Below the pieces are notes generated by a model. The model had not been told where the DNA came from. It worked only from the letters and a program-made list of their open reading frames with translations, and did no database searches. Positions 1-64,000 of a DNA stretch of 64,000 bases are shown here, piece after piece. Source of the stretch: Candidatus Parcubacteria bacterium. GTDB lineage: Bacteria; Patescibacteriota; Minisyncoccia; Phycocordibacterales; UBA6065. Both the position numbers and the translations under genes were made by a program. The stretch lies in contig JBDKKJ010000002.1 in the NCBI GenBank assembly GCA_039796155.1, forward strand, positions 31,365 to 95,364, given 5' to 3'. Within the stretch, counting starts at the first letter, position 1, and the number at the start of each line of letters is the position of its first letter.

Positions 1-1
1 A

Positions 2-559
2 TATGAGTATGAATCATGCTATCACCCTCTTGAACTTGTAGAAGTAGAGGTTATTGGAGTAATACCAAGGAGCGGTACTGGAACAATAGGTACTGTTGAC
101 CCTATAGCAACAGGAGGTGGAACAAATACGGGGGGCACAGCGACTGTACAAAAGACCCTTGACCTTGTGGTTTCATCAACGAATTCTCCTACTCTTACTT
201 CATCAGTTCCGTTTGCGTATGACCTACAGGTCGTAGCAAATCACTCAACTTCAAGCCTTTCTGTCACACACACCTTCAAGAAAAGTGGCCAGAGAATTCT
301 CACGGGCAACATCTTTTCAAGCCTTAGTGTTACAACTCGACGCGGTTCTGGTTCATCGGCGGTTAACTCTGTCCCAGCAAGTTCACAGAGTCTGACGGTC
401 AACAGCATATCAGTGAGCGCTACCGAAAAATTCACTTTTAGTTTTGCTGGTCAGAAAAAACCAGGTATCCCAACGGGTACCTATATAATCGAAAGCGTAC
501 TCTCTGACAGGTTTGGAAATATACTCCAGACCAAGACGACGGACTTCGTAGTACAATAA
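2..559 (+). CDS. Thr/Ser-rich extracellular/surface protein, C-terminal part (5' end outside window)
   Basis: Frame 2 is open from nt 2 with no stop before the listed ORF 167..559; Ser/Thr-rich low-complexity sequence; lies upstream of T4SS-like genes. Confidence 0.35.
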   Translation, partial: YEYESCYHPLELVEVEVIGVIPRSGTGTIGTVDPIATGGGTNTGGTATVQKTLDLVVSSTNSPTLTSSVPFAYDLQVVANHSTSSLSVTHTFKKSGQRILTGNIFSSLSVTTRRGSGSSAVNSVPASSQSLTVNSISVSATEKFTFSFAGQKKPGIPTGTYIIESVLSDRFGNILQTKTTDFVVQ

Positions 560-565
560 ACCCAA

Positions 566-2944
566 ATGCGACGATTCTTCCTTAAACATAAAGCAGTAAT
601 CTCGACACTCTGTATTGTTGCAGTGCTCTTGATTGCGCCCCATTTTGCGCACGCTCTTGTAAATCCTTTTAGTTCTGTAGACATCATCACGTCTTTTGTC
701 ACTGGAGGTGTTGGGCTTCTCCTTGAAGTGCTCATACTTCCTTTGGCATCTGGAATGCTAGCGCTTGGAGGACTTCTTCTTGATGTGGCGATTAACTTTA
801 GCCTCCATACCGCATATATCTTTAGTCTTTCACCAGCAATTAATCTTGGTTGGACTATTGTACGAGACCTCTGCAACATCTTCTTTATATTCGTACTTAT
901 ATATATCAGCCTTGGAACAATTGTCCGCGGTACAAGTTTTGGAACAAAAGATTTACTTACAAAAGTAATTATTGCTGCTCTTGTGATCAATTTTAGTCTT
1001 TTTATTACGAAAGCAGTTGTTGACGTAAGCAACGTGTTCGGACTTTGGCTTTACGGTGGAATCAAAAACTCCCTTGTAGCAAACTCATTAGATGCAAGTA
1101 AGCCGGCGAGTTTGAGCGATCTAATTAGTACACGTTTAGGGGTAATACAGTTCCTTAGACTCGGAACAAACGCAACTGAGAACGCTAGTGCGGCCAAGAC
1201 AGTATCTGAGGGACTTACAAGTCCAAGTCAAAGCTTTGTTGCACGAATATTACGTCTCGCAGTTATCCTTATTGCCACATATATATTCTTTTATTGTGCG
1301 ATTATATTCATCGCACGAAGTGTTACGCTTCTTTTCCTTATGGTATTTTCGCCAATAGGATTTATGGGTGATGTGTTGCCGCAGTTGAAAGAATACGCAA
1401 ACGACTGGAGAAAAGAACTTACGAGCGCAGCCATGTTTCCTGTTGCGTTCTTACTAATGCTTTACATCGCACTACAGTTTATTAATAGCCTAGGAGTTCT
1501 TGTTAAAGATCAAATAACAGATCAGTCAGTTATCGGAGGAGTAAGTATTTCAATATACTTCCAGTATTTTATTGTAATCATGCTTCTTAAGGCCTGCCTT
1601 GAAGTTGCAAAAGACAACGAAGGAAAAATGGGGAAGGCGATGGGCGGATTGGCGGATGGTCTTGGAAAGTTGGCTGTGAGGGCCGGAGTGGCAGCTGCTT
1701 CTGGCGGTTCGGCACTTGCAATTCGAGCCGGCCTTGCGGCAGCGACCGCAAAAACAGGAGAGGGTTGGAAAGCAGCAAAAGATACCCTACCACCATCACC
1801 GCGATTTATTGAAAGCTTCAAAAAAGATGGGTTTGCAGCCGCGGGCAAAGATATATTTGACAGCACAGTAAAAGCGGCAAAGTCTGGTACTTGGGATGTG
1901 CGTAATGCAAAAATACCCGGTATAGGTAAAGCAACTCTTGGTAGTACTCTTGGTAACCTCGTGGGCGTAGAATTAAATGCCCAGACTGCAAAGGAACTCA
2001 AAGAAACTCGTGGAGAGTGGGCTGAGGAGCGAAAAGTTGAAGAAAAAAATCAGGAAATTCTTGCACAGATTCGAGACATCGAAGATGCAAAGGCATCATA
2101 TGAACGATCAAGAAAGACAACTGTCGATAAAAAATTGCTTGACGACAAAGTTAAGGACGCAAAGGGTAAAATGTCTGACGCGTCTTCAAGTCTATCAAAC
2201 AAGCAACTTGAAAAACTTGGAAAAAGTACGCTTTCCAACGAACACTTTATTCAGTCTATTTCGCAAAACCAGGCAGAGCATCTTGCTGAAAAAACTGAAG
2301 CATCAGATGATGATAAGGCAGAAGTTTGGAAATATAGACTTTCAGACGTTAGTGAAGCACTTAAACCTGGAGGTACTGGTGATGTTAGCAAGGCAATAAA
2401 AAATCATTCAGATAAAGAACTTGAGAATTTGCCACCAGAGGCTCTTAAAGACCTTAAATTTGTTAGCGCTTCAAACATGAATTATGAGAAGTTTAATAAT
2501 CTCATGAAGAGCACAAAGATAAGTAACGCAACGAAGGCGGAAATGAAAAAGCTACGATATCAAGCGTTCTACGAGGCGATAAAATCAAGAAAATACGACG
2601 ATGTTGAGAAGGAACTTAAAGATTTGGAGGCTCCTGAAATCGCAAAGATGGACTGGATCAAGAAAGAAGATGACGGTACGGAATTCAGAGCGCTTGCGAA
2701 CCCTGAGGTACTTTACCGTCTAGACACAAAAACACTTGGTAAGATGTATGAGGAACTCAGCACAAGCCAACTTGCTGATGTCAGACTAGCGATAGAAGCG
2801 GTCGTTACTCGCACTCCAAAACCAGGAAATTCTGACAAGTTTACCCACACTGCTAGCGCTTCAATTACGAACACGGCAATGCGTAAACGTCTTGAAAAAA
2901 CCTCTGAATGGCTACTTACAAATAACATAGGTAAAGAATTCTAA
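566..2944 (+). CDS. TrbL/VirB6-like polytopic membrane protein with long charged coiled-coil C-terminal tail
   Basis: N-terminal signal/TM plus at least 6 hydrophobic helices in the first ~330 aa, followed by ~450 aa of K/E/D-rich low-complexity tail; adjacent to VirB3/VirB4 homologues. Confidence 0.5.
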   Translation: MRRFFLKHKAVISTLCIVAVLLIAPHFAHALVNPFSSVDIITSFVTGGVGLLLEVLILPLASGMLALGGLLLDVAINFSLHTAYIFSLSPAINLGWTIVRDLCNIFFIFVLIYISLGTIVRGTSFGTKDLLTKVIIAALVINFSLFITKAVVDVSNVFGLWLYGGIKNSLVANSLDASKPASLSDLISTRLGVIQFLRLGTNATENASAAKTVSEGLTSPSQSFVARILRLAVILIATYIFFYCAIIFIARSVTLLFLMVFSPIGFMGDVLPQLKEYANDWRKELTSAAMFPVAFLLMLYIALQFINSLGVLVKDQITDQSVIGGVSISIYFQYFIVIMLLKACLEVAKDNEGKMGKAMGGLADGLGKLAVRAGVAAASGGSALAIRAGLAAATAKTGEGWKAAKDTLPPSPRFIESFKKDGFAAAGKDIFDSTVKAAKSGTWDVRNAKIPGIGKATLGSTLGNLVGVELNAQTAKELKETRGEWAEERKVEEKNQEILAQIRDIEDAKASYERSRKTTVDKKLLDDKVKDAKGKMSDASSSLSNKQLEKLGKSTLSNEHFIQSISQNQAEHLAEKTEASDDDKAEVWKYRLSDVSEALKPGGTGDVSKAIKNHSDKELENLPPEALKDLKFVSASNMNYEKFNNLMKSTKISNATKAEMKKLRYQAFYEAIKSRKYDDVEKELKDLEAPEIAKMDWIKKEDDGTEFRALANPEVLYRLDTKTLGKMYEELSTSQLADVRLAIEAVVTRTPKPGNSDKFTHTASASITNTAMRKRLEKTSEWLLTNNIGKEF

Positions 2945-2948
2945 ATTT

Positions 2949-3581
2949 ATGGACTTTTCAAAAGATCAAAAAAAGGAGGCCTATAAAAATCTCAACGAGA
3001 GACAAAAAGAGTTTGTTTCTTCTGAGAGTGTTAGTCAGACCCTTCAAGCGATAGGGGAAAGACAAGGATTTCTTCTTGATAAAACAGGAATTCTAAGTGA
3101 CGTAGTCTTTGCTGCACTTCTGGGGCTGGTAAAGATTACTGAAATAAACTCTGTGATCGAAAGCAAGCTTGGGATTTCTGGACAGAAACAACAGGATCTA
3201 CTTAATGATATAAATGAAAAGATATTTTTGCCATTTAGACAGGTTCTCGTAGAAGGTACTACCCCCACTGAAGAAAAAATTGAGCGCGTAAGCACTAGCA
3301 CCGAACCCAATCGCGAAGACATCCTCGCTGAAATTGAAAACCCAACACCAACCGTTCACCCTATATCTATAGCCGATCACACCATTGCAGGACCGGCACA
3401 ACCTCTTGAAATCACCCCTCCTGCAACTGAAACAAAAGAGGCTGTTGCTCAAGCCTTTATTGGAAGCAAACTCACTGAAACAGTAAACCTACCTTCACAA
3501 AAAGCAGTCGTAACCCTCAAGGCGCCTGAAGTAAAGCCTAAAAACTACGGCCCAGACCCTTATAGAGAGTCGATTATGTAA
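2949..3581 (+). CDS. hypothetical protein within T4SS-like cluster
   Basis: 210-aa ORF tightly packed (5 bp gap) after the VirB6-like gene; no recognisable motif. Confidence 0.4.
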   Translation: MDFSKDQKKEAYKNLNERQKEFVSSESVSQTLQAIGERQGFLLDKTGILSDVVFAALLGLVKITEINSVIESKLGISGQKQQDLLNDINEKIFLPFRQVLVEGTTPTEEKIERVSTSTEPNREDILAEIENPTPTVHPISIADHTIAGPAQPLEITPPATETKEAVAQAFIGSKLTETVNLPSQKAVVTLKAPEVKPKNYGPDPYRESIM

Positions 3582-3623
3582 GAAAACACAGACCTCACTG
3601 TATTACAATGAGGTCTGTGTTTT

Positions 3624-4076
3624 TTGAGGTATAATAATTCTATGAGATTTCAAGTTCCTCAATTCATCGAAGTCGAAGACAAAATATTCGGTCCACTCAC
3701 TCTCAAACAATTCATATATCTCCTTGGTGGGGCAGGACTTTCCTTTATTCTTTACAGTTTTATAGGTAACCTCTATATCAGTATCTTTTTTATACTTCCC
3801 GTAATTGGCTTTAGTCTGACATTGGCGTTCTACAAAATAAATAACAAGCCATTTATTAATGTCGTCGAGGCAGCCTTCAATTATTACGTTGGAAACAAGC
3901 TCTATATTTGGAAACACGTTGAAAAACCGATCATAGCCAAAGAACAGGCCGTAGAATCTGCACCAGACTTCTATGTACCAAAGCTTTCTGACTCAAAACT
4001 AAAAGATCTTACCTGGTCACTGGACATTAAGCAGAGTCAAAATCCTGCACAACGAGCAGGCAAACAAACGTTCTAG
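3624..4076 (+). CDS. VirB3/PrgI-like small membrane protein
   Basis: 150 aa with two adjacent TM helices (QFIYLLGGAGLSFILYSF...) directly upstream of VirB4, as in Gram-positive-type T4SS. Confidence 0.4.
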   Translation: MRYNNSMRFQVPQFIEVEDKIFGPLTLKQFIYLLGGAGLSFILYSFIGNLYISIFFILPVIGFSLTLAFYKINNKPFINVVEAAFNYYVGNKLYIWKHVEKPIIAKEQAVESAPDFYVPKLSDSKLKDLTWSLDIKQSQNPAQRAGKQTF

Positions 4077-4097
4077 TATACTTATCTTATAAATCCC

Positions 4098-4733
4098 ATG
4101 GCAGTCAACGCAAAAACAACACAAGAGTTCGTTCCCATCAAAGAAATCCGACAAGGAATGATTATCCTTAAGGATGATTCTATGCGCGCTATTGTCATGG
4201 CTTCTTCTCTCAACTTTGCACTCAAGTCTGCAGATGAGCAGCAGTCGATTATCATGCAGTTTCAGAACTTCCTCAACTCTCTCGATTTTACAGTACAAAT
4301 ATTTATTCAATCACGAAAACTCGACATCAGGCCGTATATAGCCCTCTTGGAAGGGAGACTCAAGGAACAAATGAGTGATCTTCTTAAAATCCAGACCCGT
4401 GAATACATTGCCTTCATAAAAAACTTTACTGAAAACTCAAACATTATGACAAAGTCATTCTTTGTTGTGGTTCCATACTCACCGGCAGCACTTACCGCCG
4501 GGGGAGTGACAGATGTCTTTAGTAAAAAGAAAACCTCAGCAGAAAGTGCTGAGAAGAAGATTGCTGACTTTGAAGAACACCGAAGCCAGCTCGAACAGCG
4601 CGTGAGCGTTGTTACACAAGGACTTGTCCGCTGTGGTATTCGTACCGTTGAATTAGGAACAGAAGAGATTGTTGAACTCTTCTACAAGATCTTCAATCCC
4701 GGAGATACTGAAAAGCCAATACCGCTAACATAA
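4098..4733 (+). CDS. VirB4-family ATPase, N-terminal domain fragment (separate ORF)
   Basis: Start 'EFVPIKEIRQGMIILKDDSMRAIVMASSLNFALKSADEQ' matches the conserved N-terminus of conjugative VirB4/TraE/PrgJ ATPases; stop TAA at 4731-4733 lies 4 nt before the ATG of the ATPase-domain ORF in a different frame. Confidence 0.55.
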   Translation: MAVNAKTTQEFVPIKEIRQGMIILKDDSMRAIVMASSLNFALKSADEQQSIIMQFQNFLNSLDFTVQIFIQSRKLDIRPYIALLEGRLKEQMSDLLKIQTREYIAFIKNFTENSNIMTKSFFVVVPYSPAALTAGGVTDVFSKKKTSAESAEKKIADFEEHRSQLEQRVSVVTQGLVRCGIRTVELGTEEIVELFYKIFNPGDTEKPIPLT

Positions 4734-4737
4734 AACT

Positions 4738-6543
4738 ATGGGAATATTTGATTTTTTAAAAAAGAAGCAGAATCGGGTAAACATTGCACCAATCCTCCCA
4801 CAGGAAATCTATGAGGCTGGTGTTTTGGAACTCAAAGACGTTATTGCCCCGTCTGCTTTAAAGGTAAGTCCTCGTGAACTCTCGCTCGGAGACAAAATTG
4901 TCCGTTCTTTCTTTGTTATTTCATATCCACGATTCCTTGGAGAGAGCTGGTTTGCACCAATCATCAACCTCGATAAAGTTTTTAACATTTCTATATTCGT
5001 ACATCCGGTAGAAACAGCAAAAGTTCTCCGTCAGTTTCAGAAAAAAGTAGCTGAAGTACAAAGCCAGATCTCGATCAGAGAGCAGAAGGGACTTGTACGT
5101 GATCCAATGCTTGATACCGCATACCAAGACCTTGAAAACCTCCGCGACCAGCTTCAGCAAGCACAGGAAAAGCTTTTTGATGTGGGTGTCTATATCTCGA
5201 TATACGGAGAAAACGAGGCAGAGCTTGATAAAACAGAGTCTGAAATCAAATCAATCCTCGAATCAAAGCTCGTGTATGTAAAGCCAGCACTCTTCCAACA
5301 AGAGCAGGGCTATAAGAGTAACCTTCCAACAGCAACCGATGAATTGATGGTTCATTCAAAGCTGAATTCATCTCCACTTTCATCGCTCTTTCCATTTATT
5401 TCATTCGACCTCACGTCTGACAAGGGAATTCTGTACGGTATAAACCGACACAACTCATCACTGGTTTTGTTCGATCGTTTCTCTCTTGAAAACTACAACT
5501 CTATTACCTTTGCAAAATCTGGTGCTGGAAAATCATATACAGTGAAGCTTGAAATTCTTCGAACACTTATGTTCGATACCGACGTGATTGTTATTGACCC
5601 TGAAAGGGAATATGAAAACCTCGCCGAGGCAACGGGCGGTAAATACTTTAATATTTCTCTCAACTCTGAACACCATATCAACCCTTTTGACCTGCCAATT
5701 CCTCGTGAAGACGAATCTGGTGCTGATGTACTCCGTTCAAACATCATAAACCTCGTAGGTCTGTTCCGTATTATGATGGGGGGCCTCACTCCTGAGGAGG
5801 ATGCCATTGTTGACCGTGCTATTTCAGAGACCTATGCCCTCAAAGACATTACTCCTGACTCTGATTTCCGTGGAACTGAGCCACCACTCCTGTCTGATTT
5901 CGAACTCGTGCTTGCTGGTATGGAAGGTGGGGAATCCCTCGTCCAAAGACTGACAAAATACACCAAAGGTACCTGGTCTGGCTTTATCAACCGTCCTACC
6001 AACGTAGATATCGGTGCAAAATTCATTGTATTTTCACTGCGTGACATGGAAGAAGAGCTCAAGCCGGTGGCTATGTATATCGTCATGCGCTATATCCAGA
6101 CAGCGGTGATGAAAAACCTCAAAAAGCGCCTCCTGGTCATCGATGAGGCGTGGTGGATGATGAAATCTGAGGATACCGCATCATTCCTCCTGGGTTTGGC
6201 TAAACGAGGCCGTAAACACTACCTCGGTATTGCAACAATCACTCAGGATGTGGATGACTTCCTCAAATCACCCTATGGTCTCCCCATTATTACCAACTCA
6301 TCTATACAGGTTCTCCTTAAACAGTCACCGTCATCTATAGACAAGCTTCAGCAAGTATTCAATCTTACTGATGAAGAAAAATATCTCTTGCTCGAATCTG
6401 ATGTAGGGGAGGGTATATTCTTTGTAGGGCTCAAACATGTGGCTATAAAAATCATTGCTTCATATACCGAAGACCAAATCATCACCTCAGACCCATCGCA
6501 AATCCTGGCAATAAAAGAAGCAAAGAGAAATAATCAGCAGTAA
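4738..6543 (+). CDS. virB4: VirB4/TrbE-family type IV secretion ATPase (ATPase domain)
   Basis: Walker A 'FAKSGAGKSYT', Walker B 'LLVIDEAWWMM', 601 aa; conserved VirB4 C-terminal architecture. Confidence 0.75.
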   Translation: MGIFDFLKKKQNRVNIAPILPQEIYEAGVLELKDVIAPSALKVSPRELSLGDKIVRSFFVISYPRFLGESWFAPIINLDKVFNISIFVHPVETAKVLRQFQKKVAEVQSQISIREQKGLVRDPMLDTAYQDLENLRDQLQQAQEKLFDVGVYISIYGENEAELDKTESEIKSILESKLVYVKPALFQQEQGYKSNLPTATDELMVHSKLNSSPLSSLFPFISFDLTSDKGILYGINRHNSSLVLFDRFSLENYNSITFAKSGAGKSYTVKLEILRTLMFDTDVIVIDPEREYENLAEATGGKYFNISLNSEHHINPFDLPIPREDESGADVLRSNIINLVGLFRIMMGGLTPEEDAIVDRAISETYALKDITPDSDFRGTEPPLLSDFELVLAGMEGGESLVQRLTKYTKGTWSGFINRPTNVDIGAKFIVFSLRDMEEELKPVAMYIVMRYIQTAVMKNLKKRLLVIDEAWWMMKSEDTASFLLGLAKRGRKHYLGIATITQDVDDFLKSPYGLPIITNSSIQVLLKQSPSSIDKLQQVFNLTDEEKYLLLESDVGEGIFFVGLKHVAIKIIASYTEDQIITSDPSQILAIKEAKRNNQQ

Positions 6544-6573
6544 AACAAAAGCCACCTCTACACAGGTGGCTTT

Positions 6574-7593
6574 GTGCTCTTGTGGTACAATAATTACATG
6601 TTTCGCGCGTTAAAAAGCACATTATTCTCTCTCTTTATATTTTCTTCTTTCTTTCTCTCTGTACATGCCCAGAGCGTGCCTGGTATCAGTGATCCTGTAA
6701 CATTCCGAATGGTTCCTGAGTATCCAAACCCAAATCAAAGAGTGACACTCACCGCCCAAAGCTTTAATACAGACCTTAATAAGGCAATTTTTAAATGGTT
6801 TGTTAACGATAGGGTGTACAAAGAGGGTGTTGGCATTAAAGAAATAGACATAAACAGTGGTAACGCAGGATCTTTTACAGCAGTACGTGTTCAGATTAAA
6901 ACTCCAGATTTTGGAACTATTGAAAATGCATTCTCGTTTAGACCAGCTGAGGTTACGTTGTTATATGAGGCAGATACGTACACTCCTCCGTTTTATAAAG
7001 TAAAAGCACTCCACTCTTTTAATGGTGCTTTTAAAGTAACGGCCATTCCTGAATTTTTTGATGTGAGTGGCAAAAGAATAAATCCAAAAGATCTTATTTA
7101 TACCTGGAAGAAAAACGGCGAGGTAGTAGGAGCGGCTTCAGGTTTTGGAAAGGATTCGTATATCGCTTCTCAAACAAGCTACCTTCGCGATGGGGAAGAG
7201 GTAAGTGTTGAGGTGTCCTCACCACGTGAAAGCCTTGCAGGTTCAGCTTTTATAACCATAAAGCCGAGTGTGCCGGAAATCATATTCTATGAAAACAGTC
7301 CACTCTATGGGGTTGTATACGAGAAGGCTCTTCAGAGTACTTATAGACTTATAGACGAAGAATTTACTCTTCGCGCAGAACCGTTGAGCATGTCTACAGA
7401 CAATCCACTTTCAGGACTCCTTTCACTTACTTGGGACATGAACGGATCAACCGTCTCAAATTTTAGTAATAAAAATGAGATTACTCTTCGTAAAACAGGT
7501 ACAACTGGTGGGCGATCAAGTGTGAGTCTTGTGGTTCAAAACAAACGAAAGGTACTTCAGGGAGCGGAGGCGAGCATAATGATACTTCAATGA
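6574..7593 (+). CDS. secreted protein with tandem beta-rich repeat domains
   Basis: Cleavable signal peptide (…FFLSVHA/QS); internally repeated ~90-aa segments; within T4SS-like cluster. Confidence 0.45.
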   Translation: MLLWYNNYMFRALKSTLFSLFIFSSFFLSVHAQSVPGISDPVTFRMVPEYPNPNQRVTLTAQSFNTDLNKAIFKWFVNDRVYKEGVGIKEIDINSGNAGSFTAVRVQIKTPDFGTIENAFSFRPAEVTLLYEADTYTPPFYKVKALHSFNGAFKVTAIPEFFDVSGKRINPKDLIYTWKKNGEVVGAASGFGKDSYIASQTSYLRDGEEVSVEVSSPRESLAGSAFITIKPSVPEIIFYENSPLYGVVYEKALQSTYRLIDEEFTLRAEPLSMSTDNPLSGLLSLTWDMNGSTVSNFSNKNEITLRKTGTTGGRSSVSLVVQNKRKVLQGAEASIMILQ

Positions 7594-8753
7594 TTAAAAG
7601 AAACTCACAAACCATAATAAAGAAAATATCAGTAGGAGTAGTTTTTTCTGTCTTTATTTTCCTTAATATTTCTTTTACACAAATTGCATTAGCACAGACT
7701 GATCCTCAAAAAGACCCTCGACAGTATGTTGCGCTTACAACCATCCCTGGTTTTACCATCGGTTGTAAACCATCAGCAGATGGTAGTACAACGGCCTGTC
7801 CCTCAATAAACCCAGTTGATAAAATAGTAAATATTTACGGTGTAGCCATTGGTATAGCAGCCATTCTTGCGGTTGTTAGGATTATCATAGCAGGACTCAA
7901 ATACGCAACCACAGAAGCAATAGACGGTAAGTCAGATGCTAAAGACACTTGGCAGGGGGCCTTCTACGGCCTTGGTCTGCTCCTTGTTTCATTTCTTCTG
8001 CTTCGTACTATTAATATTGATTTAGTGAACGTAAATCTGCACCTTGGCACACCATTTGTTGACAACACTGAAGGCGCTAGAGTTGCATCAAGACTCCTCA
8101 CTTCAGCCGCAAGAAAGATAGAAGAGAATGCAGAAAAAATTACTACCGCAATTTCAACACAAAGAGCTGTAATAGAGACTGCTGAACAAAATCTTGAAGC
8201 AGCTAAAACCTCTGGTGACCCAGAAAAGATTGCTGTGGCGCAGAATACCTTGAACACAGCACAAGCAACAGCGGTAACAGTTGCCAAGTCGGTAATTAAA
8301 GACACAAATAGCCTTGTGGATTCGTCAATTACGGCCGCTGAATCATTTATACCTACAGGTGTAGAGAAGTCTTTAAAGGGTGAGTTTTCAACAAAAGTTA
8401 ATCAAATAGATACCGCACTGGATAACGCTATTGCAACTTTAGAGAAACAAAAAAGCGCGGCAACAACCGACACAGAGAAACGAGTAATTGATATAGCGAT
8501 CAAGAATGTGGCTGATAAAAAAATAATGACAGATGTTGGATTAGACGCCGCATGGAGAACCTCAAGTAACATAAAATACGCTTCGACTCAGACTGATTCA
8601 TTGGCTGCATTTCAGCAATCTCTCATTAATCAAAGAAACTCTACGCTTGCTAGAGTTAGCGACAAAAACTCTGTGGACGCAATCAACTTCCAGAGAAATA
8701 TGAACACCCTTATTTTAAAGATTGGAAACGTTATTAACTCTCCGACAAAATAA
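7590..8753 (+). CDS. secreted/membrane protein with VirB2-like two-helix hydrophobic core plus coiled-coil tail (putative pilin-like)
   Basis: Signal peptide, then two hydrophobic helices separated by a short polar loop (IVNIYGVAIGIAAILAVVRIIIAGL / FYGLGLLLVSFLLL), then ~230 aa helical tail; overlaps previous gene by 4 nt. Confidence 0.35.
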   Translation: MIKRNSQTIIKKISVGVVFSVFIFLNISFTQIALAQTDPQKDPRQYVALTTIPGFTIGCKPSADGSTTACPSINPVDKIVNIYGVAIGIAAILAVVRIIIAGLKYATTEAIDGKSDAKDTWQGAFYGLGLLLVSFLLLRTINIDLVNVNLHLGTPFVDNTEGARVASRLLTSAARKIEENAEKITTAISTQRAVIETAEQNLEAAKTSGDPEKIAVAQNTLNTAQATAVTVAKSVIKDTNSLVDSSITAAESFIPTGVEKSLKGEFSTKVNQIDTALDNAIATLEKQKSAATTDTEKRVIDIAIKNVADKKIMTDVGLDAAWRTSSNIKYASTQTDSLAAFQQSLINQRNSTLARVSDKNSVDAINFQRNMNTLILKIGNVINSPTK

Positions 8754-8754
8754 G

Positions 8755-9987
8755 ATGTCAAAAAAATCCTTCATATTTTTAATACTCATCATTCTAATCA
8801 TTTTTGGTTTGATTGGTTGGTATTTATACACAACAAAGACAGGTCCACAGGGTACAACTCCAGGTACCACGAATAATGATGATCTTTTTCCTTTTGGTCC
8901 CGGTGGAACAAATAATCAAAACAATGGAACCTCAACATCTGGTGGGGGAGATGGGTTTGTGGATCTCTCAGTAAACGGAGAAGTACGTCTTCCACGACTT
9001 CGCCAGATATCTTTTGTTCCTACAGCAGGTGCAACAGCTTCTTCAACCGCATCTTCAACAATTATTCGTTACATGGAGCGTGCAACGGGACATATTTATG
9101 AAACAGATAGTGAAAATCCAAAGGTGACAAAAATCTCTACTATAACTATTCCAAAAGTGCACGAAGCTCTCTTCACCGCAGACTCAACAAAACTTCTTGT
9201 GCGTTACCTTAACGATTCAACAGGTGCAGTGAGAACTTTCTACGCAAAGATAGCAACAACCACACGCCCAGAACAAGCTATAGAAGGTCTCTTTCTTACA
9301 GATGACATTAAAGATGTAACGGTTTTTGGTAACAAAATCTTCTATCTTTTATGGAGCGATACAAATGAACAGGGGATAGTGTCTGATATGGATGGAAGTT
9401 ACAAAACAGTGGTATTTAATTCGTCATTCGGTGAGTGGACCGCAAACTGGACTTCACAAAATATTATTAACCTATCTTCAAAGCCAAGCAGCGCCGCTCG
9501 TGGTGCTTCGTACATTCTTAACCCGGGAACAGGTAACTATACAAAAATGGTTGGAGACCTTAACGGTCTTGAAACCGTGGCAAATAATGACGGTTCTCTC
9601 ATACTTGTTTCGAACAGCACGACAAATTACTACAGCGCCTCGATTCTTGAAACCAAAACAGGAAAGACCCAAAGACTTGGTCTTTCAACACTCGCTGGAA
9701 AATGTGTATGGAGTAAGAAAGATATAACCACTATTTACTGCGCCGTACCTAAAGAAGCTAACCGAGGATCATATCCTGACGATTGGTATAAAGGTAAAAT
9801 GTCATTCGACGACAGTCTTTGGAAAATAAATGCGGTCAGTGGTGAAACAACCGAAATTCTTACCCCGGAACTCAGCACAGGAACCTCAATGGATATAATG
9901 AAGCTTAGTCTCGACCAGAAGGAGAATGTGATCCTCTTTACGAACAAGAAGGATATGACGACATGGAGATACAATCTCGTAGAATAA
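8755..9987 (+). CDS. membrane-anchored protein with Gly/Thr/Asn-rich linker and beta-rich ectodomain
   Basis: N-terminal TM (FIFLILIILIIFGLIGWYLY) then low-complexity GT/N-rich stretch; ATG at 8755 (MSKKS) preferred over 8722 to avoid overlap. Confidence 0.45.
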   Translation: MSKKSFIFLILIILIIFGLIGWYLYTTKTGPQGTTPGTTNNDDLFPFGPGGTNNQNNGTSTSGGGDGFVDLSVNGEVRLPRLRQISFVPTAGATASSTASSTIIRYMERATGHIYETDSENPKVTKISTITIPKVHEALFTADSTKLLVRYLNDSTGAVRTFYAKIATTTRPEQAIEGLFLTDDIKDVTVFGNKIFYLLWSDTNEQGIVSDMDGSYKTVVFNSSFGEWTANWTSQNIINLSSKPSSAARGASYILNPGTGNYTKMVGDLNGLETVANNDGSLILVSNSTTNYYSASILETKTGKTQRLGLSTLAGKCVWSKKDITTIYCAVPKEANRGSYPDDWYKGKMSFDDSLWKINAVSGETTEILTPELSTGTSMDIMKLSLDQKENVILFTNKKDMTTWRYNLVE

Positions 9988-10028
9988 AGACTTCTCTCGC
10001 AAGCTTTGCTTGCCCGTCCTCAACAAAA

Positions 10029-10060
10029 AATCCGTCAAAGAGAGCCTTGACGGATTTTTT
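10029..10060. terminator. bidirectional rho-independent terminator
   Basis: Hairpin atccgtcaa…ttgacggat followed by T6, between convergent genes. Confidence 0.6.
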
Positions 10061-10097
10061 GTTTGCGGGGGCGCGCTCAGTCTTGCGAAAGATGTCC

Positions 10098-10838
10098 TTA
10101 ATTACGAGCCTTTAACTCTGTCTCTCGTGCCATCTGCTTTCGTATATAGAGCTCCTGTCCAATCGTAAAGAGGTTTGAGGTAATCCAGTAGAGCGCGAGT
10201 GCTGAAGCAATGTTGTATGAAATGAAGAAGATCATGACAGGGAAGATATACTTCATTTGTATCTGCATATTTCGCGCCAAATCGTCCTGGAAGCTTCCAC
10301 CTTCGGTCTTTTTTGCAGTTATAGGCACTGAGAACTTTATTTGATAATACTGCGACGCTGCGGCGAGTACAGCAAGAATCACACTCTTTTGAGTTACATC
10401 AACAAGACCCAAGAAAATAGTGTTTATATGAGCCGGAACCCCTACAAATGAATAGAGGATATCTGTATGTATTGTAGAAAATCCCGCTGAGTAGAATATT
10501 TTATAAAGAGCAAAAATAATAGGGAGCTGAATAAGAAGAAGAAAAATGCTCGAGAAAGGGTTTACCTGCTTCTCTTTATACAACTTCATCGTCGCAACAG
10601 CTTGCTGTTGTTTATCGTCCTTATACTTCTCTTTAATAGCCTTAAGTTCAGGTTCAACAAGCTTCATCATAGCCTGTGTGCGAACAGCCTTCTTTGAAAC
10701 AGGGAAGAGTACGAGCTTTACAAGCACTGTAAAGAGGATGATAAGGAAACCAGCATCAAGAAACGGCAAACTGTCAGCCAATAGAATAAGGCCGTTATAA
10801 AGAGGATCGTAAATAAATGTTGTGTATAGATAACCCAT
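10098..10838 (-). CDS. yidC: membrane protein insertase YidC (short form)
   Basis: 246 aa, 5 TM; conserved YidC/Oxa1 core; canonical position downstream of rnpA. Confidence 0.8.
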   Translation of the reverse strand: MGYLYTTFIYDPLYNGLILLADSLPFLDAGFLIILFTVLVKLVLFPVSKKAVRTQAMMKLVEPELKAIKEKYKDDKQQQAVATMKLYKEKQVNPFSSIFLLLIQLPIIFALYKIFYSAGFSTIHTDILYSFVGVPAHINTIFLGLVDVTQKSVILAVLAAASQYYQIKFSVPITAKKTEGGSFQDDLARNMQIQMKYIFPVMIFFISYNIASALALYWITSNLFTIGQELYIRKQMARETELKARN

Positions 10839-10878
10839 ATATATGTATTAGAGACTCAATAGTAGCTTACTTAGTAGT

Positions 10879-11208
10879 CTAGCTCAACAACCCAGCCTTT
10901 TTAAAAACAATCTCGACTTCTTTTGAAATATCAGTAAACGGTGCTTTTATGAATTCCTTTTTTGGCATAAGCATGGCGTAAACCGGAAAAGAGAGGTTTC
11001 CTTTAACCCTCTCAAGAGCTGAATAAGCTCTACGTCGAATCCTGTTTCTGTCTACAGCAAGCGGGACAACCTTCTTTGAAACAGCCACAGCGAACTTAGA
11101 TTTTGAGGCAGGGGTATAGCGCATAGAAAAAAGCGTCCCAAAGACGCTTTTTCCTTGAGAAAGTGCTTCTATATCGCTAACTGTAAGCCTTTCTACCTTT
11201 TTGAGCAT
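10879..11208 (-). CDS. rnpA: ribonuclease P protein component
   Basis: 109-aa basic protein between rpmH and yidC; RnpA-like sequence. Confidence 0.7.
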   Translation of the reverse strand: MLKKVERLTVSDIEALSQGKSVFGTLFSMRYTPASKSKFAVAVSKKVVPLAVDRNRIRRRAYSALERVKGNLSFPVYAMLMPKKEFIKAPFTDISKEVEIVFKKAGLLS

Positions 11209-11209
11209 T

Positions 11210-11347
11210 TTAAACTTTGAGCAACTTCTTACGACCCTTATGGCGTCGGCGGGTGATAACCGCTCTTCCTGTAGGGGTAGATTTTCGTGCGAGGAATCCG
11301 TGTGCTCGTGCTCGCTTTCTGTTTTTTGTTTTGTATACGATTGCCAT
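11210..11347 (-). CDS. rpmH: 50S ribosomal protein L34
   Basis: Manual translation of minus strand: [45 protein letters not shown] (45 aa), classic L34; not in ORF track because <60 aa. Confidence 0.85.
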
Positions 11348-11462
11348 AAAATCAGTTATTAACAACTTGTTCACATATTATTAACACATTTAGGCCTTGG
11401 TTTCAAGTACTACTATTCCCATAAGCCATTATACTTACGTTACTTCGGAAAATAATACTTAT

Positions 11463-12809
11463 ATGGATAATAAAAAAATATGGGAGAGTGTGCTTGGAAG
11501 CATCGAACTTCAGGTATCAAAAGCTAACTTTACGATGTGGTTTAAAGACACCTATATCCATAAACAGGATGATGGGGTGGTGTATGTTTCTGTGCCGAGT
11601 GTTTTTGCTAAAGAATGGCTTTCAAGTAAGTTTCATAAAACAATCCTCAAGTTCTTGAGAGATGAAGGTAGTGATATCCGATCTCTTGAATACGTCATAT
11701 CAAAGTCTTCTGAACGAAAAGAGGTTCAAGAAGAGCCTCGAAAACACGTAACACCCGCACATGAGCTTCCATTACAGGAATTCTATGTAAGCAAGGATGA
11801 TAACCTTAACCCTAAGTACACGTTTGATACCTTTGTTGTTGGTCCATTTAACGAACTCGCTCATGCAGCAGCTCAAGCAGTTATAAAGAACCCAGGAGTC
11901 GCATATAACCCGCTTTACCTTTACGGAGGAACGGGGCGTGGAAAAACTCACCTTATGCAGGCAGTAGGGAATCACATAAAAGCCAACAACCCTGCAAAAA
12001 AGGTATTCTATGTTACCTCTGAACGCTTTGCGGTTGACTACATGAACTCAATTCAGCTTGGTAAAGCTAATCAGTTTAAGGAAAAGTATCGTAAGTATGA
12101 TGTTTTGATCATGGATGACGTTCAATTCTTCTCAAGCAAGGAAAAATCACAGGAAGAATTCTTCCATCTCTTCAACACCCTTAAAGAAAACAACAGACAA
12201 CTCATTTGTTCTTCAGACCAACACCCGAATCACATGCCGGATATAGAAGACCGTATAAAATCACGCTTTGGCGCGGGAATGATTGTTGATGTATCTGCAC
12301 CTGACTACGAATCACGCTTTATAATTCTTAAAACAAAGCTCGAACGCCAGAATATTACGCTTCCACAAGAGCTTTTGGAGTTTCTTGCACAGTCAGTGGA
12401 AGGAAATATTCGAGAACTTGAGGGAATTGTGAACTCAATTGCTATGCAGACGCAGGTTCGAGGTAGGGAACTTAATATTATTGAGATTAAAAATCTCATA
12501 AAGAACAGTGCAAAGCCAAAGAAAACAATTTCTATTAAAGAAGTAGTTAAAATTGTGTCTGATTTCTACAACATTGAGGAAAATCACATATACGAGAAAA
12601 CTCGTAAGAAAGAAGTGGTGAAGCCACGTCAGGTAATTATGTATATTCTTCGCGAGGATATGAATATTTCATATCCGTCTATTGGTGAGAAGCTTGGAGG
12701 CCGTGATCACACGACAGTTATTCATTCTTGTGAAAAAATCAAAGAAGATATAAAGTCGAATCAAACACTACTTCAGGAGGTTAATCATATTCGTTCTTTA
12801 ATCACCTAA
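11463..12809 (+). CDS. dnaA: chromosomal replication initiator protein DnaA
   Basis: N-terminus MDNKKIWESVLGSIELQ… (ATG 11463 preferred over 11397), Walker A GGTGRGKTHL, C-terminal DNA-binding domain. Confidence 0.9.
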   Translation: MDNKKIWESVLGSIELQVSKANFTMWFKDTYIHKQDDGVVYVSVPSVFAKEWLSSKFHKTILKFLRDEGSDIRSLEYVISKSSERKEVQEEPRKHVTPAHELPLQEFYVSKDDNLNPKYTFDTFVVGPFNELAHAAAQAVIKNPGVAYNPLYLYGGTGRGKTHLMQAVGNHIKANNPAKKVFYVTSERFAVDYMNSIQLGKANQFKEKYRKYDVLIMDDVQFFSSKEKSQEEFFHLFNTLKENNRQLICSSDQHPNHMPDIEDRIKSRFGAGMIVDVSAPDYESRFIILKTKLERQNITLPQELLEFLAQSVEGNIRELEGIVNSIAMQTQVRGRELNIIEIKNLIKNSAKPKKTISIKEVVKIVSDFYNIEENHIYEKTRKKEVVKPRQVIMYILREDMNISYPSIGEKLGGRDHTTVIHSCEKIKEDIKSNQTLLQEVNHIRSLIT

Positions 12810-13037
12810 CAGCCTGTGAATGGGGTGGGGATAGTAAGTGAGAAACTGGGGATAAAAAGAGGGTTTTAAAGAAAAGATAAAAAGTTATATTTCTGGGCAG
12901 GTGGATATCCCCAGAATAAAACAAAATAAAATCTAGAATATGTATATAACTAGCCTTATAAAAAGTTATACACATATACACAGTGATAATAGTAATAATA
13001 GTCTTCTTAATAGAATATAAGAATATATACTGGGGAT
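12810..13037. promoter_or_regulatory. candidate oriC: AT-rich dnaA-dnaN intergenic region with DnaA-box-like 9-mers
   Basis: ~75% AT; near-consensus DnaA boxes (tggggataa 12846, ggtggatat ~12917, ttatacaca 12984, tggggatat 13030) in the classic dnaA-dnaN position. Confidence 0.5.
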
Positions 13038-14138
13038 ATGAAAATAGAATGCATTAAAGAGAAACTAATAGAAGGAATTGCAAAGGCAGACCGCCTTACA
13101 GGTAAGAATCTTTCTTTACCTATTCTTTCTTGTATCAATCTTTCTGCAAAAGGTAATTCTTTGATTATACGAGCAACAAACCTTGATTGTGGTATAGAGA
13201 TCAAGATTGCAGCTAAGGTAGACGTAGAAGGCGAAATAGCCCTTCATGGAGGGGTTATGAGTTCACTCCTTGCCGGTCTTCCAAAGGAAAAAAACATTAC
13301 CCTTGAATCAAAGGAGGGAAATGTTGTTATTTCTACATCTGCCAACACAACACTCATTAAAACATTTCCACCGGATGATTTTCCAACTATTCCAAAGCTT
13401 GAAACACAAAGAACAGTTGATATAAGCCCAAAACTTCTTGTTAAAGGTTTTAAATCGGTGTTCTATAGCGCTTCACAATCAACAGTAAAGCCAGAGCTTT
13501 CAAGTGTGTATGTGTTTAAAGAAGACTCAGACCTTGTGTTCGTGTCAACAGACTCATTCAGACTTGCTGAGAAAAGGATAAAAATTAAGGACACTCTCGA
13601 TTTCCCGTCAGTTATAATCCCAGCCAAGAATGTTGCTGATATTATTCGAACTCTTGAAAACACCACTGATGATGTAAAGGTTTTATTTGATAAAAACCAA
13701 ATTGCTTTTGAGGCAAAGGATATTTACCTCATGTCTCGCGTAATTGACGCTACGTTCCCAGACTACAAACAAATCATTCCAAAAACATTCATCACAGAGG
13801 TGGTTGTATTAAAGCAGGATTTTGTTGATTCTCTTAAAACCTCACATGTTTTCTCTGATAAGTTTAATCAGGTTAATGTAAAAGCGCTTCCTTCGAAGAA
13901 ATCATTTACCATTTCTACAAAAAATAGTGATGTTGGTGAATATACCAACGCTATTGATTCAAGTGTGACAGGGCAGGATGTTGAAATAAATTTTAATCAC
14001 AAATACATTGCAGACAGCTTCCAATCTATTGATTCTGATAGTATTTCTATTTCAATCAGTGGAGCAAACAAACCTCTTGTTATGAAAGGTGTATCTGATA
14101 AATCATTCACATACCTTGTGATGCCAATGAATCGTTAA
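13038..14138 (+). CDS. dnaN: DNA polymerase III beta sliding clamp
   Basis: 366 aa, DnaN three-domain pattern; immediately follows dnaA/oriC. Confidence 0.85.
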   Translation: MKIECIKEKLIEGIAKADRLTGKNLSLPILSCINLSAKGNSLIIRATNLDCGIEIKIAAKVDVEGEIALHGGVMSSLLAGLPKEKNITLESKEGNVVISTSANTTLIKTFPPDDFPTIPKLETQRTVDISPKLLVKGFKSVFYSASQSTVKPELSSVYVFKEDSDLVFVSTDSFRLAEKRIKIKDTLDFPSVIIPAKNVADIIRTLENTTDDVKVLFDKNQIAFEAKDIYLMSRVIDATFPDYKQIIPKTFITEVVVLKQDFVDSLKTSHVFSDKFNQVNVKALPSKKSFTISTKNSDVGEYTNAIDSSVTGQDVEINFNHKYIADSFQSIDSDSISISISGANKPLVMKGVSDKSFTYLVMPMNR

Positions 14139-14149
14139 TACAAGCTCTT

Positions 14150-14401
14150 GTGTTTAACATTTCTGATTATTTTAAGAAGTTTACCAAGATTGAGAAGGAG
14201 GGTTTAGTTGAAAGTGACGCTATTTTATCGGCACTTAATGAATCATGTGGGACGGGGACTGTGCGGTTTGAGATAAAAAAAGACATTCTTTATATTAAAG
14301 GATCACCGGTTCTTAAATCGGCACTGTATACCAAAAAGTCTCAAATACTGGCTTCAATAAAGAAAAAATTACCTCAAAGCAGAATTGTGGATATTAGGTA
14401 A
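14150..14401 (+). CDS. small hypothetical protein (possibly DUF721-like) downstream of dnaN
   Basis: 83 aa; position analogous to the small dnaN-associated genes of other bacteria; weak pattern similarity only. Confidence 0.3.
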   Translation: MFNISDYFKKFTKIEKEGLVESDAILSALNESCGTGTVRFEIKKDILYIKGSPVLKSALYTKKSQILASIKKKLPQSRIVDIR

Positions 14402-14403
14402 AT

Positions 14404-14432
14404 AAAAAACCGAGCACATGCTCGGTTTTTTA
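14404..14432. terminator. bidirectional rho-independent terminator
   Basis: Hairpin ccgagcacatgctcgg plus T6, between convergent genes. Confidence 0.65.
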
Positions 14433-14435
14433 TTC

Positions 14436-16985
14436 TTAATTATCAAGCGCTACAGAGAAGGTTCCCGTCACTTCGCTTTTGTTAAAGACTGAATCGTACG
14501 CCGTGATTCTGATTTGGTTACTTTCCTGAATTCCTGAAATATCTTTAGGGTTAAATCTAAACATAAATGGTTGAGACTCAATTATCCCAACAAAGACATC
14601 ATTAACATAAAGGGTTGCTTTTGCGAGAGGGTATCGACCAGCAGAAGAAAGAGGAATAGCAATTGTATCGTTCAGTGTATATTTTGCATCATTCACACTT
14701 TGAATATTCACCTTAAATATATTTACCGCAGTGTGAACATCATCTGTTTGTTTTGGTATAACAGATTCATCCTGGTCGACATACTTGTTTTCCTCCGCCC
14801 ATTTACGCACAGGAGCCTCCCAGCGCTCGAATTGAGGGTCGTCTTGAGGGTTTGTTGGTTGTGCACCCAACGGATCAGCCTTGTTCAACCAGTAGAGTAT
14901 TGAGTGAACAGAAGTTATGGCAACATCTTTGCGTGTTTCTGGTGGTGTGAGGTCGGTGGCAAGCTTTTTTGAAATAGTATCAATAGTGTATGTTTTTCCT
15001 CCTTGCCAAATACCTTTCATAACAGGTTTGAGAGTGGTTGGATCTGCTGGATTTGGTGGGGTGAATCGTTCATCGCTTACAGAAGCCAATCCTTGTTTCA
15101 TAAACGAACTCCACATTGGTGCAACAATCTGACCTGCAACCTTTTTAACCATGGGGCTGTTATCGTTGTTTCCAGCCCATACACCTACAACAAGGTTTGG
15201 GGTATATCCCACGGTCCATGCATCACGTGAATCGTTTGTGGTACCTGTTTTAGCCGCTACATCACGTGTAGGGAAGTGGAGAACAGAGTTTGGACCATAC
15301 CCTGGTGTTCGTGCCACATTGTCACTAAGGATGCTTGAAATAGTTCGTGCTGTTTCTGCGGGTAGAACCTGATTTTGTCTTTGTGAAGGAATAGAAATTT
15401 CAGTACCTTTCGAATCAAAAATCTGAAGAACTGGTCGGCTAGCAACTCGAACCCCGTCGTTAGCAAAAATTCCATATGCGCTGGTCATTTCAAGAAGAGA
15501 GACTTCGCCACCTCCGAGCACGAGGGTTAGACCGTATTGATCTGCATTAGTGAGGCTGGTAATACCCATGTTTTTAGCCAACGTAATAGAATTTTTGATA
15601 CCCGCAAGGTAAAGAGTTTTAATAGCAGGAATGTTGATTGATTGAGCAAGGGCGTCACGGAGAGTTATTGGCCCACGGAAATTATCGTCGTAGTTGCCAG
15701 GCATGTAACATTGCTTTGGATCGCCTTCTGGATCGAGTGGTTTTCCTTCGAGATCACAGGTTGTTGAGAACGAGGTTTGGAGATCAAACAAAACCGTCTC
15801 GGGTGTGTAACCTTTATTAAAGGCTTCTGCATAGATAATAGGCTTCATTGTTGAGCCCGGTTGGCGGTTTGCTGCAACCGCAACATTAAATTGACCATCA
15901 ATTATTTTGTCGAAGTAATCACGAGAACCAACCATCGAAAGAATGTCTCCGTTGTGTGGGTTTATTGCTATGAGGGCTGCGTTTGTAGCGTTAAAATCCG
16001 TTGTATTTTTAAGAGCGGTGGTTTTTACAAGGTCTTCTGCTTTTTCCTGAAGGTTGGCATCGAGCGTGGTGATAACTTTGTAACCCCCATCATCAAGCGA
16101 CCCTTTGCCGAGTATGTTTTCAAGATAGTCTTTAACAAAGAAAACAAAATGAGGTGCTTTTATACCAAACCGTCCTTGGGGTTGGAAGACAACCTTCTCT
16201 TTGAGAGCGTTTTTGTATTCAGTGGTGTTGATCGCGGCTGTATCAAGCATTTTTTTCAGCACGAGATTTTTTCGAGCTTCAAGTTTTTCTTTATTTTTTC
16301 CGTATGGTGAATAGAAGGTGCTTGCCTGGGGAATGGCGGCCAGGTATGCGGCTTCGGCAAGTGTTATGTCTTTAGCCGTCTTGCTAAAGAATTGCTTTGA
16401 AGCTTCTTCTACACCGTACACGTTGCCTCCATAAGGGTTTTCGTTGAGATAGCTTGTGAGAATGGTGTCTTTTGGTAGTGCGCTGTCGAGTTTTACGGCA
16501 AGAACCCACTCCTTTAATTTTCGAGAAATAGTTTTGTCTCCCGTCAAAAGTGTGTTCTTTACCACCTGTTGGGTGATAGTTGAACCTCCTTGGCTGTATC
16601 CACCACTTACAACATTTGCCAATACCGCACGCATGATTGAGGAAATTTTAATTCCTTTGTGGATATAGAAATCTTCGTCTTCGATTGCCACTGTTGCCTT
16701 CTTGATAAAAGGGGAGATATCGGCAGAGATAAGAATGGTTCGTTTTATGCTGTCGTGGAGGTCGTAGAGAAGCACTTTTCCGGTTCGATCAAAGATTTTT
16801 GTTGATTCAGAAACTTTTCGCTGTTCAAACGATGACAGGTCGGGGAGGCGGAATGATGAAATCCAGAGTGTACCAGCGCCGAAGCAGAGAAAAAAGATGG
16901 ATAGAATGACAACAGCGATGTCTTTTTTGGTGTGCGCTTTTATATGATGCTTTATTTTTTTAAAAATACTTTTTTTCTTAGACAT
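14436..16985 (-). CDS. class A penicillin-binding protein 1A (transglycosylase/transpeptidase)
   Basis: N-terminal TM anchor, GT51 motifs (EDxxFxxHxG, GGSTITQQ), transpeptidase domain, 849 aa. Confidence 0.85.
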   Translation of the reverse strand: MSKKKSIFKKIKHHIKAHTKKDIAVVILSIFFLCFGAGTLWISSFRLPDLSSFEQRKVSESTKIFDRTGKVLLYDLHDSIKRTILISADISPFIKKATVAIEDEDFYIHKGIKISSIMRAVLANVVSGGYSQGGSTITQQVVKNTLLTGDKTISRKLKEWVLAVKLDSALPKDTILTSYLNENPYGGNVYGVEEASKQFFSKTAKDITLAEAAYLAAIPQASTFYSPYGKNKEKLEARKNLVLKKMLDTAAINTTEYKNALKEKVVFQPQGRFGIKAPHFVFFVKDYLENILGKGSLDDGGYKVITTLDANLQEKAEDLVKTTALKNTTDFNATNAALIAINPHNGDILSMVGSRDYFDKIIDGQFNVAVAANRQPGSTMKPIIYAEAFNKGYTPETVLFDLQTSFSTTCDLEGKPLDPEGDPKQCYMPGNYDDNFRGPITLRDALAQSINIPAIKTLYLAGIKNSITLAKNMGITSLTNADQYGLTLVLGGGEVSLLEMTSAYGIFANDGVRVASRPVLQIFDSKGTEISIPSQRQNQVLPAETARTISSILSDNVARTPGYGPNSVLHFPTRDVAAKTGTTNDSRDAWTVGYTPNLVVGVWAGNNDNSPMVKKVAGQIVAPMWSSFMKQGLASVSDERFTPPNPADPTTLKPVMKGIWQGGKTYTIDTISKKLATDLTPPETRKDVAITSVHSILYWLNKADPLGAQPTNPQDDPQFERWEAPVRKWAEENKYVDQDESVIPKQTDDVHTAVNIFKVNIQSVNDAKYTLNDTIAIPLSSAGRYPLAKATLYVNDVFVGIIESQPFMFRFNPKDISGIQESNQIRITAYDSVFNKSEVTGTFSVALDN

Positions 16986-17053
16986 GGGCTTACGATATCA
17001 CTGAATGAAAAGCCTCACAAGACAACAAAATACCGCCATGTTAAAGTAAATCC

Positions 17054-18280
17054 ATGAAATTTTTTACGGCTCAAACAAAGGTTAATACAAACCCACAGGA
17101 CATAGAAAACTTCCTCGGAAGAGGTGTTGAAAATGTGTTTCCCTCAAAGGATGCTTTTGCTAAAGCGCTTGCTTCAGGAAAACGTCTTTCAATATATCTT
17201 GGTATTGATCCAACGGGTCCTACGCTCCATATGGGCCATGCTATACCACTCATGAAGCTTTCCACTCTTCAGGCCATGGGACATCAAATCATTCTTCTGA
17301 TGGGTGATTTCACTGCAATGATAGGGGATCCTACTGATAAGGCAGCTACTCGAAAGCGCCTTACACGAGATGAGATACTTTTAAACCTTACGCACTACAA
17401 GGAACAGGCTGAAACATTTCTTTCTTTTAAAGGAAGCAATGCAGCAAAAATAAAGTTCAACAGCACATGGCTTGGCAAGATGAGTTTTGCTGATGTTGTT
17501 GATTTAGCTTCACACACGACTGTTCAGCAAATGCTTGAACGAGACATGTTTGATAATCGCATGAAGGAAAATAAGCCAATATACCTTCATGAATTTCTAT
17601 ATCCTTTGATGCAAGGTTACGATTCTGTGGCTATGGATGTGGATGCAGAGATTGGTGGTAATGATCAAACCTTTAACATGCTTGCAGGACGTAATCTCAT
17701 GCGAACCCTCAAGAACAAAGAGAAATTTGTGCTTGCTACAAAGCTCCTCGTCGATCCAACAGGTAAAAAGATGGGTAAGTCAGAGGGGAACATGATTACT
17801 CTTGCTGACACAGCAAAAGATATGTTTGGAAAGATTATGAGTTGGCCGGACTCTTTGATTGTTCCAAGCTTCGAACTCTGTACCAAGGTTACTGCTGAAG
17901 AGATTGAAAAGGAAAAAGCGTATCTTGCGTCAGGTGCAAATCCTCGTGATGCAAAGGTGCGTCTCGCACTTGCAGTGGTTGAACTTTATTACGGAAAGAG
18001 TGAGGCGGAAAAATCTCGAGATTCTTTTGCATCAGCATTTTCTGCAGGAACAATGCCGACGGACGCTTTGGAGGTAAAGGTTGAAAAAGGTGCCTCGCTT
18101 TCTCAGATTTTGATTGATAATAAAATCGTGGCTTCAAAGACTGAATTTAGAAAACTTGTGGGTGAAAAGGCTGTGAAGGATGTGGCTACGGGAAAGGTGG
18201 TTGAAGCACACGACGCTCTTGTGGAAGGAAATATGGATATAAAAGTAGGGAAGATGAGGTTCCTAAAGATTCGAGTGTAA
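17054..18280 (+). CDS. tyrS: tyrosyl-tRNA synthetase
   Basis: HIGH-class motif 'TLHMGH', 'IGDPT', 'KMGKS', C-terminal S4-like domain; 408 aa. Confidence 0.85.
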   Translation: MKFFTAQTKVNTNPQDIENFLGRGVENVFPSKDAFAKALASGKRLSIYLGIDPTGPTLHMGHAIPLMKLSTLQAMGHQIILLMGDFTAMIGDPTDKAATRKRLTRDEILLNLTHYKEQAETFLSFKGSNAAKIKFNSTWLGKMSFADVVDLASHTTVQQMLERDMFDNRMKENKPIYLHEFLYPLMQGYDSVAMDVDAEIGGNDQTFNMLAGRNLMRTLKNKEKFVLATKLLVDPTGKKMGKSEGNMITLADTAKDMFGKIMSWPDSLIVPSFELCTKVTAEEIEKEKAYLASGANPRDAKVRLALAVVELYYGKSEAEKSRDSFASAFSAGTMPTDALEVKVEKGASLSQILIDNKIVASKTEFRKLVGEKAVKDVATGKVVEAHDALVEGNMDIKVGKMRFLKIRV

Positions 18281-18284
18281 GTAA

Positions 18285-18314
18285 AACAAAAACCGCACAT
18301 GTGCGGTTTTTGTT
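18285..18314. terminator. rho-independent terminator
   Basis: Hairpin aaccgcacatgtgcggtt plus T-run after tyrS. Confidence 0.6.
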
Positions 18315-18542
18315 TTACCAACTCTCTTCTTCGTCTGTCATGAAGTCTTTGAGCGGATCATCCTCGTCTTCTTCGTTCTCAAGCGAATCATCAACATCAG
18401 CATCGTCTGTTGCTTCATCGTCATCACTTGCGACCTTCTTGGGGCTTGGATCATCACTTTCCTCTGTCTCTTCCTTCTCCTCTTCTTTAACGGCGGTCTT
18501 TGGTGCTATGACCTCGTCTTTTTCTGTTTTCTTTCGTGGCAT
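18315..18542 (-). CDS. highly acidic small protein (hypothetical)
   Basis: 75-aa ORF, D/E-rich C-terminal half; co-directional with ruvC; coding status uncertain. Confidence 0.3.
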   Translation of the reverse strand: MPRKKTEKDEVIAPKTAVKEEEKEETEESDDPSPKKVASDDDEATDDADVDDSLENEEDEDDPLKDFMTDEEESW

Positions 18543-18622
18543 ATAACTTTTTGGTTTCTAAGTGCCTCTATTTGTAACAGATATGAATTTTTTTGCAAAT
18601 TTTTGCCTCTGTGGAAAAGTCC

Positions 18623-19102
18623 TTAGGAGAATCTTTCGGTCGCAAAGCAGGTAAGCCCTACAGCAATAGCATCGTATTCATCGTCATGTTTTATCTCTTT
18701 TGTGAGCTTTATAAGGCGTGGAATCATCGAAATAATTTGATCTTTATCGCTTTTTCCATAGCCGGTAACAGCTACTTTAATCTGCCCTGGTCCGTATTCG
18801 TATACGGGGAGATTGTGAGTCGCTGCTTGATATAAAATCACTCCGCGTGCCTCAGCGACGGTTATGGCCGTCTTTTGATTGTTACTAAAGAAAAGATTTT
18901 CGAGAGCAAGTGCGCTCGGGTTGTGTTCTTCGATTATCTTTTTAATCTCATTTCCTATGAGACCGAGACGTTCGTGATGGGGCAGGTTTTTGGATGTTCT
19001 AAAACAATCTGAATACACTAAAACTTCCTTCGAACGAAGTTCTTTTTCTATTACTGCTATACCGAGTCGTTCGTATCCCGGGTCAATTGAGATGATTCTC
19101 AT
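18623..19102 (-). CDS. ruvC: Holliday junction resolvase RuvC
   Basis: MRIISIDPGYERLGIAV… N-terminus, 159 aa. Confidence 0.8.
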   Translation of the reverse strand: MRIISIDPGYERLGIAVIEKELRSKEVLVYSDCFRTSKNLPHHERLGLIGNEIKKIIEEHNPSALALENLFFSNNQKTAITVAEARGVILYQAATHNLPVYEYGPGQIKVAVTGYGKSDKDQIISMIPRLIKLTKEIKHDDEYDAIAVGLTCFATERFS

Positions 19103-19111
19103 CTCTCTATT

Positions 19112-19639
19112 CTACTCTACGTTTGTATAGACTTCCTGTACCTCTTCACTTGCATCGAGTGCATCAATAAGTTTCTCAAGGAGTACAAGGTCTTCATCGG
19201 AGAGCTCAACAGTCATGGTCGGTTTCCAGGCTGTGCCTTCACGGGTGAAAGCCCACGCAGCACTACCAATAGCCGCAAGCTCATAGCCATTTGCGGTGAG
19301 AATGTGTTTTACCTCCTGTGCCGCTTTGTTTTTATTCGTTGTAAGGGCTTCGATAATAAGCGCGCATCCACCAGGGCCATATGCTTCATAGAGGATTGAT
19401 TCAAGGGAAGTCCCTGGTTCACCACCTTTTTTGATGGCACGCTCAATAACTTCGTTGGTTACGTCCTCTGCTTTAGCACGATCAATAATTGCACGCAGGC
19501 TTGGTGCGTTTTTATCACTTTTTACTTTCTGTGCCTCAGCTGAAATCAATTTTGAGTAGCGAGAATAAAGTTTAGACTTTGCTCCATCTGTTTTCGCTTT
19601 CTTTCGTTTAATTTGTGACCATTTATTATGTCCTGACAT
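19112..19639 (-). CDS. yebC: YebC/PmpR family DNA-binding transcriptional regulator
   Basis: MSGHNKWSQIKRKKA… signature N-terminus (internal ATG preferred over 19669). Confidence 0.8.
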   Translation of the reverse strand: MSGHNKWSQIKRKKAKTDGAKSKLYSRYSKLISAEAQKVKSDKNAPSLRAIIDRAKAEDVTNEVIERAIKKGGEPGTSLESILYEAYGPGGCALIIEALTTNKNKAAQEVKHILTANGYELAAIGSAAWAFTREGTAWKPTMTVELSDEDLVLLEKLIDALDASEEVQEVYTNVE

Positions 19640-19691
19640 GATTTTGATACAAATATTTACTACCAACAAGAACTATTGGGTTCCAATAAAT

Positions 19692-20390
19692 TTACCATTT
19701 TCCAAGACCCGTTTTGACATTAAAAGCATCTTCAAACCGTTTGTTTGCATCTTGAGGTATATAGTAGTTTTCACACTGGTTACTCACTGTGATTGTGTTT
19801 GCTATATTATTTTTTGACAGTATGTGTGCTAAATCACTTATCTTGTTAAACGGGATAAGTAGCGTTAAGGTGCTGTCGGAGGTTTTCAGTGATAGCCAGG
19901 TTTCAAGGAAACATTGAGACGATCTCCGTGTACCACTTTTTCTCAGGATAAAAAACCCGACTGTTTCCGAGCTTACAACCTTTCTGTATTCTATCTTTTT
20001 GAGTATTTCACCCGACAGCAAGTCAACCTGAACGATTCCTGACTCAGTGAAGATAGCTCGGTTAGAGAATAAACCAAATATTATGAAGATAAAAGAAAAT
20101 ATCAAAAGAAAAGCCTTTTTTACCCATAGTTTAGAGGGCGTGAGAGTATTTTTGTGACTGTCTTTACCAGTCAATCCAGCAAATAGCCATCCGACGAAAA
20201 CAGACAGAAGAAATATTCCAACGGGCAAAATAACTATATTTGATTTCGTCAGCGAAAAGATCAAAATAGACTCATCTATAATTATTTGCATGACGTAATT
20301 ACCTAAAATAGGCAGTGTGTTTCCGAGCACAATTACCGAACAGACCACTCCAACAAAAAAGAACCAAAACTTTTTAGATGTTATTTTCAT
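19692..20390 (-). CDS. membrane protein, hypothetical
   Basis: 232 aa with 4 TM segments in N-terminal half. Confidence 0.4.
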   Translation of the reverse strand: MKITSKKFWFFFVGVVCSVIVLGNTLPILGNYVMQIIIDESILIFSLTKSNIVILPVGIFLLSVFVGWLFAGLTGKDSHKNTLTPSKLWVKKAFLLIFSFIFIIFGLFSNRAIFTESGIVQVDLLSGEILKKIEYRKVVSSETVGFFILRKSGTRRSSQCFLETWLSLKTSDSTLTLLIPFNKISDLAHILSKNNIANTITVSNQCENYYIPQDANKRFEDAFNVKTGLGKW

Positions 20391-20442
20391 AAAATAATTT
20401 TACCACGGCAAATCCCAATCTTTTGGTCGACGGTTTTATGGC

Positions 20443-21471
20443 TTAAAGTTTAATATTAAGATGACCGAACGCCTTCTCTGTTGCTTTGCGTCCGCGCGGT
20501 GTTCGTTCAAGAAGTCCAAGTTGAAGGAGGTATGGTTCATGAACTTCTTCTATAGTCGCTTCCTCTTCTGAAAGGGAGGCAGCAAGGGTGTTGAGTCCCA
20601 CAGGCCCACCACCAAACTTTTCTATAAGTGTTTTAAGAAGGTCGCGGTCGCTTTGGGTGAGCCCAAGCTGGTCGATACCGAGCATAGTGAGCGCACGATC
20701 AACGATAGCAGGAGAGACAGGTACTTTTTCAACCTGAGCGAGGTCGCGAACACGCTTGAGGAGGAAGTTGGCAGTTCGTGGGGTAAAACGGCTTCGTTCA
20801 GCAATTTTTCCTGATGATTGTGGGTCTATTTCGATGTTGAGAAGCTTTGCTGAACGGTGAATGATTGATTGGATCTCCGGAGCTGTATAAAATTCGAGTT
20901 TAAAGGTGCCTCCTGAGAAGCGAGAACGGAGCGGAGCAGAGAGCATTGCCACACGAGTGGTGGCAGCAATGAGTGTAAATGGTGGAAGTTCAAGCTGAAT
21001 TGTTCGAGCGCTCGGTCCTTTACCAATAATAATGTCGAGAGAACCTGATTCCATTGCAGGATAGAGAACTTCTTCGATTGCTTTGTTGAGGCGATGGATT
21101 TCATCAATGAAAAGCATGTCGCCTGGAGCGAGGTTAGTGAGGATTGATGCAAGGTCACCAATTTTCTCGATTGCAGGACCTGAAGTTGCCTTGAGTTGCG
21201 ATGCTGTTTCTTTAGCAATCAGATGAGCGAGCGTGGTTTTTCCGAGACCTGGTGGGCCATAAAAAAGGATATGCTCGGGCGGATGGTTTCTTTCTTTAGC
21301 CGCAGTGAGGAGAACCTTGAGGTTTTCTTTAATGGTTTTCTGACCAACATAGTCATCCCACTGGGAAGGGCGGAGTGTGGTGTCGAGGAAAAGTTCATCA
21401 TTAGTAAAAGACCCTTTATTAGAGCCATTTTTACCGCTATTTACCTGTGGTTCTGCAGAGGTACTTGACAT
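20443..21471 (-). CDS. ruvB: Holliday junction branch migration ATPase RuvB
   Basis: Walker A GPPGLGKTTLA, RuvB sensor and winged-helix regions, 342 aa. Confidence 0.9.
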   Translation of the reverse strand: MSSTSAEPQVNSGKNGSNKGSFTNDELFLDTTLRPSQWDDYVGQKTIKENLKVLLTAAKERNHPPEHILFYGPPGLGKTTLAHLIAKETASQLKATSGPAIEKIGDLASILTNLAPGDMLFIDEIHRLNKAIEEVLYPAMESGSLDIIIGKGPSARTIQLELPPFTLIAATTRVAMLSAPLRSRFSGGTFKLEFYTAPEIQSIIHRSAKLLNIEIDPQSSGKIAERSRFTPRTANFLLKRVRDLAQVEKVPVSPAIVDRALTMLGIDQLGLTQSDRDLLKTLIEKFGGGPVGLNTLAASLSEEEATIEEVHEPYLLQLGLLERTPRGRKATEKAFGHLNIKL

Positions 21472-21532
21472 TTCTGTTGCTTTATGCTAACATACTCTAT
21501 GTAAAGCTGAATCGAAATACGTTACTCCAGCC

Positions 21533-21730
21533 TATAAATCTCTAAGCAATTAAACCTCACGGTTTACTAGCTGATACTCTCGGGACGTTCTGGTTACACT
21601 CCGGTGTTCCTACTGGGTCTATCCTAAGAACTCTGCTTAACTTTGGATGCACATCTTTAAGTATTGCTTAGAGATTTATATTCTGGAATCTATTTGAGGG
21701 AAACCTGCACACTGTGCGGGTTTTCTTTTG
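21533..21730 (+). ncRNA. candidate structured small RNA (or MITE-like element): 18-bp perfect inverted repeat pair plus intrinsic terminator
   Basis: tataaatctctaagcaat (21533-21550) and its exact reverse complement (21663-21680) enclose 112 nt; plus-strand hairpin cctgcacactgtgcggg with a long T-run at ~21703-21735; no ORF; all flanking genes are on the minus strand. Confidence 0.3.
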
Positions 21731-21856
21731 CTCTTTTCTTCCTTCATACTACTCCTCTTATATCCTCGTGCAATAGCATTTTTTCAAGAGAGCACAGGCT
21801 TGGCAGGGGACGCAAATCAGTGTCTTAATCACTGAAAGTACTTGCGTAAAAAGAGG

Positions 21857-22243
21857 CTATGCGGCGAAACCGTGATGTTCACCTGGTTTATTTCCACCTC
21901 GCTGGATTTTTGAAACTTCTGCTTGGAATTCCATGATTTCGTGCTGGTGTTCGGTGTGTTTACGTACCAATTCAGCATGTTCTGTTTCGGTTTTCTTGAG
22001 TTCTGCATCGTGTCGGGGACCTTCTGACTTGAGCTCGCTCATTGCACGCTTTAAGGCAACAATTTCAAGCTCTTTTTGTTTGATTTCATTTTCTTTTTCC
22101 TTGAGTTCGAGTTTTGCCTTTTCAGCTATCTGATGAAGTTCGCGAATTTTTGCATCTTGCTCGTGAAGTTTTGAGTCTTCGCTCATTACTTCGCGTTTGA
22201 GAGTATTGAGTGCACCGAGAACGTCTCCTGTTTTGTTTATCAT
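21857..22243 (-). CDS. coiled-coil protein, hypothetical
   Basis: 128 aa, heptad-rich K/E sequence, immediately downstream of pilB-like gene. Confidence 0.4.
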   Translation of the reverse strand: MINKTGDVLGALNTLKREVMSEDSKLHEQDAKIRELHQIAEKAKLELKEKENEIKQKELEIVALKRAMSELKSEGPRHDAELKKTETEHAELVRKHTEHQHEIMEFQAEVSKIQRGGNKPGEHHGFAA

Positions 22244-22252
22244 GTTTTTATT

Positions 22253-23926
22253 TTAATCGAGGTCTATTACGCGTCCAAGTTCATCTATGGTTGTAATACC
22301 ATTGAGTACTTTTAGTATACCGTCTTGAGTCATTGTGAGAATGCCTTGGGCTGCGGCAATCTTGGCGACGTCCTTTTCATTGGTAGAGAACTCAATCGCT
22401 TTGTCTATTTCTTCGGTAGTGAGAATACCTTCGTAAATGCCGAGGCGGCCTTTATAGCCGGTCATATTACAAGCCGCACAGCCCACTGGTTTGTAAACAG
22501 TATCTCGTTTTGTGGGCATTTCGGCAGGATCTACAATTGTGGCAAGAACCTTGTCAACAATCTCTTTATCTTTACCTGCGAGAGCTTCTTCCTTTTTACA
22601 TGCAGCACAAAGTTTTCGAACAAGACGCTGTGCGAGAGTGATATTGATAGCAGATGACATCACACGAGGGTTTACTCCAAGGTCAACCAAGCGGGGGAAT
22701 GAACCAGCGGCAGAATTGGTGTGAAGTGTTGAGAACACAAGGTGACCTGTAAGTGCAGAGTCGATGGCAATCTGTGCGGTTTCATTGTCTCGGATTTCTC
22801 CCACCATGATGATGTCGGGATCCTGACGAAGTGCCGAGCGGAGTCCAAGAGCGAATGTGTAGCCTTTATCAACGTTGGTCTGCGTCTGAGTAATGCCAGG
22901 GAGGTGGTATTCAATAGGGTCTTCAATGGTAATAATCTTCACATCAGGGGTGTGAATCTTTCGAAGAAACGCATACAGGGTGGTTGTTTTTCCAGATCCT
23001 GTCGGTCCTGTGGTGAGGATCATGCCGTTTGGCTTTGTCACCTGTTCAAGAAGAATACCAAGAAGCTTCTTTGGAATACCAAGGTCTTCGAGGGGCACTT
23101 GAATTGATTTTGGATTAAGAAGTCGGAGCACGATTGATTCACTGTATGCACCGGGGAGCATAGAGGTACGAATTTCGATTTCATCTTCGCCGACTTTTAC
23201 GCTAAAGCGGCCGTCCTGTGCTTCTGACTTTACGTTAAGCTTGAGACCTGAAAGGAGCTTGATACGAGAGAGAATGAGGTTATATGTTTCAAGATCAAAA
23301 GACATAATATCGGTAAGTACTCCGTCGAGGCGGAAGCGAAGGCGAGTATACGCTTCTTCTGGTTCGATGTGGACGTCTGACGCCTTGGTTGCGAGAGCGC
23401 CAGAAAGCACAATTTCAAGAATTTTAGAAATACGAAAACCCTTTTTAAGTTTAAGAATCTCTGTCATCGAAGCCTTTACGTCTTCAACAGTATGGATTTT
23501 ACCAATAAATTCTTGGATATCTTCGTTTGAAACATCGAGAGCGCCAGCTTTAGTAACAGTAGAGAAGGTAAGGTCAGAATAGCGACTCCATGCTTTTTCA
23601 AGACTTGTAAGAGATGCTACAGCGATGGTAATCTCATAACCTTTATTTTTTATAATATCGAGAGCAGCAATAGTTTTTTCATTTACAGGTGAAACCACGG
23701 CAATTTTTGCGCGTTTGCCGATAAGTGAGAAAGGGGCAAGAAGATTGGCACGTGCGTCCGCCTCAGGGATAAGTCGAAGAGCATCCATGTTAATAGGCAC
23801 GGGTCCGAGGTCTACATATTCAAGCTCATGACGTGAGGCGAGGATTTGCGCTACATCCTCCTGTTCCCGGCGTTTGAATTCGTCGAGTTTCTTGTCCTGT
23901 TTTTCTTCATCAAAAGTGACTGTCAT
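22253..23926 (-). CDS. type II/IV secretion system ATPase, PilB/GspE family
   Basis: Walker A TGPTGSGKTTTL, Asp box, His box, tetracysteine CxxC…CxxC, N-terminal GspE_N-like domain; 557 aa. Confidence 0.8.
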   Translation of the reverse strand: MTVTFDEEKQDKKLDEFKRREQEDVAQILASRHELEYVDLGPVPINMDALRLIPEADARANLLAPFSLIGKRAKIAVVSPVNEKTIAALDIIKNKGYEITIAVASLTSLEKAWSRYSDLTFSTVTKAGALDVSNEDIQEFIGKIHTVEDVKASMTEILKLKKGFRISKILEIVLSGALATKASDVHIEPEEAYTRLRFRLDGVLTDIMSFDLETYNLILSRIKLLSGLKLNVKSEAQDGRFSVKVGEDEIEIRTSMLPGAYSESIVLRLLNPKSIQVPLEDLGIPKKLLGILLEQVTKPNGMILTTGPTGSGKTTTLYAFLRKIHTPDVKIITIEDPIEYHLPGITQTQTNVDKGYTFALGLRSALRQDPDIIMVGEIRDNETAQIAIDSALTGHLVFSTLHTNSAAGSFPRLVDLGVNPRVMSSAINITLAQRLVRKLCAACKKEEALAGKDKEIVDKVLATIVDPAEMPTKRDTVYKPVGCAACNMTGYKGRLGIYEGILTTEEIDKAIEFSTNEKDVAKIAAAQGILTMTQDGILKVLNGITTIDELGRVIDLD

Positions 23927-23977
23927 GGGAATATTTTAGCACGAGCGGGGCTGTACAACACGTGCTATTCTATTTTC

Positions 23978-24403
23978 ATGATTTCAAAGAGTGTAGAAGA
24001 AACGGGGAAAATTGCTCGGGATATTGTTAAAAAACTGAAGCCACAGGCTACGGCGACGGTTTTCGCTCTGTCGGGAAACCTTGGATCAGGGAAGACTACG
24101 TTTACTAAAGCTTTTGCTGAGGCTATCGGTATTTCATCGAGTGAGATTACGAGTCCAACCTTTGTCATACTAAAAAACTACGACATTTCTTTTTGCGGTT
24201 TCAAGAAGTTTACTCACATAGATGCATATCGACTCGAAAAAGCTGAAGAGATTGTACGGCTGGGTTGGGAGGCTTTGGTTTTTGATCCGACAAACCTCAT
24301 CTTAGTTGAGTGGCCTGAACATATTTCAGCAGTGTTACCTAAGGATTCGCACACCATCACTTTTAGTGTTGTAGATGAAAATACCCGTGAAATAGGCTTA
24401 TAA
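23978..24403 (+). CDS. tsaE: tRNA threonylcarbamoyladenosine biosynthesis protein TsaE
   Basis: P-loop ALSGNLGSGKTTFTKAF; ATG 23978 avoids overlap with pilB. Confidence 0.7.
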   Translation: MISKSVEETGKIARDIVKKLKPQATATVFALSGNLGSGKTTFTKAFAEAIGISSSEITSPTFVILKNYDISFCGFKKFTHIDAYRLEKAEEIVRLGWEALVFDPTNLILVEWPEHISAVLPKDSHTITFSVVDENTREIGL

Positions 24404-24410
24404 TAGACGT

Positions 24411-26789
24411 ATGTCTAAACGCCTTATCCTCCTCGACTCACACGCAATTCTTCACCGCGCTTATCACGGCATGCCTGACTTTGCGACATCTGGTGGTGTT
24501 CCTACGGGGGCTCTCTACGGCCTTTGTACTATGATTTTTAGCGCGGTTGATATGTTAAAGCCCGACTACATTGTTGCTGCATATGATTTACCAAAACCAA
24601 CGCATCGCCACGAAGCATATAAAGACTACAAAGCAGGTCGTGCAAAAACTGATAATGAATTGGTAAGTCAGATTATAAAGTCTCGCGACATTTATCGTGT
24701 GCTCGGTATTCCTATGTATGACAAAGAAGGATTTGAAGCTGACGACATACTTGGAACTATTGTTGAAAAGACGTTGGAGGATAAAGATATTGAAGTGATC
24801 ATTGCGTCAGGGGATATGGATACACTTCAACTCGTCTCAGGAAAGAAGGTCCAGGTCTTTACGCTAAAGAAAGGAATCAAAGATACTGTTATATATGATG
24901 AAGATGCTGTTCAGGCCCGATTTGGCTTCGGTCCTGAGCTTTTACCTGATTACAAAGGGCTTCGAGGTGATCCATCAGATAACATCAAGGGAATTAAAGG
25001 TATTGGTGAGAAGACGGCCACAATTTTGATAACAAAATTTGGTGGTATAAAAGGTATATATAAAGCCCTTAAAAAGGATAAGGAACAGTTTATAGATGCA
25101 GGAATCACTCCACGTATTATTGAGTTGCTTGAGACCTGTAAAGACGACGCTGAATTTTCAAAAGTGCTGGCAACGATTCGTCGTGATGCGCCAATTGAAT
25201 GGAAAATCCCAGAAAAAACATGGAAGGACGGTGTTGATATAGAGAAAGCCTCCGCACTTTTTGCTGAACTAGAATTCAGAACAATGACTTCACGTCTGAA
25301 AAATGTTCTCGGGCATCAGATTTCTGCAGAACAAGAAGATGGACTTGAAAAAGTAGAGGAGAAAGCACCAGAAATAACTGAAGCAGAAATCGGAACCATA
25401 AAATTTCGTGAAGCGTGTTTAATGTTGTGGCTCGTGAACTCAACTCTGACAGATCCGAAACCTGAAGATCTATTGTCGTTTACCAAGTCACATTCCCTTG
25501 ATCAGGCGTACGACATTTTGAAAGCCGAGCTAGCAAAGAGGGGGCTTACAAAAGTATTCGAGGATATTGAGAAGCCCCTTATTCCCGTTGTTGATCGTAT
25601 GAAAGAGGTGGGTGTAAAAATTGATGGCACATATCTCAAAAAGTTAGGAGAGGAATACCACAAAGAACTAGCAAAACTTGAAAAAAGCATATGGCGCATG
25701 GCTGATATGGAATTTAATATTGCGTCGCCAAAACAGCTTGGTGAAGTGTTGTTTGTGAAGCTTGGTTTGAAGTCTAAGAAGAAGACTGCGGGCGGGGCGC
25801 TCTCGACCAAAGAATCAGAATTGGAAAAGCTTGCGGAAGAGCATCCGATCATTGGGGAGATATTAAAGTATCGTGAGCTCGCAAAGTTACTTGGTACATA
25901 CATCGATACCATTCCAACAATGCTTGATAGCGACTCTCGAATACACCCAACATCAATTCAGTCGGGTGCAGTGACGGGACGCATGGCGACCAAAGATCCT
26001 TCGATTCAAAATATTCCTAATCGTTCGGAACTGGGCCGAAAAATCCGCAACGCCTTCATTGCTCCGAAGGGTTGGAAGCTTCTTGCTTTTGATTATTCTC
26101 AGATCGAACTTCGAATCGCTGCTTTTCTTTCAAAGGATGACAAATTTATTGATATCTTTCGTCGTGGGGAGGATGTTCACTCGGCCGTTGCCGCCCAGGT
26201 ATTCGGTGTTTCTGTAGAACAGGTAACAAAGGCTATGCGAAGCCAAGCAAAGACAATTAACTTCGGTGTGATGTACGGAATGGGTGTGACTGCACTTCAG
26301 AAAAACATGGGTGTCGATCGAAAAGCTGCTCAGAAATTTTATAATGACTACTTTGAAAAGTTCCATGGCTTGGCCGGCTATTTGGATTCTGTGAAAGCGG
26401 CGGCGGAGAGGGACGGTTACACAGAGACGTACTTTGGCCGCCGCCGCTACTTCGAAGGTCTCAAATCAAAACTGCCATTTATCCGTGCTGCTGCAGAGCG
26501 CATGGCAATCAACGCTCCAATCCAAGGAACTGAGGCAGACATCGTTAAGATCGCCATGATTCGCATTGTAGACTACATTCGTACAAAAAAGCTTGATGAT
26601 AAAGTTCATATTCTCATGCAGGTACATGACGAAATTGTGCTTGAAGCCAAAGAAGATACTGCAGAAAAAATCGTTGCAGACATAAAGAAAATAATGGAAG
26701 ACATTATTTTACCTAAAGATATACACGGTATTACGATTACAACTGAAGCCAAGATAGGGGACAACTGGGGAGAGATGGAAAAGATATAA
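24411..26789 (+). CDS. polA: DNA polymerase I
   Basis: 5'-nuclease N-terminus (LILLDSHAILHRAYHG), polymerase motifs A (DYSQIELR) and C (QVHDE), 792 aa. Confidence 0.9.
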   Translation: MSKRLILLDSHAILHRAYHGMPDFATSGGVPTGALYGLCTMIFSAVDMLKPDYIVAAYDLPKPTHRHEAYKDYKAGRAKTDNELVSQIIKSRDIYRVLGIPMYDKEGFEADDILGTIVEKTLEDKDIEVIIASGDMDTLQLVSGKKVQVFTLKKGIKDTVIYDEDAVQARFGFGPELLPDYKGLRGDPSDNIKGIKGIGEKTATILITKFGGIKGIYKALKKDKEQFIDAGITPRIIELLETCKDDAEFSKVLATIRRDAPIEWKIPEKTWKDGVDIEKASALFAELEFRTMTSRLKNVLGHQISAEQEDGLEKVEEKAPEITEAEIGTIKFREACLMLWLVNSTLTDPKPEDLLSFTKSHSLDQAYDILKAELAKRGLTKVFEDIEKPLIPVVDRMKEVGVKIDGTYLKKLGEEYHKELAKLEKSIWRMADMEFNIASPKQLGEVLFVKLGLKSKKKTAGGALSTKESELEKLAEEHPIIGEILKYRELAKLLGTYIDTIPTMLDSDSRIHPTSIQSGAVTGRMATKDPSIQNIPNRSELGRKIRNAFIAPKGWKLLAFDYSQIELRIAAFLSKDDKFIDIFRRGEDVHSAVAAQVFGVSVEQVTKAMRSQAKTINFGVMYGMGVTALQKNMGVDRKAAQKFYNDYFEKFHGLAGYLDSVKAAAERDGYTETYFGRRRYFEGLKSKLPFIRAAAERMAINAPIQGTEADIVKIAMIRIVDYIRTKKLDDKVHILMQVHDEIVLEAKEDTAEKIVADIKKIMEDIILPKDIHGITITTEAKIGDNWGEMEKI

Positions 26790-26797
26790 TATAAAGT

Positions 26798-27514
26798 ATG
26801 CTTTACGTCATTTACGGAACAGATATTGAAAAAGCGCGCGAAAAGTCACATGCGCTTTTTAATGCGCTCCGTGAAAAGAAACCAGATGCATCCGCGGGCA
26901 CGCTTACCGCCGACAGTGTCACTCCTGAAAAAATCGAAGAGCTCACACAGACACAGGGTCTTTTTGAGAATAAACAAATTCTCTTTATGGATCGTACGCT
27001 TGAGAATAAAGATGCGCGCGAAGTCATGCTTGATAAAATTGATGCTATTGCCGAGTCACCAAACATCTTTATTTTCTTTGAGGGTAAGCTTACTAAAGAA
27101 GTTTTAAAGAAACTCGAGAAGCATGCCGAAAAAGTAACTGAATATGAATCAGAGACCGAAAAACCAAAAGAGGTGGGGAGTTTCTTTGCCCTTGCTGATG
27201 CATTAGGCGCACGAGACAAGAAACGTCTATGGATGTTGTATCGAGACGCGATTGATAAAGAAGCGGTTCCTGAAGAAATTCATGGAATACTTTTCTGGCA
27301 GGCAAAGGCACTTGCTCTCGCACAAAAGACATCTACTGCGGGTGAAGCGGGTCTCAATCCGTTTGTATACAGCAAAGCAAAACGATATGTCTCTAACTTT
27401 AAAGAAGGGGAGATAGATACCATGGTATCGAGATTGGTCCACATGTATCACAAAGCGCACCGAGGCCAGGTTGATTTTGAGATTGAACTTGAAAAATTCG
27501 CTCTCGACCTCTAA
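26798..27514 (+). CDS. hypothetical protein, possibly DNA polymerase III delta subunit-like
   Basis: 238 aa; N-terminal MLYVIYGTD… and overall helical pattern reminiscent of HolA; weak. Confidence 0.3.
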   Translation: MLYVIYGTDIEKAREKSHALFNALREKKPDASAGTLTADSVTPEKIEELTQTQGLFENKQILFMDRTLENKDAREVMLDKIDAIAESPNIFIFFEGKLTKEVLKKLEKHAEKVTEYESETEKPKEVGSFFALADALGARDKKRLWMLYRDAIDKEAVPEEIHGILFWQAKALALAQKTSTAGEAGLNPFVYSKAKRYVSNFKEGEIDTMVSRLVHMYHKAHRGQVDFEIELEKFALDL

Positions 27515-27582
27515 ATCATTGAGATTTGAGGGTTTTGTGGTATTATCGGTTTCATTCCGCGGGTGCTTAAAATTCAATACAT

Positions 27583-27655
27583 CCGCCCATAGCTCAGTCG
27601 GTAGAGCAGCTCCCTTTTAAGGAGAAGGTCGTTGGTTCGATTCCAACTGGGCGGA
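27583..27655 (+). tRNA. tRNA-Lys (anticodon TTT)
   Basis: Manual cloverleaf: acceptor ccgccca/tgggcgg, D-arm tagctcagtcggtagagc, anticodon loop cTTTTaa, T-arm gttggttcgattccaac; CCA not encoded. Confidence 0.85.
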
Positions 27656-27739
27656 CACTCATGCGATAGGTTCGGAGTCCGAGAGGGTCTATGCAACTTT
27701 TTGTAGTTTCTTTATTCGCTAATCTGATATTATTTTTGT

Positions 27740-29179
27740 ATGGACGAAAGCAACAAGGAAAAATTAGCAGTCTTACTCAACACTGAAGAGTGGCAAGTTT
27801 TCGAGTGTAAGGGTGCGGCAATAAAGCCTGCAAAGCTCATGGAGACCGTTATTGCTTTTGCTAATACCAACGGCGGCACAATTGTCATCGGTCTAGAAGA
27901 TCCCAAGAAAGCAACAGGTGAAAAAAGATTATTAGGAATAAGTAAATATGCCGACAATGTATCGAGCTTTTTGGCTCTTCTTGCAAAAGATATAGAGCCA
28001 CCACTTATAGATTTTTCTCACGAAGAATTTGAGATAACAAATGTAGAGGGTAAGGCAGACAAGCTTATTCTCTTTAGGATAGATAAAAGCGATGATGTGC
28101 ATTCGCTAAAGAATGGAGATACCTATGTAAGAAAGGGTAATCAGAATCAGAAAATCGGCGCTTCTGAAATAATTCGGCTAAAGTACGAAAAGGGCTCGAT
28201 CAAGTTCGAATCTGAGATGTCTAATTTGGATCAATTTGATGATGTTGATACTGATTTACTAAAAAAGTTTAAAGATGATACCGACGGTAAAGGTAGTGAT
28301 TGGCAATTCTTTAAAGACAACGGCCTCGCTATAAAGAAGCGCAACAAGTTCTTTTTAACCAAAGGCGGAGGACTGCTCTTCGGAAAGAATCCATCTGTTC
28401 TTCTTGGTAGTAAATCGAGCATAAAAATATCAAGATTCTTTGGTACGAAACAATCATTCACCGGTACGCCGAATTTGGTTCATAAACCACTTACTCTCGA
28501 AGGTCCTCTTTTGCTACAAATAACTGCCGCTGTTGATTATTTCAGGCAAGTGGTTAGGACGTCTCCTCCAAAACTCAGTGGTTCAACATTCAAGCCAAGT
28601 CTGCTTATTCCTGAGTCGGCATTCCAAGAGGCCGTAACCAATGCCGTGATACATAGAAATTATTCTATACAGAATGATATTCAGGTTAGATTTTTTGATG
28701 ACCATATTGAGATCGAAAGCCCGGGAACATATCCTGGACACGTTACTCCTGCGAACATAAGGCGAGAACGATTCGCCCGTAATCCGATAATTCAGAGAAC
28801 TCTAAATCGGTTTGGTGATGCTCCGAACTTGGATATCGGAGAGGGAGTGGACCGTATGTTCAAGGTTATGAAGCAAAAGAACTTGTATGAGCCGCTTTAT
28901 CAGCCAGCAACTCTGTTTCCAAATTCCGTGATGGTGGTCTTGTTTAATCTTCAAAAAATGGAGGCTTGGGATACGGTAAGCAATTATCTCGATAAGAATT
29001 TAAAGATTACTAACGAGCAGTCGAGAAATATCACAGGTATCACTGATACAGTAAAGATGTCACGTCTTTTCAAACAGTGGGTTGAAAATGGTCTTTTAAA
29101 AAAGGCAGAAGGAAGATCCAAAAGGGATATGTATTATTACAAGGCGGGGCAGGAGCTTTCTGCGGTTCTATTTTCATAG
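27740..29179 (+). CDS. AlbA_2 (Schlafen-like) DNA-binding domain / HATPase_c_4-like putative regulator
   Basis: N-terminus …WQVFECKGAAIKPAKLMETVIAFANTNGGTIVIGLED… resembles the 'divergent AAA/AlbA_2' domain; C-terminal half resembles the ATPase-like domain that accompanies it. Confidence 0.45.
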   Translation: MDESNKEKLAVLLNTEEWQVFECKGAAIKPAKLMETVIAFANTNGGTIVIGLEDPKKATGEKRLLGISKYADNVSSFLALLAKDIEPPLIDFSHEEFEITNVEGKADKLILFRIDKSDDVHSLKNGDTYVRKGNQNQKIGASEIIRLKYEKGSIKFESEMSNLDQFDDVDTDLLKKFKDDTDGKGSDWQFFKDNGLAIKKRNKFFLTKGGGLLFGKNPSVLLGSKSSIKISRFFGTKQSFTGTPNLVHKPLTLEGPLLLQITAAVDYFRQVVRTSPPKLSGSTFKPSLLIPESAFQEAVTNAVIHRNYSIQNDIQVRFFDDHIEIESPGTYPGHVTPANIRRERFARNPIIQRTLNRFGDAPNLDIGEGVDRMFKVMKQKNLYEPLYQPATLFPNSVMVVLFNLQKMEAWDTVSNYLDKNLKITNEQSRNITGITDTVKMSRLFKQWVENGLLKKAEGRSKRDMYYYKAGQELSAVLFS

Positions 29180-29229
29180 GCCTTGATAATAAAACCTTAA
29201 TACCTATAAAGGCCTAAAAATAAGGCTAT

Positions 29230-30579
29230 TTAGGAATCTTCATTTTCACAGGCCTTTTCAGCTAATTTGATTTGTTTATTCGCGAGTAGGATTTTACTCC
29301 TCAAACATCCTAACAGTTCTCGTTTTTCCACCATCGTTCCTTCCCGTAAAACATATTTTGCATAATTTCGTATATCGATATCTTCGACTTTGATCACTTT
29401 AGTTTTCACGCCAAGCATCGCTGATTGAAACCTCTTGTTTCGTTCGATTTCCGTTTTGATTTTCTCTTTCATACCTATCTCATTGAGGTCGATTGTATCG
29501 GCCACAGACGTTAGTTGTTCTATAAGAGCCTCTTCCGATATATAGCCACCTTTGCACGCTTTATCATTGTACTTGGTGCAACCGTAGTAGACGTATCGAT
29601 GTATGTTGCCGTTCTTCTGTTTCTTGAACTTCTCGTCGGCCGTGATGCCTGAGCCGCAGAGCCCACAGCTCATGAGCTTGGTGAAGGCGAATTCCTTGCT
29701 CTCTACCCGTATGACATGCTGACTTATAGCTCCCTGTACCTTGTCGAAAAGATCCTTTGATATGAGCGGCTCATGCTTGCCTTGATACCAGTTACCGCTT
29801 CCTCGTGGATATTCGAATGTACCGTAATAGAAATGGTTGCGGAGGATCAGATATACATTGGAGAGGGTGAGGGGTTTGTCATATCGCGATTTGAAATGCA
29901 TGTCGTCTTTGAGCCATGAATAGATTTTACGGCCGCTATACCCCTCATATGCCACCTTATGGAATATCTGCTGGATTATTGCCCCTCTCTTCGGATCAAT
30001 CTTAATCTGGCAACATTCATCCTTGTTCTTTGAATTGATATAGCCTGTGGGCGCTACGCAGGGCCAGAGGCCCATCTCGACTCTGGCTCGGAGGCCTCTC
30101 TTCACATTGATGCGACGGTTATCATTTTCAAGTTTTGCTTGTGAGCCGAGAATCATGAGGAGGAACTTTTCATTCGGGTTATTAGTGAATCTCTGCCCAT
30201 ACGTTCTGATTTCTATGAGCTTACCCGCATCCATGAGATCGACGATTCGACCAAGGTCGCCTGCGTTTCTCGATATACGATCCGGTGCCCATGTGAGTAT
30301 TCCGTTGAACTTTCCCGTTTTTATTTCCTCCACGATCTCATTGAATACCGGCCTCTGCCCAGTTTCCTTGGCTGAATGTGACTCCTTTTTTATCTCCGTT
30401 ATGTCGAGCTTCTCGCTATCAGCAAGGCGAAGCATCTCCTTGATCTGCGAGTCGATGGAAAGTACCTGCTGTTCCTCTGATTCCGTCGATTTCCTCGCGT
30501 ACAGGCAGTATTTCATCTTTATAGGAACTACTATTTTGGCCGGGGTCCCTAAAGGCGCTTGTATCGTATTGTTGTTCAT
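29230..30579 (-). CDS. large serine recombinase (resolvase/integrase family)
   Basis: N-terminal catalytic domain (YARKSTESEEQQ…SIDSQ…WAPDRISRN), recombinase domain, C-terminal Cys-rich zinc ribbon and coiled-coil; 449 aa (true start may be the internal ATG at ~30516). Confidence 0.8.
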   Translation of the reverse strand: MNNNTIQAPLGTPAKIVVPIKMKYCLYARKSTESEEQQVLSIDSQIKEMLRLADSEKLDITEIKKESHSAKETGQRPVFNEIVEEIKTGKFNGILTWAPDRISRNAGDLGRIVDLMDAGKLIEIRTYGQRFTNNPNEKFLLMILGSQAKLENDNRRINVKRGLRARVEMGLWPCVAPTGYINSKNKDECCQIKIDPKRGAIIQQIFHKVAYEGYSGRKIYSWLKDDMHFKSRYDKPLTLSNVYLILRNHFYYGTFEYPRGSGNWYQGKHEPLISKDLFDKVQGAISQHVIRVESKEFAFTKLMSCGLCGSGITADEKFKKQKNGNIHRYVYYGCTKYNDKACKGGYISEEALIEQLTSVADTIDLNEIGMKEKIKTEIERNKRFQSAMLGVKTKVIKVEDIDIRNYAKYVLREGTMVEKRELLGCLRSKILLANKQIKLAEKACENEDS

Positions 30580-30668
30580 ACATACAAGGGATGACGCAGA
30601 CCCGTTAGGGAGTCAAGGAGGGAAGTGTTGGTAATAAGCCTTGTTTAAAGCCATTTTTAAAATATTGT

Positions 30669-30697
30669 CTTGACAAGTAGCTCTACAATGTATATAA
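30669..30697 (+). promoter_or_regulatory. consensus sigma70-type promoter upstream of the DGR target gene
   Basis: TTGACA (30669-30674), 17-nt spacer, TATAAT (30692-30697). Confidence 0.45.
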
Positions 30698-30729
30698 TAT
30701 AATAGTAAGTTCTTTGATATTACTTGCAT

Positions 30730-30780
30730 GTAGTCATAGCCAAAAGGCCTTATTTCATGAGGCTTCCTGGCTATGACTAC
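30730..30780. repeat. 12-bp perfect inverted repeat in the 5' leader of the DGR target gene
   Basis: gtagtcatagcc (30730-30741) / ggctatgactac (30769-30780) with 27-nt spacer. Confidence 0.6.
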
Positions 30781-30854
30781 CACTACGGTGATCAAGCTCA
30801 ACCAATCGAGCATGCTTCTTAACGAAGCTCGCTCAAAACAGGGAAAGTAATACC

Positions 30855-31511
30855 ATGAATAACATATTCACAATGAGTCAGGGCGCCGGCCAAAAACTTG
30901 AATTCGCGTTCGAACGCAACGACGGAAACACGTCGGACTTGGACTGGCTGTCGACGGGTGAAAACCTCAAGTCGGTCATCCTGCTCGCGCGAGGCGAGGC
31001 GGAATTAACCGTTAAGGCCAAACCTGTCCCAACTCCTGAATCTAAGGTTGCGAGCGACACCATCATCCGTGTCGACCGCTCGGTCAAGCCAACCTATCCC
31101 GACTGGGTGAAGGAAGTCCTTCATCCTGATCTGGAAAAGTCCGGCCCGACCGAATATAGCATCGCCACAATCGACCAATGGCTCCACGAAGGCCAGAAGA
31201 ATGGCAAATGGACCACGGGCAACGTGATCTATGCAAACCTGAAGGACAACGATGAGGTAGCCCTCAAAACCTGTCTCGGACTGCGCGACCTTGAAGAAAT
31301 CCAAAAGAAAGGCATCGCCTTTTTCCGGAAATACTTCAAGGGCAAAGCAGTATTTGGATGGGCTGGTGCTGTGCGGAACCGTCGCGACGACCTGAGTGCC
31401 CCGTATCTCTGCGAGCGCGGTGACGAGGTTGTCCTCGGCTGGAGCTGGGCTGACGGCAGTTGGAGCGGCAACGTTCCAGCTCTCCGCCACGCAAGTAGTC
31501 CTCAAGCCTAA
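30855..31511 (+). CDS. DGR target protein with C-terminal variable region (C-type-lectin-like VR)
   Basis: 218 aa; last ~42 codons (VRNRRDDLSAPYLCERGDEVVLGWSWADGSWSGNVPALRHA) correspond to the VR matched by the downstream TR; markedly GC-rich relative to surroundings. Confidence 0.7.
   Translation: MNNIFTMSQGAGQKLEFAFERNDGNTSDLDWLSTGENLKSVILLARGEAELTVKAKPVPTPESKVASDTIIRVDRSVKPTYPDWVKEVLHPDLEKSGPTEYSIATIDQWLHEGQKNGKWTTGNVIYANLKDNDEVALKTCLGLRDLEEIQKKGIAFFRKYFKGKAVFGWAGAVRNRRDDLSAPYLCERGDEVVLGWSWADGSWSGNVPALRHASSPQA
31370..31494 (+). repeat. DGR variable region (VR)
   Basis: 125-bp near-repeat of 31892-32016; 18 mismatches, every one at a position where the TR has adenine. Confidence 0.8.
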
Positions 31512-31544
31512 GACACTGAGATTTAGCTCTTTGTACTTAGTTCT

Positions 31545-31585
31545 TAGCCCGGCGTCGCGCAAGCGATGTCCGGGCTAATTTTTTA
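31545..31585 (+). terminator. GC-rich hairpin with GCAA tetraloop plus T-run immediately downstream of VR (terminator / DGR-associated hairpin)
   Basis: tagcccggcgtcgc-GCAA-gcgatgtccgggcta followed by ttttttatt. Confidence 0.55.
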
Positions 31586-31891
31586 TTAAAATAATGAACG
31601 AAGTGAATATATTTTCATTATCCCCTTTGGGGATTTTTTATATATCGATATATAATAATTTCGGTAGTAGGCGAATCTGCCGGCGGTTACGGCTTCTGGC
31701 GGCCGAATCCAGTATCCATGCGCTGAGAGCGAAGGAGATTAAGATTTCTTTCGGAGGGCGCATGCAGACACTTCAAAAAATGAAGCTACTTGGTGCAGAA
31801 TGCTATGGCATTATGATGCCGAATACGATTCAACCCTGAGATCGGCGTGGGCCTTCAAGGGGTGGTGGCATGGAAAGCATTGTGCACGTAG

Positions 31892-32016
31892 TGTGCGGAA
31901 CCGTAACGACAACCTGAATGCCCCGTATCTCTACGAGAACGGTGACAAGGTTGTCCTCAACTGGAACTGGACTGACAACAATTGGAACGGCAACAATCCA
32001 GCTCTCCGCCACGCAA
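31892..32016 (+). repeat. DGR template repeat (TR)
   Basis: Adenine-rich (AAC codons) copy of VR; non-coding template; ORF-track entries overlapping it (31800..32114, 31918..32355) are shadow ORFs. Confidence 0.8.
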
Positions 32017-32021
32017 CTCGC

Positions 32022-32384
32022 TCATTTCTCTCTGGCTTTGGCTGGGGAGTTTTGTTTGACAAGTTGCCCACTCCATCCTCCGAGGTTTCGGCCAATCTCA
32101 TCAAGTTTCACTGAGAGCTCAATATACTTCTTGTCGTCGAGAGACTTAACTTCCCAAAGAATCATGAGTAAGACATTAAGTGCGTCGAGCTTGCGTATGG
32201 CCAGACGAACGTATGGATATTTTTCCTGGGACGATAGGAAACTGGCGGCGGCGATAGCCTCGATCGCTTCAATAAACAAAGAATCTATGCGATATCCAAA
32301 TGAGTATCTGTCTTGTTTCGGTATATCATTACAAAATCCATGCCACAACAAATAAGTCTCTTTGATTTTCCGCATGACGGGCAA
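32022..32384 (-). CDS. avd: Avd-like accessory variability determinant (four-helix-bundle family), encoded antisense to TR-RT
   Basis: 120 aa; …DRYSFGYRIDSLFIEAIEAIAAAS… and C-terminal EIGRNLGGWSGQLVKQ resemble Bordetella phage bAvd (…EVGRILGSWIARVNRK) from memory; basic C-terminus. Confidence 0.5.
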   Translation of the reverse strand: MPVMRKIKETYLLWHGFCNDIPKQDRYSFGYRIDSLFIEAIEAIAAASFLSSQEKYPYVRLAIRKLDALNVLLMILWEVKSLDDKKYIELSVKLDEIGRNLGGWSGQLVKQNSPAKAREK

Positions 32385-33417
32385 GATTCCGTTGGGGGGG
32401 GGTTCGCCTCAGGGTTCCGGCCACATCAAATGTATTCATACCTACAAGGATATCATTTCTCTTGAAAATCTACTTGAAGCATGGAAAGAATTTAGAAATG
32501 GCAAGCGCAAAAGGAGAGATGTTTTAGAATTCGAGAGGGACCTCATGCAAAACATCATTTCGCTTCATGATGACTTGGTCGCAAAATCTTATAGACACGC
32601 TCATTACAAAGCATTTAAAATAAACGATCCGAAGCCGAGAGATATCCATAAAGCCACGGTGCGTGACAGGTTGTTACATCATGCAATCTATAGGAAACTC
32701 TATCCATTTTTTGATAAAACATTTATTACCGATTCATATTCATGCAGGATGGGTAAGGGGACGCATAAAGCTCTCGACAGATTTAGAAATTTTGCAGGGA
32801 AAGTATCAAAAAATCATACACGTACAGCTTGGGTTCTCAAATGTGATATACGCAAGTTTTTCGCATCAATAGATCAAAAAATCCTGGTATCGATTCTTGA
32901 AAATTATATATCTGACAAGGATATTATTAATCTTTTTTCGCACATCATCAGTAGTTTCCATTCCACAGTGAAAAACGTTGGCCTTCCTCTTGGAAATCTT
33001 ACATCGCAGCTCCTAGTGAATATATACATGAACAGGTTCGATCGGTTCATGAAACACAAATTAAAAACAAAATATTATATCCGTTACGCTGATGATTTTG
33101 TTATCTTGTCTTGCGACAGGATGTATCTCAAAGGATTGATTTCGCTCATCTCGAATTTTTTGAAAGATAGCTTAAAATTGAGGTTACATCCTGATAAAGT
33201 GTTCATAAAGACGTCTGCTTCCGGTGTTGATTTTCTAGGGTGGGTACATTTTTCCAATCATCGAATATTAAGAACAAGTGCAAGGAAAAGAATGATGAGG
33301 AATATCAGGAAGAACTGTGGAAAATCTGAGTCCGTGCAGTCATATCTTGGACTCATACAACACGGCAATTCCTATAAACTTACAAAGGAAATAAGCAGCT
33401 TGACTGTCTTTTTATAG
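32362..33417 (+). CDS. DGR-type reverse transcriptase
   Basis: RT motifs including YADD (YIRYADDFVILS) and the DGR-diagnostic 'LPLGNLTSQLLVNIYMN' (SQ in place of group-II-intron QGxxxSP); 351 aa; directly downstream of TR. Confidence 0.85.
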   Translation: MIFRMTGKIPLGGGSPQGSGHIKCIHTYKDIISLENLLEAWKEFRNGKRKRRDVLEFERDLMQNIISLHDDLVAKSYRHAHYKAFKINDPKPRDIHKATVRDRLLHHAIYRKLYPFFDKTFITDSYSCRMGKGTHKALDRFRNFAGKVSKNHTRTAWVLKCDIRKFFASIDQKILVSILENYISDKDIINLFSHIISSFHSTVKNVGLPLGNLTSQLLVNIYMNRFDRFMKHKLKTKYYIRYADDFVILSCDRMYLKGLISLISNFLKDSLKLRLHPDKVFIKTSASGVDFLGWVHFSNHRILRTSARKRMMRNIRKNCGKSESVQSYLGLIQHGNSYKLTKEISSLTVFL

Positions 33418-33672
33418 TGTCCACTCTGTCCACTTTCCCTGTAAATGAGACACTGTCAAAATATGGCATAGGAGTGTCTCATTTGTCTCATTCACACGAA
33501 TATTAGCCCTATTACGGCACAAATGTGACAGTCATAAGACACGTATAAAAGTGTCGGATTTGTCGGATTTTGACCCGACCGACTTGCTTCATCGCCCAGA
33601 GCCGAGCATAATCCAAAGTATCCTTATGAAGTCTCACTTTACAATTTCCGAGACCGATTCGGGGGACAGATA

Positions 33673-33702
33673 CAAAAACCACAGAGAGATCTGTGGTTTT
33701 TG
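33673..33702. terminator. bidirectional terminator between RT and BI-1 genes
   Basis: Hairpin ccacagagagatctgtgg flanked by A-run and T-run. Confidence 0.55.
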
Positions 33703-33719
33703 ATTTCTAGGATGTTTTT

Positions 33720-34409
33720 CTATCTTCTTTTACCAAAAATTCTCAGTAGTTTAAGGAATAGGTTTATAAAATCAAGGTAAAGGCTAAGGGCCCCCATAAT
33801 TGATTCTTTTTTATCCTGATCAGAAGCCGCGTTGCCTATAACATTATAATTTTTAATTTTCTGAACATCGTATGCAATAAGCGCGGTGAAAATAAGTATT
33901 CCAACGTATGTAATAACCCAATCGAGCCGCGGATTATTGAGAAACATATTAGCGATAGAGGCGAGTATAATTCCCCAAAGTCCCATAAGTGCAATGTTGC
34001 CGGTTGAAGTTAGATCTCTTTTTGTAACGTACCCATAAAGACTCATACCACCAAACATTCCCGCAGTAATCAAAAATGTTGTACCGATAGATGAGAGGGT
34101 GTAGACGAGGAATATGACCGAGAACGTAATCCCGTTTAAGATTGCATAGAGAACAAAAACGATCGCGGCCTGTGTGCTGGTTATGTGAGTAATTGCCTTT
34201 GAGAGATAGATCACGGCACCAAGTTCCAAGAGAATCAGGATGAAAAAAGTGATTTGGTTACCAATGAATATATTCACTAAAGACTGATTGCTAAAGACAA
34301 TAAACGAGGTAATAGCTGTAACTGAGAGACCAGCAAACATCCAGAGATAGACTCTGTTTATAAAGCTTACGGTTTCGAGTTTAGCCGATTCAACAGTAAC
34401 TTCATTCAT
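33720..34409 (-). CDS. Bax inhibitor-1/YccA family membrane protein
   Basis: 7 TM, conserved C-terminal …LDWVITYVGILIFTALIAYDVQKI… motif; 229 aa. Confidence 0.7.
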   Translation of the reverse strand: MNEVTVESAKLETVSFINRVYLWMFAGLSVTAITSFIVFSNQSLVNIFIGNQITFFILILLELGAVIYLSKAITHITSTQAAIVFVLYAILNGITFSVIFLVYTLSSIGTTFLITAGMFGGMSLYGYVTKRDLTSTGNIALMGLWGIILASIANMFLNNPRLDWVITYVGILIFTALIAYDVQKIKNYNVIGNAASDQDKKESIMGALSLYLDFINLFLKLLRIFGKRR

Positions 34410-34488
34410 TGTTGTGGTGTGAATTGATTAATACTCTAAGTATATATCACTCCTAGCAACCTGATTATGGTTGTTGTAAGGTACGTAT

Positions 34489-34965
34489 ATGGCACGACAA
34501 ACCTATTTACTCCTCCACGATATCCGTTCCGTCTACAATGTCGGCGCTATTTTTCGTACTGCTGATGCTGTGGGTGTAACAAAAATATATCTCACTGGGT
34601 ATACACCAACCCCTGTTGATCGTTTCAATCAACCGCGTCCAGATTTTGCTAAATGCGCTCTCGGTTCTGAAAAAACTGTTGCTTGGGAATATGCGAAATC
34701 ACCAACAGCACTCATCACTCGGCTCAAAAAAGAGGGGATTCAGGTAATTGCTGTAGAGCAAAGCAAAACATCTATTGATTATAAAAAAGTAAAACCAGCA
34801 CAGAAAACTCTGGTGGTACTAGGTAATGAGGTGACAGGTGTTTCAAAATCTATACTTAAAAAATCAGATATCATCGCAGAAATACCTATGCGGGGCATGA
34901 AGGAATCGCTCAATGTGTCGGTGTCTGCGGGAATAGTACTCTTTAGACTTTTTGATAAAGCCTAG
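34489..34965 (+). CDS. SpoU/TrmH family RNA 2'-O-methyltransferase
   Basis: …LLHDIRSVYNVGAIFRTADAVGV… and C-terminal SPOUT knot motifs; 158 aa. Confidence 0.7.
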   Translation: MARQTYLLLHDIRSVYNVGAIFRTADAVGVTKIYLTGYTPTPVDRFNQPRPDFAKCALGSEKTVAWEYAKSPTALITRLKKEGIQVIAVEQSKTSIDYKKVKPAQKTLVVLGNEVTGVSKSILKKSDIIAEIPMRGMKESLNVSVSAGIVLFRLFDKA

Positions 34966-35927
34966 TAGCTCAGAGCGTCGATAGTGTTTCCTTTGTTATC
35001 AAGGAGGCGAATAATCTCGGCGCTATTTTTCCAAATTCCTGTCGACTGATCAAGGAAGAGTCTCCATTCGTCTTTGTAAAAATCAGCATCAGTTTTATGG
35101 GCGATAGCACACGTGTTGTAGTTGAGTTTTTCACTTACGAAAACTTTACACGCACTTGAAATATCTGAAGGAAACTTTCCTTGATAGATGCGGCAACGGG
35201 GAAGGGTCTGTACAAATGCCACACAAGCACTTTCACCAGCGAGTGTTGTGTTTGCGATTTCTTCGCTCGGGCTTGGACATTCCTTTCTGAGTGCTGGTGT
35301 ATATGTCTGGAATTGACCAAGGTAACCGGTACACATATTTACACGGAATGAAGTTCCAACAGGTGACCTACCTGAAGTTACAATTGCGCGTGCGTTAGGC
35401 GTAAGGGATACAGGGGTTTTAAGGGCGGTTACGCCAAGGGTAAGAAACTCAACCGCTTTTGGAAGGGGTGTGTCTGCTTTTGTGGCTGTTCCACGGAGCG
35501 TTGTGCTTGCGAGCGATACTGATCCTTTGGCATACTCGTTAGCAATAATACGAATATATTCTTCACCAGGATCACTGTTTCGCACACCGGCAAGTCCATC
35601 AAAAGATAATTTTTTTGCGAGGATTGAACTAATTTCAACCTTCTCGGAATTTTTTGCAGGAGCAAAAAATCCTTCGATTGTTGATGTGGTGCCTTTTAGA
35701 AAAATAGTGGGCGCTTCAGGAAGATCAAGTTTGGTTTTTCCGTTACCATCAGAACCAGCGTATGCATTTCCATATGCTTGTCCACTGTTGAGTGGAGCGG
35801 GGGGTTTAAGAAAAACGCCGTCGTGAGCAATTTGTCGCTCTGCACCACCGGTAAAGAACCAGATAAAAGCCAGGCCAACGAGACCCCATATAAACCAACC
35901 GAACTCATCATGTAGTGCTTTAAACAT
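34962..35927 (-). CDS. membrane-anchored hypothetical protein
   Basis: N-terminal TM (FIWGLVGLAFIWFF) then 280-aa ectodomain with 6 Cys. Confidence 0.4.
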   Translation of the reverse strand: MFKALHDEFGWFIWGLVGLAFIWFFTGGAERQIAHDGVFLKPPAPLNSGQAYGNAYAGSDGNGKTKLDLPEAPTIFLKGTTSTIEGFFAPAKNSEKVEISSILAKKLSFDGLAGVRNSDPGEEYIRIIANEYAKGSVSLASTTLRGTATKADTPLPKAVEFLTLGVTALKTPVSLTPNARAIVTSGRSPVGTSFRVNMCTGYLGQFQTYTPALRKECPSPSEEIANTTLAGESACVAFVQTLPRCRIYQGKFPSDISSACKVFVSEKLNYNTCAIAHKTDADFYKDEWRLFLDQSTGIWKNSAEIIRLLDNKGNTIDALSY

Positions 35928-35970
35928 AGGTACTGTTAAGTATTGAGCAGACTGGCCAAAGTATCAAGCT

Positions 35971-36909
35971 CTACTTCTTTATAGGCTTCTGATGCGTACC
36001 GCAGAAGTGCGCGCTTCTTCCGCCCATTTTAAGGCGAATAATCTTTCCTTTGCAGCCTGGTTTTGAACATTTCTCACCAGTTTTTCTGTAGGCATTATGC
36101 TTGTTCTGGAACTCTCCACGTTCACCTTTGATGTTTCGGTAGTCAGACATGGAATCACCGCCGAAATCAATTCCTTTGTTGAGGACATCCTTTGTTACTT
36201 TCAACAAGGCAGGCCATTTTGGTTCGGGAATGTTTTTAACTTTCTCTAAAGGATGAATTCCAGTGAGCCACAGTATTTCATCAGAATAAATATTTCCAAT
36301 TCCGGAAACAATTTCTGGATTCATAAGAACAAGTTTAATGGGACCGTTGGGCTTTTTGAGGACAGCTTCTTTAAATTCTTTTACACCAAAAGAATCTTCG
36401 AGCGGTTCTGGACCATGTGAAGAAAGGTGAGGGGAGGTGTGGAGCTCTGTGCTTTTAATGAGTGTTACTTTTGCGAATTTACGCATATCTGACATCACCA
36501 TATGGGTTTCGTTCGTAAATGCGAGTACGAAATGAACGAATCGATTAAAAGAATCGTTGAGTGCTTTGTTTGTCGGATCAGCAGGTCTCCATGTTTCTCC
36601 CTGAGCATCTTTGTGCGGGAGTTTTTTATATGCGCCATGCATAACATGTCCCGTCATCTTCATGTGAATGAGAATCGTCTTTCCGTTTGAGAGATGGATC
36701 AAGACGTTTTTTCCACGACGTGAAGCGTTTACGATTTTTGCGCCAGTAACTTCTTTTTTAAAGTACGTAAAATAAACAGTGTCTTTGATATTATCCGCAC
36801 CTTTATGCGAAGCACTGTTATAACCACTCCACGCATCAGAAATAGTGAGTCCTTTAAGATATTCATTTATACCGTTAACGGTAGTCTGTACTTCAGGTAG
36901 TTCGGGCAT
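35971..36909 (-). CDS. mutM: formamidopyrimidine-DNA glycosylase (Fpg/Nei family)
   Basis: N-terminal MPELPEV, H2TH region, C-terminal zinc finger CSKPGCKGKI…CGTHQ. Confidence 0.8.
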   Translation of the reverse strand: MPELPEVQTTVNGINEYLKGLTISDAWSGYNSASHKGADNIKDTVYFTYFKKEVTGAKIVNASRRGKNVLIHLSNGKTILIHMKMTGHVMHGAYKKLPHKDAQGETWRPADPTNKALNDSFNRFVHFVLAFTNETHMVMSDMRKFAKVTLIKSTELHTSPHLSSHGPEPLEDSFGVKEFKEAVLKKPNGPIKLVLMNPEIVSGIGNIYSDEILWLTGIHPLEKVKNIPEPKWPALLKVTKDVLNKGIDFGGDSMSDYRNIKGERGEFQNKHNAYRKTGEKCSKPGCKGKIIRLKMGGRSAHFCGTHQKPIKK

Positions 36910-36918
36910 GCCGAAAGA

Positions 36919-38190
36919 CTACGCTTGATTTTGCAATTTGAGAAGTTCCTCACGTGCCACCTCAGCGTCACTCCACGGTATTTTGCTGTTGTTTGGACCC
37001 ATAATAAAAGGGTCGGTACCTTTACCTGTAATCAATACAGAGTCACCTGTCTGGGCAAGGGAGAGGGCGGTAGCAATAGCTTCACGGCGATCCATGATGA
37101 CACGCGGAGTCTTCTTTGTGAGAGCACCGGCCATGTCGGTCACAATCTGCTCCGGGTCATCGTCGTACGGATCTTCGTTGGTGAGAATAATTTCATCGCA
37201 TTCGTTTTCTGCAATGAGTGCCATCTCATCGCGCTTCCAAATGTCACGACCACCACCTGTATTTCCTAGGACGCAGATACGGCGGGTTCCTTTGAACACG
37301 TTGTAGAGTTTCTGTAGTGAGTCAGGTGTGTGCGCATAATCAACAACGACAGTAAAGTTCTGACCGGCCTCAATTTTTTGTACACGTCCACGAATCATTT
37401 CTATTTTCTCAATAGCGTTTCGAGCTACTTCAACAGTCACACCCTGTGATTTGGTATAGGTAATAGCGGCGAGTTCATTGTAGATATTGAACTCTCCTGA
37501 AAGAGGAGATTTGATGAGCACACCACCAACGGTCATAGCGAAACCTTCTTTGAAAAGATTGAATGGTTTTGCATCCGCGAGTGTATAAGTGAGCTTTTCA
37601 GTAAAGTTCGGAGCGAGGAATTTTGCAGACTCTACATCATCAGCGTTTGCAACAATGATGCGACGAGCTTTCTTTGAGCCGGCTATAGCGCGGGCGATAC
37701 CTAGCTTTGCCTCAAGATAATTTTCATACGAACCATGCGCCTCAATGTGTTCAGGTGCCATATTGGTAAAGATGAGAGCGTCAAAATCTATGAACTTGTG
37801 GCGTTTCATGAGAGCTCCTTGTGAGGTTGCCTCCATAACCACGTAATCACATTTTGCTTTGACCGCATCACGTAAAAACTTTTGCATAAAGAAACGACCA
37901 GGCATCGACATTTTATAAAGATTGTCTTTAGAGACGGTGTCGACTTTAAATCGAATGGTGTTTGAGAGAGCGGTGCGGTAGCCAGCTTCTTCCAAAATTG
38001 CATTAGTGATTTCACTGACTGATGTTTTTCCTTTAGTACCCGTGACAGCGACTATCTTTATAGAGCGAGAAGGGAATCGATATACAAGAGCGCCCAACAA
38101 AGCCATACCAAAGTGGTATGCAGGCTGAGCAAAGCTAAAAAGAGAAGCAGGAATTATCTTTCGGATGTGGTAGAGGATGGTATCAATCAT
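36919..38190 (-). CDS. Mur ligase family protein (MurE/MurT-like)
   Basis: ATP-binding loop AVTGTKGKTS, Mur ligase central and C-terminal domain pattern; 423 aa; exact specificity undetermined. Confidence 0.6.
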   Translation of the reverse strand: MIDTILYHIRKIIPASLFSFAQPAYHFGMALLGALVYRFPSRSIKIVAVTGTKGKTSVSEITNAILEEAGYRTALSNTIRFKVDTVSKDNLYKMSMPGRFFMQKFLRDAVKAKCDYVVMEATSQGALMKRHKFIDFDALIFTNMAPEHIEAHGSYENYLEAKLGIARAIAGSKKARRIIVANADDVESAKFLAPNFTEKLTYTLADAKPFNLFKEGFAMTVGGVLIKSPLSGEFNIYNELAAITYTKSQGVTVEVARNAIEKIEMIRGRVQKIEAGQNFTVVVDYAHTPDSLQKLYNVFKGTRRICVLGNTGGGRDIWKRDEMALIAENECDEIILTNEDPYDDDPEQIVTDMAGALTKKTPRVIMDRREAIATALSLAQTGDSVLITGKGTDPFIMGPNNSKIPWSDAEVAREELLKLQNQA

Positions 38191-38191
38191 A

Positions 38192-38761
38192 TTATTTTCC
38201 TAACATTTTAAGAGCCTTCTTTACACGTTCACCGGTATCAGTAATAGAAGGGTCAATTTCTTTGAGTGCTTCACGAGCGTCATTGTGTTTATACCCCAAA
38301 GCCTTGAGCGCTTCAAGTGCATCAACTTCGTCACGGAGTGAAATACCCGAATCAGCCTCTGCCTCAAATTTACCTTTGAGTTCATGAACAATCTTTTCTG
38401 CCATCTTCTTTCCGATGCCAGAGACTTTAGTGAGGTGCGACGTGTCGCCGGTCGAAACTGCTTTACGAATATTTGAAACAGAAGATACGTTTAAAATTCC
38501 AAGAGCGGTCTTTGGACCAACGCCAGAAACTGACGATATAAGGAGTTCAAAGAAGTAGAGATCTTCTTTAATAGGGAAGCCGTAAAGTGTTTGTGAGTCT
38601 TCACGTACAGCAAGGTGAGTCCAGAGCGACGCTTCTTTACCTTCCTTTAATCCTTCAATAGTAGGAATAGTGCCGAAGACTTTATAGCCAACACCTGAAA
38701 CGTCTATAACAACGGAACGTTCCTCTTTATCTATAATAGTGCCCCGTAGGTGTGTAATCAT
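38192..38761 (-). CDS. ruvA: Holliday junction DNA helicase RuvA
   Basis: MITHLRGTIIDKEERSVVIDVSGVGYKV… OB-fold N-terminus, HhH motifs; internal ATG preferred over 38788. Confidence 0.8.
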   Translation of the reverse strand: MITHLRGTIIDKEERSVVIDVSGVGYKVFGTIPTIEGLKEGKEASLWTHLAVREDSQTLYGFPIKEDLYFFELLISSVSGVGPKTALGILNVSSVSNIRKAVSTGDTSHLTKVSGIGKKMAEKIVHELKGKFEAEADSGISLRDEVDALEALKALGYKHNDAREALKEIDPSITDTGERVKKALKMLGK

Positions 38762-38851
38762 GGCTTTATCATAGAACACAATAGCCAAACGCCCAAGGTA
38801 CGGCTTAAAACTTGCAAAGTTCTCGTCTTCCTGTTAATGTAATCGCCACAT

Positions 38852-39115
38852 ATGCCAATCACATCAAGCGCAAAAAAAGCTCTCCGAGCATCAAAGCACA
38901 AGCGAGTATTTAATATTCGACACCGCGATGCAGTTTCTGAAGTAACCAAGCAGGTTAAGAAACTCGCAAAGGAAGGTAAGAAGGCAGAAGCAATGAAGCT
39001 CCTCCCTCAGGCTTACAGCGAGATCGACAAGTCTGCAAAGACTGGTTTCATCAAAGCAAACACTGCTTCACGAACAAAGTCTCGACTCTCAGCTCTCGTA
39101 AAGAAGGTAAAATAA
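38852..39115 (+). CDS. rpsT: 30S ribosomal protein S20
   Basis: 87-aa basic helical protein MPITSSAKKALRASKHKR…. Confidence 0.85.
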   Translation: MPITSSAKKALRASKHKRVFNIRHRDAVSEVTKQVKKLAKEGKKAEAMKLLPQAYSEIDKSAKTGFIKANTASRTKSRLSALVKKVK

Positions 39116-39143
39116 CAAAAAATCCCCGAAAGGGGATTTTTTG
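39116..39143. terminator. bidirectional rho-independent terminator
   Basis: Hairpin aatccccgaaaggggatt plus T-run. Confidence 0.65.
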
Positions 39144-39149
39144 TTGAGA

Positions 39150-39491
39150 CTACTTGGAGAAGAAAGTCACGTAAAGATATATGCCTCCAATGAAGATGCC
39201 GATAACAATGAGTGGGAACCAGGTATAAATAGTAGAAACGAGAGGAGATACATTTTTGTGATTCACGTGAGGCGTGGAAGGTATTCCGCTAATAATTTCT
39301 TTTGCTTTATCCACTTGATCTTCTTCCACAAATACAGAGTAACCAACATTTGGTCCTCGTAAGACGGGATGACTTCCAGGGATACTATTATTTCCGGGAG
39401 CTATTGAAGCACCTATACCAGCACTTTCGAGCAAACCCTTTATAACGCTCGCGTCCATTTCGCTTGACGTCGAGGTGATTTTCATTTTCAT
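39150..39491 (-). CDS. small protein with C-terminal TM anchor (hypothetical)
   Basis: 113 aa; soluble N-domain then TM (PLIVIGIFIGGIYLYVTFF). Confidence 0.35.
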   Translation of the reverse strand: MKMKITSTSSEMDASVIKGLLESAGIGASIAPGNNSIPGSHPVLRGPNVGYSVFVEEDQVDKAKEIISGIPSTPHVNHKNVSPLVSTIYTWFPLIVIGIFIGGIYLYVTFFSK

Positions 39492-39492
39492 A

Positions 39493-39567
39493 TGGTGCTC
39501 CTGATAGGAATCGAACCTATATTTCTCCCTTCGCAGGGGAGTGTCCTATCCATTGAACGACAAGAGC
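39493..39567 (-). tRNA. tRNA-Arg (anticodon read as GCG)
   Basis: Manual cloverleaf on minus strand: acceptor gctcttg/caggagc, anticodon stem ctccc/gggag with loop cuGCGaa, T-arm ataggttcgattcctat, encoded CCA. Confidence 0.7.
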
Positions 39568-39618
39568 ATTGCCCTAACTTACACGAAAAACCCCAAAAAT
39601 AAAAGCTTTTAGTCGAAA

Positions 39619-40128
39619 CTAAAACCCGAGTCTCTCAAGGATTGTGTGTAGTGCTCCTTGATCAAATGTGTCCTCTCTAAGATGTTCAGCAAGAAATACC
39701 TGCAGGTCTTCAGAACTCTGTCCTGCGAGTGGAATGGTAACGAGAGGCATGACAACTTTTTTTGACTTAAGAAAGAGGCGGGCTCCTTGAGGGTTTTCAG
39801 TATCAATACCAAATGCATCGAGAGAGTTAAAAGGGTAGAGCATCTTGTCGACACGTATACCCTTGTCTGTAATTTCTACTTTTAACGTATTTGGTTTTCG
39901 TAGGGTAAAGAGGGTGAGGCTAAAGACGCCAATCGCAAGAACGATTGCAAAGAGGAAATTACCAAAAATCATAGAGGTAATGACGAGAGCACCTGTTATA
40001 ATACCAACGGTCCAGTACCAATCAGAGGTCTTTGGAGCGTGAATGTATTCAGGTGTCTGCCATGAAAAAGTTTTCATGGACATCAGTATACCATTAGCTT
40101 TTTGCGAAAGCCTTTGATGTTTTTCCAA
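39619..40128 (-). CDS. membrane protein, hypothetical
   Basis: 169 aa, two TM segments near N-terminus. Confidence 0.4.
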   Translation of the reverse strand: MEKHQRLSQKANGILMSMKTFSWQTPEYIHAPKTSDWYWTVGIITGALVITSMIFGNFLFAIVLAIGVFSLTLFTLRKPNTLKVEITDKGIRVDKMLYPFNSLDAFGIDTENPQGARLFLKSKKVVMPLVTIPLAGQSSEDLQVFLAEHLREDTFDQGALHTILERLGF

Positions 40129-40151
40129 CTTTAGTGTACTTTATAACCCAC

Positions 40152-40238
40152 GGATGGGTGCCAGAGTGGTCTAATGGAACAGTCTTGAAAACTGTCGCCT
40201 TCGAAAGGGGGCCGTGAGTTCGAATCTCACCCCATCCG
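40152..40238 (+). tRNA. tRNA-Ser (anticodon TGA)
   Basis: Acceptor ggatggg/cccatcc, anticodon loop cuUGAaa, long variable arm, T-arm gtgagttcgaatctcac; 87 nt. Confidence 0.8.
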
Positions 40239-40242
40239 CACA

Positions 40243-40644
40243 ATGCGTCTTCTTGGAATTGATTACGGTAAAAAAAGAGTGGGAGTAGCTCTCACCGATG
40301 ATAAAGGCCTCATGGCATTTCCAAAGGCTGTTTTGCCGAACGATAATTTTCTCATTAGTGAGCTTCGAGATATGGTTAAGAACCAAGGTGTTTCTTGTAT
40401 TGTAATTGGCGAGTCCAAAGACTTTAAAATGATTGATAATCCAATCATGTCGCAGATAAAGCTGTTTAAAGATCAGCTCGAGCTCGCGACAAAGGTAGAG
40501 GTGCTCTATGAACCAGAAATGCTGTCATCGCATCAAGCGACACATTTCCAAGGAAAGAACGCTATGATAGATGCATCAGCTGCCGCCATTATTCTTCAGA
40601 GCTATATAGACCGTACAATGGAGTCACAGGGTAATCGAACATAA
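40243..40644 (+). CDS. ruvX: putative pre-16S rRNA nuclease / Holliday junction resolvase-like YqgF (RuvX)
   Basis: MRLLGIDYGKKRVGVALTD… signature. Confidence 0.8.
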   Translation: MRLLGIDYGKKRVGVALTDDKGLMAFPKAVLPNDNFLISELRDMVKNQGVSCIVIGESKDFKMIDNPIMSQIKLFKDQLELATKVEVLYEPEMLSSHQATHFQGKNAMIDASAAAIILQSYIDRTMESQGNRT

Positions 40645-40649
40645 AATTT

Positions 40650-41063
40650 ATGATTTCATACGATGATTTTTCAAAGGTAGAGATAAAAGCAGGAAAGATT
40701 CTTTCTGCAGAAAAAATTCCTGAGACTGACAAGCTTTTAAAGCTCTCGGTGGATTTTGGCGTAATTGAAGTTCCTGTAGTGCCGGCGCCGGTAATCGTCC
40801 CTGGCGCAGAAGTCACTGCGGTTGCCCCGGCGCCGGCCGAACCACGACGTGATATTCGCCAAATTGTTTCAGGTATCTCAATGTACTTTCCTGAGCCTGC
40901 AACTTTGATAGGGAAGACATGTATGTTTGTTACCAACCTTGAACCACGAAAGATAAAAGGCTACGAATCAAATGGAATGCTTTTTGCGCTTTCTACTAAA
41001 GACGGAAAGTTTTCACTTCTTGAACCAAACAAAGACATTCCAGAGGGAACAAGAGCGTATTAG
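40650..41063 (+). CDS. tRNA-binding protein (EMAP/Myf domain, CsaA/Trbp111-like) with Pro/Ala/Val-rich insertion
   Basis: …KVEIKAGKILSAEKIPETDKLLKLSVDFG… and …KGYESNGMLFA… OB-fold tRNA-binding motifs interrupted by VPVVPAPVIVPGAEVTAVAPAPAEP. Confidence 0.65.
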   Translation: MISYDDFSKVEIKAGKILSAEKIPETDKLLKLSVDFGVIEVPVVPAPVIVPGAEVTAVAPAPAEPRRDIRQIVSGISMYFPEPATLIGKTCMFVTNLEPRKIKGYESNGMLFALSTKDGKFSLLEPNKDIPEGTRAY

Positions 41064-41159
41064 GCGCGCGACAAAAGCGGCTTGCTTTTTCCTAATAATC
41101 ATGTACTATATGCCTACCAAGCCCCTCGGGGCTGCTTTTATTAAGAAAAATTCCAATAT

Positions 41160-41345
41160 ATGAAATTAGGAGAATATCTAAAGGAAACACGGAACGAAAT
41201 GAAGCACATGAACTGGCCTTCAAAGAGCCAGGCTATGAATTACACATTCCTAGTAATCGGTCTCTCAGTTGTTACCGCTCTTGTCCTCGCTCTCGCTGAC
41301 TACGTTTTTTCTCTCGGTATCGAAAAGTTCATTCTTAATAACTAA
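41160..41345 (+). CDS. secE: preprotein translocase subunit SecE
   Basis: 61 aa, single C-terminal TM; upstream of nusG. Confidence 0.75.
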   Translation: MKLGEYLKETRNEMKHMNWPSKSQAMNYTFLVIGLSVVTALVLALADYVFSLGIEKFILNN

Positions 41346-41362
41346 CCTCTACTTTATTTACT

Positions 41363-41908
41363 ATGTCTAAACAGCAAACAGGCGGAGAGCGACACTGGTA
41401 CGCGATCCACACATACGCAGGATACGAAAATGCAGTTGCTCGAAATCTTCGACAGCGCATCGACTCTCTCAACATGCAGGACAAAATCTTTAATGTTCTC
41501 GTCCCTACAGAAACAAAGATAAAGGTGAAGGGAGGTAAGCGTGTTGAAGAAGAAGAAAAGATCTTCCCTGGATATATTCTTGTAGAGATGGTTGTGAGTG
41601 ATGAATCATGGTTCGTGGTTCGAAACACTCCTCGTGTTACAGGATTCGTTGGTTCAGGTGTTCACCCAGTTCCTCTCAATCAGAAAGAAATTGATCAGCT
41701 CATGGGACGAATGGATCAGACTACTGTTAAGCACACTATTGATCTCGCTCTCGATGATGCAGTCAAGATTGCAGACGGCCCATTCAAGGACATGGAAGGT
41801 AAAGTTTCAGAAGTTGATAGCGAGAGAGGTAAGGTAAAGGTGTTGGTAGCAATGTTCGGTCGCGAAACTCCTGTCGAACTCGATTTCTTGCAAGTTAAGA
41901 AGCTTTAA
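41363..41908 (+). CDS. nusG: transcription termination/antitermination protein NusG
   Basis: NGN domain (HWYAIHTYAGYEN) and KOW motif; 181 aa. Confidence 0.85.
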   Translation: MSKQQTGGERHWYAIHTYAGYENAVARNLRQRIDSLNMQDKIFNVLVPTETKIKVKGGKRVEEEEKIFPGYILVEMVVSDESWFVVRNTPRVTGFVGSGVHPVPLNQKEIDQLMGRMDQTTVKHTIDLALDDAVKIADGPFKDMEGKVSEVDSERGKVKVLVAMFGRETPVELDFLQVKKL

Positions 41909-41925
41909 TATAATCTACAAATACT

Positions 41926-42348
41926 ATGGCAAAGAAAGTAACAAAAATGCTCAAGCTTCAGATTCCAGGCGGTAAAGCCGTTCCTGGACAGGCTTTGGGA
42001 CCAGCACTCGGTTCTGCAGGTATTAACATTGGTGAATTCGTAAAGCGTTTCAACAGTGAAACAGCAACTCGAGTGGGTGAGATTGTTCCAACAATCATCG
42101 AAGTGTTCGATGATCGAAGCTACAAGATGACCTACAAGACCGAACCAGCATCAAAGATGATTCTCAAGGTTTTAGGTAAAGAATTAGGTTCAGGTAAGCC
42201 AAATACCGTAAAGGTAGGTACTCTTACAAAAGCTCAGGTAAAGACAATCGCAGAAAAGAAACTTCCTGACTTGAACACAACAGAGATTACCGCAGCAATG
42301 AAAATGATAGAGGGGACTGCCCGAAACATGGGAGTTGAGGTAAAATAA
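41926..42348 (+). CDS. rplK: 50S ribosomal protein L11
   Basis: …KLQIPGGKAVPGQALGPALGSAGIN… signature; 140 aa. Confidence 0.9.
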   Translation: MAKKVTKMLKLQIPGGKAVPGQALGPALGSAGINIGEFVKRFNSETATRVGEIVPTIIEVFDDRSYKMTYKTEPASKMILKVLGKELGSGKPNTVKVGTLTKAQVKTIAEKKLPDLNTTEITAAMKMIEGTARNMGVEVK

Positions 42349-42354
42349 ACAACA

Positions 42355-42384
42355 GAGCAAAACCCGCACGTGTGCGGGTTTTGC
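42355..42384 (+). terminator. rho-independent terminator after rplK
   Basis: Hairpin aacccgcacgtgtgcgggtt plus T-run. Confidence 0.65.
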
Positions 42385-42449
42385 ATTTGTAGTCATTTCA
42401 AGTAGTATCGAACCATAATTCCTCAACCACAACCTACGCTCCTCCAACG

Positions 42450-42926
42450 ATGAGTAATGAAAAGTATTGTGTTCACTTTGGTTATAAACTGATCAACGCT
42501 ACGCTGGCGTTTTTAAAGAAAATGGCTGAACTGAAAATGTTTCTCAAAAGCCAATTGCCTGAATGCGAGTTTCTGGAAATCTTGGAAGTTGTAGACGTCA
42601 CCGCAGGTGACGTCTACAAGAAAAACATAAGTGAAAACGTAGCGATCTGTGATCTCTTTATCGTATTTATCGACGAAGAGTCTACGGGTGCGGGTATTGA
42701 GTTTGGCGCTGCTCTCTACGGCTACGGTAAACCAGTCTTGGTTCTCGCCACTGAAGGCTTGAAAGTGTCTTGGTTGTGCCTCGGCGCAGAAGAGCACCAT
42801 TCAGAGCAGATCATGGTTTCGCGAGTTGTCAGTCCCATAAGTGTGGTGATAGCTATTCGCGAAGCAATCAAAGCCTTTAAGCTTGATACCGAAAATCCTG
42901 CAAGATTTCAAGGCCGTTATACCTAG
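42450..42926 (+). CDS. hypothetical protein (weak resemblance to nucleoside 2-deoxyribosyltransferase-like fold)
   Basis: 158 aa; …DLFIVFIDEESTGAGIEFGAALYGYGKPVLVLA… pattern only. Confidence 0.3.
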   Translation: MSNEKYCVHFGYKLINATLAFLKKMAELKMFLKSQLPECEFLEILEVVDVTAGDVYKKNISENVAICDLFIVFIDEESTGAGIEFGAALYGYGKPVLVLATEGLKVSWLCLGAEEHHSEQIMVSRVVSPISVVIAIREAIKAFKLDTENPARFQGRYT

Positions 42927-43009
42927 GGCTGATCAGAACCTCGCTCCGCGCTTTGCGCGGGGCTTTTTTATGCCGTGGACATCTTTTCTTAAAGGAATAT
43001 ACTTTCGAT

Positions 43010-43540
43010 ATGCCAAAACACATTCCAAAAAAAGAAACTGTTCCGCACCTTGCGAACCCGCACATCCGCCCGTCGTGGGATGAATACTTTACCAAAATCT
43101 CAGAAGTGGTGGGGGAACGAGCGACCTGTGATCGTGGACGTTCTGGGTGTGTGATTGTTAAAGATAAAAGAATCCTTGTAACAGGATACGTTGGTGCTCC
43201 GGCTGGTGTAAAACACTGTGATGAAATGGGTCATGAAATGCATACGGTTGTTCAAGAAGATGGCACACAGTCGAAGCACTGCATCCGTACAACTCACGCT
43301 GAACAAAACGCTATAGCCAACGCAGCTCGAGAGGGTGTACCGGTAAACGGAGCAACTCTGTATTGCCATATGACACCGTGCTATACCTGTGCAAAGATTC
43401 TCATCAATTCAGGTATTACCCGAGTGGTTTCAGCAAAGGACTACCACGCATCAAAGCGCAGTAAAGAAGTTTTCAAAGAAGCTGGTGTGGCTCTCGATAT
43501 ATTAAATTCTGAAGTAGAGACGTATAAGAATATGAAATAA
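43010..43540 (+). CDS. dCMP deaminase (CMP/dCMP deaminase zinc-binding family)
   Basis: HAEQNAI…PCYTCAK zinc-binding motifs; internal ATG (MPKHIPKK) preferred over 42953. Confidence 0.75.
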   Translation: MPKHIPKKETVPHLANPHIRPSWDEYFTKISEVVGERATCDRGRSGCVIVKDKRILVTGYVGAPAGVKHCDEMGHEMHTVVQEDGTQSKHCIRTTHAEQNAIANAAREGVPVNGATLYCHMTPCYTCAKILINSGITRVVSAKDYHASKRSKEVFKEAGVALDILNSEVETYKNMK

Positions 43541-43553
43541 AAAAGCCACCTCT

Positions 43554-44042
43554 TTAAGAAGGGGTGGCGGGTTGAAGTGTGAGTGCGAGTTCGTCTTGCA
43601 CTTCGCGCGGAGTGACGTCGGCGAGGGCGGCTTCAATCGCAGGCTTCATATCGTCGAAGTCGTTAAACGGCATGATGTTGGCGCCAACTTTTTTGAGGCA
43701 GTCAGACGCGTAACGGCTGACCCTGACGCCTTGTTTTGCGAAAGCGACGACCGCTTTACCCGAGCGCTCGACACGATTGACCACTTCACCACCACGGCCA
43801 TCTGAGCCTTCGTTGGTGAGATAGAGTGCGATCATGAGATCGGACCCCAAAACTTTTTCGGTGTCGAATTCGTAGATATCGGCGACGGGCTCCGGTGTCC
43901 AAGTTTCCGTGTTGAAAGCCCAACGGAGAAGGGTAATGTCGAATGTTGTTTCGAGCCAGGAGAGAAATCTCCTGACGGCATCTTTTTCCTCGTCCGTGCG
44001 GACGTGACTAAGCGAGAGTGCAACGTAGACGGTTGGTTTCAT
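43554..44042 (-). CDS. GC-rich hypothetical protein (probable horizontally acquired gene)
   Basis: 162-aa ORF with conspicuously higher GC (~55% by eye) than flanking ~40% genes. Confidence 0.4.
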   Translation of the reverse strand: MKPTVYVALSLSHVRTDEEKDAVRRFLSWLETTFDITLLRWAFNTETWTPEPVADIYEFDTEKVLGSDLMIALYLTNEGSDGRGGEVVNRVERSGKAVVAFAKQGVRVSRYASDCLKKVGANIMPFNDFDDMKPAIEAALADVTPREVQDELALTLQPATPS

Positions 44043-44147
44043 CTTTGAATCCTCTTTGTTTGGTTTACTGTTTCTATAAAAATGTATATGAGTTCGTGGG
44101 GTGAGTCAATAAAAAATCTCGAGTATGACTCGAGATTTTTTATATGT

Positions 44148-45437
44148 CTAATTCTTTTTTACTATATCCTGCGCTCCTCGTTTGATATTCCATGTACCAG
44201 GGCTTGTATCATGGTGCATTGCGATACCAGGAACTGATTTTTTAATAGCATCACCCATACGCTGTGCTTCGATGCGAAGTGTCGGGTGAACAGTGTCTGA
44301 TGACCTCAATTCTGCGATATACACCGCTGAAGGGAGGGAACACGACATCTTTACAGTTACGGTATAACCCATGGCTGTATAGTACTGTTTTACTTCTTTA
44401 GGGGCCTTTAGCTTTGCGATGCGGGCCTTCTGAGCTTTAAGTACAGCAAGAGCTTCTTTTTTAAGCTCAGGTGTGAGCTGTTCGAGGTACCAAGGGTGGA
44501 AACCATGCTTGGTTGTGAGAAGTGGCATTTCCTGAATAGCACTGCGCTGTCGCTGAAGGTCACGGTACGAGCCAAAGTCGAGAGGGAATGAGAACACCAT
44601 GTCACCGTACTGGCGGAATCGCTGATGGAGTTCTGCTTTTGGTGGGCGGCTCGAAAGAAGTTTTTTGTGTTTCTTGAGTCCCGCGATGTCGAGTCGACCT
44701 TTGTAGGTAAATTTCTTTATTGAAGCATCATCAAAGTATGCAAACTCTTTGATTGATTTCTCAACGTAAGCTTCTTCAACAGGATATTCCTTGTGAAGAA
44801 AGCTTGATGAATATTTTGCCTGAAGTGATTTCATAATTTCACCTGCGGTGTCGCGTGCTTCAGCGAGAGGGTGGTGGCGCATTTCTTTGAGATGGTCAGC
44901 AGCCTGACGGAGGTTTGTGTGCCAGCTTGCGAATGTGGTTGCTCCTGCTGGGAGGAATCCGCGAGCAATATCAAAAGCGCGAGCTTTGATGGCTTTTTCG
45001 TATACCTTTTCATTGTCCCCGTCTTTCATAGGGAAGCGAACCTTGAGGCTTGGTACAAGCGCGTCAAGAATGTGTGTATAAAATCGCATCCATTCATCCT
45101 GAATTGTTTTACCTTCAGTAGATCTGAGGGGATTGAGCACTTCTTGCTTTGACATATCGAGGTAGCGAGTAGAAGCTTCCTGTCCGTTGTAGAGCGCCCA
45201 GTCTTGAACTGCTTTAGCAACGAGCATACTGACGTTTTCCACAAAGATAGAAGTGGTTCCACAATCTCCGATAGATTTGTGACCGTAGCCGACATAGTAC
45301 GAAGCCATAAATTTTTCTGCTCCGGATTTTCGGACAACTTCGAGGTGCTCTGTTACTGACTTTGGACTTCGTGAATAAAGGGCCTGAAGCATTGCATTTG
45401 CCTCAGGAGCTATGTCGTCAACGATTATGATTTTCAT
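44148..45437 (-). CDS. ThyX-like (flavin-dependent thymidylate synthase family) protein, divergent
   Basis: 429 aa; segment VAKAVQDWALYNGQEASTRYL aligns by eye to ThyX '…[20 protein letters not shown]' but with DWA replacing RHR; sits in a dCMP deaminase-glyA-tmk-dut cluster. Confidence 0.35.
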   Translation of the reverse strand: MKIIIVDDIAPEANAMLQALYSRSPKSVTEHLEVVRKSGAEKFMASYYVGYGHKSIGDCGTTSIFVENVSMLVAKAVQDWALYNGQEASTRYLDMSKQEVLNPLRSTEGKTIQDEWMRFYTHILDALVPSLKVRFPMKDGDNEKVYEKAIKARAFDIARGFLPAGATTFASWHTNLRQAADHLKEMRHHPLAEARDTAGEIMKSLQAKYSSSFLHKEYPVEEAYVEKSIKEFAYFDDASIKKFTYKGRLDIAGLKKHKKLLSSRPPKAELHQRFRQYGDMVFSFPLDFGSYRDLQRQRSAIQEMPLLTTKHGFHPWYLEQLTPELKKEALAVLKAQKARIAKLKAPKEVKQYYTAMGYTVTVKMSCSLPSAVYIAELRSSDTVHPTLRIEAQRMGDAIKKSVPGIAMHHDTSPGTWNIKRGAQDIVKKN

Positions 45438-45571
45438 AAAGTTATTGTATATCGCGGTGGGAAAAGAAAAAAGCAGTTTACTTTTTTAAGACACGCTATC
45501 GGCATATAGACAATAATGCTCTAAAAAAGACCGCATGCTATAGTTTTTTAGACCAATTAATCTCTATACCC

Positions 45572-46747
45572 ATGAAAGACAAACAGATCGAAAAATTGAT
45601 TAAAGCAGAGAAGGCCCGACAGAAGAGTGTGGTGAACCTTATTGCCTCTGAAAACTATGTTTCTCAAGATGTCCTCGATGCTCTCGGTTCAGAACTTACC
45701 AACAAGTATGCAGAAGGATATTCAGGTAAACGATACTATGGTGGAAATGTTGTTATTGATAAAGTAGAAGATCTCGCGGGGGAACGAGCACTCAAACTTT
45801 TTGGTCTCAAACCAACCGAGTGGCATGTAAACACTCAGGCTCTTTCTGGCTCACCAGCAAACTTCGCTGTCTATGTGGGTCTTTTGGAAAAAGGCGACAA
45901 GGTGATGGGTATGTCGCTTGATCATGGTGGACACCTTACTCACGGACACAAAGTGTCTGCTACAGGAAAGTTTTTCACACAGGTTCCATTCGGAGTTTCA
46001 AAAGATACTGAAGTTTTGGATTACGATAATCTCCTTGATATCGCTCTTCGCGAAAAGCCAAAAATGATTATTGCCGGATTCACAGCATATCCTCGAGTAA
46101 TTGATTGGAAAAAGTTTAAAGAAATTGCTGAGGCGTGTGGGGCATACCTCATGGTTGATATGTCGCACATTTCTGGGCTCGTTGCGGGTGGGGTATATCC
46201 ATCACCGTTTCCATATGCTGATATTGTGACCACAACAACTCACAAAACTCTCCGAGGTCCTCGAGGCGCTCTCATTTTTTCTCGCATTGATGCTCGCGAA
46301 TTGTATAAAAAGATTGATAAAGCGGTATTTCCTGGTCTTCAGGGTGGTCCACACATGAATCAGACAGCGGCTATTGCTGTAGCTCTTAAAGAAGCAGTGA
46401 CTCCTGCCTTTAAAAAATATGCAAAACAGATTGTAAAAAATGCTGCTGCTCTCGCTCACGAACTTTCAAAACTCGGTTGGAGAATCATTTCAGGAGGTAC
46501 CGATAGTCACCTCATCCTTGTTGATGTGTGGATGGATGGCAAAGGTATGGGTGGTAAAGAAGCTAATGACAAACTTGAAGCAGCAGGAATCATTGTGAAT
46601 AAGAATGGAATTCCGTACGACACTCGTTCTCCAATTGATCCATCAGGAATCAGACTTGGTACAGCGGGGGAGACAACACGCGGACGTAAAGAAAAGGATA
46701 TGGTGGCACTCGCACGCAAGATTGATAAGGTGCTTCGCAAAAAATAA
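45572..46747 (+). CDS. glyA: serine hydroxymethyltransferase
   Basis: …LIASENYVSQDVLDALGSELTNKYAEGYSGKRYYGG… and PLP-lysine region TTTTHKTLRGPRG. Confidence 0.85.
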   Translation: MKDKQIEKLIKAEKARQKSVVNLIASENYVSQDVLDALGSELTNKYAEGYSGKRYYGGNVVIDKVEDLAGERALKLFGLKPTEWHVNTQALSGSPANFAVYVGLLEKGDKVMGMSLDHGGHLTHGHKVSATGKFFTQVPFGVSKDTEVLDYDNLLDIALREKPKMIIAGFTAYPRVIDWKKFKEIAEACGAYLMVDMSHISGLVAGGVYPSPFPYADIVTTTTHKTLRGPRGALIFSRIDARELYKKIDKAVFPGLQGGPHMNQTAAIAVALKEAVTPAFKKYAKQIVKNAAALAHELSKLGWRIISGGTDSHLILVDVWMDGKGMGGKEANDKLEAAGIIVNKNGIPYDTRSPIDPSGIRLGTAGETTRGRKEKDMVALARKIDKVLRKK

Positions 46748-46774
46748 TTACGGGATATACTCAGTACGGATATT

Positions 46775-47488
46775 ATGAAAACACTTCTCCAAACAATCTT
46801 CGCGTTATTCTCTAAGAAGAGGAAGAAAGGTGTTTTGATAGTCGTTGATGGTGGTGATGGTTCTGGTAAAGCAACACAAACAAAGCTTCTGCTCGAGAGG
46901 ATTGCTCGTATGCGCAAAGCACAGACGACTGATTTTCCAAGGTATAACACAAACCACCTTGGAGGACTTATTCGTGAATGTCTTGATGGCAAGCGAGGCA
47001 ACTTCATTGCTCTCGATTCACGAATCGCTTCTGTGCTCTATGCAGCCGATCGTTTTGAAACACTTCCGATGATTCGAAAGTGGCTCGAAGAGGGCAATGT
47101 TGTGATACTCGATCGTTATGTGAGCGCTAACCAGATTCATCAGGGTGGCAAGATTCAGGATCCGGAAGCTCGCCAAGAATTTCTCTCATGGCTCGACAAG
47201 CTTGAGTTTGAAATTTTTGGTCTGCCTCGTCCTGACATCATTGTGTATCTTCACGTGCCGGTAGAAATTTCGGTTGAATTAGCACGAGCGCGTGCGGCCG
47301 AAAAGGGTCAGGCGCCTGACAGTGCCGAAAAAGATACACGACATCAGCTCGAATCTCAGCAGAGTGCTCTCGCCATTGTGAAGGGAGCAAATAACTGGGT
47401 AAAAGTTGAGTGCGCACCAGAAGGAAAGCTTCTTTCTCGGGAAGCTATTCACGAAAATATATTCAACGCTATTAAACATTTGATCTAG
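46775..47488 (+). CDS. tmk: thymidylate kinase
   Basis: P-loop VVDGGDGSGKATQ, DRY motif (LDRY), lid region; 237 aa. Confidence 0.8.
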   Translation: MKTLLQTIFALFSKKRKKGVLIVVDGGDGSGKATQTKLLLERIARMRKAQTTDFPRYNTNHLGGLIRECLDGKRGNFIALDSRIASVLYAADRFETLPMIRKWLEEGNVVILDRYVSANQIHQGGKIQDPEARQEFLSWLDKLEFEIFGLPRPDIIVYLHVPVEISVELARARAAEKGQAPDSAEKDTRHQLESQQSALAIVKGANNWVKVECAPEGKLLSREAIHENIFNAIKHLI

Positions 47489-47493
47489 ATTTG

Positions 47494-47522
47494 CCCGCGA
47501 CCTTCAGTCGCGGGCTTTTTTG
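47494..47522 (+). terminator. rho-independent terminator
   Basis: Hairpin gcccgcgaccttcagtcgcgggc plus T6. Confidence 0.6.
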
Positions 47523-47565
47523 TTCGTTCCCTTGTGGATTGAGGCGGTTTCTATATACTGGATAT

Positions 47566-48000
47566 ATGAGAAAGACACTCAAGGTAGTAAGGATTTCTGA
47601 CAAGGTTCCGGCGCCAAGTTTTGGAATAAAAGGTGATGCCGGCTTTGACCTTTTTGTGAGTGAGCGGCTCACTATCGAATCTATGGGCAGAGCTTCTATT
47701 AACACCGGCTACAAAATGGAAATTCCAAAAGGTTGCACGGGTATTATTTACGAAAAAAGCGGGCTTTCTTTCAAACACGGAATTATTACTTATGGAAATG
47801 TTATTGATTCAGGATACCGCGGGGAAGTGCACGTTGGAGTTTTTAATCTCAGCAAAGAGCCTTATACGTTTGAACCGGGTCACAAAGTGGCTCAGATGAT
47901 TATCCACTCATATGAAGATGTGAAGTTTAAGGAGGTAAAGGAAGAAGATTTATCGAAGTCAGATCGGGGAGACAGAGGTTTTGGAAGCACTGGAAAGTAA
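47566..48000 (+). CDS. dut: dUTP diphosphatase
   Basis: GDAGFDL, IDSGYRGE, C-terminal RGDRGFGSTG motifs; start at MRKTLKV preferred (ORF-track start 47491 would run through the terminator). Confidence 0.85.
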   Translation: MRKTLKVVRISDKVPAPSFGIKGDAGFDLFVSERLTIESMGRASINTGYKMEIPKGCTGIIYEKSGLSFKHGIITYGNVIDSGYRGEVHVGVFNLSKEPYTFEPGHKVAQMIIHSYEDVKFKEVKEEDLSKSDRGDRGFGSTGK

Positions 48001-48020
48001 TTTTCAAACGTATACACATT

Positions 48021-49742
48021 ATGGACGTTCAAATAAAAATAAAGTCGGCGATACAAGTAGCGCTCAAGTCGCTTGGTATTACCGCGCCTGAAATAACGCT
48101 CGAACATCCGGCTGATGCGGTAAATGGTGACTTTGCAACAAACGTTGCCCTTGCTCTCGCAAAACAGACCAAATCAAATCCACGTGAACTGGCCGAGAAA
48201 ATCGTAACCACATTACGCGACACACGAATCGAATCAGTGGATAAAATAGAAATGGCGGGTCCGGGCTTTATTAATTTTTATCTTTCAAAAAGATTTTTTA
48301 CTGCCGAGGTAGAAGCGATCCTCAAAAGAGGGGAGCTCTATGGAAACTCAAACGAGTGGCGTGGCCGAAAGATGTTGGTTGAATACACTGACCCAAATCC
48401 TTTTAAGGAATTTCACATTGGACACCTCATGTCGAATGCTATAGGTGAATCAATCGCACGACTTATCAGCTCACAAGGCGCAAAGGTCCGTCGTATGTGC
48501 TATCAAGGTGACTTTGGAATGCATGTAGCAAAAACCATGTGGGCTCTTCTTAAAAACGAGGCAGAAATGCCAGGTAAGCGCGCACCTTTGGCTGAGAGGG
48601 TCGCCTTTCTAGGTAGGTCGTATGTTGAAGGCTCAAAAACCTACGAAGAAGATCCTGTTGCAAAGACAGAAATAGAAGCTCTCAACAAAAAGATTTTTGA
48701 GGCAAAAGATAGAAGGCTTATGAAGCTCTATAAACTTGGACGAAAGTGGAGCCTTCTTAACTTTGAAGAAATCTATAAGAAGCTCGGTACAAAGTTTGAT
48801 TATTACTACCTTGAAAGCGAAGTAGCTCATGACGGTGTTGCCTTAGTAAATGAATTTCTTGAAAAAGGGATATTCGAAAAATCAGAAGGAGCTGTTGTGT
48901 TTAAAGGTGAAAAGTTTGATTCAAAACTTCACACTCGTGTGTTTATAAACTCACAGGGTATCCCAACCTACGAAGCAAAAGAACTTGGACTCAATACCAA
49001 GAAGTGGAAGAAGGTGCGTGCAGATAAATCAATTATTGTTACTGCAAATGAGCAGGCTGATTATTTCCGTGTAGTTTTGAAGGCGCTTGAACTCATTGAA
49101 CCAGAAGCGCGAAAGGCCACAGAGCACGTATCACACGGTATGCTTCGTTTTGCTGATGGAAAAATGTCATCACGAACAGGAAATGTGATTACGGGAGAGT
49201 CACTTATAAAGAGTATTGAGGCTATGGTAATGGAAAAGCTCAATGAACGCGAAATGGATGACAAGCAAAAAGCGAAGACTGCTGAAATTATTGCTGTTGC
49301 TGCAATCAAATACTCAATCCTCAAACAGGTCACTTCATCAGATATTATTTACGACGTCGATAAATCAATTTCATTTGAAGGTGATTCTGGTCCATATCTT
49401 TTGTACACAGCAGTACGTGCGCAATCTATTCTTGAAAAGGCAAAGAAGGAAAAAATAAAACCTGTTGTTACAAATAAAGATGAAGGAACAAGTCCACTTA
49501 CACGACACCTCTCACGATTCGGGGAAGTGGTCACACGATCAGCGTACGAGAAGGCGCCTCATTATGTTGCTACATATTTGATTGAACTCTCTTCTATGTT
49601 TAATGCCTGGTATGCCAACACTCAGATTGTGAACAAAGAAGATGCTGAATCAGCACAAAAGGTGGCTACAACACAGGCGGTTCGAATCGTTCTCGAGAAT
49701 GGATTGAAACTTCTAGGAATGAAAGTGCCGGAGAAAATGTAA
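48021..49742 (+). CDS. argS: arginyl-tRNA synthetase
   Basis: N-terminal add-1 domain, 'FHIGHL' HIGH motif, DALR anticodon-binding C-terminus; 573 aa. Confidence 0.85.
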   Translation: MDVQIKIKSAIQVALKSLGITAPEITLEHPADAVNGDFATNVALALAKQTKSNPRELAEKIVTTLRDTRIESVDKIEMAGPGFINFYLSKRFFTAEVEAILKRGELYGNSNEWRGRKMLVEYTDPNPFKEFHIGHLMSNAIGESIARLISSQGAKVRRMCYQGDFGMHVAKTMWALLKNEAEMPGKRAPLAERVAFLGRSYVEGSKTYEEDPVAKTEIEALNKKIFEAKDRRLMKLYKLGRKWSLLNFEEIYKKLGTKFDYYYLESEVAHDGVALVNEFLEKGIFEKSEGAVVFKGEKFDSKLHTRVFINSQGIPTYEAKELGLNTKKWKKVRADKSIIVTANEQADYFRVVLKALELIEPEARKATEHVSHGMLRFADGKMSSRTGNVITGESLIKSIEAMVMEKLNEREMDDKQKAKTAEIIAVAAIKYSILKQVTSSDIIYDVDKSISFEGDSGPYLLYTAVRAQSILEKAKKEKIKPVVTNKDEGTSPLTRHLSRFGEVVTRSAYEKAPHYVATYLIELSSMFNAWYANTQIVNKEDAESAQKVATTQAVRIVLENGLKLLGMKVPEKM

Positions 49743-49748
49743 AGACAA

Positions 49749-49784
49749 AAAGCCGGGCGGCCTGCGGCCGCCCGGCTTTTGTTT
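49749..49784 (+). terminator. rho-independent terminator
   Basis: Long GC hairpin agccgggcggcctgcggccgcccggct plus T-run. Confidence 0.65.
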
Positions 49785-49821
49785 GACTTTTATGGTGATA
49801 TAGAGAGAATGAGTATGAAAC

Positions 49822-50388
49822 ATGACCTCTCAACAAGCATTGCTTCAACCCGTCTACGGAGAGCTTTTGCTCAACGTGGGCGACCTCATCGAACGCGCCC
49901 TTGCTATAAAGCGAGCGGCCCAAAAAAAGAAATTTCAATCCTTTAATCCATCTACTGACAATTTTCAATTCTTGCTACAACAATCAGGTGTTCGTGATGT
50001 AGGTCGCTATCAGCAACGTTGGACTCCAAAAACTGATTTTGAAAAGCACGGCGGATACAGTGCATATAGTCATTATCAGCTCAAGGGTATGAAAGGGCAC
50101 AAGCCCCTTACAACACTAGGCGTTCTCGGTCAGCTTAATGTTCGCCCGAACATGCATGCAACGACACGGGAACTAATGGGTTTGTTTTTGAATCACCACG
50201 CGGAAATGGTGATGTTCTTGAAACGAAAACATCGTTTGATAGCGTTAGGAAATGACATGTTCCATCAGTATGGAGCAGCGATTCTAATTCTCAAGAGGCG
50301 TAAATTTTTATTACAGGATCTTTCGTGTAGACTCACAGTTGCCTGGTTGCCATCTGATATTTTTGTGACTCGCATTGATCCCTCATAG
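49822..50388 (+). CDS. hypothetical protein
   Basis: 188-aa ORF, no recognised motif; His-rich. Confidence 0.35.
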   Translation: MTSQQALLQPVYGELLLNVGDLIERALAIKRAAQKKKFQSFNPSTDNFQFLLQQSGVRDVGRYQQRWTPKTDFEKHGGYSAYSHYQLKGMKGHKPLTTLGVLGQLNVRPNMHATTRELMGLFLNHHAEMVMFLKRKHRLIALGNDMFHQYGAAILILKRRKFLLQDLSCRLTVAWLPSDIFVTRIDPS

Positions 50389-50450
50389 GAGGGGTCTTTT
50401 TTTTGTAAGTTCCTTTCAAAAATCTCTAAAAATTGCTAATCTAAGCCTCT

Positions 50451-53400
50451 ATGGCAGATATTGATAAACCAAAGCCCGTAACAGCTCCAAAGACCAAACT
50501 CGTCGACATCGAAGAGAAGGTTTTGGCGTTCTGGTCTAAAGAAGATATTTTTTCAAAGTCACTCGAGAAGAAGGGTAAAGAATTTGTATTTTATGATGGA
50601 CCTCCGTTTGCAAACGGTCAGCCTCACTACGGCCACATGCTTACAAGCTTTATTAAAGACACAATCCCTCGCTACAAAACTATGCAGGGTTACCATGTCG
50701 CACGACGATGGGGTTGGGATTGTCACGGTCTTCCTGTAGAAAACCTTATTGAAAAAGAACTCGGTCTCAAATCTAAAAAAGATATTCTAGATTACGGTCT
50801 CGAGAAGTTTAATAAAGCAGCAGGGGACAGTGTGCTTCGTTATGCAGACGATTGGCGAAAACAAATTCCGCGTATCGGTCGTTGGGTTGATATGGAGAAT
50901 GATTACCGAACCATGGATGCAGGTTACACCCAGTCTGTTTGGTGGGTATTCAAAAACCTCTATGACAAAGGCCTCGTGTACGAAGGTTTCAAATCAATGC
51001 AGATTTGCCCTCGTTGCGAAACAACACTTTCAAACTTTGAAGTAAATCAGGGATATAAAGACATCACTGATATTTCGGTGTACGTAAAACTTGAACTGGC
51101 TAAAGAACCAGGTACATATTTTATTGCCTGGACGACGACTCCGTGGACTCTTCCTGGAAACGTAGCTCTTGCTGTGGGTGCAGATATTGATTATGCACGT
51201 GTTACCTCAGAAGGTATGACATACATTGTTGCTCGTGATCGAGTGGCAGATGTTTTTGCTGGAAAGAATCATGACCTTACAACGGTTGTAAAAGGTTCAA
51301 CGCTTGTTGGTACAGAGTACAAACCAATTTTCTCATACTACAACACCAACGCTACAAAGAATGTTGAAAACGGTTTCAAGGTTTACGCTGCGGAATTTGT
51401 TACTACCACCGATGGATCGGGAATAGTGCATATTGCACCTGCGTTTGGTGAAGATGACATGAAGCTCGGACAGAAAGAAAATCTTCCGTTTGTTCAGCAT
51501 GTAGGCATGGATGGTCGTTTCAAATCTGAAGTACGAGACTTTGTGGGACTTGAGGTAAAGCCAAAAGGTGCAGCAACCGGAGATCACCAGAAGACCGACA
51601 TTGAAGTAATAAAATGGTTGGCGCACAACGGTTTTCTTTTTGAAAAGAAGAAAATAATCCACTCATATCCTCATTGCTGGAGATGTGATACACCTCTTCT
51701 TAATTACGCTGCGTCTTCGTGGTTTGTTAAGGTTACAGATTTTAAAGACAAACTCGTTGCTGCAAATAAGAAAGTTTCTTGGACACCGAATGATATTCGA
51801 GATGGGCGCTTTGGTAAGTGGCTTGAAAATGCACGCGACTGGGCAATATCTCGTTCACGATTCTGGGGTGCACCGATTCCTGCGTGGAAGGGGATAAATT
51901 CAGGTACGCTCTATCCTGTAGGAACTCTCGACGAACTTTCAGATCTCATAAAGAAATCAGGTAACTCATATACACTGCTCCGTCACGGAGAAGCAGAGTG
52001 TAATGTGCTTGGTGTTTCAAACTCTGAAGTGCTCGATAAATATCACCTTACAGAAAAAGGACGTAGCGAAGTTGCTGCTCAAGCACAAAAGATTGCGAAA
52101 ATGGGAATCGATGTAATTATCGCTTCTGATTTCATGCGTACTAAAGAAACCGCACGAATCGTTGCTGAAGCCTGCGGTATGGATTCAAACGAAATTGTCT
52201 ACGATGTTCGACTTCGTGAGTACAGTGTTGGCCCCGACAGAGAAGGAAAGCTTTGGCGAGACACCGAATCACATGTCCGCTCACAGGGATTTTTCCCTGG
52301 AATGGAAAGACCAGCTGATTTAAAGAAGCGTGTTTTTGAGGCTCTCTATGACATCGACAAAAAGTATTCAGGTAAACGAATATTGATCATAAGTCATGGT
52401 TCACCGCTCAACAACTTACTCCATGGTATTGATGCAACTGCCGGAGAAGACAAGGTCTTTCATGACGAGCGACGTTATTTCCAGACAACTGCAGAAATGC
52501 ATCCACTCGAGTTTGTCCGACTGCCTCACAATGATAGTTTCGATCTCGATCTTCACCGACCATTTATAGATCGAGTGGAGTGTGTTGGGCCAGATGGGGA
52601 ACAGCTCGTTCGCGTTGCTGAAGTTTTTGACTGCTGGTTCGAGTCAGGTGCTATGCCATACGGTGAGGCGTATTATCACGGCTCACGACAGAGCCATTTT
52701 GATCCAAAGGGAAGTCTCTTTAAAAAGAAGATCGGTTTTCCCGCTGACTTTATAGCAGAAGGTCTTGATCAGACACGTGGGTGGTTCTACTCAATGCTTG
52801 TGCTTGGTGTTGGACTCTTTAATACAAGCCCGTACAAGAACGTTATTGTTAACGGAATTATTTTGGCTGAGAATGGTGAAAAAATGTCGAAGCGTCTTAA
52901 AAACTATCCAGACCCAATGGAAGTTATCGGCAAATATGGTTCAGACTCACTCCGTTACTACTTGTTATCTTCACCGGTTGTTGCCGCTCAAGATCTCTGC
53001 TTTGTAGAGAAGGGTGTTGATGATATTTCAAAGAAACTTCTCCAGCGACTTGATAACGTGCTTTCGTTCTATGAATTGTACGCGGATGAAAATGCGTCTC
53101 AGATACCTGTTACCAACACGTCTTCAAATGTTCTTGATCGATGGATTGTTGCACGTCTCGTCGAGACTCAGGTAGCAATGACCGAAGGACTCGATAAGTA
53201 TCAGATAGATAAAGCTGCACGACCGCTCATGACTTTTGTTGATGATCTTTCAACATGGTACACACGCCGTTCTCGAGATCGATTTAAATCAGATGATGCT
53301 TCAGACAAAGCGGCCGCCCTCGCTACAACACGGTATGTTCTGAGAGAATTCGCTAAAATATCAGCACCTATTCTTCCGTTCTACGCTGAATATTTGTTCG

Positions 53401-53957
53401 GTAGGGTAAAGGCACATGCAGAAAGCCAGAGTGTTCATTTAGAATCTTGGCCAGAGTACAAGAACCATGATGCAGAGGTGATTTCAAACATGTCTGAAGT
53501 TCGACGATTGGTAACACTTGGTCTTGAACAGCGTGCAAAGGCGAATCTTAAAGTACGTCAGCCTCTTGCAGCACTTTCAGTAAAGGTAAAAACCCTTACG
53601 CCTGAATTCTTGGATCTTATTAAAGACGAAGTGAACGTAAAAGAAGTTGTTGTGGATGAAAAAATAGAGAGCGACGTTCTTCTTGATACGAAAGTTTCAG
53701 AATCGCTTCGAAAGGAAGGTGTTGCTCGTGACCTCATCCGTGCAATTCAGGAATTAAGAAAGACAGAGGGTCTCACCGTGGGGGACAAGGTTGTGCTCAT
53801 CCTTGATTCAGATGAAAAGGCAAAAGAACTTGTTCATGCATTCCTTCATGATATTAAAAAGGTGACACTCGTTACTGGTGTTGAATACACGCACCTTCCA
53901 CATGCAAATGAGCTTGTGGTTGAAGAATACAGATTCAAGATTGGATTTAAGAGGTAA
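50451..53957 (+). CDS. ileS: isoleucyl-tRNA synthetase with an inserted histidine-phosphatase (PGAM-like) domain
   Basis: Class I motifs PHYGH and KMSKRLKN, WDCHGLPVE, CP1 editing region, type-2-like anticodon-binding C-terminus; ~200-aa insertion between '…RFWGAPIPAW' and '…FDCWFESGAMP' containing LLRHGEAECN…RTKETA…ISHGSP. Confidence 0.85.
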   Translation: MADIDKPKPVTAPKTKLVDIEEKVLAFWSKEDIFSKSLEKKGKEFVFYDGPPFANGQPHYGHMLTSFIKDTIPRYKTMQGYHVARRWGWDCHGLPVENLIEKELGLKSKKDILDYGLEKFNKAAGDSVLRYADDWRKQIPRIGRWVDMENDYRTMDAGYTQSVWWVFKNLYDKGLVYEGFKSMQICPRCETTLSNFEVNQGYKDITDISVYVKLELAKEPGTYFIAWTTTPWTLPGNVALAVGADIDYARVTSEGMTYIVARDRVADVFAGKNHDLTTVVKGSTLVGTEYKPIFSYYNTNATKNVENGFKVYAAEFVTTTDGSGIVHIAPAFGEDDMKLGQKENLPFVQHVGMDGRFKSEVRDFVGLEVKPKGAATGDHQKTDIEVIKWLAHNGFLFEKKKIIHSYPHCWRCDTPLLNYAASSWFVKVTDFKDKLVAANKKVSWTPNDIRDGRFGKWLENARDWAISRSRFWGAPIPAWKGINSGTLYPVGTLDELSDLIKKSGNSYTLLRHGEAECNVLGVSNSEVLDKYHLTEKGRSEVAAQAQKIAKMGIDVIIASDFMRTKETARIVAEACGMDSNEIVYDVRLREYSVGPDREGKLWRDTESHVRSQGFFPGMERPADLKKRVFEALYDIDKKYSGKRILIISHGSPLNNLLHGIDATAGEDKVFHDERRYFQTTAEMHPLEFVRLPHNDSFDLDLHRPFIDRVECVGPDGEQLVRVAEVFDCWFESGAMPYGEAYYHGSRQSHFDPKGSLFKKKIGFPADFIAEGLDQTRGWFYSMLVLGVGLFNTSPYKNVIVNGIILAENGEKMSKRLKNYPDPMEVIGKYGSDSLRYYLLSSPVVAAQDLCFVEKGVDDISKKLLQRLDNVLSFYELYADENASQIPVTNTSSNVLDRWIVARLVETQVAMTEGLDKYQIDKAARPLMTFVDDLSTWYTRRSRDRFKSDDASDKAAALATTRYVLREFAKISAPILPFYAEYLFGRVKAHAESQSVHLESWPEYKNHDAEVISNMSEVRRLVTLGLEQRAKANLKVRQPLAALSVKVKTLTPEFLDLIKDEVNVKEVVVDEKIESDVLLDTKVSESLRKEGVARDLIRAIQELRKTEGLTVGDKVVLILDSDEKAKELVHAFLHDIKKVTLVTGVEYTHLPHANELVVEEYRFKIGFKR

Positions 53958-53980
53958 TCATATACCCAAGAGGTATAATA

Positions 53981-54012
53981 AAAAAACCGCGGACAAGAGT
54001 CCGCGGTTTGCG
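53981..54012. terminator. bidirectional terminator between ileS and gmk
   Basis: Hairpin aaccgcggacaagagtccgcggtt flanked by A-run/T-run. Confidence 0.55.
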
Positions 54013-54016
54013 TTGG

Positions 54017-54616
54017 TTATCGAACTGTTTCCATATCGATTAACCAACGTTGAACAAGGTGTGTCAGAAGAGCTATATTGTCATCGAACTCACCATCGAG
54101 ATTTTGCAGCGTTTTGTTGAAGTTCAGTTTGCGCGCACGCTTAATCTCGCTGAGCGAGCGCCTGGTCCTGCGACCAAGCTCCTCGTCGGCCATACCGCCC
54201 GGCCTGTTGATTGCTCGCGCCACAAGATCTTCTAATGGTGCTGTAACAAAAATACTGCGCAGGGCTTGTTTTATCCGATCATCTTCACTTCGTAACAAGC
54301 TTTCGTAGCCCTGGATATCAATTGTGAGGATGAGGTGATCGCCCTTTTTAAGGGCATCGTTGATGGTCGCAAGGCGTGTGCCGTAGAAGTGTTCATTGAT
54401 GGTTGCTGTCTCAATGAACTCTCCTGATTTTTCAAGTTCAACAAACTTCTCTCGAGTGGTGAAGAAATAATCGACACCATCGACCTCGCCAGGACGGGGA
54501 GATCTTGTTGTCATAGTGACACTTTTTTTGAACTTGAGTGATTGGGTGAGTCCGTTGGCTATAGTGGTTTTACCCGCCGCAAAAGGACCGACAATAACGA
54601 GGAGGAATGGGTTCAT
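54017..54616 (-). CDS. gmk: guanylate kinase
   Basis: P-loop GPFAAGKTT and TTRSPRPGEVDGVDYFF motif; internal ATG (MNPFLLV) preferred. Confidence 0.8.
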   Translation of the reverse strand: MNPFLLVIVGPFAAGKTTIANGLTQSLKFKKSVTMTTRSPRPGEVDGVDYFFTTREKFVELEKSGEFIETATINEHFYGTRLATINDALKKGDHLILTIDIQGYESLLRSEDDRIKQALRSIFVTAPLEDLVARAINRPGGMADEELGRRTRRSLSEIKRARKLNFNKTLQNLDGEFDDNIALLTHLVQRWLIDMETVR

Positions 54617-54724
54617 AATTAGAGTGATCTGCAATTCTGACGTTTGCTGACGAAGACCGTGTTAGGCACAGTTCTACCTGAAATATAGGACATTTGCAAG
54701 TTGAATCTTTGTTACAATTAACAG

Positions 54725-55288
54725 ATGTCATATGCGGTTTATACAACTCGAGGTTTTATTCTTGGGAGCGCGCCCTCTGGTGAGGCTTCAAAGATCTATC
54801 ATATATATACCGAGGACTTTGGTCTCATTTTTGCTAAAGCACAGAGTGTTCGACTTTTAACCTCAAAACTACGCTTCAATCTTGAAGAGTATTCTTTTGC
54901 AACATTCTCATTGGTACGTGGAAAAGAGATTTGGCGACTAACTGGGGCGACTGAAAAGCTCAATAATGCTCGATTTAATAGGGTGTATGCTCGAGTGCTC
55001 AATTTGATGCGCCGACTTGTTCAGGGAGAAGAAAAAAATCCTGGCTTATTTAGTACGCTAGTTTTTATGATGCAGGGAATGGAGAGCGAAGCACCTGAGG
55101 ATATGATTGCATTCGAGTCTCTTGTTCTCATTCACGTCCTCTCAACTCTTGGGTATATCGATCCAAAAGTTCTTGTTGGTATTGGTCGCGATACAAAACC
55201 ATCACTTTCTGATTTGGAGGCAGTTAAGGCAAAGAAGAGGGAGGTAATAGCTGAAATCAATAAGGCACTTAAAGAAAGCCAGCTCTAA
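54725..55288 (+). CDS. RecO-like DNA repair protein (short form)
   Basis: N-terminal OB-fold pattern AVYTTRGFILGSAPSGEASKIYHIYTEDFGLIFAKAQSVR… resembles RecO; 187 aa, lacks zinc finger. Confidence 0.4.
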   Translation: MSYAVYTTRGFILGSAPSGEASKIYHIYTEDFGLIFAKAQSVRLLTSKLRFNLEEYSFATFSLVRGKEIWRLTGATEKLNNARFNRVYARVLNLMRRLVQGEEKNPGLFSTLVFMMQGMESEAPEDMIAFESLVLIHVLSTLGYIDPKVLVGIGRDTKPSLSDLEAVKAKKREVIAEINKALKESQL

Positions 55289-55324
55289 CGTGGGATTTCT
55301 ACGTCTCAATGGTATAATTCCACC

Positions 55325-57244
55325 ATGTTTGAAAGTGAGAAAAGAAGTCCTTTGGACCGCCTTAAAAAAGGCCTATATTCAAGAAATGATTCTTTTGGAG
55401 ATGCTCCACGTCACGATATTCACCCACAAAAGAGTGTGGTTCCTGAGTCGTGGGTAGCACCAGAATCAACCGAACCTGTCTCGGCACCGTATACGATACA
55501 TAAAACACGAAAGGCGTATCACATTGTATTTATTGCCTCATTCTTTTTCTTTCTTGTTGCTGCGGCCGTTGCGGGGTACACATTTTTTGGAGGAAAAAAC
55601 TTTGTCTCGGCTGACAATGTAGATATTTTGGTGGAAGGTCCAGCTTCTATTGGTGGAGGTGAACCTCTTTCTTTAAATATATCTGTGGTAAATAAAAACT
55701 CGACTGATATTCAGTTGGTTGATTTGATTGTTGAGTATCCCGCAGGATCAAAAGATGTTACTGACCCTGCAAAAGACATATCAAAATTCAGACTTTCTTT
55801 AGGTGACATCAAATCGCAATCTCTAGTTCAGAAAACACTTTCATCTCTCATGTATGGCGAGGAAGGGGACAAGCGTGAAATACGTTTTGCTGCTGAATAT
55901 CGCACTGCAAACTCAAATGCAATTTTTGTTAAAGAGAAATCATATATTATAAGCATTTCTTCTTCGCCGGTTACTGTTTCGATAGATGCAAGGGGTAAAA
56001 TACTTGGCGGTCAGGCATCAGATATCAAGGTCACCGTGTCTTCAAACACCACGTCAGTGATAAAGAATCTTTTACTCTCACTCGAATATCCTTTTGGATT
56101 TACTGTTCTCTCGGCTTCACCTGCCGCTACGTTTGGTGACGGTATTTGGCGTATTGGGGATTTGGCTCCTGGAGCAAAGAAGGTTATTACCCTCAAGGCG
56201 TCTGCCGAAGGCCAGGATGAAGAATCAAAGACAGTTAAAGCGCATGTTGGTATTCAGAGTGATACAGACGAGCGTGAAATAGCTACAAATATTATTTCTC
56301 GTAATCACACATTTACCATCGAGCGCCCATTCCTTGGACTCGATCTTACCCTCGATGGAAACAGAGGAGACGCGACGACAGAGGCGGGAAGAACAGTACG
56401 TGCAGAGATTATATGGACCAATAACAGCCTTACAAAAATAACTAACGCACGTATCGAAGCGAAACTTTCCGGAAATGTTTTGGATAAAAATTCTGTGAGT
56501 GTTGATGGTGGATACTATGACTCTCTTACAAATACTGTTATCTGGGAAGCAGGTAGAACATCAGGATTTGATTCACTTGCACCGAGTGGTACAGGCCGAG
56601 TTGGTTTTAACGTTCGATCAATGAATGCGTCATCGGGTAGTATTCCGCAAAACCCTTCTATTACTGTTTCTGTTTCAGGAAAGGGTGACAGACTTGATGA
56701 AAACGGTGTGCCGTCAGAAATTACCTCAGGTGTTTCTCGTTCAATTAAGCTCGTTTCAAATATGGCCCTCTCTGCTCGAGTGCTTCGAGGACAAGGACCA
56801 ATCTCAAATACGGGTCCGATACCACCAAGGGTTGATGAGGTAACCTCATATACAGTCATATGGACAGTAACCAATACTTCGAATAGTATCACTGGAGCAC
56901 GTGTTACGGCCGCTTTGCCACCCCAGGTATCATGGACAAATGTTGTATCTCCAGCGGATTCCGGGCTCACATATGATTCGAATGGAGGAAATATTACGTG
57001 GGTGGTCGGTGCAGTGCCTCGAAATGCGACTGTGGGAAGCGGAGCTCGACAGGTTTCTTTCCAGGTTGCTATTCGACCAAGCGCAAACCAAAAGGGTACA
57101 GCACCAGAAGTTATAGGTACAGCAACACTTATCGGAACCGATACCTTTACAGGTGCAACACTTCGAAACTCTACGTCAGCACTTTCGACACGAACATCAA
57201 CAGATTCACTTTATAAAAATGGCGACGACTTAGTGACTCAGTAA
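55325..57244 (+). CDS. large membrane-anchored surface protein with repeated beta-rich domains
   Basis: ~60-aa cytoplasmic N-terminus, one TM (IVFIASFFFFLVAAAVAGYTFF), ~570-aa ectodomain with internally repeated segments. Confidence 0.45.
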   Translation: MFESEKRSPLDRLKKGLYSRNDSFGDAPRHDIHPQKSVVPESWVAPESTEPVSAPYTIHKTRKAYHIVFIASFFFFLVAAAVAGYTFFGGKNFVSADNVDILVEGPASIGGGEPLSLNISVVNKNSTDIQLVDLIVEYPAGSKDVTDPAKDISKFRLSLGDIKSQSLVQKTLSSLMYGEEGDKREIRFAAEYRTANSNAIFVKEKSYIISISSSPVTVSIDARGKILGGQASDIKVTVSSNTTSVIKNLLLSLEYPFGFTVLSASPAATFGDGIWRIGDLAPGAKKVITLKASAEGQDEESKTVKAHVGIQSDTDEREIATNIISRNHTFTIERPFLGLDLTLDGNRGDATTEAGRTVRAEIIWTNNSLTKITNARIEAKLSGNVLDKNSVSVDGGYYDSLTNTVIWEAGRTSGFDSLAPSGTGRVGFNVRSMNASSGSIPQNPSITVSVSGKGDRLDENGVPSEITSGVSRSIKLVSNMALSARVLRGQGPISNTGPIPPRVDEVTSYTVIWTVTNTSNSITGARVTAALPPQVSWTNVVSPADSGLTYDSNGGNITWVVGAVPRNATVGSGARQVSFQVAIRPSANQKGTAPEVIGTATLIGTDTFTGATLRNSTSALSTRTSTDSLYKNGDDLVTQ

Positions 57245-57262
57245 AACTTTAATAACAATACA

Positions 57263-58660
57263 ATGAAGAAAGAAGAAAAAAATCAGGTAATGGAAAACAT
57301 CATCTCTCTTGCAAAGAGAAGGGGATTCATATTCCAAGGTTCTGAAATATACGGCGGTCTTGCGGGTACTTGGGACTACGCTCCTTTCGGCGTTGCACTT
57401 AAGAACAATATAAAGAAGATTTGGTGGAAGCGATTCGTTGATGATCGTGATGACATGTACGGTATGGATGCTGCTATTTTGATGAACCAGAATGTCTGGA
57501 AAGCATCAGGACACGTGGGTGGATTTGCTGATCCGTTGGTTGAAGACAAGAAAACAAAGAAGCGCTTCCGTGCAGACCATCTTCTCGAAGAGGCGGGTGT
57601 AGATCCAAAGGGTATGACGCTTGATATGATGTCGGCCGCTCTCAAAGAAAAGAAAATCAAAAGTCCTGATGGTAACGACCTTTCAGATGTAAAGCAATTC
57701 AACATGATGTTTAAAACTCATGTGGGTGCCATGGAGGATGAGACTGCTGTTTCATACCTCCGTCCAGAAACAGCACAGGGTATGTTTGTGAACTTTAAAA
57801 ACATCATGGATACCTTCCACCCTCGTTTGCCATTCGGTATGGCTCAGATTGGAAAGGCGTTTCGAAATGAAATTGCTCCTCGCGACTTTATCTTCCGTAC
57901 TCGTGAATTCGAACAGATGGAAATAGAGTATTTTGTCGACCCTCGAAACGAAAAGGCGGTAAATGAAATGATTGATGCGTTGTATGCAGAACAGTTGGCA
58001 TTGCTTGCTGACATTGGACTCGACGCAGCAAAGATTCATAAAATCGAGATTGATCCAGCGGACCGTGCTCACTATTCAAAGCGTTCAATCGATACCGAGT
58101 TTGATTTTCCTTTTGGGCAGAAAGAGCTCCTTGGTCTTGCGTATCGAACTGATTACGATTTGAAAGCACATACGAATGCGAGTGGTACCGATCTCTCGTA
58201 CTTTGATGAGGAATCAAAAGAACGTTTTATTCCGCACTGCATTGAACCTACGTTCGGACTCGACCGACTTGTATTGGCTGTGTTATCACAGGCATATACC
58301 GAGGATGAATTGGGTGGGGAAAAACGCGTGTATTTGAAACTTGCTTCAGCTGTTGCTCCTATTAAAATCGCAGTGTTTCCACTTCTTAAAAATAAAGAAG
58401 CGCTCACGGGTAAAGCTCAGGAATTGTATAAAGTTCTCCGTAAAGAATTTGGTGCTGTTGAATATGATGAGACGGGCTCAATCGGGAAGCGCTACCGCCG
58501 ACAGGATGAAATTGGTACACCGTACTGTGTGACAGTTGATTTTGAAACTATTGAAAAGGACGGTAGTCCTGTGACTGTTCGTGATCGAGATGCAGGGGCG
58601 CAGGAAAAGATTGCTCTCAAAGACCTCGTCTCATACCTCGAGCAGAAGTTGGGTAAGTAA
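57263..58660 (+). CDS. glyQS: glycyl-tRNA synthetase (dimeric alpha2 type)
   Basis: …FQGSEIYGGLAGTWDYAPFG…, class II motifs, C-terminal anticodon-binding domain; 465 aa. Confidence 0.85.
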   Translation: MKKEEKNQVMENIISLAKRRGFIFQGSEIYGGLAGTWDYAPFGVALKNNIKKIWWKRFVDDRDDMYGMDAAILMNQNVWKASGHVGGFADPLVEDKKTKKRFRADHLLEEAGVDPKGMTLDMMSAALKEKKIKSPDGNDLSDVKQFNMMFKTHVGAMEDETAVSYLRPETAQGMFVNFKNIMDTFHPRLPFGMAQIGKAFRNEIAPRDFIFRTREFEQMEIEYFVDPRNEKAVNEMIDALYAEQLALLADIGLDAAKIHKIEIDPADRAHYSKRSIDTEFDFPFGQKELLGLAYRTDYDLKAHTNASGTDLSYFDEESKERFIPHCIEPTFGLDRLVLAVLSQAYTEDELGGEKRVYLKLASAVAPIKIAVFPLLKNKEALTGKAQELYKVLRKEFGAVEYDETGSIGKRYRRQDEIGTPYCVTVDFETIEKDGSPVTVRDRDAGAQEKIALKDLVSYLEQKLGK

Positions 58661-58675
58661 TATCTAAGAATTAAT

Positions 58676-59941
58676 ATGCATCCTACAAAAACCACTCTTC
58701 CAAACGGTGTGCGCATTGTGACTATTCCGATGCAGGGGAATCCAACGGTGACGGTCATGATAAACGTTGCAACAGGAGCCTTTTACGAAACTGCGGAACA
58801 GTCGGGGCTTTCGCATTTTCTTGAACATGTCTGTTTCAAAGGTACAGTAAAGCGACCGTCACCTCGAGATATTACAACTGAGCTCGATTCTATTGGTGCT
58901 GTATACAATGCGTTTACCTCACGTCAGGTAACAGGGTATTGGGCAAAAGCAGATGTGCGACACTTCCTGAAAATTGCAGACGTGTGTGCTGACATCTTTA
59001 AAAATTCTGTTTTTCCTGAAGCTGAAATTAAAAAAGAGAAAGGCGTGGTGATGGGTGAAATCGACATGTATGCAGATGATCCTCAAGAGAAAATTTCTGA
59101 GGCCCTCATAAAACATATGTACAAGGGAGAGCCAGCAGAACGAGATGTGTTGGGAACAAAAGAAACTGTCGGAGCAATCACTCGCGACGCTATCGTTGCA
59201 TATCAAAAGTCTCAGTACACGGGCCCAAACACAGTTATTACTATCGCCGGAGGAATAGGTGAAAAAGAAATGATTGCCTGGGCAACTGAAACTTTTTCTG
59301 ACCTTTCAAATATACCTGCGCAACCAGAGTTTCTTACACACGACAGGGAACAAGCTGGGCCCGAGACGGTCTTTATTGATAAAGACACTGATCAGGCGCA
59401 TATTATTTTGTCGTGGAGAACTTTCCCGCACGAGAGTAACGATCGTTATGTGGCACGAGTTATCACAAACATTTTGCGTGGTGGTATGAGTTCACGCCTC
59501 TTTATAAAACTTCGCGAGGAGATGGGTTCTGGGTACTACATCGGTGCCGGCCATCATACATACAAGAGCTTTGGTTCTTTTGCTATATCTACTGGGACGA
59601 CATCAGAACGTGTTGTTGAAATCATCGATGCAATTCTCAAAGAGACTGAAAAACTTAAAAATGAACTCGTATCAGACACCGAATTTTCAAAGATTAAAGA
59701 ATTCATGCGAGCTCACAGAATAATGGGTCTTGAAACATCTGATGATGTGGCTGATTTCTATGCAGATCAAGAAGTTATAAACGGCACCATGCTGGAGCCC
59801 TCAGATTTTGAAAAAATATACGAGGCAATTTCACTAGAAGATATTATGCGTGTTGCCCGAATTATTTTTGACTCTAAAAAGCTCACCGTTGCTGTTATTG
59901 GAAAGGGGATAGATAAAGAAGGGATAAAAAAAGTTTTGTAG
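58676..59941 (+). CDS. M16 family zinc peptidase (insulinase-like)
   Basis: Inverted zinc-binding motif HFLEH…E; 421 aa. Confidence 0.75.
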   Translation: MHPTKTTLPNGVRIVTIPMQGNPTVTVMINVATGAFYETAEQSGLSHFLEHVCFKGTVKRPSPRDITTELDSIGAVYNAFTSRQVTGYWAKADVRHFLKIADVCADIFKNSVFPEAEIKKEKGVVMGEIDMYADDPQEKISEALIKHMYKGEPAERDVLGTKETVGAITRDAIVAYQKSQYTGPNTVITIAGGIGEKEMIAWATETFSDLSNIPAQPEFLTHDREQAGPETVFIDKDTDQAHIILSWRTFPHESNDRYVARVITNILRGGMSSRLFIKLREEMGSGYYIGAGHHTYKSFGSFAISTGTTSERVVEIIDAILKETEKLKNELVSDTEFSKIKEFMRAHRIMGLETSDDVADFYADQEVINGTMLEPSDFEKIYEAISLEDIMRVARIIFDSKKLTVAVIGKGIDKEGIKKVL

Positions 59942-59954
59942 TATCATTAGCGTT

Positions 59955-61055
59955 ATGAAAGACACTCGAATAGAAATAACCACAGGTACTATAGTTAAGG
60001 CCATTCTTTTGGTTATATTGGCCATTGTGGTTTTTACGCTGAAGGACCTTGTTCTTGTAGTCCTTACGGCAGTGGTTATTGCATCTTCTGTTGAGCCTTT
60101 TATTCAATGGTTTATGAAGCATGGTATATACCGTGTCTTTTCTGCGCTCATTGTTTATATAATCATAGCTGGTGTTTTGGTAGGTTCTTTCTACACTGTT
60201 GTTCCACAACTTTTGCAGGATTCATCTGAATTTTTGAGTAAGGTTCCTCAATATCTCGAATCTTCTTCACTGTGGAACCCTCTCGATGAAGAAACGACCG
60301 ATCGATCAAAGACCGTCGCAACAAACATGGTGCAGGGGATTGCAGAGTCTCGGCAGGCATTGAGCACAGTTAACAACACTTCTTCTATTCAGGGTGTGGT
60401 CACCAGCATTAATGAAGCGATAAATTCTGTGTCAGCTGGGTTTGTTCATTCCGCTAGTTCGATTTTTGGAGGTATTCTTTCATTTATTTTGATCGCGGTG
60501 CTTTCTTTCTACCTTGCAGTACAAGAAGATGGGGTTGAGAAGTTTTTGCGTATAGTTATTCCTGACAAAAATGAGAGCTATGTAATTAACCTCTGGAAGA
60601 GAACACAGGTAAAGATAGGGCTCTGGATGCAGGGGCAAATTGTGCTGGCGCTACTCGTGGGTATTTTGGTATACCTTGTGCTCATGGTTGTGGGCGTCCG
60701 CAATGCACTTCTCTTTGCGGTGCTTGCGGCGGTGATGGAAACCATTCCGTTGTTTGGACCAATTATTGCAGCGGTGCCTGCGGTGGCGGTCTCATACAAC
60801 GACATGGGCGCTTCGTCAGCATTAATTGTAGGTATCTTGTATCTCGTCATCCATCAGTTTGAAAATCACTTGATTTATCCTCTTGTGGTAAAGAAGATTG
60901 TGGGTGTTCCACCAATACTTGTTATCCTGTCGCTCTTGGTCGGATTTAAGCTCGCTGGATTCCTTGGAATCATTCTTTCTGTACCTGTGTCGGCGATGCT
61001 TGTTGAATTTCTCGATGACCTCCAAAAGGATAAGAAGGCGGCAAAGCCTCTCTAA
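59955..61055 (+). CDS. AI-2E family transporter (UPF0118/PerM-like)
   Basis: 8 predicted TM helices with the characteristic long periplasmic loop; 366 aa. Confidence 0.7.
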   Translation: MKDTRIEITTGTIVKAILLVILAIVVFTLKDLVLVVLTAVVIASSVEPFIQWFMKHGIYRVFSALIVYIIIAGVLVGSFYTVVPQLLQDSSEFLSKVPQYLESSSLWNPLDEETTDRSKTVATNMVQGIAESRQALSTVNNTSSIQGVVTSINEAINSVSAGFVHSASSIFGGILSFILIAVLSFYLAVQEDGVEKFLRIVIPDKNESYVINLWKRTQVKIGLWMQGQIVLALLVGILVYLVLMVVGVRNALLFAVLAAVMETIPLFGPIIAAVPAVAVSYNDMGASSALIVGILYLVIHQFENHLIYPLVVKKIVGVPPILVILSLLVGFKLAGFLGIILSVPVSAMLVEFLDDLQKDKKAAKPL

Positions 61056-61101
61056 ACTTTGTTAGACTTTTCACCTGTAAACCTATAGTCTTAATCTATC
61101 T

Positions 61102-62562
61102 ATGAAAAAGCCTTTTTATATCACCACTACACTTCCGTACGTGAATGCAGAACCTCATGTTGGTTTTGCTATGGAAATCATTCGTGCGGATGTCATAGCT
61201 CGCTACAAGACGATTTCAGGCTTTGATGTCTTCTTTAACACTGGTACTGACGAACATGGCCAGAAGCTTTTTGAAGCAGCTGAGAAAGAAGGGATACCAG
61301 TAAAGACATATGTTGATAAGCATGCTGCACGGTTCCGTGAGCTTTTGCCAAAGCTCGGTATCAGTTCAGGCATTCACTTTATCCGAACGACTGATGCACA
61401 TCACGAAAAAGCTGCTCAGGAATTCTGGATGCGAGTCTACAACAATGGTTTTATATACAAAAAAAACTACAAGACAAAATACTGTGTTGGTTGTGAGGAA
61501 AATAAAACAGATTCAGAGCTTGTGAATGGACGTTGTGCGATTCATCAGAATCGCGACCTTGAGATTCGTGACGAAGAAAACTATTTCTTTAAATTTTCTG
61601 AGTTTGGCGACAAATTGATTGCGCTTTATGACGCACGAAAGTTCCAAGTCGTACCGGAGTTTCGCCTTAATGAAATGCGAGAGTTTATAAAGAGAGGGCT
61701 TGAAGACTTTAGTATTTCACGACTCAAAACAAAGATGGCGTGGGGTGTACCTGTTCCAAACGACGCAGATCACGTCATGTATGTGTGGTTTGATGCGCTC
61801 GTAAGCTATATTTCAACGTTGGGTTGGCCAGAGAAGTCTGTTGATTTTGAAAAGTTCTGGAAGAACGGAACACCGGTGCAGTACTGTGGTAAAGACAATA
61901 CGCGATTCCAGTCTGTGATGTGGCAAGCAATGCTTTTAGCAGCTGAACTTCCTTCGACGAATACGGTGGTGGTGAATGGTTTCGTAACAGGGGATGGAGG
62001 TGTAAAAATGTCGAAGTCACTCGGCAATGTAATCAATCCTTTTGATGTTGTTACTGAATATGATGCGGTGACCAACGGTCGCGGTGATGAGGTTCTACGC
62101 TATTTCGTATGTCGCGAGATCGGATCTTTTGAAGATTCTCCGTTTACTATGGAACGGTTCAAGGGTGCGTATAACACGGCGCTTGCTAATGGGTTGGGGA
62201 ATCTTGTTTCTCGTGTCATGAAGATGGCGACAACCAATCTTGAGGCGCCAGTACAGATTTCAGATGACGTACTTTCTCCCGAATTTAAAAAAGCTCTTGA
62301 TGGATTTGATATTCAGGCGGCGGTAAACGTTATTTGGAAACACATTACTGATGCTGATCAGATGATTCAGGAGAAGGCTCCTTTTAAACTCGTAAAGACA
62401 GATAAAGCTGCCGCGCAGGAGATTATTAGTGATCTTGTACGTCGTGTGCATGCGATTGCTGTAATGCTTGAAGTGGTGATGCCGCAGACTGCAAAAACTG
62501 TTCAAAAGCTTGTTACTGAACACAAAATGCCTGATGCGCCGCTTTTCATGCGAAAGGATTAG
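61102..62562 (+). CDS. metG: methionyl-tRNA synthetase (short form)
   Basis: …PYVNAEPHVGFAME… HIGH-type motif, zinc knuckle CVGCE…CAIH, KMSKSLGN; 486 aa. Confidence 0.85.
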   Translation: MKKPFYITTTLPYVNAEPHVGFAMEIIRADVIARYKTISGFDVFFNTGTDEHGQKLFEAAEKEGIPVKTYVDKHAARFRELLPKLGISSGIHFIRTTDAHHEKAAQEFWMRVYNNGFIYKKNYKTKYCVGCEENKTDSELVNGRCAIHQNRDLEIRDEENYFFKFSEFGDKLIALYDARKFQVVPEFRLNEMREFIKRGLEDFSISRLKTKMAWGVPVPNDADHVMYVWFDALVSYISTLGWPEKSVDFEKFWKNGTPVQYCGKDNTRFQSVMWQAMLLAAELPSTNTVVVNGFVTGDGGVKMSKSLGNVINPFDVVTEYDAVTNGRGDEVLRYFVCREIGSFEDSPFTMERFKGAYNTALANGLGNLVSRVMKMATTNLEAPVQISDDVLSPEFKKALDGFDIQAAVNVIWKHITDADQMIQEKAPFKLVKTDKAAAQEIISDLVRRVHAIAVMLEVVMPQTAKTVQKLVTEHKMPDAPLFMRKD

Positions 62563-62569
62563 TAAAGAT

Positions 62570-62600
62570 AAAAGCCGCGCCTTACGGCGCGGCTTTTATT
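62570..62600 (+). terminator. rho-independent terminator after metG
   Basis: Hairpin aaagccgcgccttacggcgcggcttt plus T-run. Confidence 0.65.
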
Positions 62601-62602
62601 TC

Positions 62603-62697
62603 CCAGTTTCATCACCGAGCCAATCTTAATAAATTTCAGGTGACTATTCAAGTGTCGTGTATGGACATGACGGGGATCGAACCCGAACTCCCCAGGT
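62603..62697. other. 95-nt hairpin element: 14-bp perfect inverted repeat enclosing a tRNA T-arm-like motif (unresolved ncRNA or tRNA-derived remnant)
   Basis: ccagtttcatcacc (62603-62616) / ggtgatgaaactgg (62684-62697); interior contains tggacatgacggggatcgaacccg (reverse complement of a GGTTCGATCCCC T-arm plus CCA-like end) but no canonical cloverleaf could be assembled. Confidence 0.3.
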
Positions 62698-62839
62698 GAT
62701 GAAACTGGAGGTCTGAGCCATCAGCATGCCCATGACGTAAGACAATCAATCTTCGTCTAGAATGATGATATAAAAGCAGAGTTAAAATCTTTATAAAAAG
62801 TTACTGGCTTTTTTGCACTACTCCACGTATTCTTTTTAC

Positions 62840-63733
62840 ATGCAAGAAAAACCTCTCTACATAGACATACACGCTCATACGAACTTTACAGCCTTTGATG
62901 CTGATAGGGCAGAGGTGATTAAACGCGCTCTCGATGCTTCTGTGTGGATGATAAATATTGGAACTCAGCAGGCTACTTCAAAAAAAGCGGTGGAGATGAC
63001 ACATGAATTTCCCGTGGGTGTGTATGCGATTGTCGGACTTCATCCTGTGCATGTAAATCCGTCGTTTCATGATGTTGAAGAATTGGGAGAGGGAGGAAAG
63101 GTGTTTACGTCACGAGGGGAAAACTTTGATATTGAATTTTATCGCAAGCTTATTGCCGATGATCGTGCAAAAGGTAAAAGTAAGATTGTGGGCATTGGAG
63201 AGTGCGGTTTGGACTTTTACCGTATGCCAACCGAACTCGAACGTACAAGGCAAATAGAAGCTTTCAGGGGTCAGATAGAGCTGGCTTTAGAATGCGATTT
63301 ACCGCTCATGCTTCACGTTAGACAGGCTTATAGCGAGGTGCTCGACATACTTACCGAATACCGTGAAAAGCTCAGCCAAGGCCATTTTAAAGGCTGGGGG
63401 CCAGAACGATTGCGGGGAGATTGTCACTTCTTTGCAGGTAGTGTCGATGACGCACGAGCGTTTCTCGCTCTTGGTTTTCATTTGTCATTTACCGGCGTCG
63501 CAACATTTGCCAAGCAGTATACCGAGCTCATCAACGCGACGCCGGTCGAACGCATCATGTCTGAAACCGATTGTCCCTATGTCGCACCGGTGCCAGAACG
63601 AGGTAAAAGAAACGAACCTTCCTTTGTAATTCATATCGCACACAAGATTGCTGACATCAAAGGTGGTCACATTGATGATGTAAAACGACAACTCGTACAA
63701 AACGCCTTTAACCTTTTTAAATTGACAGTCTAG
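62840..63733 (+). CDS. tatD: TatD family metal-dependent hydrolase
   Basis: IDIHAHTNF…GECGLDFYR…HVRQA… TatD motifs; start at MQEKPLYIDIHAH preferred. Confidence 0.8.
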   Translation: MQEKPLYIDIHAHTNFTAFDADRAEVIKRALDASVWMINIGTQQATSKKAVEMTHEFPVGVYAIVGLHPVHVNPSFHDVEELGEGGKVFTSRGENFDIEFYRKLIADDRAKGKSKIVGIGECGLDFYRMPTELERTRQIEAFRGQIELALECDLPLMLHVRQAYSEVLDILTEYREKLSQGHFKGWGPERLRGDCHFFAGSVDDARAFLALGFHLSFTGVATFAKQYTELINATPVERIMSETDCPYVAPVPERGKRNEPSFVIHIAHKIADIKGGHIDDVKRQLVQNAFNLFKLTV

Positions 63734-64000
63734 AATGGGGGAGTAGTATCAGTTCTGAGAAGCCGTGAATTTCTTCACGACTACAGTTAACCCTTGATCC
63801 AGAACTATTCGGATGAATGACCAAGAGTCAAACACTGACCAATGGAAACGGTTCAAGAACCGACCCGAGGACAAGGCCCCTCTTTGGCTCCTTATTCTCC
63901 TGGGTATCCTCCTTGTTGGAGGGGAGGTGGGTGTGTTTGGTTTTACCCACGGTTGGTTCCGCTGATACCGTATTCGCGCCCGCCTTCTAGGCGGGCGCTT

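Follow-up and report, generated by a model that had tools for sequence, protein, structure and literature searches.

A relaxase-less type IV secretion gene cluster beside the dnaA region of a Candidatus Parcubacteria bacterium, probably the Paceibacteria form of a known Patescibacteria system

A clade of type IV secretion systems (T4SS) has already been described for the Patescibacteria, comprising TrsD, PrgI, VirB6 and VirB2-like pilins, lacking a relaxase and lying near dnaA (Quinonero-Coronel et al. 2025, PMC12102498; Wang et al. 2023, PMC10633639). According to the former study, 2,425 Patescibacteria VirB4 proteins form one clade nested in MPF-FATA, relaxases occur in only 103 of 3,035 genomes, virB4 is often found near dnaA, dnaN, rnpA and rpmH, and homologues of the coupling protein (T4CP) are located far from virB4 in most genomes. 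Tn-seq in Southlakia epibionticum (Saccharibacteria) showed that growth as an epibiont requires both the homologous cluster and its pilins (PMC10633639). In these ultra-small bacteria (CPR), the relaxase-less T4SS beside the origin is believed to target the host cell and not to serve plasmid transfer. Few machines are known to be indispensable to the epibiotic life of this very large and mostly uncultivated part of bacterial diversity, and the T4SS is among them.

The stretch of DNA analysed in our study (64 kb, referred to as the window) begins with a gene cluster closely resembling the described clade (SEML1_0006-0019 of S. epibionticum; PMC12102498, PMC10633639). Both combine a monoderm-type VirB4 with a TrsD-like gene of its own, PrgI/VirB3 and a VirB2-like pilin, and the VirB6 of the described clade has a putative counterpart here. 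Both are chromosomal, adjoin dnaA, dnaN, rnpA and rpmH, and are devoid of a relaxase or a nearby T4CP. We regard the cluster, with a probability of roughly 0.78, as the version of the Patescibacteria T4SS found in Paceibacteria, chromosomal, inherited vertically and derived from monoderm conjugation machinery of the MPF-FATA class. This kind of system is already known, and the relaxase-less reading, which a first-pass annotation of this DNA had also proposed, was not new when it was made.

Extent and genomic context of the cluster

Positions 1-9987 of the window belong to a single co-directional operon, which continues beyond the left edge and has at least 11 genes, tightly packed with intergenic gaps of -4 to 60 nt and closed by a terminator. 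The features of the region are as follows.

1-559, plus strand: C-terminal 185 aa of a 792-aa secreted protein (frame open from base 2, gene start upstream of the window)
566-2944, plus strand: extended VirB6/TrbL-like polytopic membrane protein, 792 aa (near-threshold Pfam match, topology, orthologues)
2949-3581, plus strand: soluble 210-aa protein of no known family (alignment of 23 orthologues)
3642-4076 (alternative start 3624), plus strand: PrgI/VirB3-like small membrane protein with two membrane helices (start taken from the gene call of locus L081)
4098-4733, plus strand: TrsD-like protein, equivalent to the VirB4 N-terminal domain, in its own gene (NCBIfam)
4738-6543, plus strand: VirB4 ATPase, corresponding to the last two thirds of a canonical VirB4 (NCBIfam, tblastn, motifs)
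6548-6573, no strand: hairpin with a 10-bp stem directly 3' of the virB4 stop codon, followed at 6583-6591 by the extended -10-like element TGGTACAAT (both from sequence only)
6598-7593, plus strand: secreted protein with signal peptide and three tandem repeats, each with a W-x-x-N-G motif
7590-8753, plus strand: VirB2-like pilin module with a 230-aa helical C-terminal domain, 387 aa (family-level Pfam match, structure model)
8755-9987, plus strand: membrane-anchored extracellular beta-propeller (AlphaFold2)
10027-10061, no strand: terminator-like hairpin, bidirectional, separating yidC from the end of the convergently oriented operon, inverted repeat AAAAAATCCGTCAAAG...CTTGACGGATTTTTT (read from the sequence)
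10098-14138: origin-region context with yidC, rnpA and rpmH on the minus and dnaA and dnaN on the plus strand (translations)
10098-10838, minus strand: yidC
10879-11208, minus strand: rnpA
11210-11347, minus strand: rpmH

The first-pass annotation had described a minimal module and had overlooked the gene 2949-3581 in its list. The T4SS module is real, and all features that this annotation names lie where it had placed them, but the module is not minimal and is cut by the window edge, since the ORF 1-559 is only the C-terminus of the 792-aa secreted protein; the left end of the cluster therefore lies beyond the window. The adjacency to yidC-rnpA-rpmH-dnaA was described correctly: the operon terminator faces yidC-rnpA-rpmH, and dnaA-dnaN follow. 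The cumulative GC-skew has its minimum at about 8-10 kb of the window. Matches to DnaA boxes were not enriched (22 compared to 15.8 expected); the origin is called from gene content and GC skew only.

For comparison we used the best 80 genomic matches to VirB4, all of them Patescibacteria or Paceibacteria MAGs with a VirB4 identity of 79-95%, and searched these loci up to 10 kb around virB4. The gene order of the cluster is kept in about 70 of these 80 related species-level Paceibacteria genomes, and the related loci have the same origin-region neighbours (dnaA etc.). Gene order being kept across about 70 species-level genomes argues for vertical inheritance. In the same genomes, median identity is 82% for VirB4, 61% for DnaA and 50% for DnaN.

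Genes typical for conjugation were missing. Neither a relaxase nor a coupling protein was detected in the window by tblastn with PcfC, TrwB, PcfG and TrwC (E<=0.05), a search which very divergent proteins would escape, nor in the 80 related loci up to 10 kb from virB4 (E<=1e-3). PrgK, PrgL, PcfC and PcfG had no detectable homologue in the window or the 80 loci (tblastn). The VirB11 query matched nothing in the window (tblastn) beyond a PilB-type ATPase (557 aa, MshEN domain, 22253-23926), and in the 80 loci the 10 kb around virB4 contained no VirB11 either. No integrase flanks the cluster in the window, and none was detected in the 80 loci at up to 10 kb from virB4. Within the cluster there was no Pfam or NCBIfam match to VirB11 or to the outer-membrane core proteins VirB7/9/10, and the window yielded no candidate for a VirB8-like or VirB1-like component. 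With respect to relaxase, coupling protein, VirB11 and flanking integrase, these results agree with the first-pass annotation.

These absences might also be expected of a decayed integrated conjugative element (ICE) that has lost relaxase, coupling protein and integrase, all the more as VirB4 belongs to a family found on ICEs and plasmids of Firmicutes and a serine recombinase is present elsewhere in the window. But all ORFs are intact and closely packed, order and position are alike in about 70 species, VirB4 is better conserved than DnaA, and the GC content is native (0.415 in the cluster compared to 0.428 in the rest of the window). The large serine recombinase (29230-30579) is located about 19 kb from the cluster beside a diversity-generating retroelement and does not flank it; no recombinase in the window lies closer than 19 kb. 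Based on synteny, conservation and composition we rejected the ICE remnant, which is scarcely credible. The earlier description as a chromosomal, non-conjugative VirB4/VirB6 machine is supported by the shared gene order and the native GC content, and PMC12102498 and PMC10633639 read such clusters in the same way.

Proteins of the translocon

The operon encodes a cytoplasmic-membrane translocon in which an extended VirB6-like protein is combined with PrgI/VirB3 and with a VirB4 that is split over two genes and has intact Walker motifs. In profile searches over 566-9987, the putative VirB3 and VirB4 matched their families above the curated cut-offs, and the VirB6 and pilin candidates scored just below the Pfam gathering scores. 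These two candidates have family-level support; the TrsD match, too, is near its threshold.

VirB4 matches the NCBIfam model conju_CD1110 (NF045971) with 363 bits (cut-off 325) over model positions 185-733, and was found with PrgJ of pCF10 as query, too (E=4e-36, tblastn in the window). Walker A (AKSGAGKS at aa 259, 5512-5535) and Walker B (LLVIDE at aa 465, 6130-6147) are both intact. Model positions 2-119 of CD1110 are covered by the product of the preceding gene, which also matches VirB4_plasma (E=1.6e-11) and TrsD (E=3.5e-5, below the curated subfamily cut-off) of NCBIfam and has a precomputed match to the TraC-like family PF26593. This TrsD-like ORF is separate from virB4 in all 77 loci covering it. 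The first-pass annotation had recognised virB4, but missed the gene 4098-4733 and with it the division of VirB4 into two genes.

The PrgI/VirB3-like protein, likewise noted before, exceeds the Pfam cut-off of PF12666 (38.6 bits, cut-off 27) and was found in 77 loci with a median identity of 57%.

The VirB6-like protein matches TrbL/VirB6 (PF04610) with E=1.2e-5 and 25.7 bits, marginally below the cut-off of 25.9, over model positions 3-207 of 215. According to its hydropathy, the protein has 5-6 membrane segments and one signal-like segment; this topology and the position of the gene agree with VirB6, as had been proposed. A TrbL match at E<=1e-3 was obtained for only 5 of its 55 orthologues, all of which are 602-1195 aa long, and 4 of 19 database homologues carry PF04610. 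The K/E-rich tail, previously estimated at about 450 aa, comprises 452 aa (residues 341-792), and K, E, D and R make up 36% of the last 322 aa. The family profile found nothing meaningful in the PDB; compared by hhalign to PrgH and TrwI it gave non-significant results with E-values of about 0.03 and probabilities below 2%, single-sequence templates being a weak test.

Alternatively, the cluster might be a DNA-uptake machine, a T4SS without relaxase comparable to ComB of Helicobacter or Ced of Sulfolobales, which would draw on DNA of the host or the environment for nucleotides or genes. Such a role would agree with the absence of relaxase and T4CP and with the lack of nucleotide synthesis in Patescibacteria. 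Furthermore, T4SS genes of the class ABY1 adjoin comF, recG and radA (PMC12102498), and a 2026 preprint connects VirB4 with macromolecule transfer in an RNA-feeding parasite. VirB4 also matches the CedB DNA-import model (E=4.9e-9), but weakly (35 bits, cut-off 700) and only in the P-loop region, and no ComEC, DprA or ComF gene is adjacent to the cluster. In S. epibionticum, deletion of comEC abolishes competence and leaves viability intact, whereas the T4SS is still essential (Wang 2023, as quoted in PMC12857230). We therefore consider DNA uptake unlikely as the function of this system.

Exported and accessory proteins

Besides the translocon, the operon encodes exported parts: a lectin-domain protein, a protein with three repeats that are probably Ig-like, a beta-propeller anchored in the membrane and a VirB2-like pilin whose tail is variable. 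The three downstream of virB4 correspond to the secreted or membrane proteins listed in the first-pass annotation.

The product of 1-559 is identical to 2359-4737 of locus L081 from the same genome. In the 792-aa secreted protein, a conserved N-terminal domain containing Cys is combined with a galactose-binding-like domain of the F5/8 type C (Pfam F5_F8_type_C_2, 28.5 bits, cut-off 27.8), and a homologue is encoded immediately 5' of the VirB6 gene in 54 loci. Profile searches of the PDB with this family and with an upstream 298-aa family yielded nothing meaningful. DUF4141 was considered for the upstream protein and dropped, as one of 46 homologues matched and 10 others did not.

The 210-aa protein encoded at 2949-3581 starts with a helical domain, contains an 'IENP' motif and a Pro-rich linker, and ends in a DPYRE motif invariant in 23 orthologues. 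It is without signal peptide; one marginal hydrophobic window (1.73, threshold 1.6) lies within the conserved N-terminal domain. Pfam, NCBIfam and PDB searches gave no match. This DPYRE protein might serve the T4SS as a dedicated adaptor or be its first candidate substrate.

The repeats of the protein encoded at 6598-7593 are probably Ig-like, judged from a weak Pfam match to BiPBP_C (E=2.5e-5) and weak PDB matches of the profile to Hoc and an Ig domain (E about 0.01). W75, W178 and W287 are invariant, and the protein was found in 74 loci. The product of 8755-9987 was modelled with a mean pLDDT of 85.5 (AlphaFold2) as a membrane helix (aa 3-26), a disordered linker (29-73) and a propeller (82-407). 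Foldseek retrieved generic propellers only (TolB, WD40, prolyl oligopeptidase; E about 1e-9), and none of its 265 homologues is annotated. This propeller and the Ig-like-repeat protein are conserved together with the T4SS core. Comparison of the family profiles with TrwJ (VirB5) by hhalign gave probabilities below 2%, again with a single-sequence template as a weak test.

The pilin-like protein has a signal peptide and a two-helix hydrophobic hairpin (aa 75-140). Its Pfam match to T4SS_pilin (PF18895; aa 80-137, E=1.7e-4, 22 bits) remains below the cut-off of 26.6, but PF18895 is matched by 55 of 65 orthologues (best E=4.7e-10) and TrbC/VirB2 by one. With TrwL (VirB2) as template, itself a single sequence and thus a weak test, hhalign gave a non-significant probability below 2%. 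In the AlphaFold2 model, residues 75-140 form the helical hairpin and residues 167-383 a C-terminal domain made of helices only. The VirB2-like core expected by the first-pass annotation was thereby supported, but the coiled-coil which it assigned to the tail was not, the model being a helical bundle.

Compared to the closest species, the pilin core is 73% and the tail 14% identical, and 58 tails fall into 38 sequence clusters. Judged from these comparisons, the C-terminal tail is hypervariable between species. Variable tails had no Pfam match. A profile search of the PDB with one tail family gave weak matches to Sonic hedgehog N-domains (E about 0.005), and a second tail family had no match. 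Some tails contain H-x-x-G-x-x-x-D ... H-x-H, which we take to be the LAS zinc motif, although the match is not significant. From alignments and known LAS signatures, the tails of some orthologous pilins look like LAS (hedgehog/DD-peptidase)-type zinc hydrolases, and this resemblance suggests an enzymatic action on the cell wall.

Tentatively, the single VirB2-like protein might be a modular, polymorphic surface protein, the conserved hairpin anchoring or polymerising it and the swappable C-terminal domain setting host specificity or attacking the host wall. We regard this as possible but doubtful; if true, one modular pilin would fill the role proposed for the arrays of divergent short pilins in Saccharibacteria.

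The lectin-like, probably Ig-like and propeller proteins suggest surface binding. Alternatively it might be that the VirB4/VirB6 core merely assembles a VirB2-like filament whose variable tail binds the host, with nothing translocated. The conserved core and hypervariable tail of the pilin would agree with this. Tubular structures, possibly T4SS pili, were observed at a parasite-host interface (2026 preprint). However, adhesion in Patescibacteria is already provided by type IV pili (PMC12102498), and the window encodes a PilB-type ATPase. VirB6 and the strongly conserved ATPase indicate a translocon, and the LAS-like tails suggest an attack on the cell wall. A mere adhesion organelle is hence quite improbable.

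As a Paceibacteria form of the Patescibacteria T4SS, the system may work as follows. PrgI would tether the TrsD/VirB4 ATPase to VirB6, and ATP hydrolysis would power the building of a conduit of pilins through the cell wall. The host cell surface would be held or recognised by the pilin tail and by the lectin, Ig-like and propeller proteins, and the machine would move macromolecules between epibiont and host. By analogy to S. epibionticum, a member of the Saccharimonadia and thereby of a different class, the system is probably needed for growth that depends on the host, not for conjugation.

Comparison with known systems

The MPF-FATA prototype, Prg/Pcf of the Enterococcus faecalis plasmid pCF10, has the same order PrgH(VirB6)-PrgI(VirB3)-PrgJ(VirB4), and VirB4 of both systems matches the NCBIfam equivalog CD1110. 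In contrast to the cluster described here, pCF10 has a single-gene VirB4, the hydrolase PrgK, the VirB8-like PrgL, the coupling protein PcfC, the relaxase PcfG and LPXTG adhesins, but no pilin. Diderm VirB/D4-type T4SS differ by their VirB7/9/10 core and VirB11, for which the present cluster gave no Pfam or NCBIfam match.

Extended VirB6 proteins, e.g. of Rickettsiales (PMC12857230), likewise carry a large hydrophilic domain C-terminal to a polytopic VirB6 core. The tails are not related in sequence, the one here being K/E-rich, poorly conserved and variable in length. VirB2/TrbC pilins such as TrwL of R388 resemble the pilin-like protein in signal peptide, two-helix hydrophobic hairpin and short charged loop. 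Because of its 230-aa C-terminal domain, however, this putative pilin is with 387 aa three to four times as long as a typical VirB2.

Compared to the Patescibacteria T4SS described in the accessible parts of PMC12102498 and PMC10633639, the cluster encodes a single pilin, with a C-terminal domain that is long and variable, instead of the 2-11 short pilins arrayed in Saccharimonadia and Microgenomatia, and no lysozyme or peptidase gene follows virB4. The three-repeat secreted, beta-propeller, lectin-domain and DPYRE proteins are not named in these parts, nor are the hypervariable pilin tail and the invariant DPYRE motif found there. The locus is no new kind of system, but a clean and complete Paceibacteria example of the known one. 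It offers testable parts, namely the species-variable pilin tail, the DPYRE-tailed protein, the propeller and the Ig-like-repeat protein, which may guide experiments in a tractable Paceibacteria-host pair.

Gene content and position at the origin

Positions 1-9987 of the window hold nine ORFs, all on the + strand and with intergenic gaps of -4 to 60 nt. Of the genes proposed by the first-pass annotation, PrgI/VirB3 and VirB4 matched their families above the cut-offs in family scans, whereas the VirB6-like and pilin-like genes scored below them.

T4SS family members in the cluster (position, strand, product, match)
566-2944, +, VirB6/TrbL-like protein, 792 aa; Pfam TrbL/VirB6 E=1.2e-5, 25.7 bits (cut-off 25.9), model positions 3-207 of 215
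3624/3642-4076, +, PrgI, 150/144 aa; Pfam PrgI 38.6 bits (cut-off 27)
4098-4733, +, TrsD-like N-terminal part of VirB4, 211 aa; VirB4_plasma E=1.6e-11, TrsD E=3.5e-5, CD1110 positions 2-119
4738-6543, +, CD1110-type VirB4, 601 aa; 363 bits (cut-off 325), model positions 185-733
7590-8753, +, pilin-like protein, 387 aa; Pfam T4SS_pilin on aa 80-137, E=1.7e-4, 22 bits (cut-off 26.6)

The Walker A (AKSGAGKS) and Walker B (LLVIDE) motifs of the VirB4 encoded at 4738-6543 are intact. The VirB6-like protein has the long charged tail ascribed to it (452 aa, the last 322 aa being 36% charged). Agrobacterium VirB6 has its N-terminus outside, five membrane helices and its C-terminus inside; if this topology applies here, as loop charges suggest, the tail would be cytoplasmic.

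An inverted repeat flanked by T-runs (10027-10061) closes the operon; it faces the convergent genes yidC, rnpA and rpmH, with dnaA and dnaN beyond them. Cumulative GC skew reaches its minimum at about 8-10 kb of the window. Family scans, terminator-like repeat, origin genes and GC skew therefore bear out the description of a T4SS operon adjoining the origin region. Within window 1-12809, the operon (+ strand) lies left of dnaA and is transcribed toward the presumed origin, so that it would meet the leftward replication fork head-on; nearly all related loci share this orientation. The published gene-dosage idea leaves this orientation unaddressed. Immediately 3' of the virB4 stop codon there is a hairpin, and an extended -10-like element (TGGTACAAT) is located 7 nt 5' of the ATG of the next gene (both within window 6548-6597). 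Judging from the sequence, these elements could separate expression of the ATPase genes from that of the exported components.

Conservation and accessory proteins

VirB4 relatives were sought in one genome per species, yielding at least 568 encoding stretches, of which the best 80 all belong to Patescibacteria MAGs (Paceibacterota, Parcubacteria, Taylor-, Zambryski- or Campbellbacteria). Where the contig is long enough, the conserved order is 298-aa protein, large secreted protein, VirB6, small protein, PrgI, TrsD and VirB4, followed by three-repeat protein, pilin, propeller protein, yidC(-), rnpA(-), dnaA, dnaN and PBP1A(-). Two genes, in different frames and separated by 4 nt, encode VirB4. 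Since this split was found in all 77 related loci covering the region, it is ancestral and no frameshift. A gene for a 135-aa multi-pass membrane protein directly follows virB4 in ten loci (e.g. L037, 11817-12224); neither the window nor its closest relatives have it.

At the left edge, the reading frame of 1-559 is already open at the first base, and its product is the C-terminus (185 residues) of a secreted protein of 792 aa that contains an F5/8 type C domain. In the upstream DNA of the same genome (L081), its gene is preceded by one for a 298-aa membrane-anchored protein. Immediately upstream of VirB6, homologues of the 792-aa protein are encoded in 54 related loci and homologues of the 298-aa protein in 30. 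Thus, the cluster, truncated by the window edge, comprises 11 or more genes; the designation as a "minimal" module does not hold.

Median identities to the window proteins, determined for the same genomes of the 80 related loci, were 82% for VirB4, 65% for TrsD, 61% for DnaA, 57% for PrgI, 50% each for DnaN and YidC, 37% for the pilin, 33% for the three-repeat protein, 32% for the propeller protein and 28% for VirB6, with a slight bias as loci were ranked by VirB4 similarity. This bias notwithstanding, the values plainly indicate a stronger constraint on the VirB4 ATPase than on the replication initiator DnaA. The exported parts of the cluster are, by the same measure, evolving fast.

In the AlphaFold2 model of the pilin-like protein (mean pLDDT 66), a signal helix is followed by a hairpin of two long helices (75-112, 117-140), which together with the T4SS_pilin match supports the suggested VirB2-like core, by a disordered linker and by a six-helix C-terminal domain (167-383, pLDDT 70-93). 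Foldseek returned only generic helical bundles for this model. An HMM of the core detected one copy per locus at a constant position in 64 loci, in proteins of 106-555 aa, and PF18895 matched 55 of 65 orthologues. In the closest species, whose VirB4 and DnaA share 95% and 86% identity with those of the window, identity is 73% over the core and drops to 14% over the tail. BLAST sorts the 58 tails that reach 40 aa or more into 38 clusters. Two tail families of other species, one in L016, L018, L037 and other loci, the second in L022, L034, L074 and others, are Cys-rich and globular, not helical. Sonic hedgehog N-domains have a LAS zinc-hydrolase fold. The second family (nine members; invariant H, D, H) showed weak PDB matches to these domains (E about 0.005), and this tail, weakly similar to the hedgehog/DD-peptidase (LAS) fold, may be a cell-wall hydrolase fused to the pilin module.

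Among 1.84 billion representative proteins, a search with the 112-aa core recovered 6,607 relatives (E<=1e-3). Of the 150 best, roughly four in five are longer than 250 aa and carry the core close to the N-terminus, so the long-tailed architecture is widespread and not window-specific. At least 13 of these 150 contain 2-6 matched core stretches; some relatives are fused pilin arrays with 3-6 tandem core copies per 460-1046-aa protein (P0190, P0191, P0192, P0196, P0271).

The confident model of the propeller protein (8755-9987; mean pLDDT 85.5) has a single membrane helix joined by a disordered linker of 45 aa to a beta-propeller, whose likeness to TolB, WD40 and prolyl-oligopeptidase propellers is only generic; none of the protein's 265 homologues is annotated. 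The protein encoded at 6598-7593 has a signal peptide and three repeats around W-x-x-N-G with weak Ig-like matches. In the DPYRE protein (2949-3581), the N-domain is helical and conserved, an "IENP" motif is present and the DPYRE at the C-terminus is invariant; the protein has no signal peptide and a single marginal hydrophobic window.

Absence of conjugation functions

Coupling proteins and relaxases were not detected in the window by tblastn with pCF10 and R388 queries (E<=0.05), and neither these queries nor VirB11 matched within 10 kb of virB4 in the 80 related loci. Within the window, the VirB11 query matched a PilB-type ATPase and nothing else; this ATPase shows that the T4SS exists alongside a type IV pilus or a competence pilus system. 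The stated lack of relaxase, coupling protein and VirB11 was thereby corroborated, as was that of a flanking integrase: the only recombinase in the window lies 19 kb from the cluster, beside a diversity-generating retroelement. GC content of the cluster (0.415) matches that of the remaining window (0.428).

Other features in the window
22253-23926, -, PilB-type ATPase, 557 aa, T2SSE and MshEN domains
29230-30579, -, large serine recombinase
30855-33417, diversity-generating retroelement: target ORF (30855-31511), template repeat, reverse transcriptase (32362-33417)

The variable repeat (31359-31494, in the target ORF) is 83% identical to the template repeat (31881-32016), the template base being A at every mismatch; GC reaches 0.487 within the element. 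A Schlafen/AlbA_2 and HATPase_c_4 protein (27740-29179) adjoins recombinase and retroelement, and 27740-30579 may be a small mobile island unrelated to the T4SS. Further downstream, the product of 55325-57244 (639 aa) is anchored in the membrane and contains a DUF11 repeat; it is likely to be a surface protein.

Comparison with known Patescibacteria systems

In a survey of 3,035 Patescibacteria genomes (Quinonero-Coronel et al. 2025, PMC12102498), VirB4 is reported for 2,417 and relaxases for only 103 of them, and 2,425 VirB4 proteins group in a single clade inside MPF-FATA. TrsD is the commonest partner near virB4, besides PrgI, VirB6 and VirB2-like pilins. In Paceibacteria, virB4 lies close to dnaA, dnaN, rnpA, rpmH and ksgA; likewise, ksgA is the next recognisable upstream gene in the closest relative of the window. 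As this survey and a 2025 review repeating it cover the same points, both finding and interpretation are already published in every element. Synteny, conservation, native GC and this literature agree with the earlier reading as a chromosomal machine and not a conjugative element; the feature is real, correctly interpreted and already known. Of remaining interest are the accessory proteins and the polymorphic tail of the pilin: in the available portions of the Patescibacteria T4SS papers we found no description of a single long-tailed pilin with hypervariable tail, nor of the DPYRE protein or conserved propeller and Ig-like partners.

Given this gene set with intact ATPase motifs, operon layout, conservation and absence of DNA-processing genes, established T4SS knowledge suggests that PrgI/VirB3 would anchor VirB4 at the membrane next to VirB6, and that VirB4 would supply the energy for extracting pilin subunits and assembling them. 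Contact with the partner cell might be made by the pilin tail and by the exported proteins with lectin, Ig-like and propeller domains. In Southlakia epibionticum (Wang et al. 2023, PMC10633639), growth on the host requires the homologous cluster and its pilins; this cluster, too, has no recognised coupling protein or relaxase. Deletion of comEC in this organism abolishes competence while viability is kept; thus, DNA uptake through ComEC does not explain the T4SS requirement. A 2026 preprint describes tubular structures at the parasite-host interface which may be T4SS pili. Because of this literature and general T4SS knowledge, we take the machine to be most likely a contact-dependent translocator acting where epibiont and host meet.

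Follow-up and report, generated by a model that had tools for sequence, protein, structure and literature searches.

Within the window, a 64,000-nucleotide stretch of a Candidatus Parcubacteria bacterium contig, a DGR and a large serine recombinase (LSR) lie beside a tRNA-Lys gene. The question raised by this locus is whether these genes form a single integrated element and, if so, how it entered the chromosome and what it carries. An earlier note had proposed a tRNA-Lys-adjacent island bearing both; all of the features it named are present at their positions, and the interpretation is supported. The segment 27658-33668 is probably an integrated member of an element family that spans the Patescibacteria and is mobilised by a compact LSR.

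Extent of the island and empty sites

The insertion comprises 6,011 bp (27658-33668), with bounds set by comparison with related genomes, and starts 1-2 nt past the 3' end of tRNA-Lys(UUU). The following features mark its edges.

27519-27546, + strand: host promoter of tRNA-Lys, TTGAGA-16-TGnTATTAT, outside the element
27583-27656, + strand: tRNA-Lys(UUU), a host gene with the same promoter in empty-site relatives; its 3' end is the predicted attB (B arm)
27650-27657, + strand: left copy of the shared core, GGCGGACA, with the attL junction after 27657
33661-33668, + strand: right copy of the core, GGGGGACA, with the attR junction after 33668
33674-33701: bidirectional terminator hairpin in the host flank (B' side), the native 3' trailer of tRNA-Lys
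33720-34409, - strand: BI-1 (Bax1-I) gene (Pfam), outside the element and lineage-specific at this locus

The promoter block upstream of tRNA-Lys is kept in all relatives, filled and empty alike. A hairpin homologous to that of the window lies directly 3' of tRNA-Lys in L009, L016, L053, L062, L080 and L081, and it also comes after the far-end region R (listed below) in L197 and L008. With a slash for the junction, the unoccupied L009 site reads tRNA-Lys ...GGGCGGACA/AGCGTTAAGAAAACC-hairpin-GGTTTTTAGCTTGTCCGAGGCGGAGCG, the right end of the island in L197 and L008 reads ...TTCGGGGGACA/AGCTAAAACC-hairpin-GGTTTTAGCTTGTCCGAGCCGCAGC, and that of the window reads ...GGGGGACA/GATACAAAAACC-hairpin. 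The sequences part ways right after ...GGGGGACA. Empty sites, the search for which had been suggested as a check, exist in relatives: tRNA-Lys leads to the terminator in L009 and to SpoU in L007, L010, L011 and L012, where SpoU starts 0-27 bp from the tRNA and the island is absent. In L197, SpoU lies ~170 bp past R. The BI-1 gene does lie from 33720 onwards, outside the element, but the description of it as ordinary conserved housekeeping did not hold here, as it occupies this locus in 0 of >80 related loci.

The recombinase and the element ends

The recombinase gene and the two ends of the element are arranged as follows.

27658-27690, + strand: tRNA-proximal end (P' arm), CTCATGCGATAGGTTCGGAGTCCGAGAGGGTC
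29230-30516 (ORF extendable to 30579), - strand: LSR, predicted integrase, 428 aa from M22, convergent
33418-33668, + strand: far-end region R, with TGTCnnnnT tandem pairs, a 12-bp inverted repeat, a GACCGA block and a terminal arm
33418-33434: tandem TGTCCACT, two copies
33443-33454 and 33473-33484: 12-bp inverted repeat
33476-33492: tandem GTCTCATT, two copies
33552-33570: tandem TGTCGGATTT, two copies
Within R: terminal arm (P arm), TTTCCGAGACCGATTCGGGGGACA

The LSR is the sole recombinase of the island. It carries the Pfam domains Resolvase, Recombinase and Zn_ribbon_recom, and its catalytic YARKS and DRISR motifs, recombinase domain and zinc ribbon are all intact. It matches PHROG 95 ('integrase') at 2e-60, and its nearest solved structure is SPbeta SprA (E=2e-12). 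The protein is of the integrase type and not a small resolvase; a resolvase of unrelated function was what the earlier note had named as fatal to its proposal. The analysis identified no recombination directionality factor (excision helper).

Two 19-mers, at 27671-27689 and 33647-33665, had been offered speculatively as remnants of att sites. Their mutual similarity is weak by itself; they coincide, respectively, with the P' and P arms, both conserved family-wide. The direct repeats and 12-bp hairpin reported near the 3' end are likewise present. The P' motif stands directly after a convergent tRNA in 17 or more unrelated LSR loci and in L008, L194 and L197, and R is kept in L008 and L197. In the window island, the P' and R profiles give one match each, except that R itself contains a further, weak and incomplete match to its profile at 33443-33492 (E=0.012). 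The B and P arms are identical at 13/26 positions, a value reached by 35/5000 shuffles, and the symmetry of the P and P' arms is weak (10/26, reached by 416/5000 shuffles). In each of the arms P, P' and B, TCGGA or TCGAA is found at a distance of 15-19 nt from the centre.

In the proposed mechanism, the LSR would have recombined the element attP, in which the R-end arm ...TTTCCGAGACCGATTCGGGGGACA is joined to CTCATGYGATAGGTTCGGAGTCCGAGA..., with a host attB at the very 3' terminus of tRNA-Lys(UUU). The crossover would fall inside the shared core GG(C/G)GGACA, 1-2 nt beyond the discriminator base. Because of this position, the tRNA would be kept whole and its own terminator displaced to the right end. 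We infer the exact crossover and the half-site assignments from sequence.

Inheritance and mobility

Two sister species, L194 and L197, bear the island at the same site as the window, with PolA 84-94% identical among the three. The island is vertically inherited in at least these three species; its arrival would precede their split, with vertical descent thereafter. The LSR of L197 is a pseudogene, inactivated by a nonsense mutation, so loss of mobility need not lead to loss of the island. The window copy keeps an intact integrase and two intact arms, and its excision therefore appears possible.

Strain-level empty sites, excised circles and attP junctions numbered 0 in Logan contigs from five metagenome samples, all of whose contigs were occupied and 100% identical to the window. 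Pattern scans for attP in IMG/VR gave chance matches or none. Thus, the circular junctions proposed earlier yielded no excised form in the five samples, and the expectation of segment-free genomes was borne out among relatives but not within the species itself in these samples.

These observations bear on a different reading, possible although doubtful, according to which an old LSR insertion is now fixed, its LSR kept for another role or by chance and its DGR domesticated by the host. Vertical inheritance in three species, the pseudogene of L197, occupancy in five of five samples and a window copy without phage or transfer genes would all fit such a remnant. Nevertheless, the window LSR, 91% identical to the LSRs of L194 and L197, retains all of its motifs. 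Both arms and the R repeats of the window copy are undamaged too, unlike in L197, whose LSR is dead and whose R repeats are eroded, and filled and empty genomes are intermixed on the PolA tree.

The DGR cassette and the cargo slot

Reading outwards from the tRNA, a cargo slot comes first, then the integrase gene, then a complete DGR equipped with a strong promoter of its own, and last the repeat-rich end.

27740-29179, + strand: AlbA_2 (Schlafen-type) + HATPase_c_4 gene, 479 aa (Pfam)
30670-30698, + strand: sigma-70 promoter of perfect consensus, TTGACA-17-TATAAT, upstream of the DGR target
30730-30780: imperfect hairpin with 24-nt arms, downstream of that promoter
30855-31511, + strand: DGR target gene, 218 aa, GC-rich, with a C-terminal variable region; start at 30873 according to gene callers
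31370-31494, + strand: variable repeat (VR)
31892-32016, + strand: template repeat (TR)
32022-32384, - strand: Avd gene, on the strand opposite TR and reverse transcriptase (RT); the starts of the Avd and RT genes overlap by 23 nt
32362-33417, + strand: DGR RT (RVT_1; PHROG 1423 at 4e-106)

All 18 core mismatches between VR and TR fall at TR adenines. Between the window and L194, the TRs differ at 1/125 positions and the VRs at 20, all at TR adenines. Judging from this divergence, the DGR is active, and it rewrites the C-terminal surface, probably C-type-lectin-like, of a small protein that belongs to no Pfam family and has weak fold matches only. Avd matches NF033474 (E=1e-14) and PF22296 (5e-8), both under the curated cut-offs, as well as PHROG 3206.

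The AlbA_2 protein gives a full-length match to PHROG 12156 (4e-97) and a partial PADLOC match to a pAgo model bearing AlbA_2. The same slot holds a different AlbA_2 gene in L194, a paralogue 33% identical, a toxin-antitoxin-like pair of SocA_Panacea and a 126-aa ORF in L197, and DUF3800 in L008. As read from these gene contents, the tRNA-proximal slot is shown to be a swappable cargo position. In at least four other contexts (L195, L243, L244/245, L246/247), a DGR of the same target family has no LSR close by, and a DGR is present at only 6 of the 103 LSR loci; the DGR is therefore captured cargo and not a family hallmark.

The GC richness claimed for the DGR target was confirmed, with GC 0.553 and GC3 0.644 compared to 0.426±0.025 and 0.378±0.041 in the 41 other window genes. 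As a sign of foreign origin, composition gave a divided answer: the target and the LSR (GC3 0.533) are GC3-rich, whereas AlbA_2 and RT are host-like, as is BI-1.

Such a mosaic, together with the LSR-free DGRs, the independent exchange of the AlbA_2 slot and the tandem elements and captured flanking DNA of L008, would suit a composite hot spot, in which the LSR element was small and the DGR and AlbA_2 gene arrived separately in the manner of an additive island. This scenario is improbable. Conserved termini bracket the whole 6 kb without a second internal junction, and the LSR-target-TR-Avd-RT order and spacing is repeated in L194, L197 and the distant relative L090, where the LSR-DGR module adjoins tRNA-Arg and the R end is present.

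The wider element family

The compact LSR is encoded at >425 metagenomic loci. Across 103 LSR loci, tRNAs within 6 kb 3' of the LSR are convergent in 43 cases and co-oriented in 2, compared with 2 tRNAs in ~400 kb on the 5' side. The ~30-bp family motif adjoins the tRNA 3' end at Gln, Lys, Arg and Tyr tRNAs, with a variant at Ser- and Asp-associated loci. The ~250-bp conserved far-end region lies 2.8-10 kb off, and is found at that distance 5' of the LSR, in one orientation, in L101, L105, L111, L120, L139, L159, L167 and L090; matches to the R profile are confined to this side and orientation.

A hypervariable stretch of chromosome, remodelled through homologous recombination and with a serine recombinase that serves locally as invertase or resolvase, would agree with the lack of long direct repeats at the flanks and of any excised form found. 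It is nevertheless very improbable, being disfavoured by the three-domain integrase architecture, the insertion point exact relative to the L009-type site and the absence of an inverted-repeat pair fit as an invertase substrate. It would also leave unexplained the strand-specific link to many different tRNA genes and the conservation of the ends across unrelated hosts.

Larger members of the family encode a terminase, a ParB-methylase and nucleases, with matches in IMG/VR too, and look like small prophages or phage satellites. Owing to these genes, the phage-derived origin suggested earlier is a reasonable label. The window copy is a stripped-down member. The family is widespread and apparently undescribed, and its use of a serine integrase at tRNA genes is unusual.

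Relation to known systems

The island resembles the systems of large serine integrases (SPbeta SprA, A118/LI Int, phiC31, Bxb1, TP901-1, SCCmec CcrA/B) in its Ser-nucleophile Resolvase domain, recombinase domain and zinc ribbon, in an int gene inside the element, here 1.6 kb from one att site, and in a short shared core at the flanks instead of long repeats. It differs in that the LSR is compact (428 aa) and only ~25% identical to any cultured-phage integrase, that the target is a tRNA gene 3' end and that a long repeat-rich region lies by one arm. The known targets of characterised LSRs are protein-coding genes or intergenic sites. Use of a t(m)RNA gene by a serine integrase was described as one that 'has not been reported previously' in a survey with 14/297 candidate cases (Mageeney et al. 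2020, PMC7192596).

As with tyrosine-integrase tRNA islands and prophages (P4-like, Islander-type), insertion is at the 3' end of a tRNA, occupancy varies among relatives, elements accumulate in tandem and decay (as in L008 and L108), and one element arm imitates the tRNA 3' end. In contrast to those islands and prophages, the window element has no tyrosine recombinase, its direct repeat is ~8 bp and imperfect, and there would be no tRNA segment to restore, because the crossover lies past the discriminator base. The tycheposons of Prochlorococcus likewise carry cargo or resemble satellites and sit at particular tRNA genes, with islands that grow beside the tRNA and vary most next to it. An LSR replaces the tyrosine recombinase in 27/937 of them (Hackl et al., bioRxiv 10.1101/2020.12.28.424599); in the window's family, from another phylum, the serine recombinase is the rule rather than the exception. 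Moreover, the window copy has no replication module, and its cargo is a DGR with defence-type genes instead of nutrient-uptake genes.

The defence hot spots of P2-like prophages and P4-like satellites offer a further parallel, namely a short slot by the att site and integrase whose contents are exchanged between near-identical elements. Across the family, this slot holds AlbA_2 paralogues, SocA_Panacea, DUF3800 and methylases/T5orf172; the resemblance is one of position and gene families, and the defence role is putative.

Finally, the cassette shares with known DGRs (Bordetella phage BPP-1 Mtd/Avd/Brt, Treponema TvpA, CPR DGRs) an RT, an Avd, adenine-only TR/VR mismatches and a VR located C-terminally in a protein of probable C-type-lectin fold. 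Unlike them, it has an Avd gene that lies between TR and RT but is read from the other strand, a small target that lacks a Pfam family and has weak fold matches, and a serine-integrase island as its carrier.

Gene order and composition of the tRNA-Lys locus

The window comes from a genome of the Patescibacteria (Paceibacterota/Parcubacteria); by PolA identity, it stands at 83% to a Paceibacterota MAG and at 94% to a JGI contig. The genes and sites of the locus are as follows.

Features of the locus (window coordinates, strand where assigned)
26798-27514: holA
27583-27656: tRNA-Lys(UUU)
27740-29179, plus strand: gene with AlbA_2 and HATPase_c_4 domains
29230-30579, minus strand: three-domain large serine recombinase (LSR); 29230-30516 when read from M22
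30855-31511: DGR target gene
31370-31494: DGR VR
31892-32016: DGR TR
32022-32384, minus (opposite) strand: Avd
32362-33417, plus strand: DGR RT
33720-34409, minus strand: BI-1
34489-34965: SpoU
27610-27657 joined to 33669-33710: predicted attB (junction sequence of the empty site, GGTTCGATTCCAACTGGGCGGACAGATACAAAAACCACAGAG)
About 33620-33668 joined to 27658-27700: predicted attP (junction sequence of the excised form, TTTCCGAGACCGATTCGGGGGACACTCATGCGATAGGTTCGGAG)

An earlier note had proposed an acquired island with a serine recombinase and a DGR at tRNA-Lys; the observation is confirmed and the interpretation is supported. The short motifs listed there are each present at their positions, and the DGR target gene is as GC-rich as had been claimed, with a GC3 of 0.644 against 0.378±0.041 in 41 other genes (z of about +5 for GC and about +6.5 for GC3). 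The LSR gene is moderately GC-rich (GC3 z of about +3.8), and the AlbA_2, RT and BI-1 genes are host-like in composition. The two 792-aa open reading frames of the window are mutually unrelated, which dismisses them as a duplication.

Insertion borders and empty sites

The borders of the island emerge from the holA-to-SpoU interval, compared across 80 genomes retrieved via PolA. Directly after tRNA-Lys, the relative L009 and a number of more distantly related genomes have a terminator hairpin together with a conserved trailer. In the window and the related genomes L197 and L008, the end of tRNA-Lys (...GGGCGGACA) is followed by CTCATGYGATAGGTTCGGAGTCCGAGA in place of the terminator, and the same terminator and trailer are found to the right of ...TTCGGGGGACA. 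L009 (tRNA|terminator) and the three occupied loci (tRNA|P'...R|terminator) form an attB/attL/attR triplet, where P' is the tRNA-proximal end (27658-27690) and R the far-end region (33418-33668). This triplet places the insertion at 27658-33668 (6,011 bp). An imperfect 8-bp core, GG(C/G)GGACA, is shared by attL and attR and lies 1-2 nt past the tRNA discriminator base.

Unoccupied sites are known from relatives, and the insertion is precise with respect to them. This applies to L009 and also to L007, L010, L011 and L012, in which the tRNA promoter is conserved and the SpoU start codon lies 0-27 bp from tRNA-Lys. Empty and occupied genomes are intermixed on the PolA tree, so repeated gain or loss is needed at this site.

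The BI-1 gene, previously taken for ordinary conserved housekeeping, has to be viewed differently. No related locus has BI-1, and in L197 SpoU follows about 170 bp after the right end of the element; BI-1 is thus a lineage-specific neighbour. Its absence in relatives, together with the resumption of conserved order at SpoU, raised the possibility that it belongs to the island, but junction analysis rejects this, since the terminator separating BI-1 from R proves to be the trailer native to tRNA-Lys, which puts BI-1 outside the element.

Two other architectures for the ends were also rejected. One is a far-side copy of the tRNA 3' end as a long direct repeat: among 37 family loci, 36 have no repeat of at least 12 bp, nor does the window, and L110 alone has one, of 19 bp. 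Clear tRNA 3' fragments are present in L108 and L110. An inverted copy of the tRNA-proximal motif was not found at the far end.

Excised and unoccupied forms were also sought in sequence collections. Exact-protein look-ups with holA, BI-1, SpoU and the LSR retrieved contigs of five metagenome runs, all of them occupied and 100% identical to the window; contigs break at the tRNA because this gene is common to several species. Terminal overlaps that mark circular contigs were absent from all 61 whole contigs. In IMG/VR, a generic attP pattern gave 43 matches, none near an LSR, and the window-specific attP gave none. Present-day excision finds no support in these contigs or in IMG/VR.

The large serine recombinase

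The LSR is the only recombinase within the island. Its resolvase domain (PF00239 at 6e-21) has the motifs YARKS(31)TES and DRISR, which, read directly, provide the Ser nucleophile and the conserved Arg. A recombinase domain (PF07508 at 9e-15) and a zinc ribbon (PF13408 at 1e-8) follow, the latter with the directly read Cys pairs CGLCG and YYGC...C, and about 90 residues lie past the zinc ribbon. The protein matches a phage 'integrase' PHROG at 2e-60. Integrases of cultured phages are only about 25% identical to it, and its closest solved relative is SPbeta SprA. The 3' end of the LSR gene is 1.6 kb from attL, compared with 95-190 bp in other family members.

Serine integrases catalyse attP x attB integration, while excision requires a recombination directionality factor; directionality is controlled by a coiled-coil motif in the zinc-ribbon domain. 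No recombination directionality factor was identified for the island.

A family of recombinases next to tRNA genes

The LSR belongs to a family found in more than 425 metagenomic stretches at 60-74% identity and at 23 loci in IMG/VR. Among 103 loci, 43 tRNAs within 6 kb on the 3' side of the LSR are convergent with it, against 2 in the opposite orientation; its 5' side, about 400 kb in all, has only 2 tRNA genes. The associated tRNAs are those for Gln, Ser, Lys, Arg, Trp, Asp and Tyr. Directly after the tRNA end lies a conserved motif, A(G/C)TCATGTGAGACCTACCGAG or ACTCATGTGATAGGTTCnnnnGACCGAGA, which is variant at Ser- and Asp-associated loci. At loci without a called tRNA, what precedes the motif is either a tRNA truncated where the contig stops or the degenerate 3' fragment of a tRNA.

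At the far end, R contains tandem TGTCnnnnT pairs, a GACCGAGA block, ACCCTTA, a terminal TYCGAGACCGA and then an end that resembles a tRNA acceptor. Matches to the R profile occur in L101, L105, L111, L120, L139, L159, L167 and L090, at 2.8-10 kb on the 5' side of the LSR and always in one orientation. Since both the tRNA-end motif and R are conserved across the family, the two motifs that had been regarded as possible att remnants lie inside the real terminal arms of these elements.

Serine integrase att sites are simple and about 40-50 bp long; they share a short core, and their half-sites form an imperfect dyad. In the island, the R-side arm and the tRNA 3' end are alike at 13 of 26 positions, a value reached by 35 of 5000 shuffles, and TCGGA or TCGAA occurs 15-19 nt from the centre in three arms. 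Taken alone, the dyad symmetry of the predicted attP, between P (the R-side arm) and P', does not reach significance. The half-sites and the position of the crossover are putative. A decayed tRNA at the R end was considered and rejected: an Rfam scan at E<=10 gave no tRNA match, local alignment was no better than shuffles, and the ungapped arm comparison is the only likeness between the R end and the tRNA above chance. R was equally rejected as a known RNA family, the only hit being a sub-threshold rimP-leader match driven by the terminator.

The tandem TGTCnnnnT pairs occur in the window at 33418-33570 and in the R regions of L101, L105, L111, L167 and L181. Their variable bases are the same within a pair and differ between elements (TGTCGCATT twice, TGTCCCATT twice, TGTCTCATT twice, and so on). 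By analogy, they are like iterons or operator sites that would be read by an element-specific DNA-binding protein. The pair is eroded in L197, whose LSR is a pseudogene. In the distant relative L093 (8594-8616 and 3045-3071), an LSR element lies at tRNA-Arg(GCG), and a lone tRNA-proximal motif directly follows tRNA-Lys(UUU). No element comes after this lone copy, which is apparently the scar of one that was lost.

The DGR cargo

The DGR of the window is complete, and it is active, as judged from the pattern of substitutions. All 18 of the 18 core mismatches between TR and VR fall at TR adenines. Similarly, the VRs of the window and of its relative L194 differ at 20 positions, each of them (20/20) at a TR adenine, and the TRs differ at 1 of 125. 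The RT has an RVT_1 domain, matches PHROG 1423 at 4e-106 and starts 346 nt 3' of TR. Avd is recognised by NF033474 (1e-14) and PF22296 (5e-8), both below the curated cut-offs, and by PHROG 3206 (4e-13). It is placed between TR and RT on the strand opposite to both, its start overlapping the RT start by 23 nt, and the same opposite-strand layout is found in L050, L070, L194-L197 and L243-L247.

The DGR of the window is horizontally acquired, and it is captured cargo rather than a hallmark of the LSR family. A DGR is present at only 6 of the 103 LSR loci, and the same target family occurs in DGR cassettes without a nearby LSR in four other chromosomal contexts. The target genes of L090 and L050 were rejected as homologues of the window target, their similarity being confined to the VR scaffold. 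DGRs typically present the VR on a fold of the C-type-lectin or Ig kind; for the window target, whose fold matches are weak, a C-type-lectin fold is a candidate.

A perfect promoter, TTGACA-17-TATAAT, lies upstream of the target gene at 30670-30698. In the 5' leader of this gene, just past the sigma-70 promoter, an imperfect inverted repeat at 30730-30780 (24-nt arms, 83% complementary, 3-nt loop) may be regulatory. The Logan contig L193 (SRR35626842) ends at 31407, inside VR, and VR and TR share no 31-mer; this end may reflect heterogeneity of VR in the population, or just low coverage.

The cargo slot and the history of the element

Relative L194 (PolA 94%) has an island at the same site, with the LSR and target 91% and Avd 99% identical to those of the window. 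A slot of 1.5 kb separates the 3' end of its LSR from the tRNA-proximal arm. The AlbA_2/HATPase_c_4 gene in it is not that of the window, being only 33% identical, and the DNA flanking the slot is 92-97% identical (window 27716-29260 vs L194 5539-7118). In L197 (PolA 84%), the slot is occupied by SocA_Panacea and a 126-aa open reading frame; the LSR of this island has two in-frame stop codons and the R repeats are eroded, with the DGR retained. In L008, the slot holds DUF3800, the LSR is reduced to a remnant, and a second tandem element carries a pilin-Lcl_C gene. The slot resembles a hot spot at which cassettes with genes of defence or toxin-antitoxin type are exchanged.

The close relative L006 (PolA 83%) has, adjoining the same tRNA, an LSR that is unrelated to that of the window (34% identical). 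The distant relative L090 has RT, Avd, TR, target and LSR in the same order beside tRNA-Arg, with the R end present. Larger family members of 9-15 kb encode ParB-methylase, large terminase, HNH/VRR-NUC and PD-(D/E)XK nucleases, DNA methylases and T5orf172; L101 and L111, for instance, have TerL, ParB-MTase, HNH/VRR-NUC and PD-(D/E)XK genes. These phage-type genes make the family look prophage- or satellite-derived. The island of the window has no packaging, structural or replication genes and is a minimal member of it.

The LSR of L197 (L197 8361-9692; L198) retains 91% amino acid identity to that of the window despite two nonsense codons, with PolA at 84% and RT at 72%. Either the LSR was inactivated recently or a recombinase segment was exchanged after the host genomes had diverged. 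In L008, two tandem elements lie between tRNA-Lys and SpoU (14385-19205). The second encodes no RT; it does encode a protein like type IV pilins whose Lcl_C (DUF1566) domain is a fold common among DGR targets. The segment between the two elements is a host-type trailer absent in the sister genome L010, which suggests that flanking DNA was carried into L008 from another host.

Relation to known systems and implications

Neither an island at a tRNA gene nor a DGR on a mobile element is new in itself; the unusual feature here is the pairing of a serine integrase with a tRNA gene. To our knowledge, tRNA 3' ends as a target class are regarded as the preserve of tyrosine integrases. In Mageeney et al. 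2020 (PMC7192596), only 14 of 297 cases had a serine integrase at a t(m)RNA gene; the authors noted that this use 'has not been reported previously' and that it needs experimental proof. A large serine recombinase is also found in 27 of the 937 tRNA-associated elements known as tycheposons in Prochlorococcus; tycheposons are defined by a tRNA-associated tyrosine recombinase clade and a replication module, whereas the island of the window has neither. In a literature search of incomplete coverage, no paper was found on a tRNA-targeting serine integrase family in Patescibacteria or on a DGR carried by one.

One joint reading of these findings, which we consider somewhat favoured, is that a clade of compact LSRs, common in Patescibacteria, would be specialised for inserting small elements, similar to prophages or satellites, at the very 3' end of genes for Gln, Ser, Lys, Arg, Trp, Asp and Tyr tRNAs. 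Their attP would combine one arm that mimics the tRNA 3' end with another that bears a conserved CATGTGAKA...CGAGA motif beside a repeat-rich control region, whose TGTCnnnnT pairs co-vary within each element. The window would then contain a minimal member, with an active DGR and a swappable defence-type slot as cargo.

For the window itself, the region is settled as an acquired island with exact borders. Serine integrases are prized for genome engineering because of their simple att sites. If the joint reading is true, many new integrase/att pairs could be drawn from a large natural family that recognises tRNA 3' ends, with landing sites already present in almost every genome, and tRNA targeting could no longer be assigned by rule to tyrosine integrases. 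DGRs would likewise gain a serine-integrase route between CPR genomes. In Patescibacteria, genomes are tiny and few mobile elements have been recognised; the island points to a concrete means by which DGRs and defence-type genes move, as well as to a tRNA-proximal slot in which such genes swap between near-identical islands.

Additional observations around tRNA-Lys

Between holA and the tRNA-Lys promoter, approximately 450 bp are present in L006-L012 and missing in the window (compared with 27515-27582), which is a second indel at the locus. In L007, this spacer includes a minus-strand open reading frame of about 140 aa.

ARAGORN labels the tRNA-Lys genes of L007, L008, L009, L010, L012 and L014 as 'tRNA-Stop (tta)'. 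Their anticodon loop, CTTTTAA, is that of the tRNA-Lys(UUU) of the window, so the label is a register artefact and not a sign of a suppressor tRNA.

Just past the tRNA-Lys terminator, a conserved segment of about 100 nt is found in L009 (6493-6592), L008 (17927-18026) and L197 (13108-13204), with no counterpart in the window. It folds as two hairpins, in which 17 of 32 pairs are changed on both sides among only three sequences, and, having no Rfam match, it may represent a small RNA not yet described. Elements with the same tRNA-proximal motif have a second insertion point at the 3' end of this segment, ..CGTGACGRCAC (L009 6592, L008 18026).

Follow-up and report, generated by a model that had tools for sequence, protein, structure and literature searches.

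The DGRs of the Patescibacteria (CPR) were reportedly first surveyed by Paul et al. in 2017. In 90% of them the gene order corresponds to the B3 architecture, TR-(avd)-RT (Wu et al. 2018, PMC5758913), and they form cellular clade 2, with targets without recognisable domains (Roux et al. 2021, PMC8144416). For the DGR of the Bordetella phage BPP-1 (mtd-avd-TR-brt), the structures of the bRT-Avd/RNA complex (PDB 8ub7-8ube) contain a template:primer duplex and a cPRT-stop duplex, and in the same work Handa et al. took the spacer elements of CPR DGRs to be located downstream of TR (bioRxiv 10.1101/2023.10.23.563531).

The locus analysed here was found in a 64-kb stretch of DNA from a Candidatus Parcubacteria bacterium, referred to as the window, and its order is target/VR, TR, avd on the opposite strand and RT, which is the B3 layout in a CPR genome. 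Gene order, upstream position of the target, cellular location, Patescibacterial host, a small domainless target with a C-terminal VR and an AAC-rich TR are all common to this locus and to the CPR DGRs of Wu et al. and Roux et al.; there is no essential difference between them, and the locus is thus a member of that class. The reading that we favour, with a probability of about 0.93, is that of a complete, recently active DGR of a Patescibacteria (CPR) lineage with the B3 layout. The genes and repeats of the locus are as follows:

30670-30698, plus strand: target-gene promoter (TTGACA, 17 nt, TATAAT; 12/12 consensus match)
30699-30854, plus strand: target 5' UTR, comprising a long inverted repeat at 30730-30780 and, further on, another hairpin at about 30808-30836
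30855-31511, plus strand: DGR target gene, an ORF of 218 aa with VR at its C-terminal end
31370-31494, plus strand: VR, 125 bp, from repeat search and pairwise alignment
31475-31494, plus strand: IMH-like VR 3' end, TCCAGCTCTCCGCCACGCAA, identical in TR and past the last mutated adenine
31546-31640, plus strand: two terminator-like hairpins, at 31546-31580 and at 31620-31634, with a T-run after each of them
31892-32016, plus strand: TR, non-coding, 125 bp, at an offset of 522 from VR
32022-32384, minus strand: avd, 120 aa from TTG 32384 or 117 aa from ATG 32375
32362-33417, plus strand: DGR RT, an ORF from TTG 32362, with ATG 32374 and TTG 32392 as other candidate starts
32394-32402, plus strand: poly-G tract (G9) at the 5' end of the RT ORF

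When VR and TR were aligned, 18 mismatches were detected in 125 bp and the downstream copy had A at all 18 of them, in agreement with the preliminary description of two near-identical repeats differing only at TR adenines; the probability of such a distribution by chance is 7.4e-12 (hypergeometric). TR contains 37 adenines, and VR is mutated at 18 of these. In the frame of the 218-aa ORF, the mismatches affect codon positions 1 or 2 in every case (18/18) and the altered VR codons are all non-synonymous (13/13); 35 of the 37 TR adenines lie at VR codon positions 1-2, nine AAC codons are present in the VR frame and a single codon (AAG at 31425) could be mutated to a stop. Seven VR codons had been proposed to derive from AAC, and this is so for CGC, GAC, GGC and AGC, whereas AGT derives from AAT, TGC from TAC and GCT from ACT; the W/G-rich segment VLGWSWADGSWSGN is present in the target ORF as described. 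The 11 bp upstream of the repeats (31359-31369 vs. 31881-31891) show weak homology with 5 mismatches, 3 of them not at A, so the boundaries assigned earlier to the repeats are sensible. No further VR-like copy was found in the 64-kb window.

DGR mutagenesis is usually described as roughly random A>N. Among the substitutions from TR to VR, A>G strongly predominates (15 of 18, the others being 2 A>C and 1 A>T), owing perhaps to selection or to another spectrum of misincorporation. The IMH-like end is a GC-rich, unmutated stretch of 20 bp common to VR and TR, with divergence starting directly after it, and mutation of its adenines is almost absent across 34 related loci.

Comparison of the window with the near-identical strain L001 (from JGI 3300079876) revealed a cassette 98-99% identical, with 40 differences in 1.9 kb. 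The two VRs show 20 differences in 125 bp, all of them (20/20) at TR-adenine positions, and the two TRs differ at a single position, 32000 (A/G), at which the VR of L001 also carries G. As the VRs differ at TR adenines only and a TR base has been copied into the VR of L001, the element has been active since the divergence of both strains, and mutagenic homing after this divergence is required. An exact-match metagenome scan with a 29-mer downstream of VR gave no match, so population-level diversity of VR rests on this single strain. Among 71 genome loci with target homologues, 34 have the cassette, with identical order and orientation, and in these VR/TR mismatches fall at TR adenines in 595 of 625 cases; homologous cassettes came from MAGs named Taylorbacteria, Nomurabacteria, Paceibacterota and Moraniibacteriota, among others. 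The interpretation of the locus as a DGR is therefore supported by the adenine-only VR/TR differences, the DGR-type RT, the Avd homologue and the VR differences with L001.

In BPP-1, a hairpin downstream of VR is needed for efficient homing. A covarying palindrome about 25 nt 3' of VR reaches 5-6 bp in about half of the relatives (per-sequence search), whereas that of the window has 3 bp only; RNAalifold detected no consensus structure in the 150 nt downstream of VR. The short palindrome, the slippage-prone G9 tract at the start of the RT ORF and the split RT matches of some relatives (L003, L062 and L028) would fit a decayed or inactive remnant, in which the VR/TR pattern is a fossil and the target is no longer diversified. 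However, all the ORFs are intact and the catalytic motifs are kept, the elements of the TR RNA agree with the family consensus, and the VR of L001 differs at 20 TR-adenine positions and has received the TR base change, making a remnant very unlikely. Regarding the poly-G tract, 11 of the 14 related loci checked have it at the same place, with 8-14 nt. It might give rise to a frameshift or phase switch; where the tblastn match of the relatives spans it, the tract is in frame and encodes a Gly-rich linker.

The RT ORF encodes LGNLTSQ as motif 4 and YADD as motif 5, aligned to IGSLTSQ and YMDD of bRT, and its candidate starts (32362-32392) lie 345-375 nt from the end of TR, which is upstream. Its best solved relative is the bRT of BPP-1 (8ub7, E 9e-44, 153 bits), with homology along the whole length, whereas group II and retron RTs match with 74 bits at most (7uim and 5hhl, 74 bits); it also matched phrog_1423 (E 3e-106). 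This bears out the DGR-type assignment made earlier from its motifs. Generic models were also matched, namely RVT_1 and TIGR04416 (group II RT, 146 bits vs. a cut-off of 300), as would be expected if the enzyme were a group II intron, retron or defence RT placed next to an unrelated duplication. Nevertheless, the score of the BPP-1 enzyme doubles that of any group II or retron RT. Group II intron RTs, the nearest non-DGR relatives of this protein, have an SP-type motif 4 in contrast to the SQ-type found here, where neither maturase nor endonuclease domains were detected in the RT and no intron or retron RNA was found at the locus in an Rfam search. Adenine-only mismatches have a chance of 7e-12, and such an origin is extremely improbable.

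The small ORF between TR and RT was previously proposed as Avd-like with four helices; its identity was corroborated by profile searches, and its strand is minus, convergent with TR and divergent from RT. The protein matched phrog_3206, "Avd protein of DGR" (E 4e-13), and, below the curated cut-offs, NF033474 (E 1.2e-14, 54.5 bits vs. 80) and PF22296 (E 5e-8, 33.7 bits vs. 40). Homologues amounted to 422, and nearly all of the 120 listed carry a precomputed PF22296 match. The predicted model is a four-helix bundle, encoded inside a DGR cassette; the Avd in the PDB was not found by sequence with a profile of 18 Avd sequences. Judged by these matches, the 120-aa ORF is Avd, as a divergent member of the family rather than a non-member.

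The target protein has three helices in its N-terminal part and, at the C-terminus, an alpha/beta domain closing with VR. Its homologues (230, all unnamed and all from Patescibacteria) mostly begin at the Met of MSQGAG (30873) and show variability confined to VR, and about half of the genomic copies of the family have no adjacent DGR. The protein looks cytoplasmic, with no signal peptide, TM segment or recognisable domain, and no sequence match was found in Pfam, NCBIfam, PHROG or PDB. In a fold search with the target, for which the AF2 model has a pLDDT of 87.5, CLec-fold proteins prevailed in the match list, among them TvpA, Mtd, FGE/EgtB, invasin/intimin and the Bd2740 tip domain. As in the CLec variable proteins of other DGRs (Mtd 1yu0, Treponema TvpA 2y3c and FGE-type domains), VR occupies the extreme C-terminus of an alpha/beta domain. 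These data weakly suggest a C-type-lectin fold for the VR domain. In the 5' UTR the inverted repeat has arms of 24 nt; its hairpins recur in the relatives with different sequences, and promoter-like boxes are also present there at the position of the target promoter. Of the two terminator-like hairpins following the gene, the second was found by a terminator scan and the first was read from the sequence.

The DGR had been described as embedded in a housekeeping-dense region; the genes immediately next to it, however, are not housekeeping ones but tRNA-Lys, a Schlafen/AlbA_2-HATPase protein and a large serine recombinase (phrog_95 integrase, E 2e-60); PolA, a pol III subunit, Bax1-I, a SpoU-like gene and Fpg are found in the flanks. 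A cassette located directly past tRNA-Lys, beside such a recombinase and a Schlafen/AlbA_2 protein, with GC contents of 0.55 in the target and 0.37 in RT, both off the window mean (0.43), could belong to a phage or other mobile element, in which case the DGR would diversify a receptor-binding or host-interaction protein of the integrated element and not a cellular function. The same recombinase (91% aa) does accompany the cassette in strain L001 and in locus L002, but most of the 34 related cassettes lack it. In addition, no phage structural, packaging or lysis genes were detected within 10 kb, no att-like direct repeats bounding an island were found between tRNA-Lys and the Bax1-I gene, the target has no match in PHROG and nearly all CPR DGRs are reported to be cellular (PMC8144416). 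Therefore, a mobile-element origin is considered unlikely and a cellular DGR is preferred.

The region between the target gene and avd contains, in addition to TR, a series of elements conserved among the relatives, listed below:

31651-31656, plus strand: predicted -10 box of the TR RNA, TATAAT
31663-31891, plus strand: 5' leader of the TR RNA, 229 nt, structured, from comparative RNA analysis
31670-31704, plus strand: leader helix P1, from RNA folding
31718-31763, plus strand: leader helix P2, from RNA folding
31778-31786, plus strand: primer-like strand of the leader, pairing with 32020-32027
31787-31794, plus strand: invariant leader segment UACUUGGU
31793-31804 with 31876-31887, plus strand: long-range helix P3, enclosing hairpins 31807-31820 and 31833-31863
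32017-32027, plus strand: linker 3' of TR, of which 32020-32027 pair with the leader and which holds the avd stop codon on the other strand
32028-32057, plus strand: terminal hairpin (32028-32049, 9 bp, tetraloop) and U-tract, from a terminator scan

In 28 loci, a TGATAnAnT-type box is conserved 6-8 nt before a conserved GGTAGTAGG start, and we infer from sequence that TR is its own transcription unit of about 395 nt (about 31663-32057). The RNA would start from the extended -10 promoter and end at the hairpin and U-tract within the last avd codons. Conservation of the leader structure was evident: RNAalifold of 24 loci predicted 57 pairs, 35 of them with compensatory double changes, and that of the full-length RNA (n=30) gave 73 pairs, 45 of them compensatory. 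P3 comprises 12 pairs, with compensatory changes in 9, and the window copy of the leader folds at -82.3 kcal/mol (z -2.5). With nhmmer the leader was found in 111 of the 120 metagenome matches listed and in all four loci retrieved by way of Avd, and it abuts TR in all the loci (34 + 4 + 111), accompanying RT/Avd across at least three unrelated target families. No Rfam family matched the leader or the TR RNA.

The helix between leader and linker was paired in 92.8% of cells, compared to 44-55% when one strand was slid, and none of 500 shuffles reached its score; with 103 sequences the values were 93.2% and 41-60%, respectively, again with 0/500 shuffles. Three pairs are changed on both sides, although the helix is short (9 pairs), 6 of the 9 pairs show little variation and pairing fails in about 7% of cells. 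The terminal hairpin, which covaries and is present in 103 of 107 RNAs, is the sole conserved structure within 230 nt downstream of TR, no consensus structure being detected in the remainder of this stretch (antisense to avd); it is predicted to terminate the TR RNA and is also a candidate for the stem-loop bound by Avd. Linker and hairpin overlap the last ~12 codons of avd, in such a way that the end of the protein, KQNSP...EK*, is the antisense of GGAGAGTTTTGTTT...TCA. A pairing of leader CCAGUAUCC with TR GGAACUGG proposed by RNAalifold was not retained, as both sides are invariant and it is neither supported nor opposed.

BPP-1 shares with this locus the adenine-specific VR/TR differences, the presence of Avd, the GC-rich invariant VR 3' end, a stem-loop directly 3' of the template region, and a single strand that is paired over 9-10 bp to the 3' edge of the template and, a few nt on, over 11-12 bp to the segment just upstream of TR. 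The differences concern mainly where these elements are placed. In BPP-1 avd is co-oriented and upstream of TR, whereas here it is inverted and occupies the place of the BPP-1 spacer; that spacer, a structured stretch of 140 nt between TR and brt (Rfam RT-10 motif) with primer, stop, thumb-ring and RT-binding elements, is replaced by one conserved hairpin; and the strand with double pairing, located in the spacer 3' of TR in BPP-1, is found 5' of TR, in the leader. In addition, BPP-1 initiates inside TR and here the predicted initiation is 3 nt outside the VR/TR homology, and BPP-1 is a phage with a tail-fibre target whereas this locus has a cellular host and a target that is not a tail fibre. 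The two-duplex arrangement of the leader thus equals the BPP-1 topology, and by analogy both may be functionally equivalent. The 229-nt leader, the terminator inside avd and the pairing of the leader with both flanks of TR are not described in the CPR DGR papers (PMC5758913 and PMC8144416).

These comparisons led us to the proposal, to which we give even odds, that CPR DGRs use a permuted RNA, in which the elements of the BPP-1 spacer have been moved to the 229-nt leader 5' of TR. It is an equally balanced matter whether the primer strand, the strand of the stop duplex and the protein-binding helices all reside in this leader, taken jointly with a terminator inside avd. A rather doubtful alternative would place the leader outside the reverse-transcription RNP, as an independent small RNA or a regulator of the stability or transcription of the TR RNA, with the functions of the spacer exerted elsewhere, e.g. 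antisense to avd. It would agree with the putative spacer-like elements that Handa et al. put less than 100 nt downstream of TR in many DGRs, those of CPR included, and the possible pairing of leader and TR hints at other roles; furthermore, leader and priming are linked by comparison. On the other hand, the leader adjoins TR at all loci and moves with RT/Avd over the different target families, downstream of TR there is a single conserved hairpin followed by a U-tract, and both flanks of TR are paired to the leader in the arrangement known from BPP-1, with covariation in these pairings.

We infer from sequence where the RNA begins and ends, where priming takes place and how homing proceeds, as follows. 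By analogy with the BPP-1 mechanism, RT-Avd would bind the TR-containing RNA, copying into cDNA would occur with random incorporation opposite adenines, and this cDNA would replace VR as far as its GC-rich invariant 3' end; in the C-terminal domain of the target, as many as 19 codons could be recoded in this way, giving ~1e20 possible peptides. In the permuted RNA, leader strand 31778-31804 would take part in two helices separated by the invariant joiner UACUUG, one of 9 bp with the 8-9 nt that directly follow TR and the next of 12 bp with the segment that directly precedes it, TR looping out between them. Cis-priming from the leader is proposed because this is the same two-duplex arrangement as in BPP-1, with the shared strand 5' of TR; cDNA synthesis would begin ~3 nt beyond the boundary of the TR/VR homology and stop at P3.

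The locus is of value as a clean, intact and demonstrably active specimen of a class already abundant in CPR, with a compact target that is part of a family of >230 proteins. The RNA model is testable for the whole lineage of CPR DGRs, read until now by analogy with the BPP-1 spacer. Should the primer and stop strands come from the leader, the minimal RNA for reconstitution or engineering would be 31663-32057, and it could be tested directly whether the DGR priming core has been conserved through the rearrangement. If the permuted RNA is true, it would account for the viability of the B3 gene order and for its near-universal presence in CPR, and would reveal a large uncatalogued family of structured RNAs, with >110 examples, that accompanies the RT/Avd lineage across unrelated targets.

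A repeat search returned a single long repeat in the region, 31359-31494 against 31881-32016. Within its 125-bp core, the variable repeat (VR, 31370-31494) and the template repeat (TR, 31892-32016) differed at 18 positions, and the TR copy had A at every one of them (A to G in 15 cases, A to C in two and A to T in one). TR contains 37 adenines in 125 bases, and the probability that all 18 mismatches fall on A by chance is 7.4e-12, which upholds the earlier observation of two near-identical segments differing only at TR adenines. In the frame of the 218-aa target ORF, all 18 mismatches were at codon position 1 or 2 and the 13 altered VR codons were all non-synonymous. Similarly, 35 of the 37 TR adenines lie at codon positions 1-2 and, read in the VR frame, TR has nine AAC codons and a single codon, AAG, from which a stop can be reached by mutation. 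The VR codons previously listed as AAC-derived stand except for AGT, TGC and GCT, which correspond to AAT, TAC and ACT, respectively. No further VR-like copy was found in the 64-kb window.

At TR adenines the substituted base was predominantly G, in 15/18 cases here (p 2e-5 for a one-third expectation) and in 61% (361/595) in 34 related loci, where T made up 23% and C 16%; this strong skew comes either from selection favouring Gly, Asp, Ser and Arg codons or from a misincorporation bias in this lineage of reverse transcriptase (RT). In the 34 loci with paired VR and TR, the approximately 60 nt 3' of VR (31495-31545 in the window) do not code for protein and are partly conserved, and CTnnG-type motifs repeat there at about 10-nt intervals. 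About half of these loci have, some 22-28 nt after VR, a perfect palindrome of 5-6 bp whose sequence varies; in the window it is no more than GAG/CTC. This palindrome may be the counterpart of the target hairpin/cruciform of the Bordetella phage BPP-1 DGR.

The recent history of the repeats was apparent from L001, the locus of a near-identical strain on a JGI metagenome contig, which shares with the window the synteny of PolA, a pol III subunit, the Schlafen-like gene, the recombinase, the target and Avd. Window and L001 differed at 40 positions in 1.9 kb, 20 of them in the 125-bp VR and all of these 20 at TR-adenine positions. The TRs differed at one site, 32000 (A in the window, G in L001), and the VR of L001 has G at the matching site. 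Both the VR differences at TR adenines and the copied TR base are predicted by mutagenic homing after strain divergence, and the comparison contradicts the alternative of a fossil DGR without present activity. In the 34 related cassettes, 595 of 625 VR/TR mismatches were at TR adenines.

The RT ORF (32362-33417) matched RVT_1, and its best solved structure was 8ub7, the BPP-1 DGR RT (E 9e-44, 153 bits, residues 30-330), whereas group II intron and retron-type RT structures reached at most 74 bits. These scores exclude an RT of non-DGR type and confirm the DGR-type enzyme proposed from its YADD and LGNLTSQ motifs, which align with YMDD and IGSLTSQ of the BPP-1 RT; in PHROGs the match was phrog_1423 (E 3e-106). 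The 120-aa avd ORF matched NF033474 (DGR Avd, E 1.2e-14) and PF22296 (bAvd, E 5e-8), below the curated cut-offs of both, and 'Avd protein of DGR' in PHROGs (E 4e-13); of the 422 homologues found, 120 were listed, and nearly all of these carry PF22296. These profiles and the four-helix bundle of the AF2 model agree with the small Avd-like ORF described between TR and RT, with the correction that it lies on the minus strand. The target matched nothing in Pfam, NCBIfam, PHROGs or PDB sequences, and is one of at least 230 unnamed patescibacterial proteins that form a family well conserved outside VR, while inside it almost every TR-adenine codon is variable. Information transfer from TR to VR is adenine-restricted, RT and Avd are intact and the element was recently active. 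The preliminary description was correct in reading the locus as a DGR.

A poly-G tract (32394-32402) was detected at the 5' end of the RT ORF, at the avd-RT junction. Among loci L001-L068, a tract of 8-14 nt was found at the matching position in 11 of 14 checked and was missing in three, and it was in frame wherever tblastn matches cross it; possible roles are to encode a Gly-rich linker or to turn RT on and off as a slipped-strand switch. RT matches were split in two pieces in loci L003 and L062 and included duplicated fragments in L028, suggesting frameshifts, assembly errors or decaying copies. The GC content was 0.55 in the target, 0.52-0.53 in the leader plus TR, 0.44 in avd and 0.37 in RT, with a window mean of 0.43.

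The spacing from VR to TR was constant (320-407 nt, 34 loci), and the 229 nt directly 5' of TR (leader, 31663-31891) show strong conservation, do not code for protein and follow an extended -10-like box. RNAalifold predicted 57 pairs from 24 loci, 35 with compensatory double changes, and 73 pairs from 30 full-length RNAs, 45 of them compensatory; the window leader folds at -82.3 kcal/mol (z -2.5). It matched no family in Rfam 15; the RT-10 motif, as published, is the BPP-1 spacer (PMC5737381). The leader was present in all four loci retrieved through Avd alone, in which target proteins and VR classes differ, and in 111 of 120 listed metagenome stretches containing its 17-mer; the conservation of the 17-mer itself is subject to ascertainment bias, that of the remaining conserved blocks is not. 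In these metagenome loci the order was leader, TR, avd (minus), RT (plus) wherever the contig extends far enough, and only about ten had the target family of the window. Overall, more than 140 DGR loci of Patescibacteria (CPR), whose targets come from three or more unrelated families, contain the leader and, 3' of TR, the linker, hairpin and U-tract. The leader may serve in regulation instead of catalysis.

In L016, L032 and L033, three related loci, a hairpin-forming insertion of about 45 nt between leader helix P2 and the primer-like strand (alignment A5, columns 131-178) marks a tolerated expansion point. The invariant leader CCAGUAUCC (31709-31717) is complementary to GGAACUGG in the W-N-W codons of TR (31963-31970), and RNAalifold predicts that they pair once TR is included; both sides are invariant.

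The sole conserved structure 3' of TR was a covarying 9-bp hairpin (32028-32049) followed by TTTTGTTT, which scores as an intrinsic terminator and falls within the last avd codons. TR thus appears to be transcribed as a discrete RNA of about 395 nt, overlapping the convergent avd at its 3' end. The C-terminal tail of Avd, KQNSP...(G)EK* (32022-32057, minus strand, codons ~109-120), is encoded antisense to the hairpin arm and U-tract of the terminator and to the linker, and in some loci the avd stop comes earlier with the nucleotide sequence still kept; conservation of the tail is probably driven by RNA rather than protein.

AAAUGAAGM (31778-31786), a strand of the leader, forms a helix with the 8-9 nt immediately 3' of TR (32020-32027). 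In 30 sequences, 92.8% of cells were paired, compared to 44-55% with the partner slid, and three pairs changed on both sides; in 103 sequences the values were 93.2% and 41-60%, with independent switches including U-A to C-G, G-C to A-U, and A-U to C-G or U-A. The covariation score was reached by 0 of 500 shuffles in either set. An almost invariant 6-nt joiner, UACUUGGU, separates this helix from the 12-bp long-range helix P3, in which the shared leader strand pairs with 31876-31887, a segment ending 4 nt before TR. In the BPP-1 RNP, Sp47-56 of the spacer RNA and TR117-129 form the template:primer duplex, 2 nt on Sp59-70 and a segment just upstream of TR form the cPRT stop, and an Avd-binding stem-loop lies directly 3' of TR; for other DGRs that work covered no more than 40 nt on the 5' side and 100 nt on the 3' side of TR (bioRxiv 10.1101/2023.10.23.563531). 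The CPR RNA has a matching topology, one strand pairing with both TR flanks, but this strand is 5' of TR, whereas in BPP-1 it is 3'.

By analogy with BPP-1 biochemistry, RT-Avd would bind the TR RNA and synthesize cDNA with misincorporation opposite A, and the cDNA would replace VR as far as its invariant GC-rich 3' end. From covariation, the TR RNA would have the boundaries drawn here, with putative cis-priming from the leader at or beside 31786-31788; synthesis would start about 3 nt 3' of the homology boundary and terminate at P3.

The setting had been described as housekeeping-dense, which does not hold for the immediate neighbours, directly upstream of the DGR:
27583-27656, tRNA-Lys
27740-29179, Schlafen/AlbA_2 + HATPase_c_4 protein
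29230-30579, minus strand, large serine recombinase

That a serine integrase, a Schlafen-like gene and tRNA-Lys adjoin the cassette suggests a phage or island origin, against which phage structural genes are absent, a search for bounding direct repeats found none, and the recombinase accompanies only the cassettes of the closest relatives. Between the window and L001, the Schlafen-like protein is 28% identical, the recombinase 91% and the cassette DNA 98-99%, and 27583-30579 looks like a variable island adjoining the cassette. The target promoter (within 30670-30854) is a perfect sigma-70 sequence (12/12 consensus), and the 5' UTR, about 155 nt in length, contains two hairpins, a long one at 30730-30780 and another at ~30808-30836, both recurring in relatives with compensatory changes; this UTR may act in cis to regulate the target mRNA.

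With one genome scanned per species, target homologues were found at 71 loci, all in Patescibacteria MAGs, and a DGR adjoined 34 of them, always in the order target (plus), TR (plus), avd (minus), RT (plus). The other 37 (e.g. L008, L011, L012, L014, L017 and L021) lacked a TR-like repeat, Avd and RT within about 4 kb, and some MAGs have several target copies (e.g. CAZWUU01, with L018, L022 and L070); the DGR-less homologues may be diversified from a distance by a DGR located elsewhere in the genome, or may be paralogues that are not diversified. CPR DGRs form cellular clade 2, with targets lacking recognisable domains (Roux et al., PMC8144416). The window element therefore belongs to an already known class, of which it is a typical and unusually well-documented active member. 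As a DGR it adds little that is new; the parts worth following are its conserved leader RNA and the permuted topology of primer and stop.
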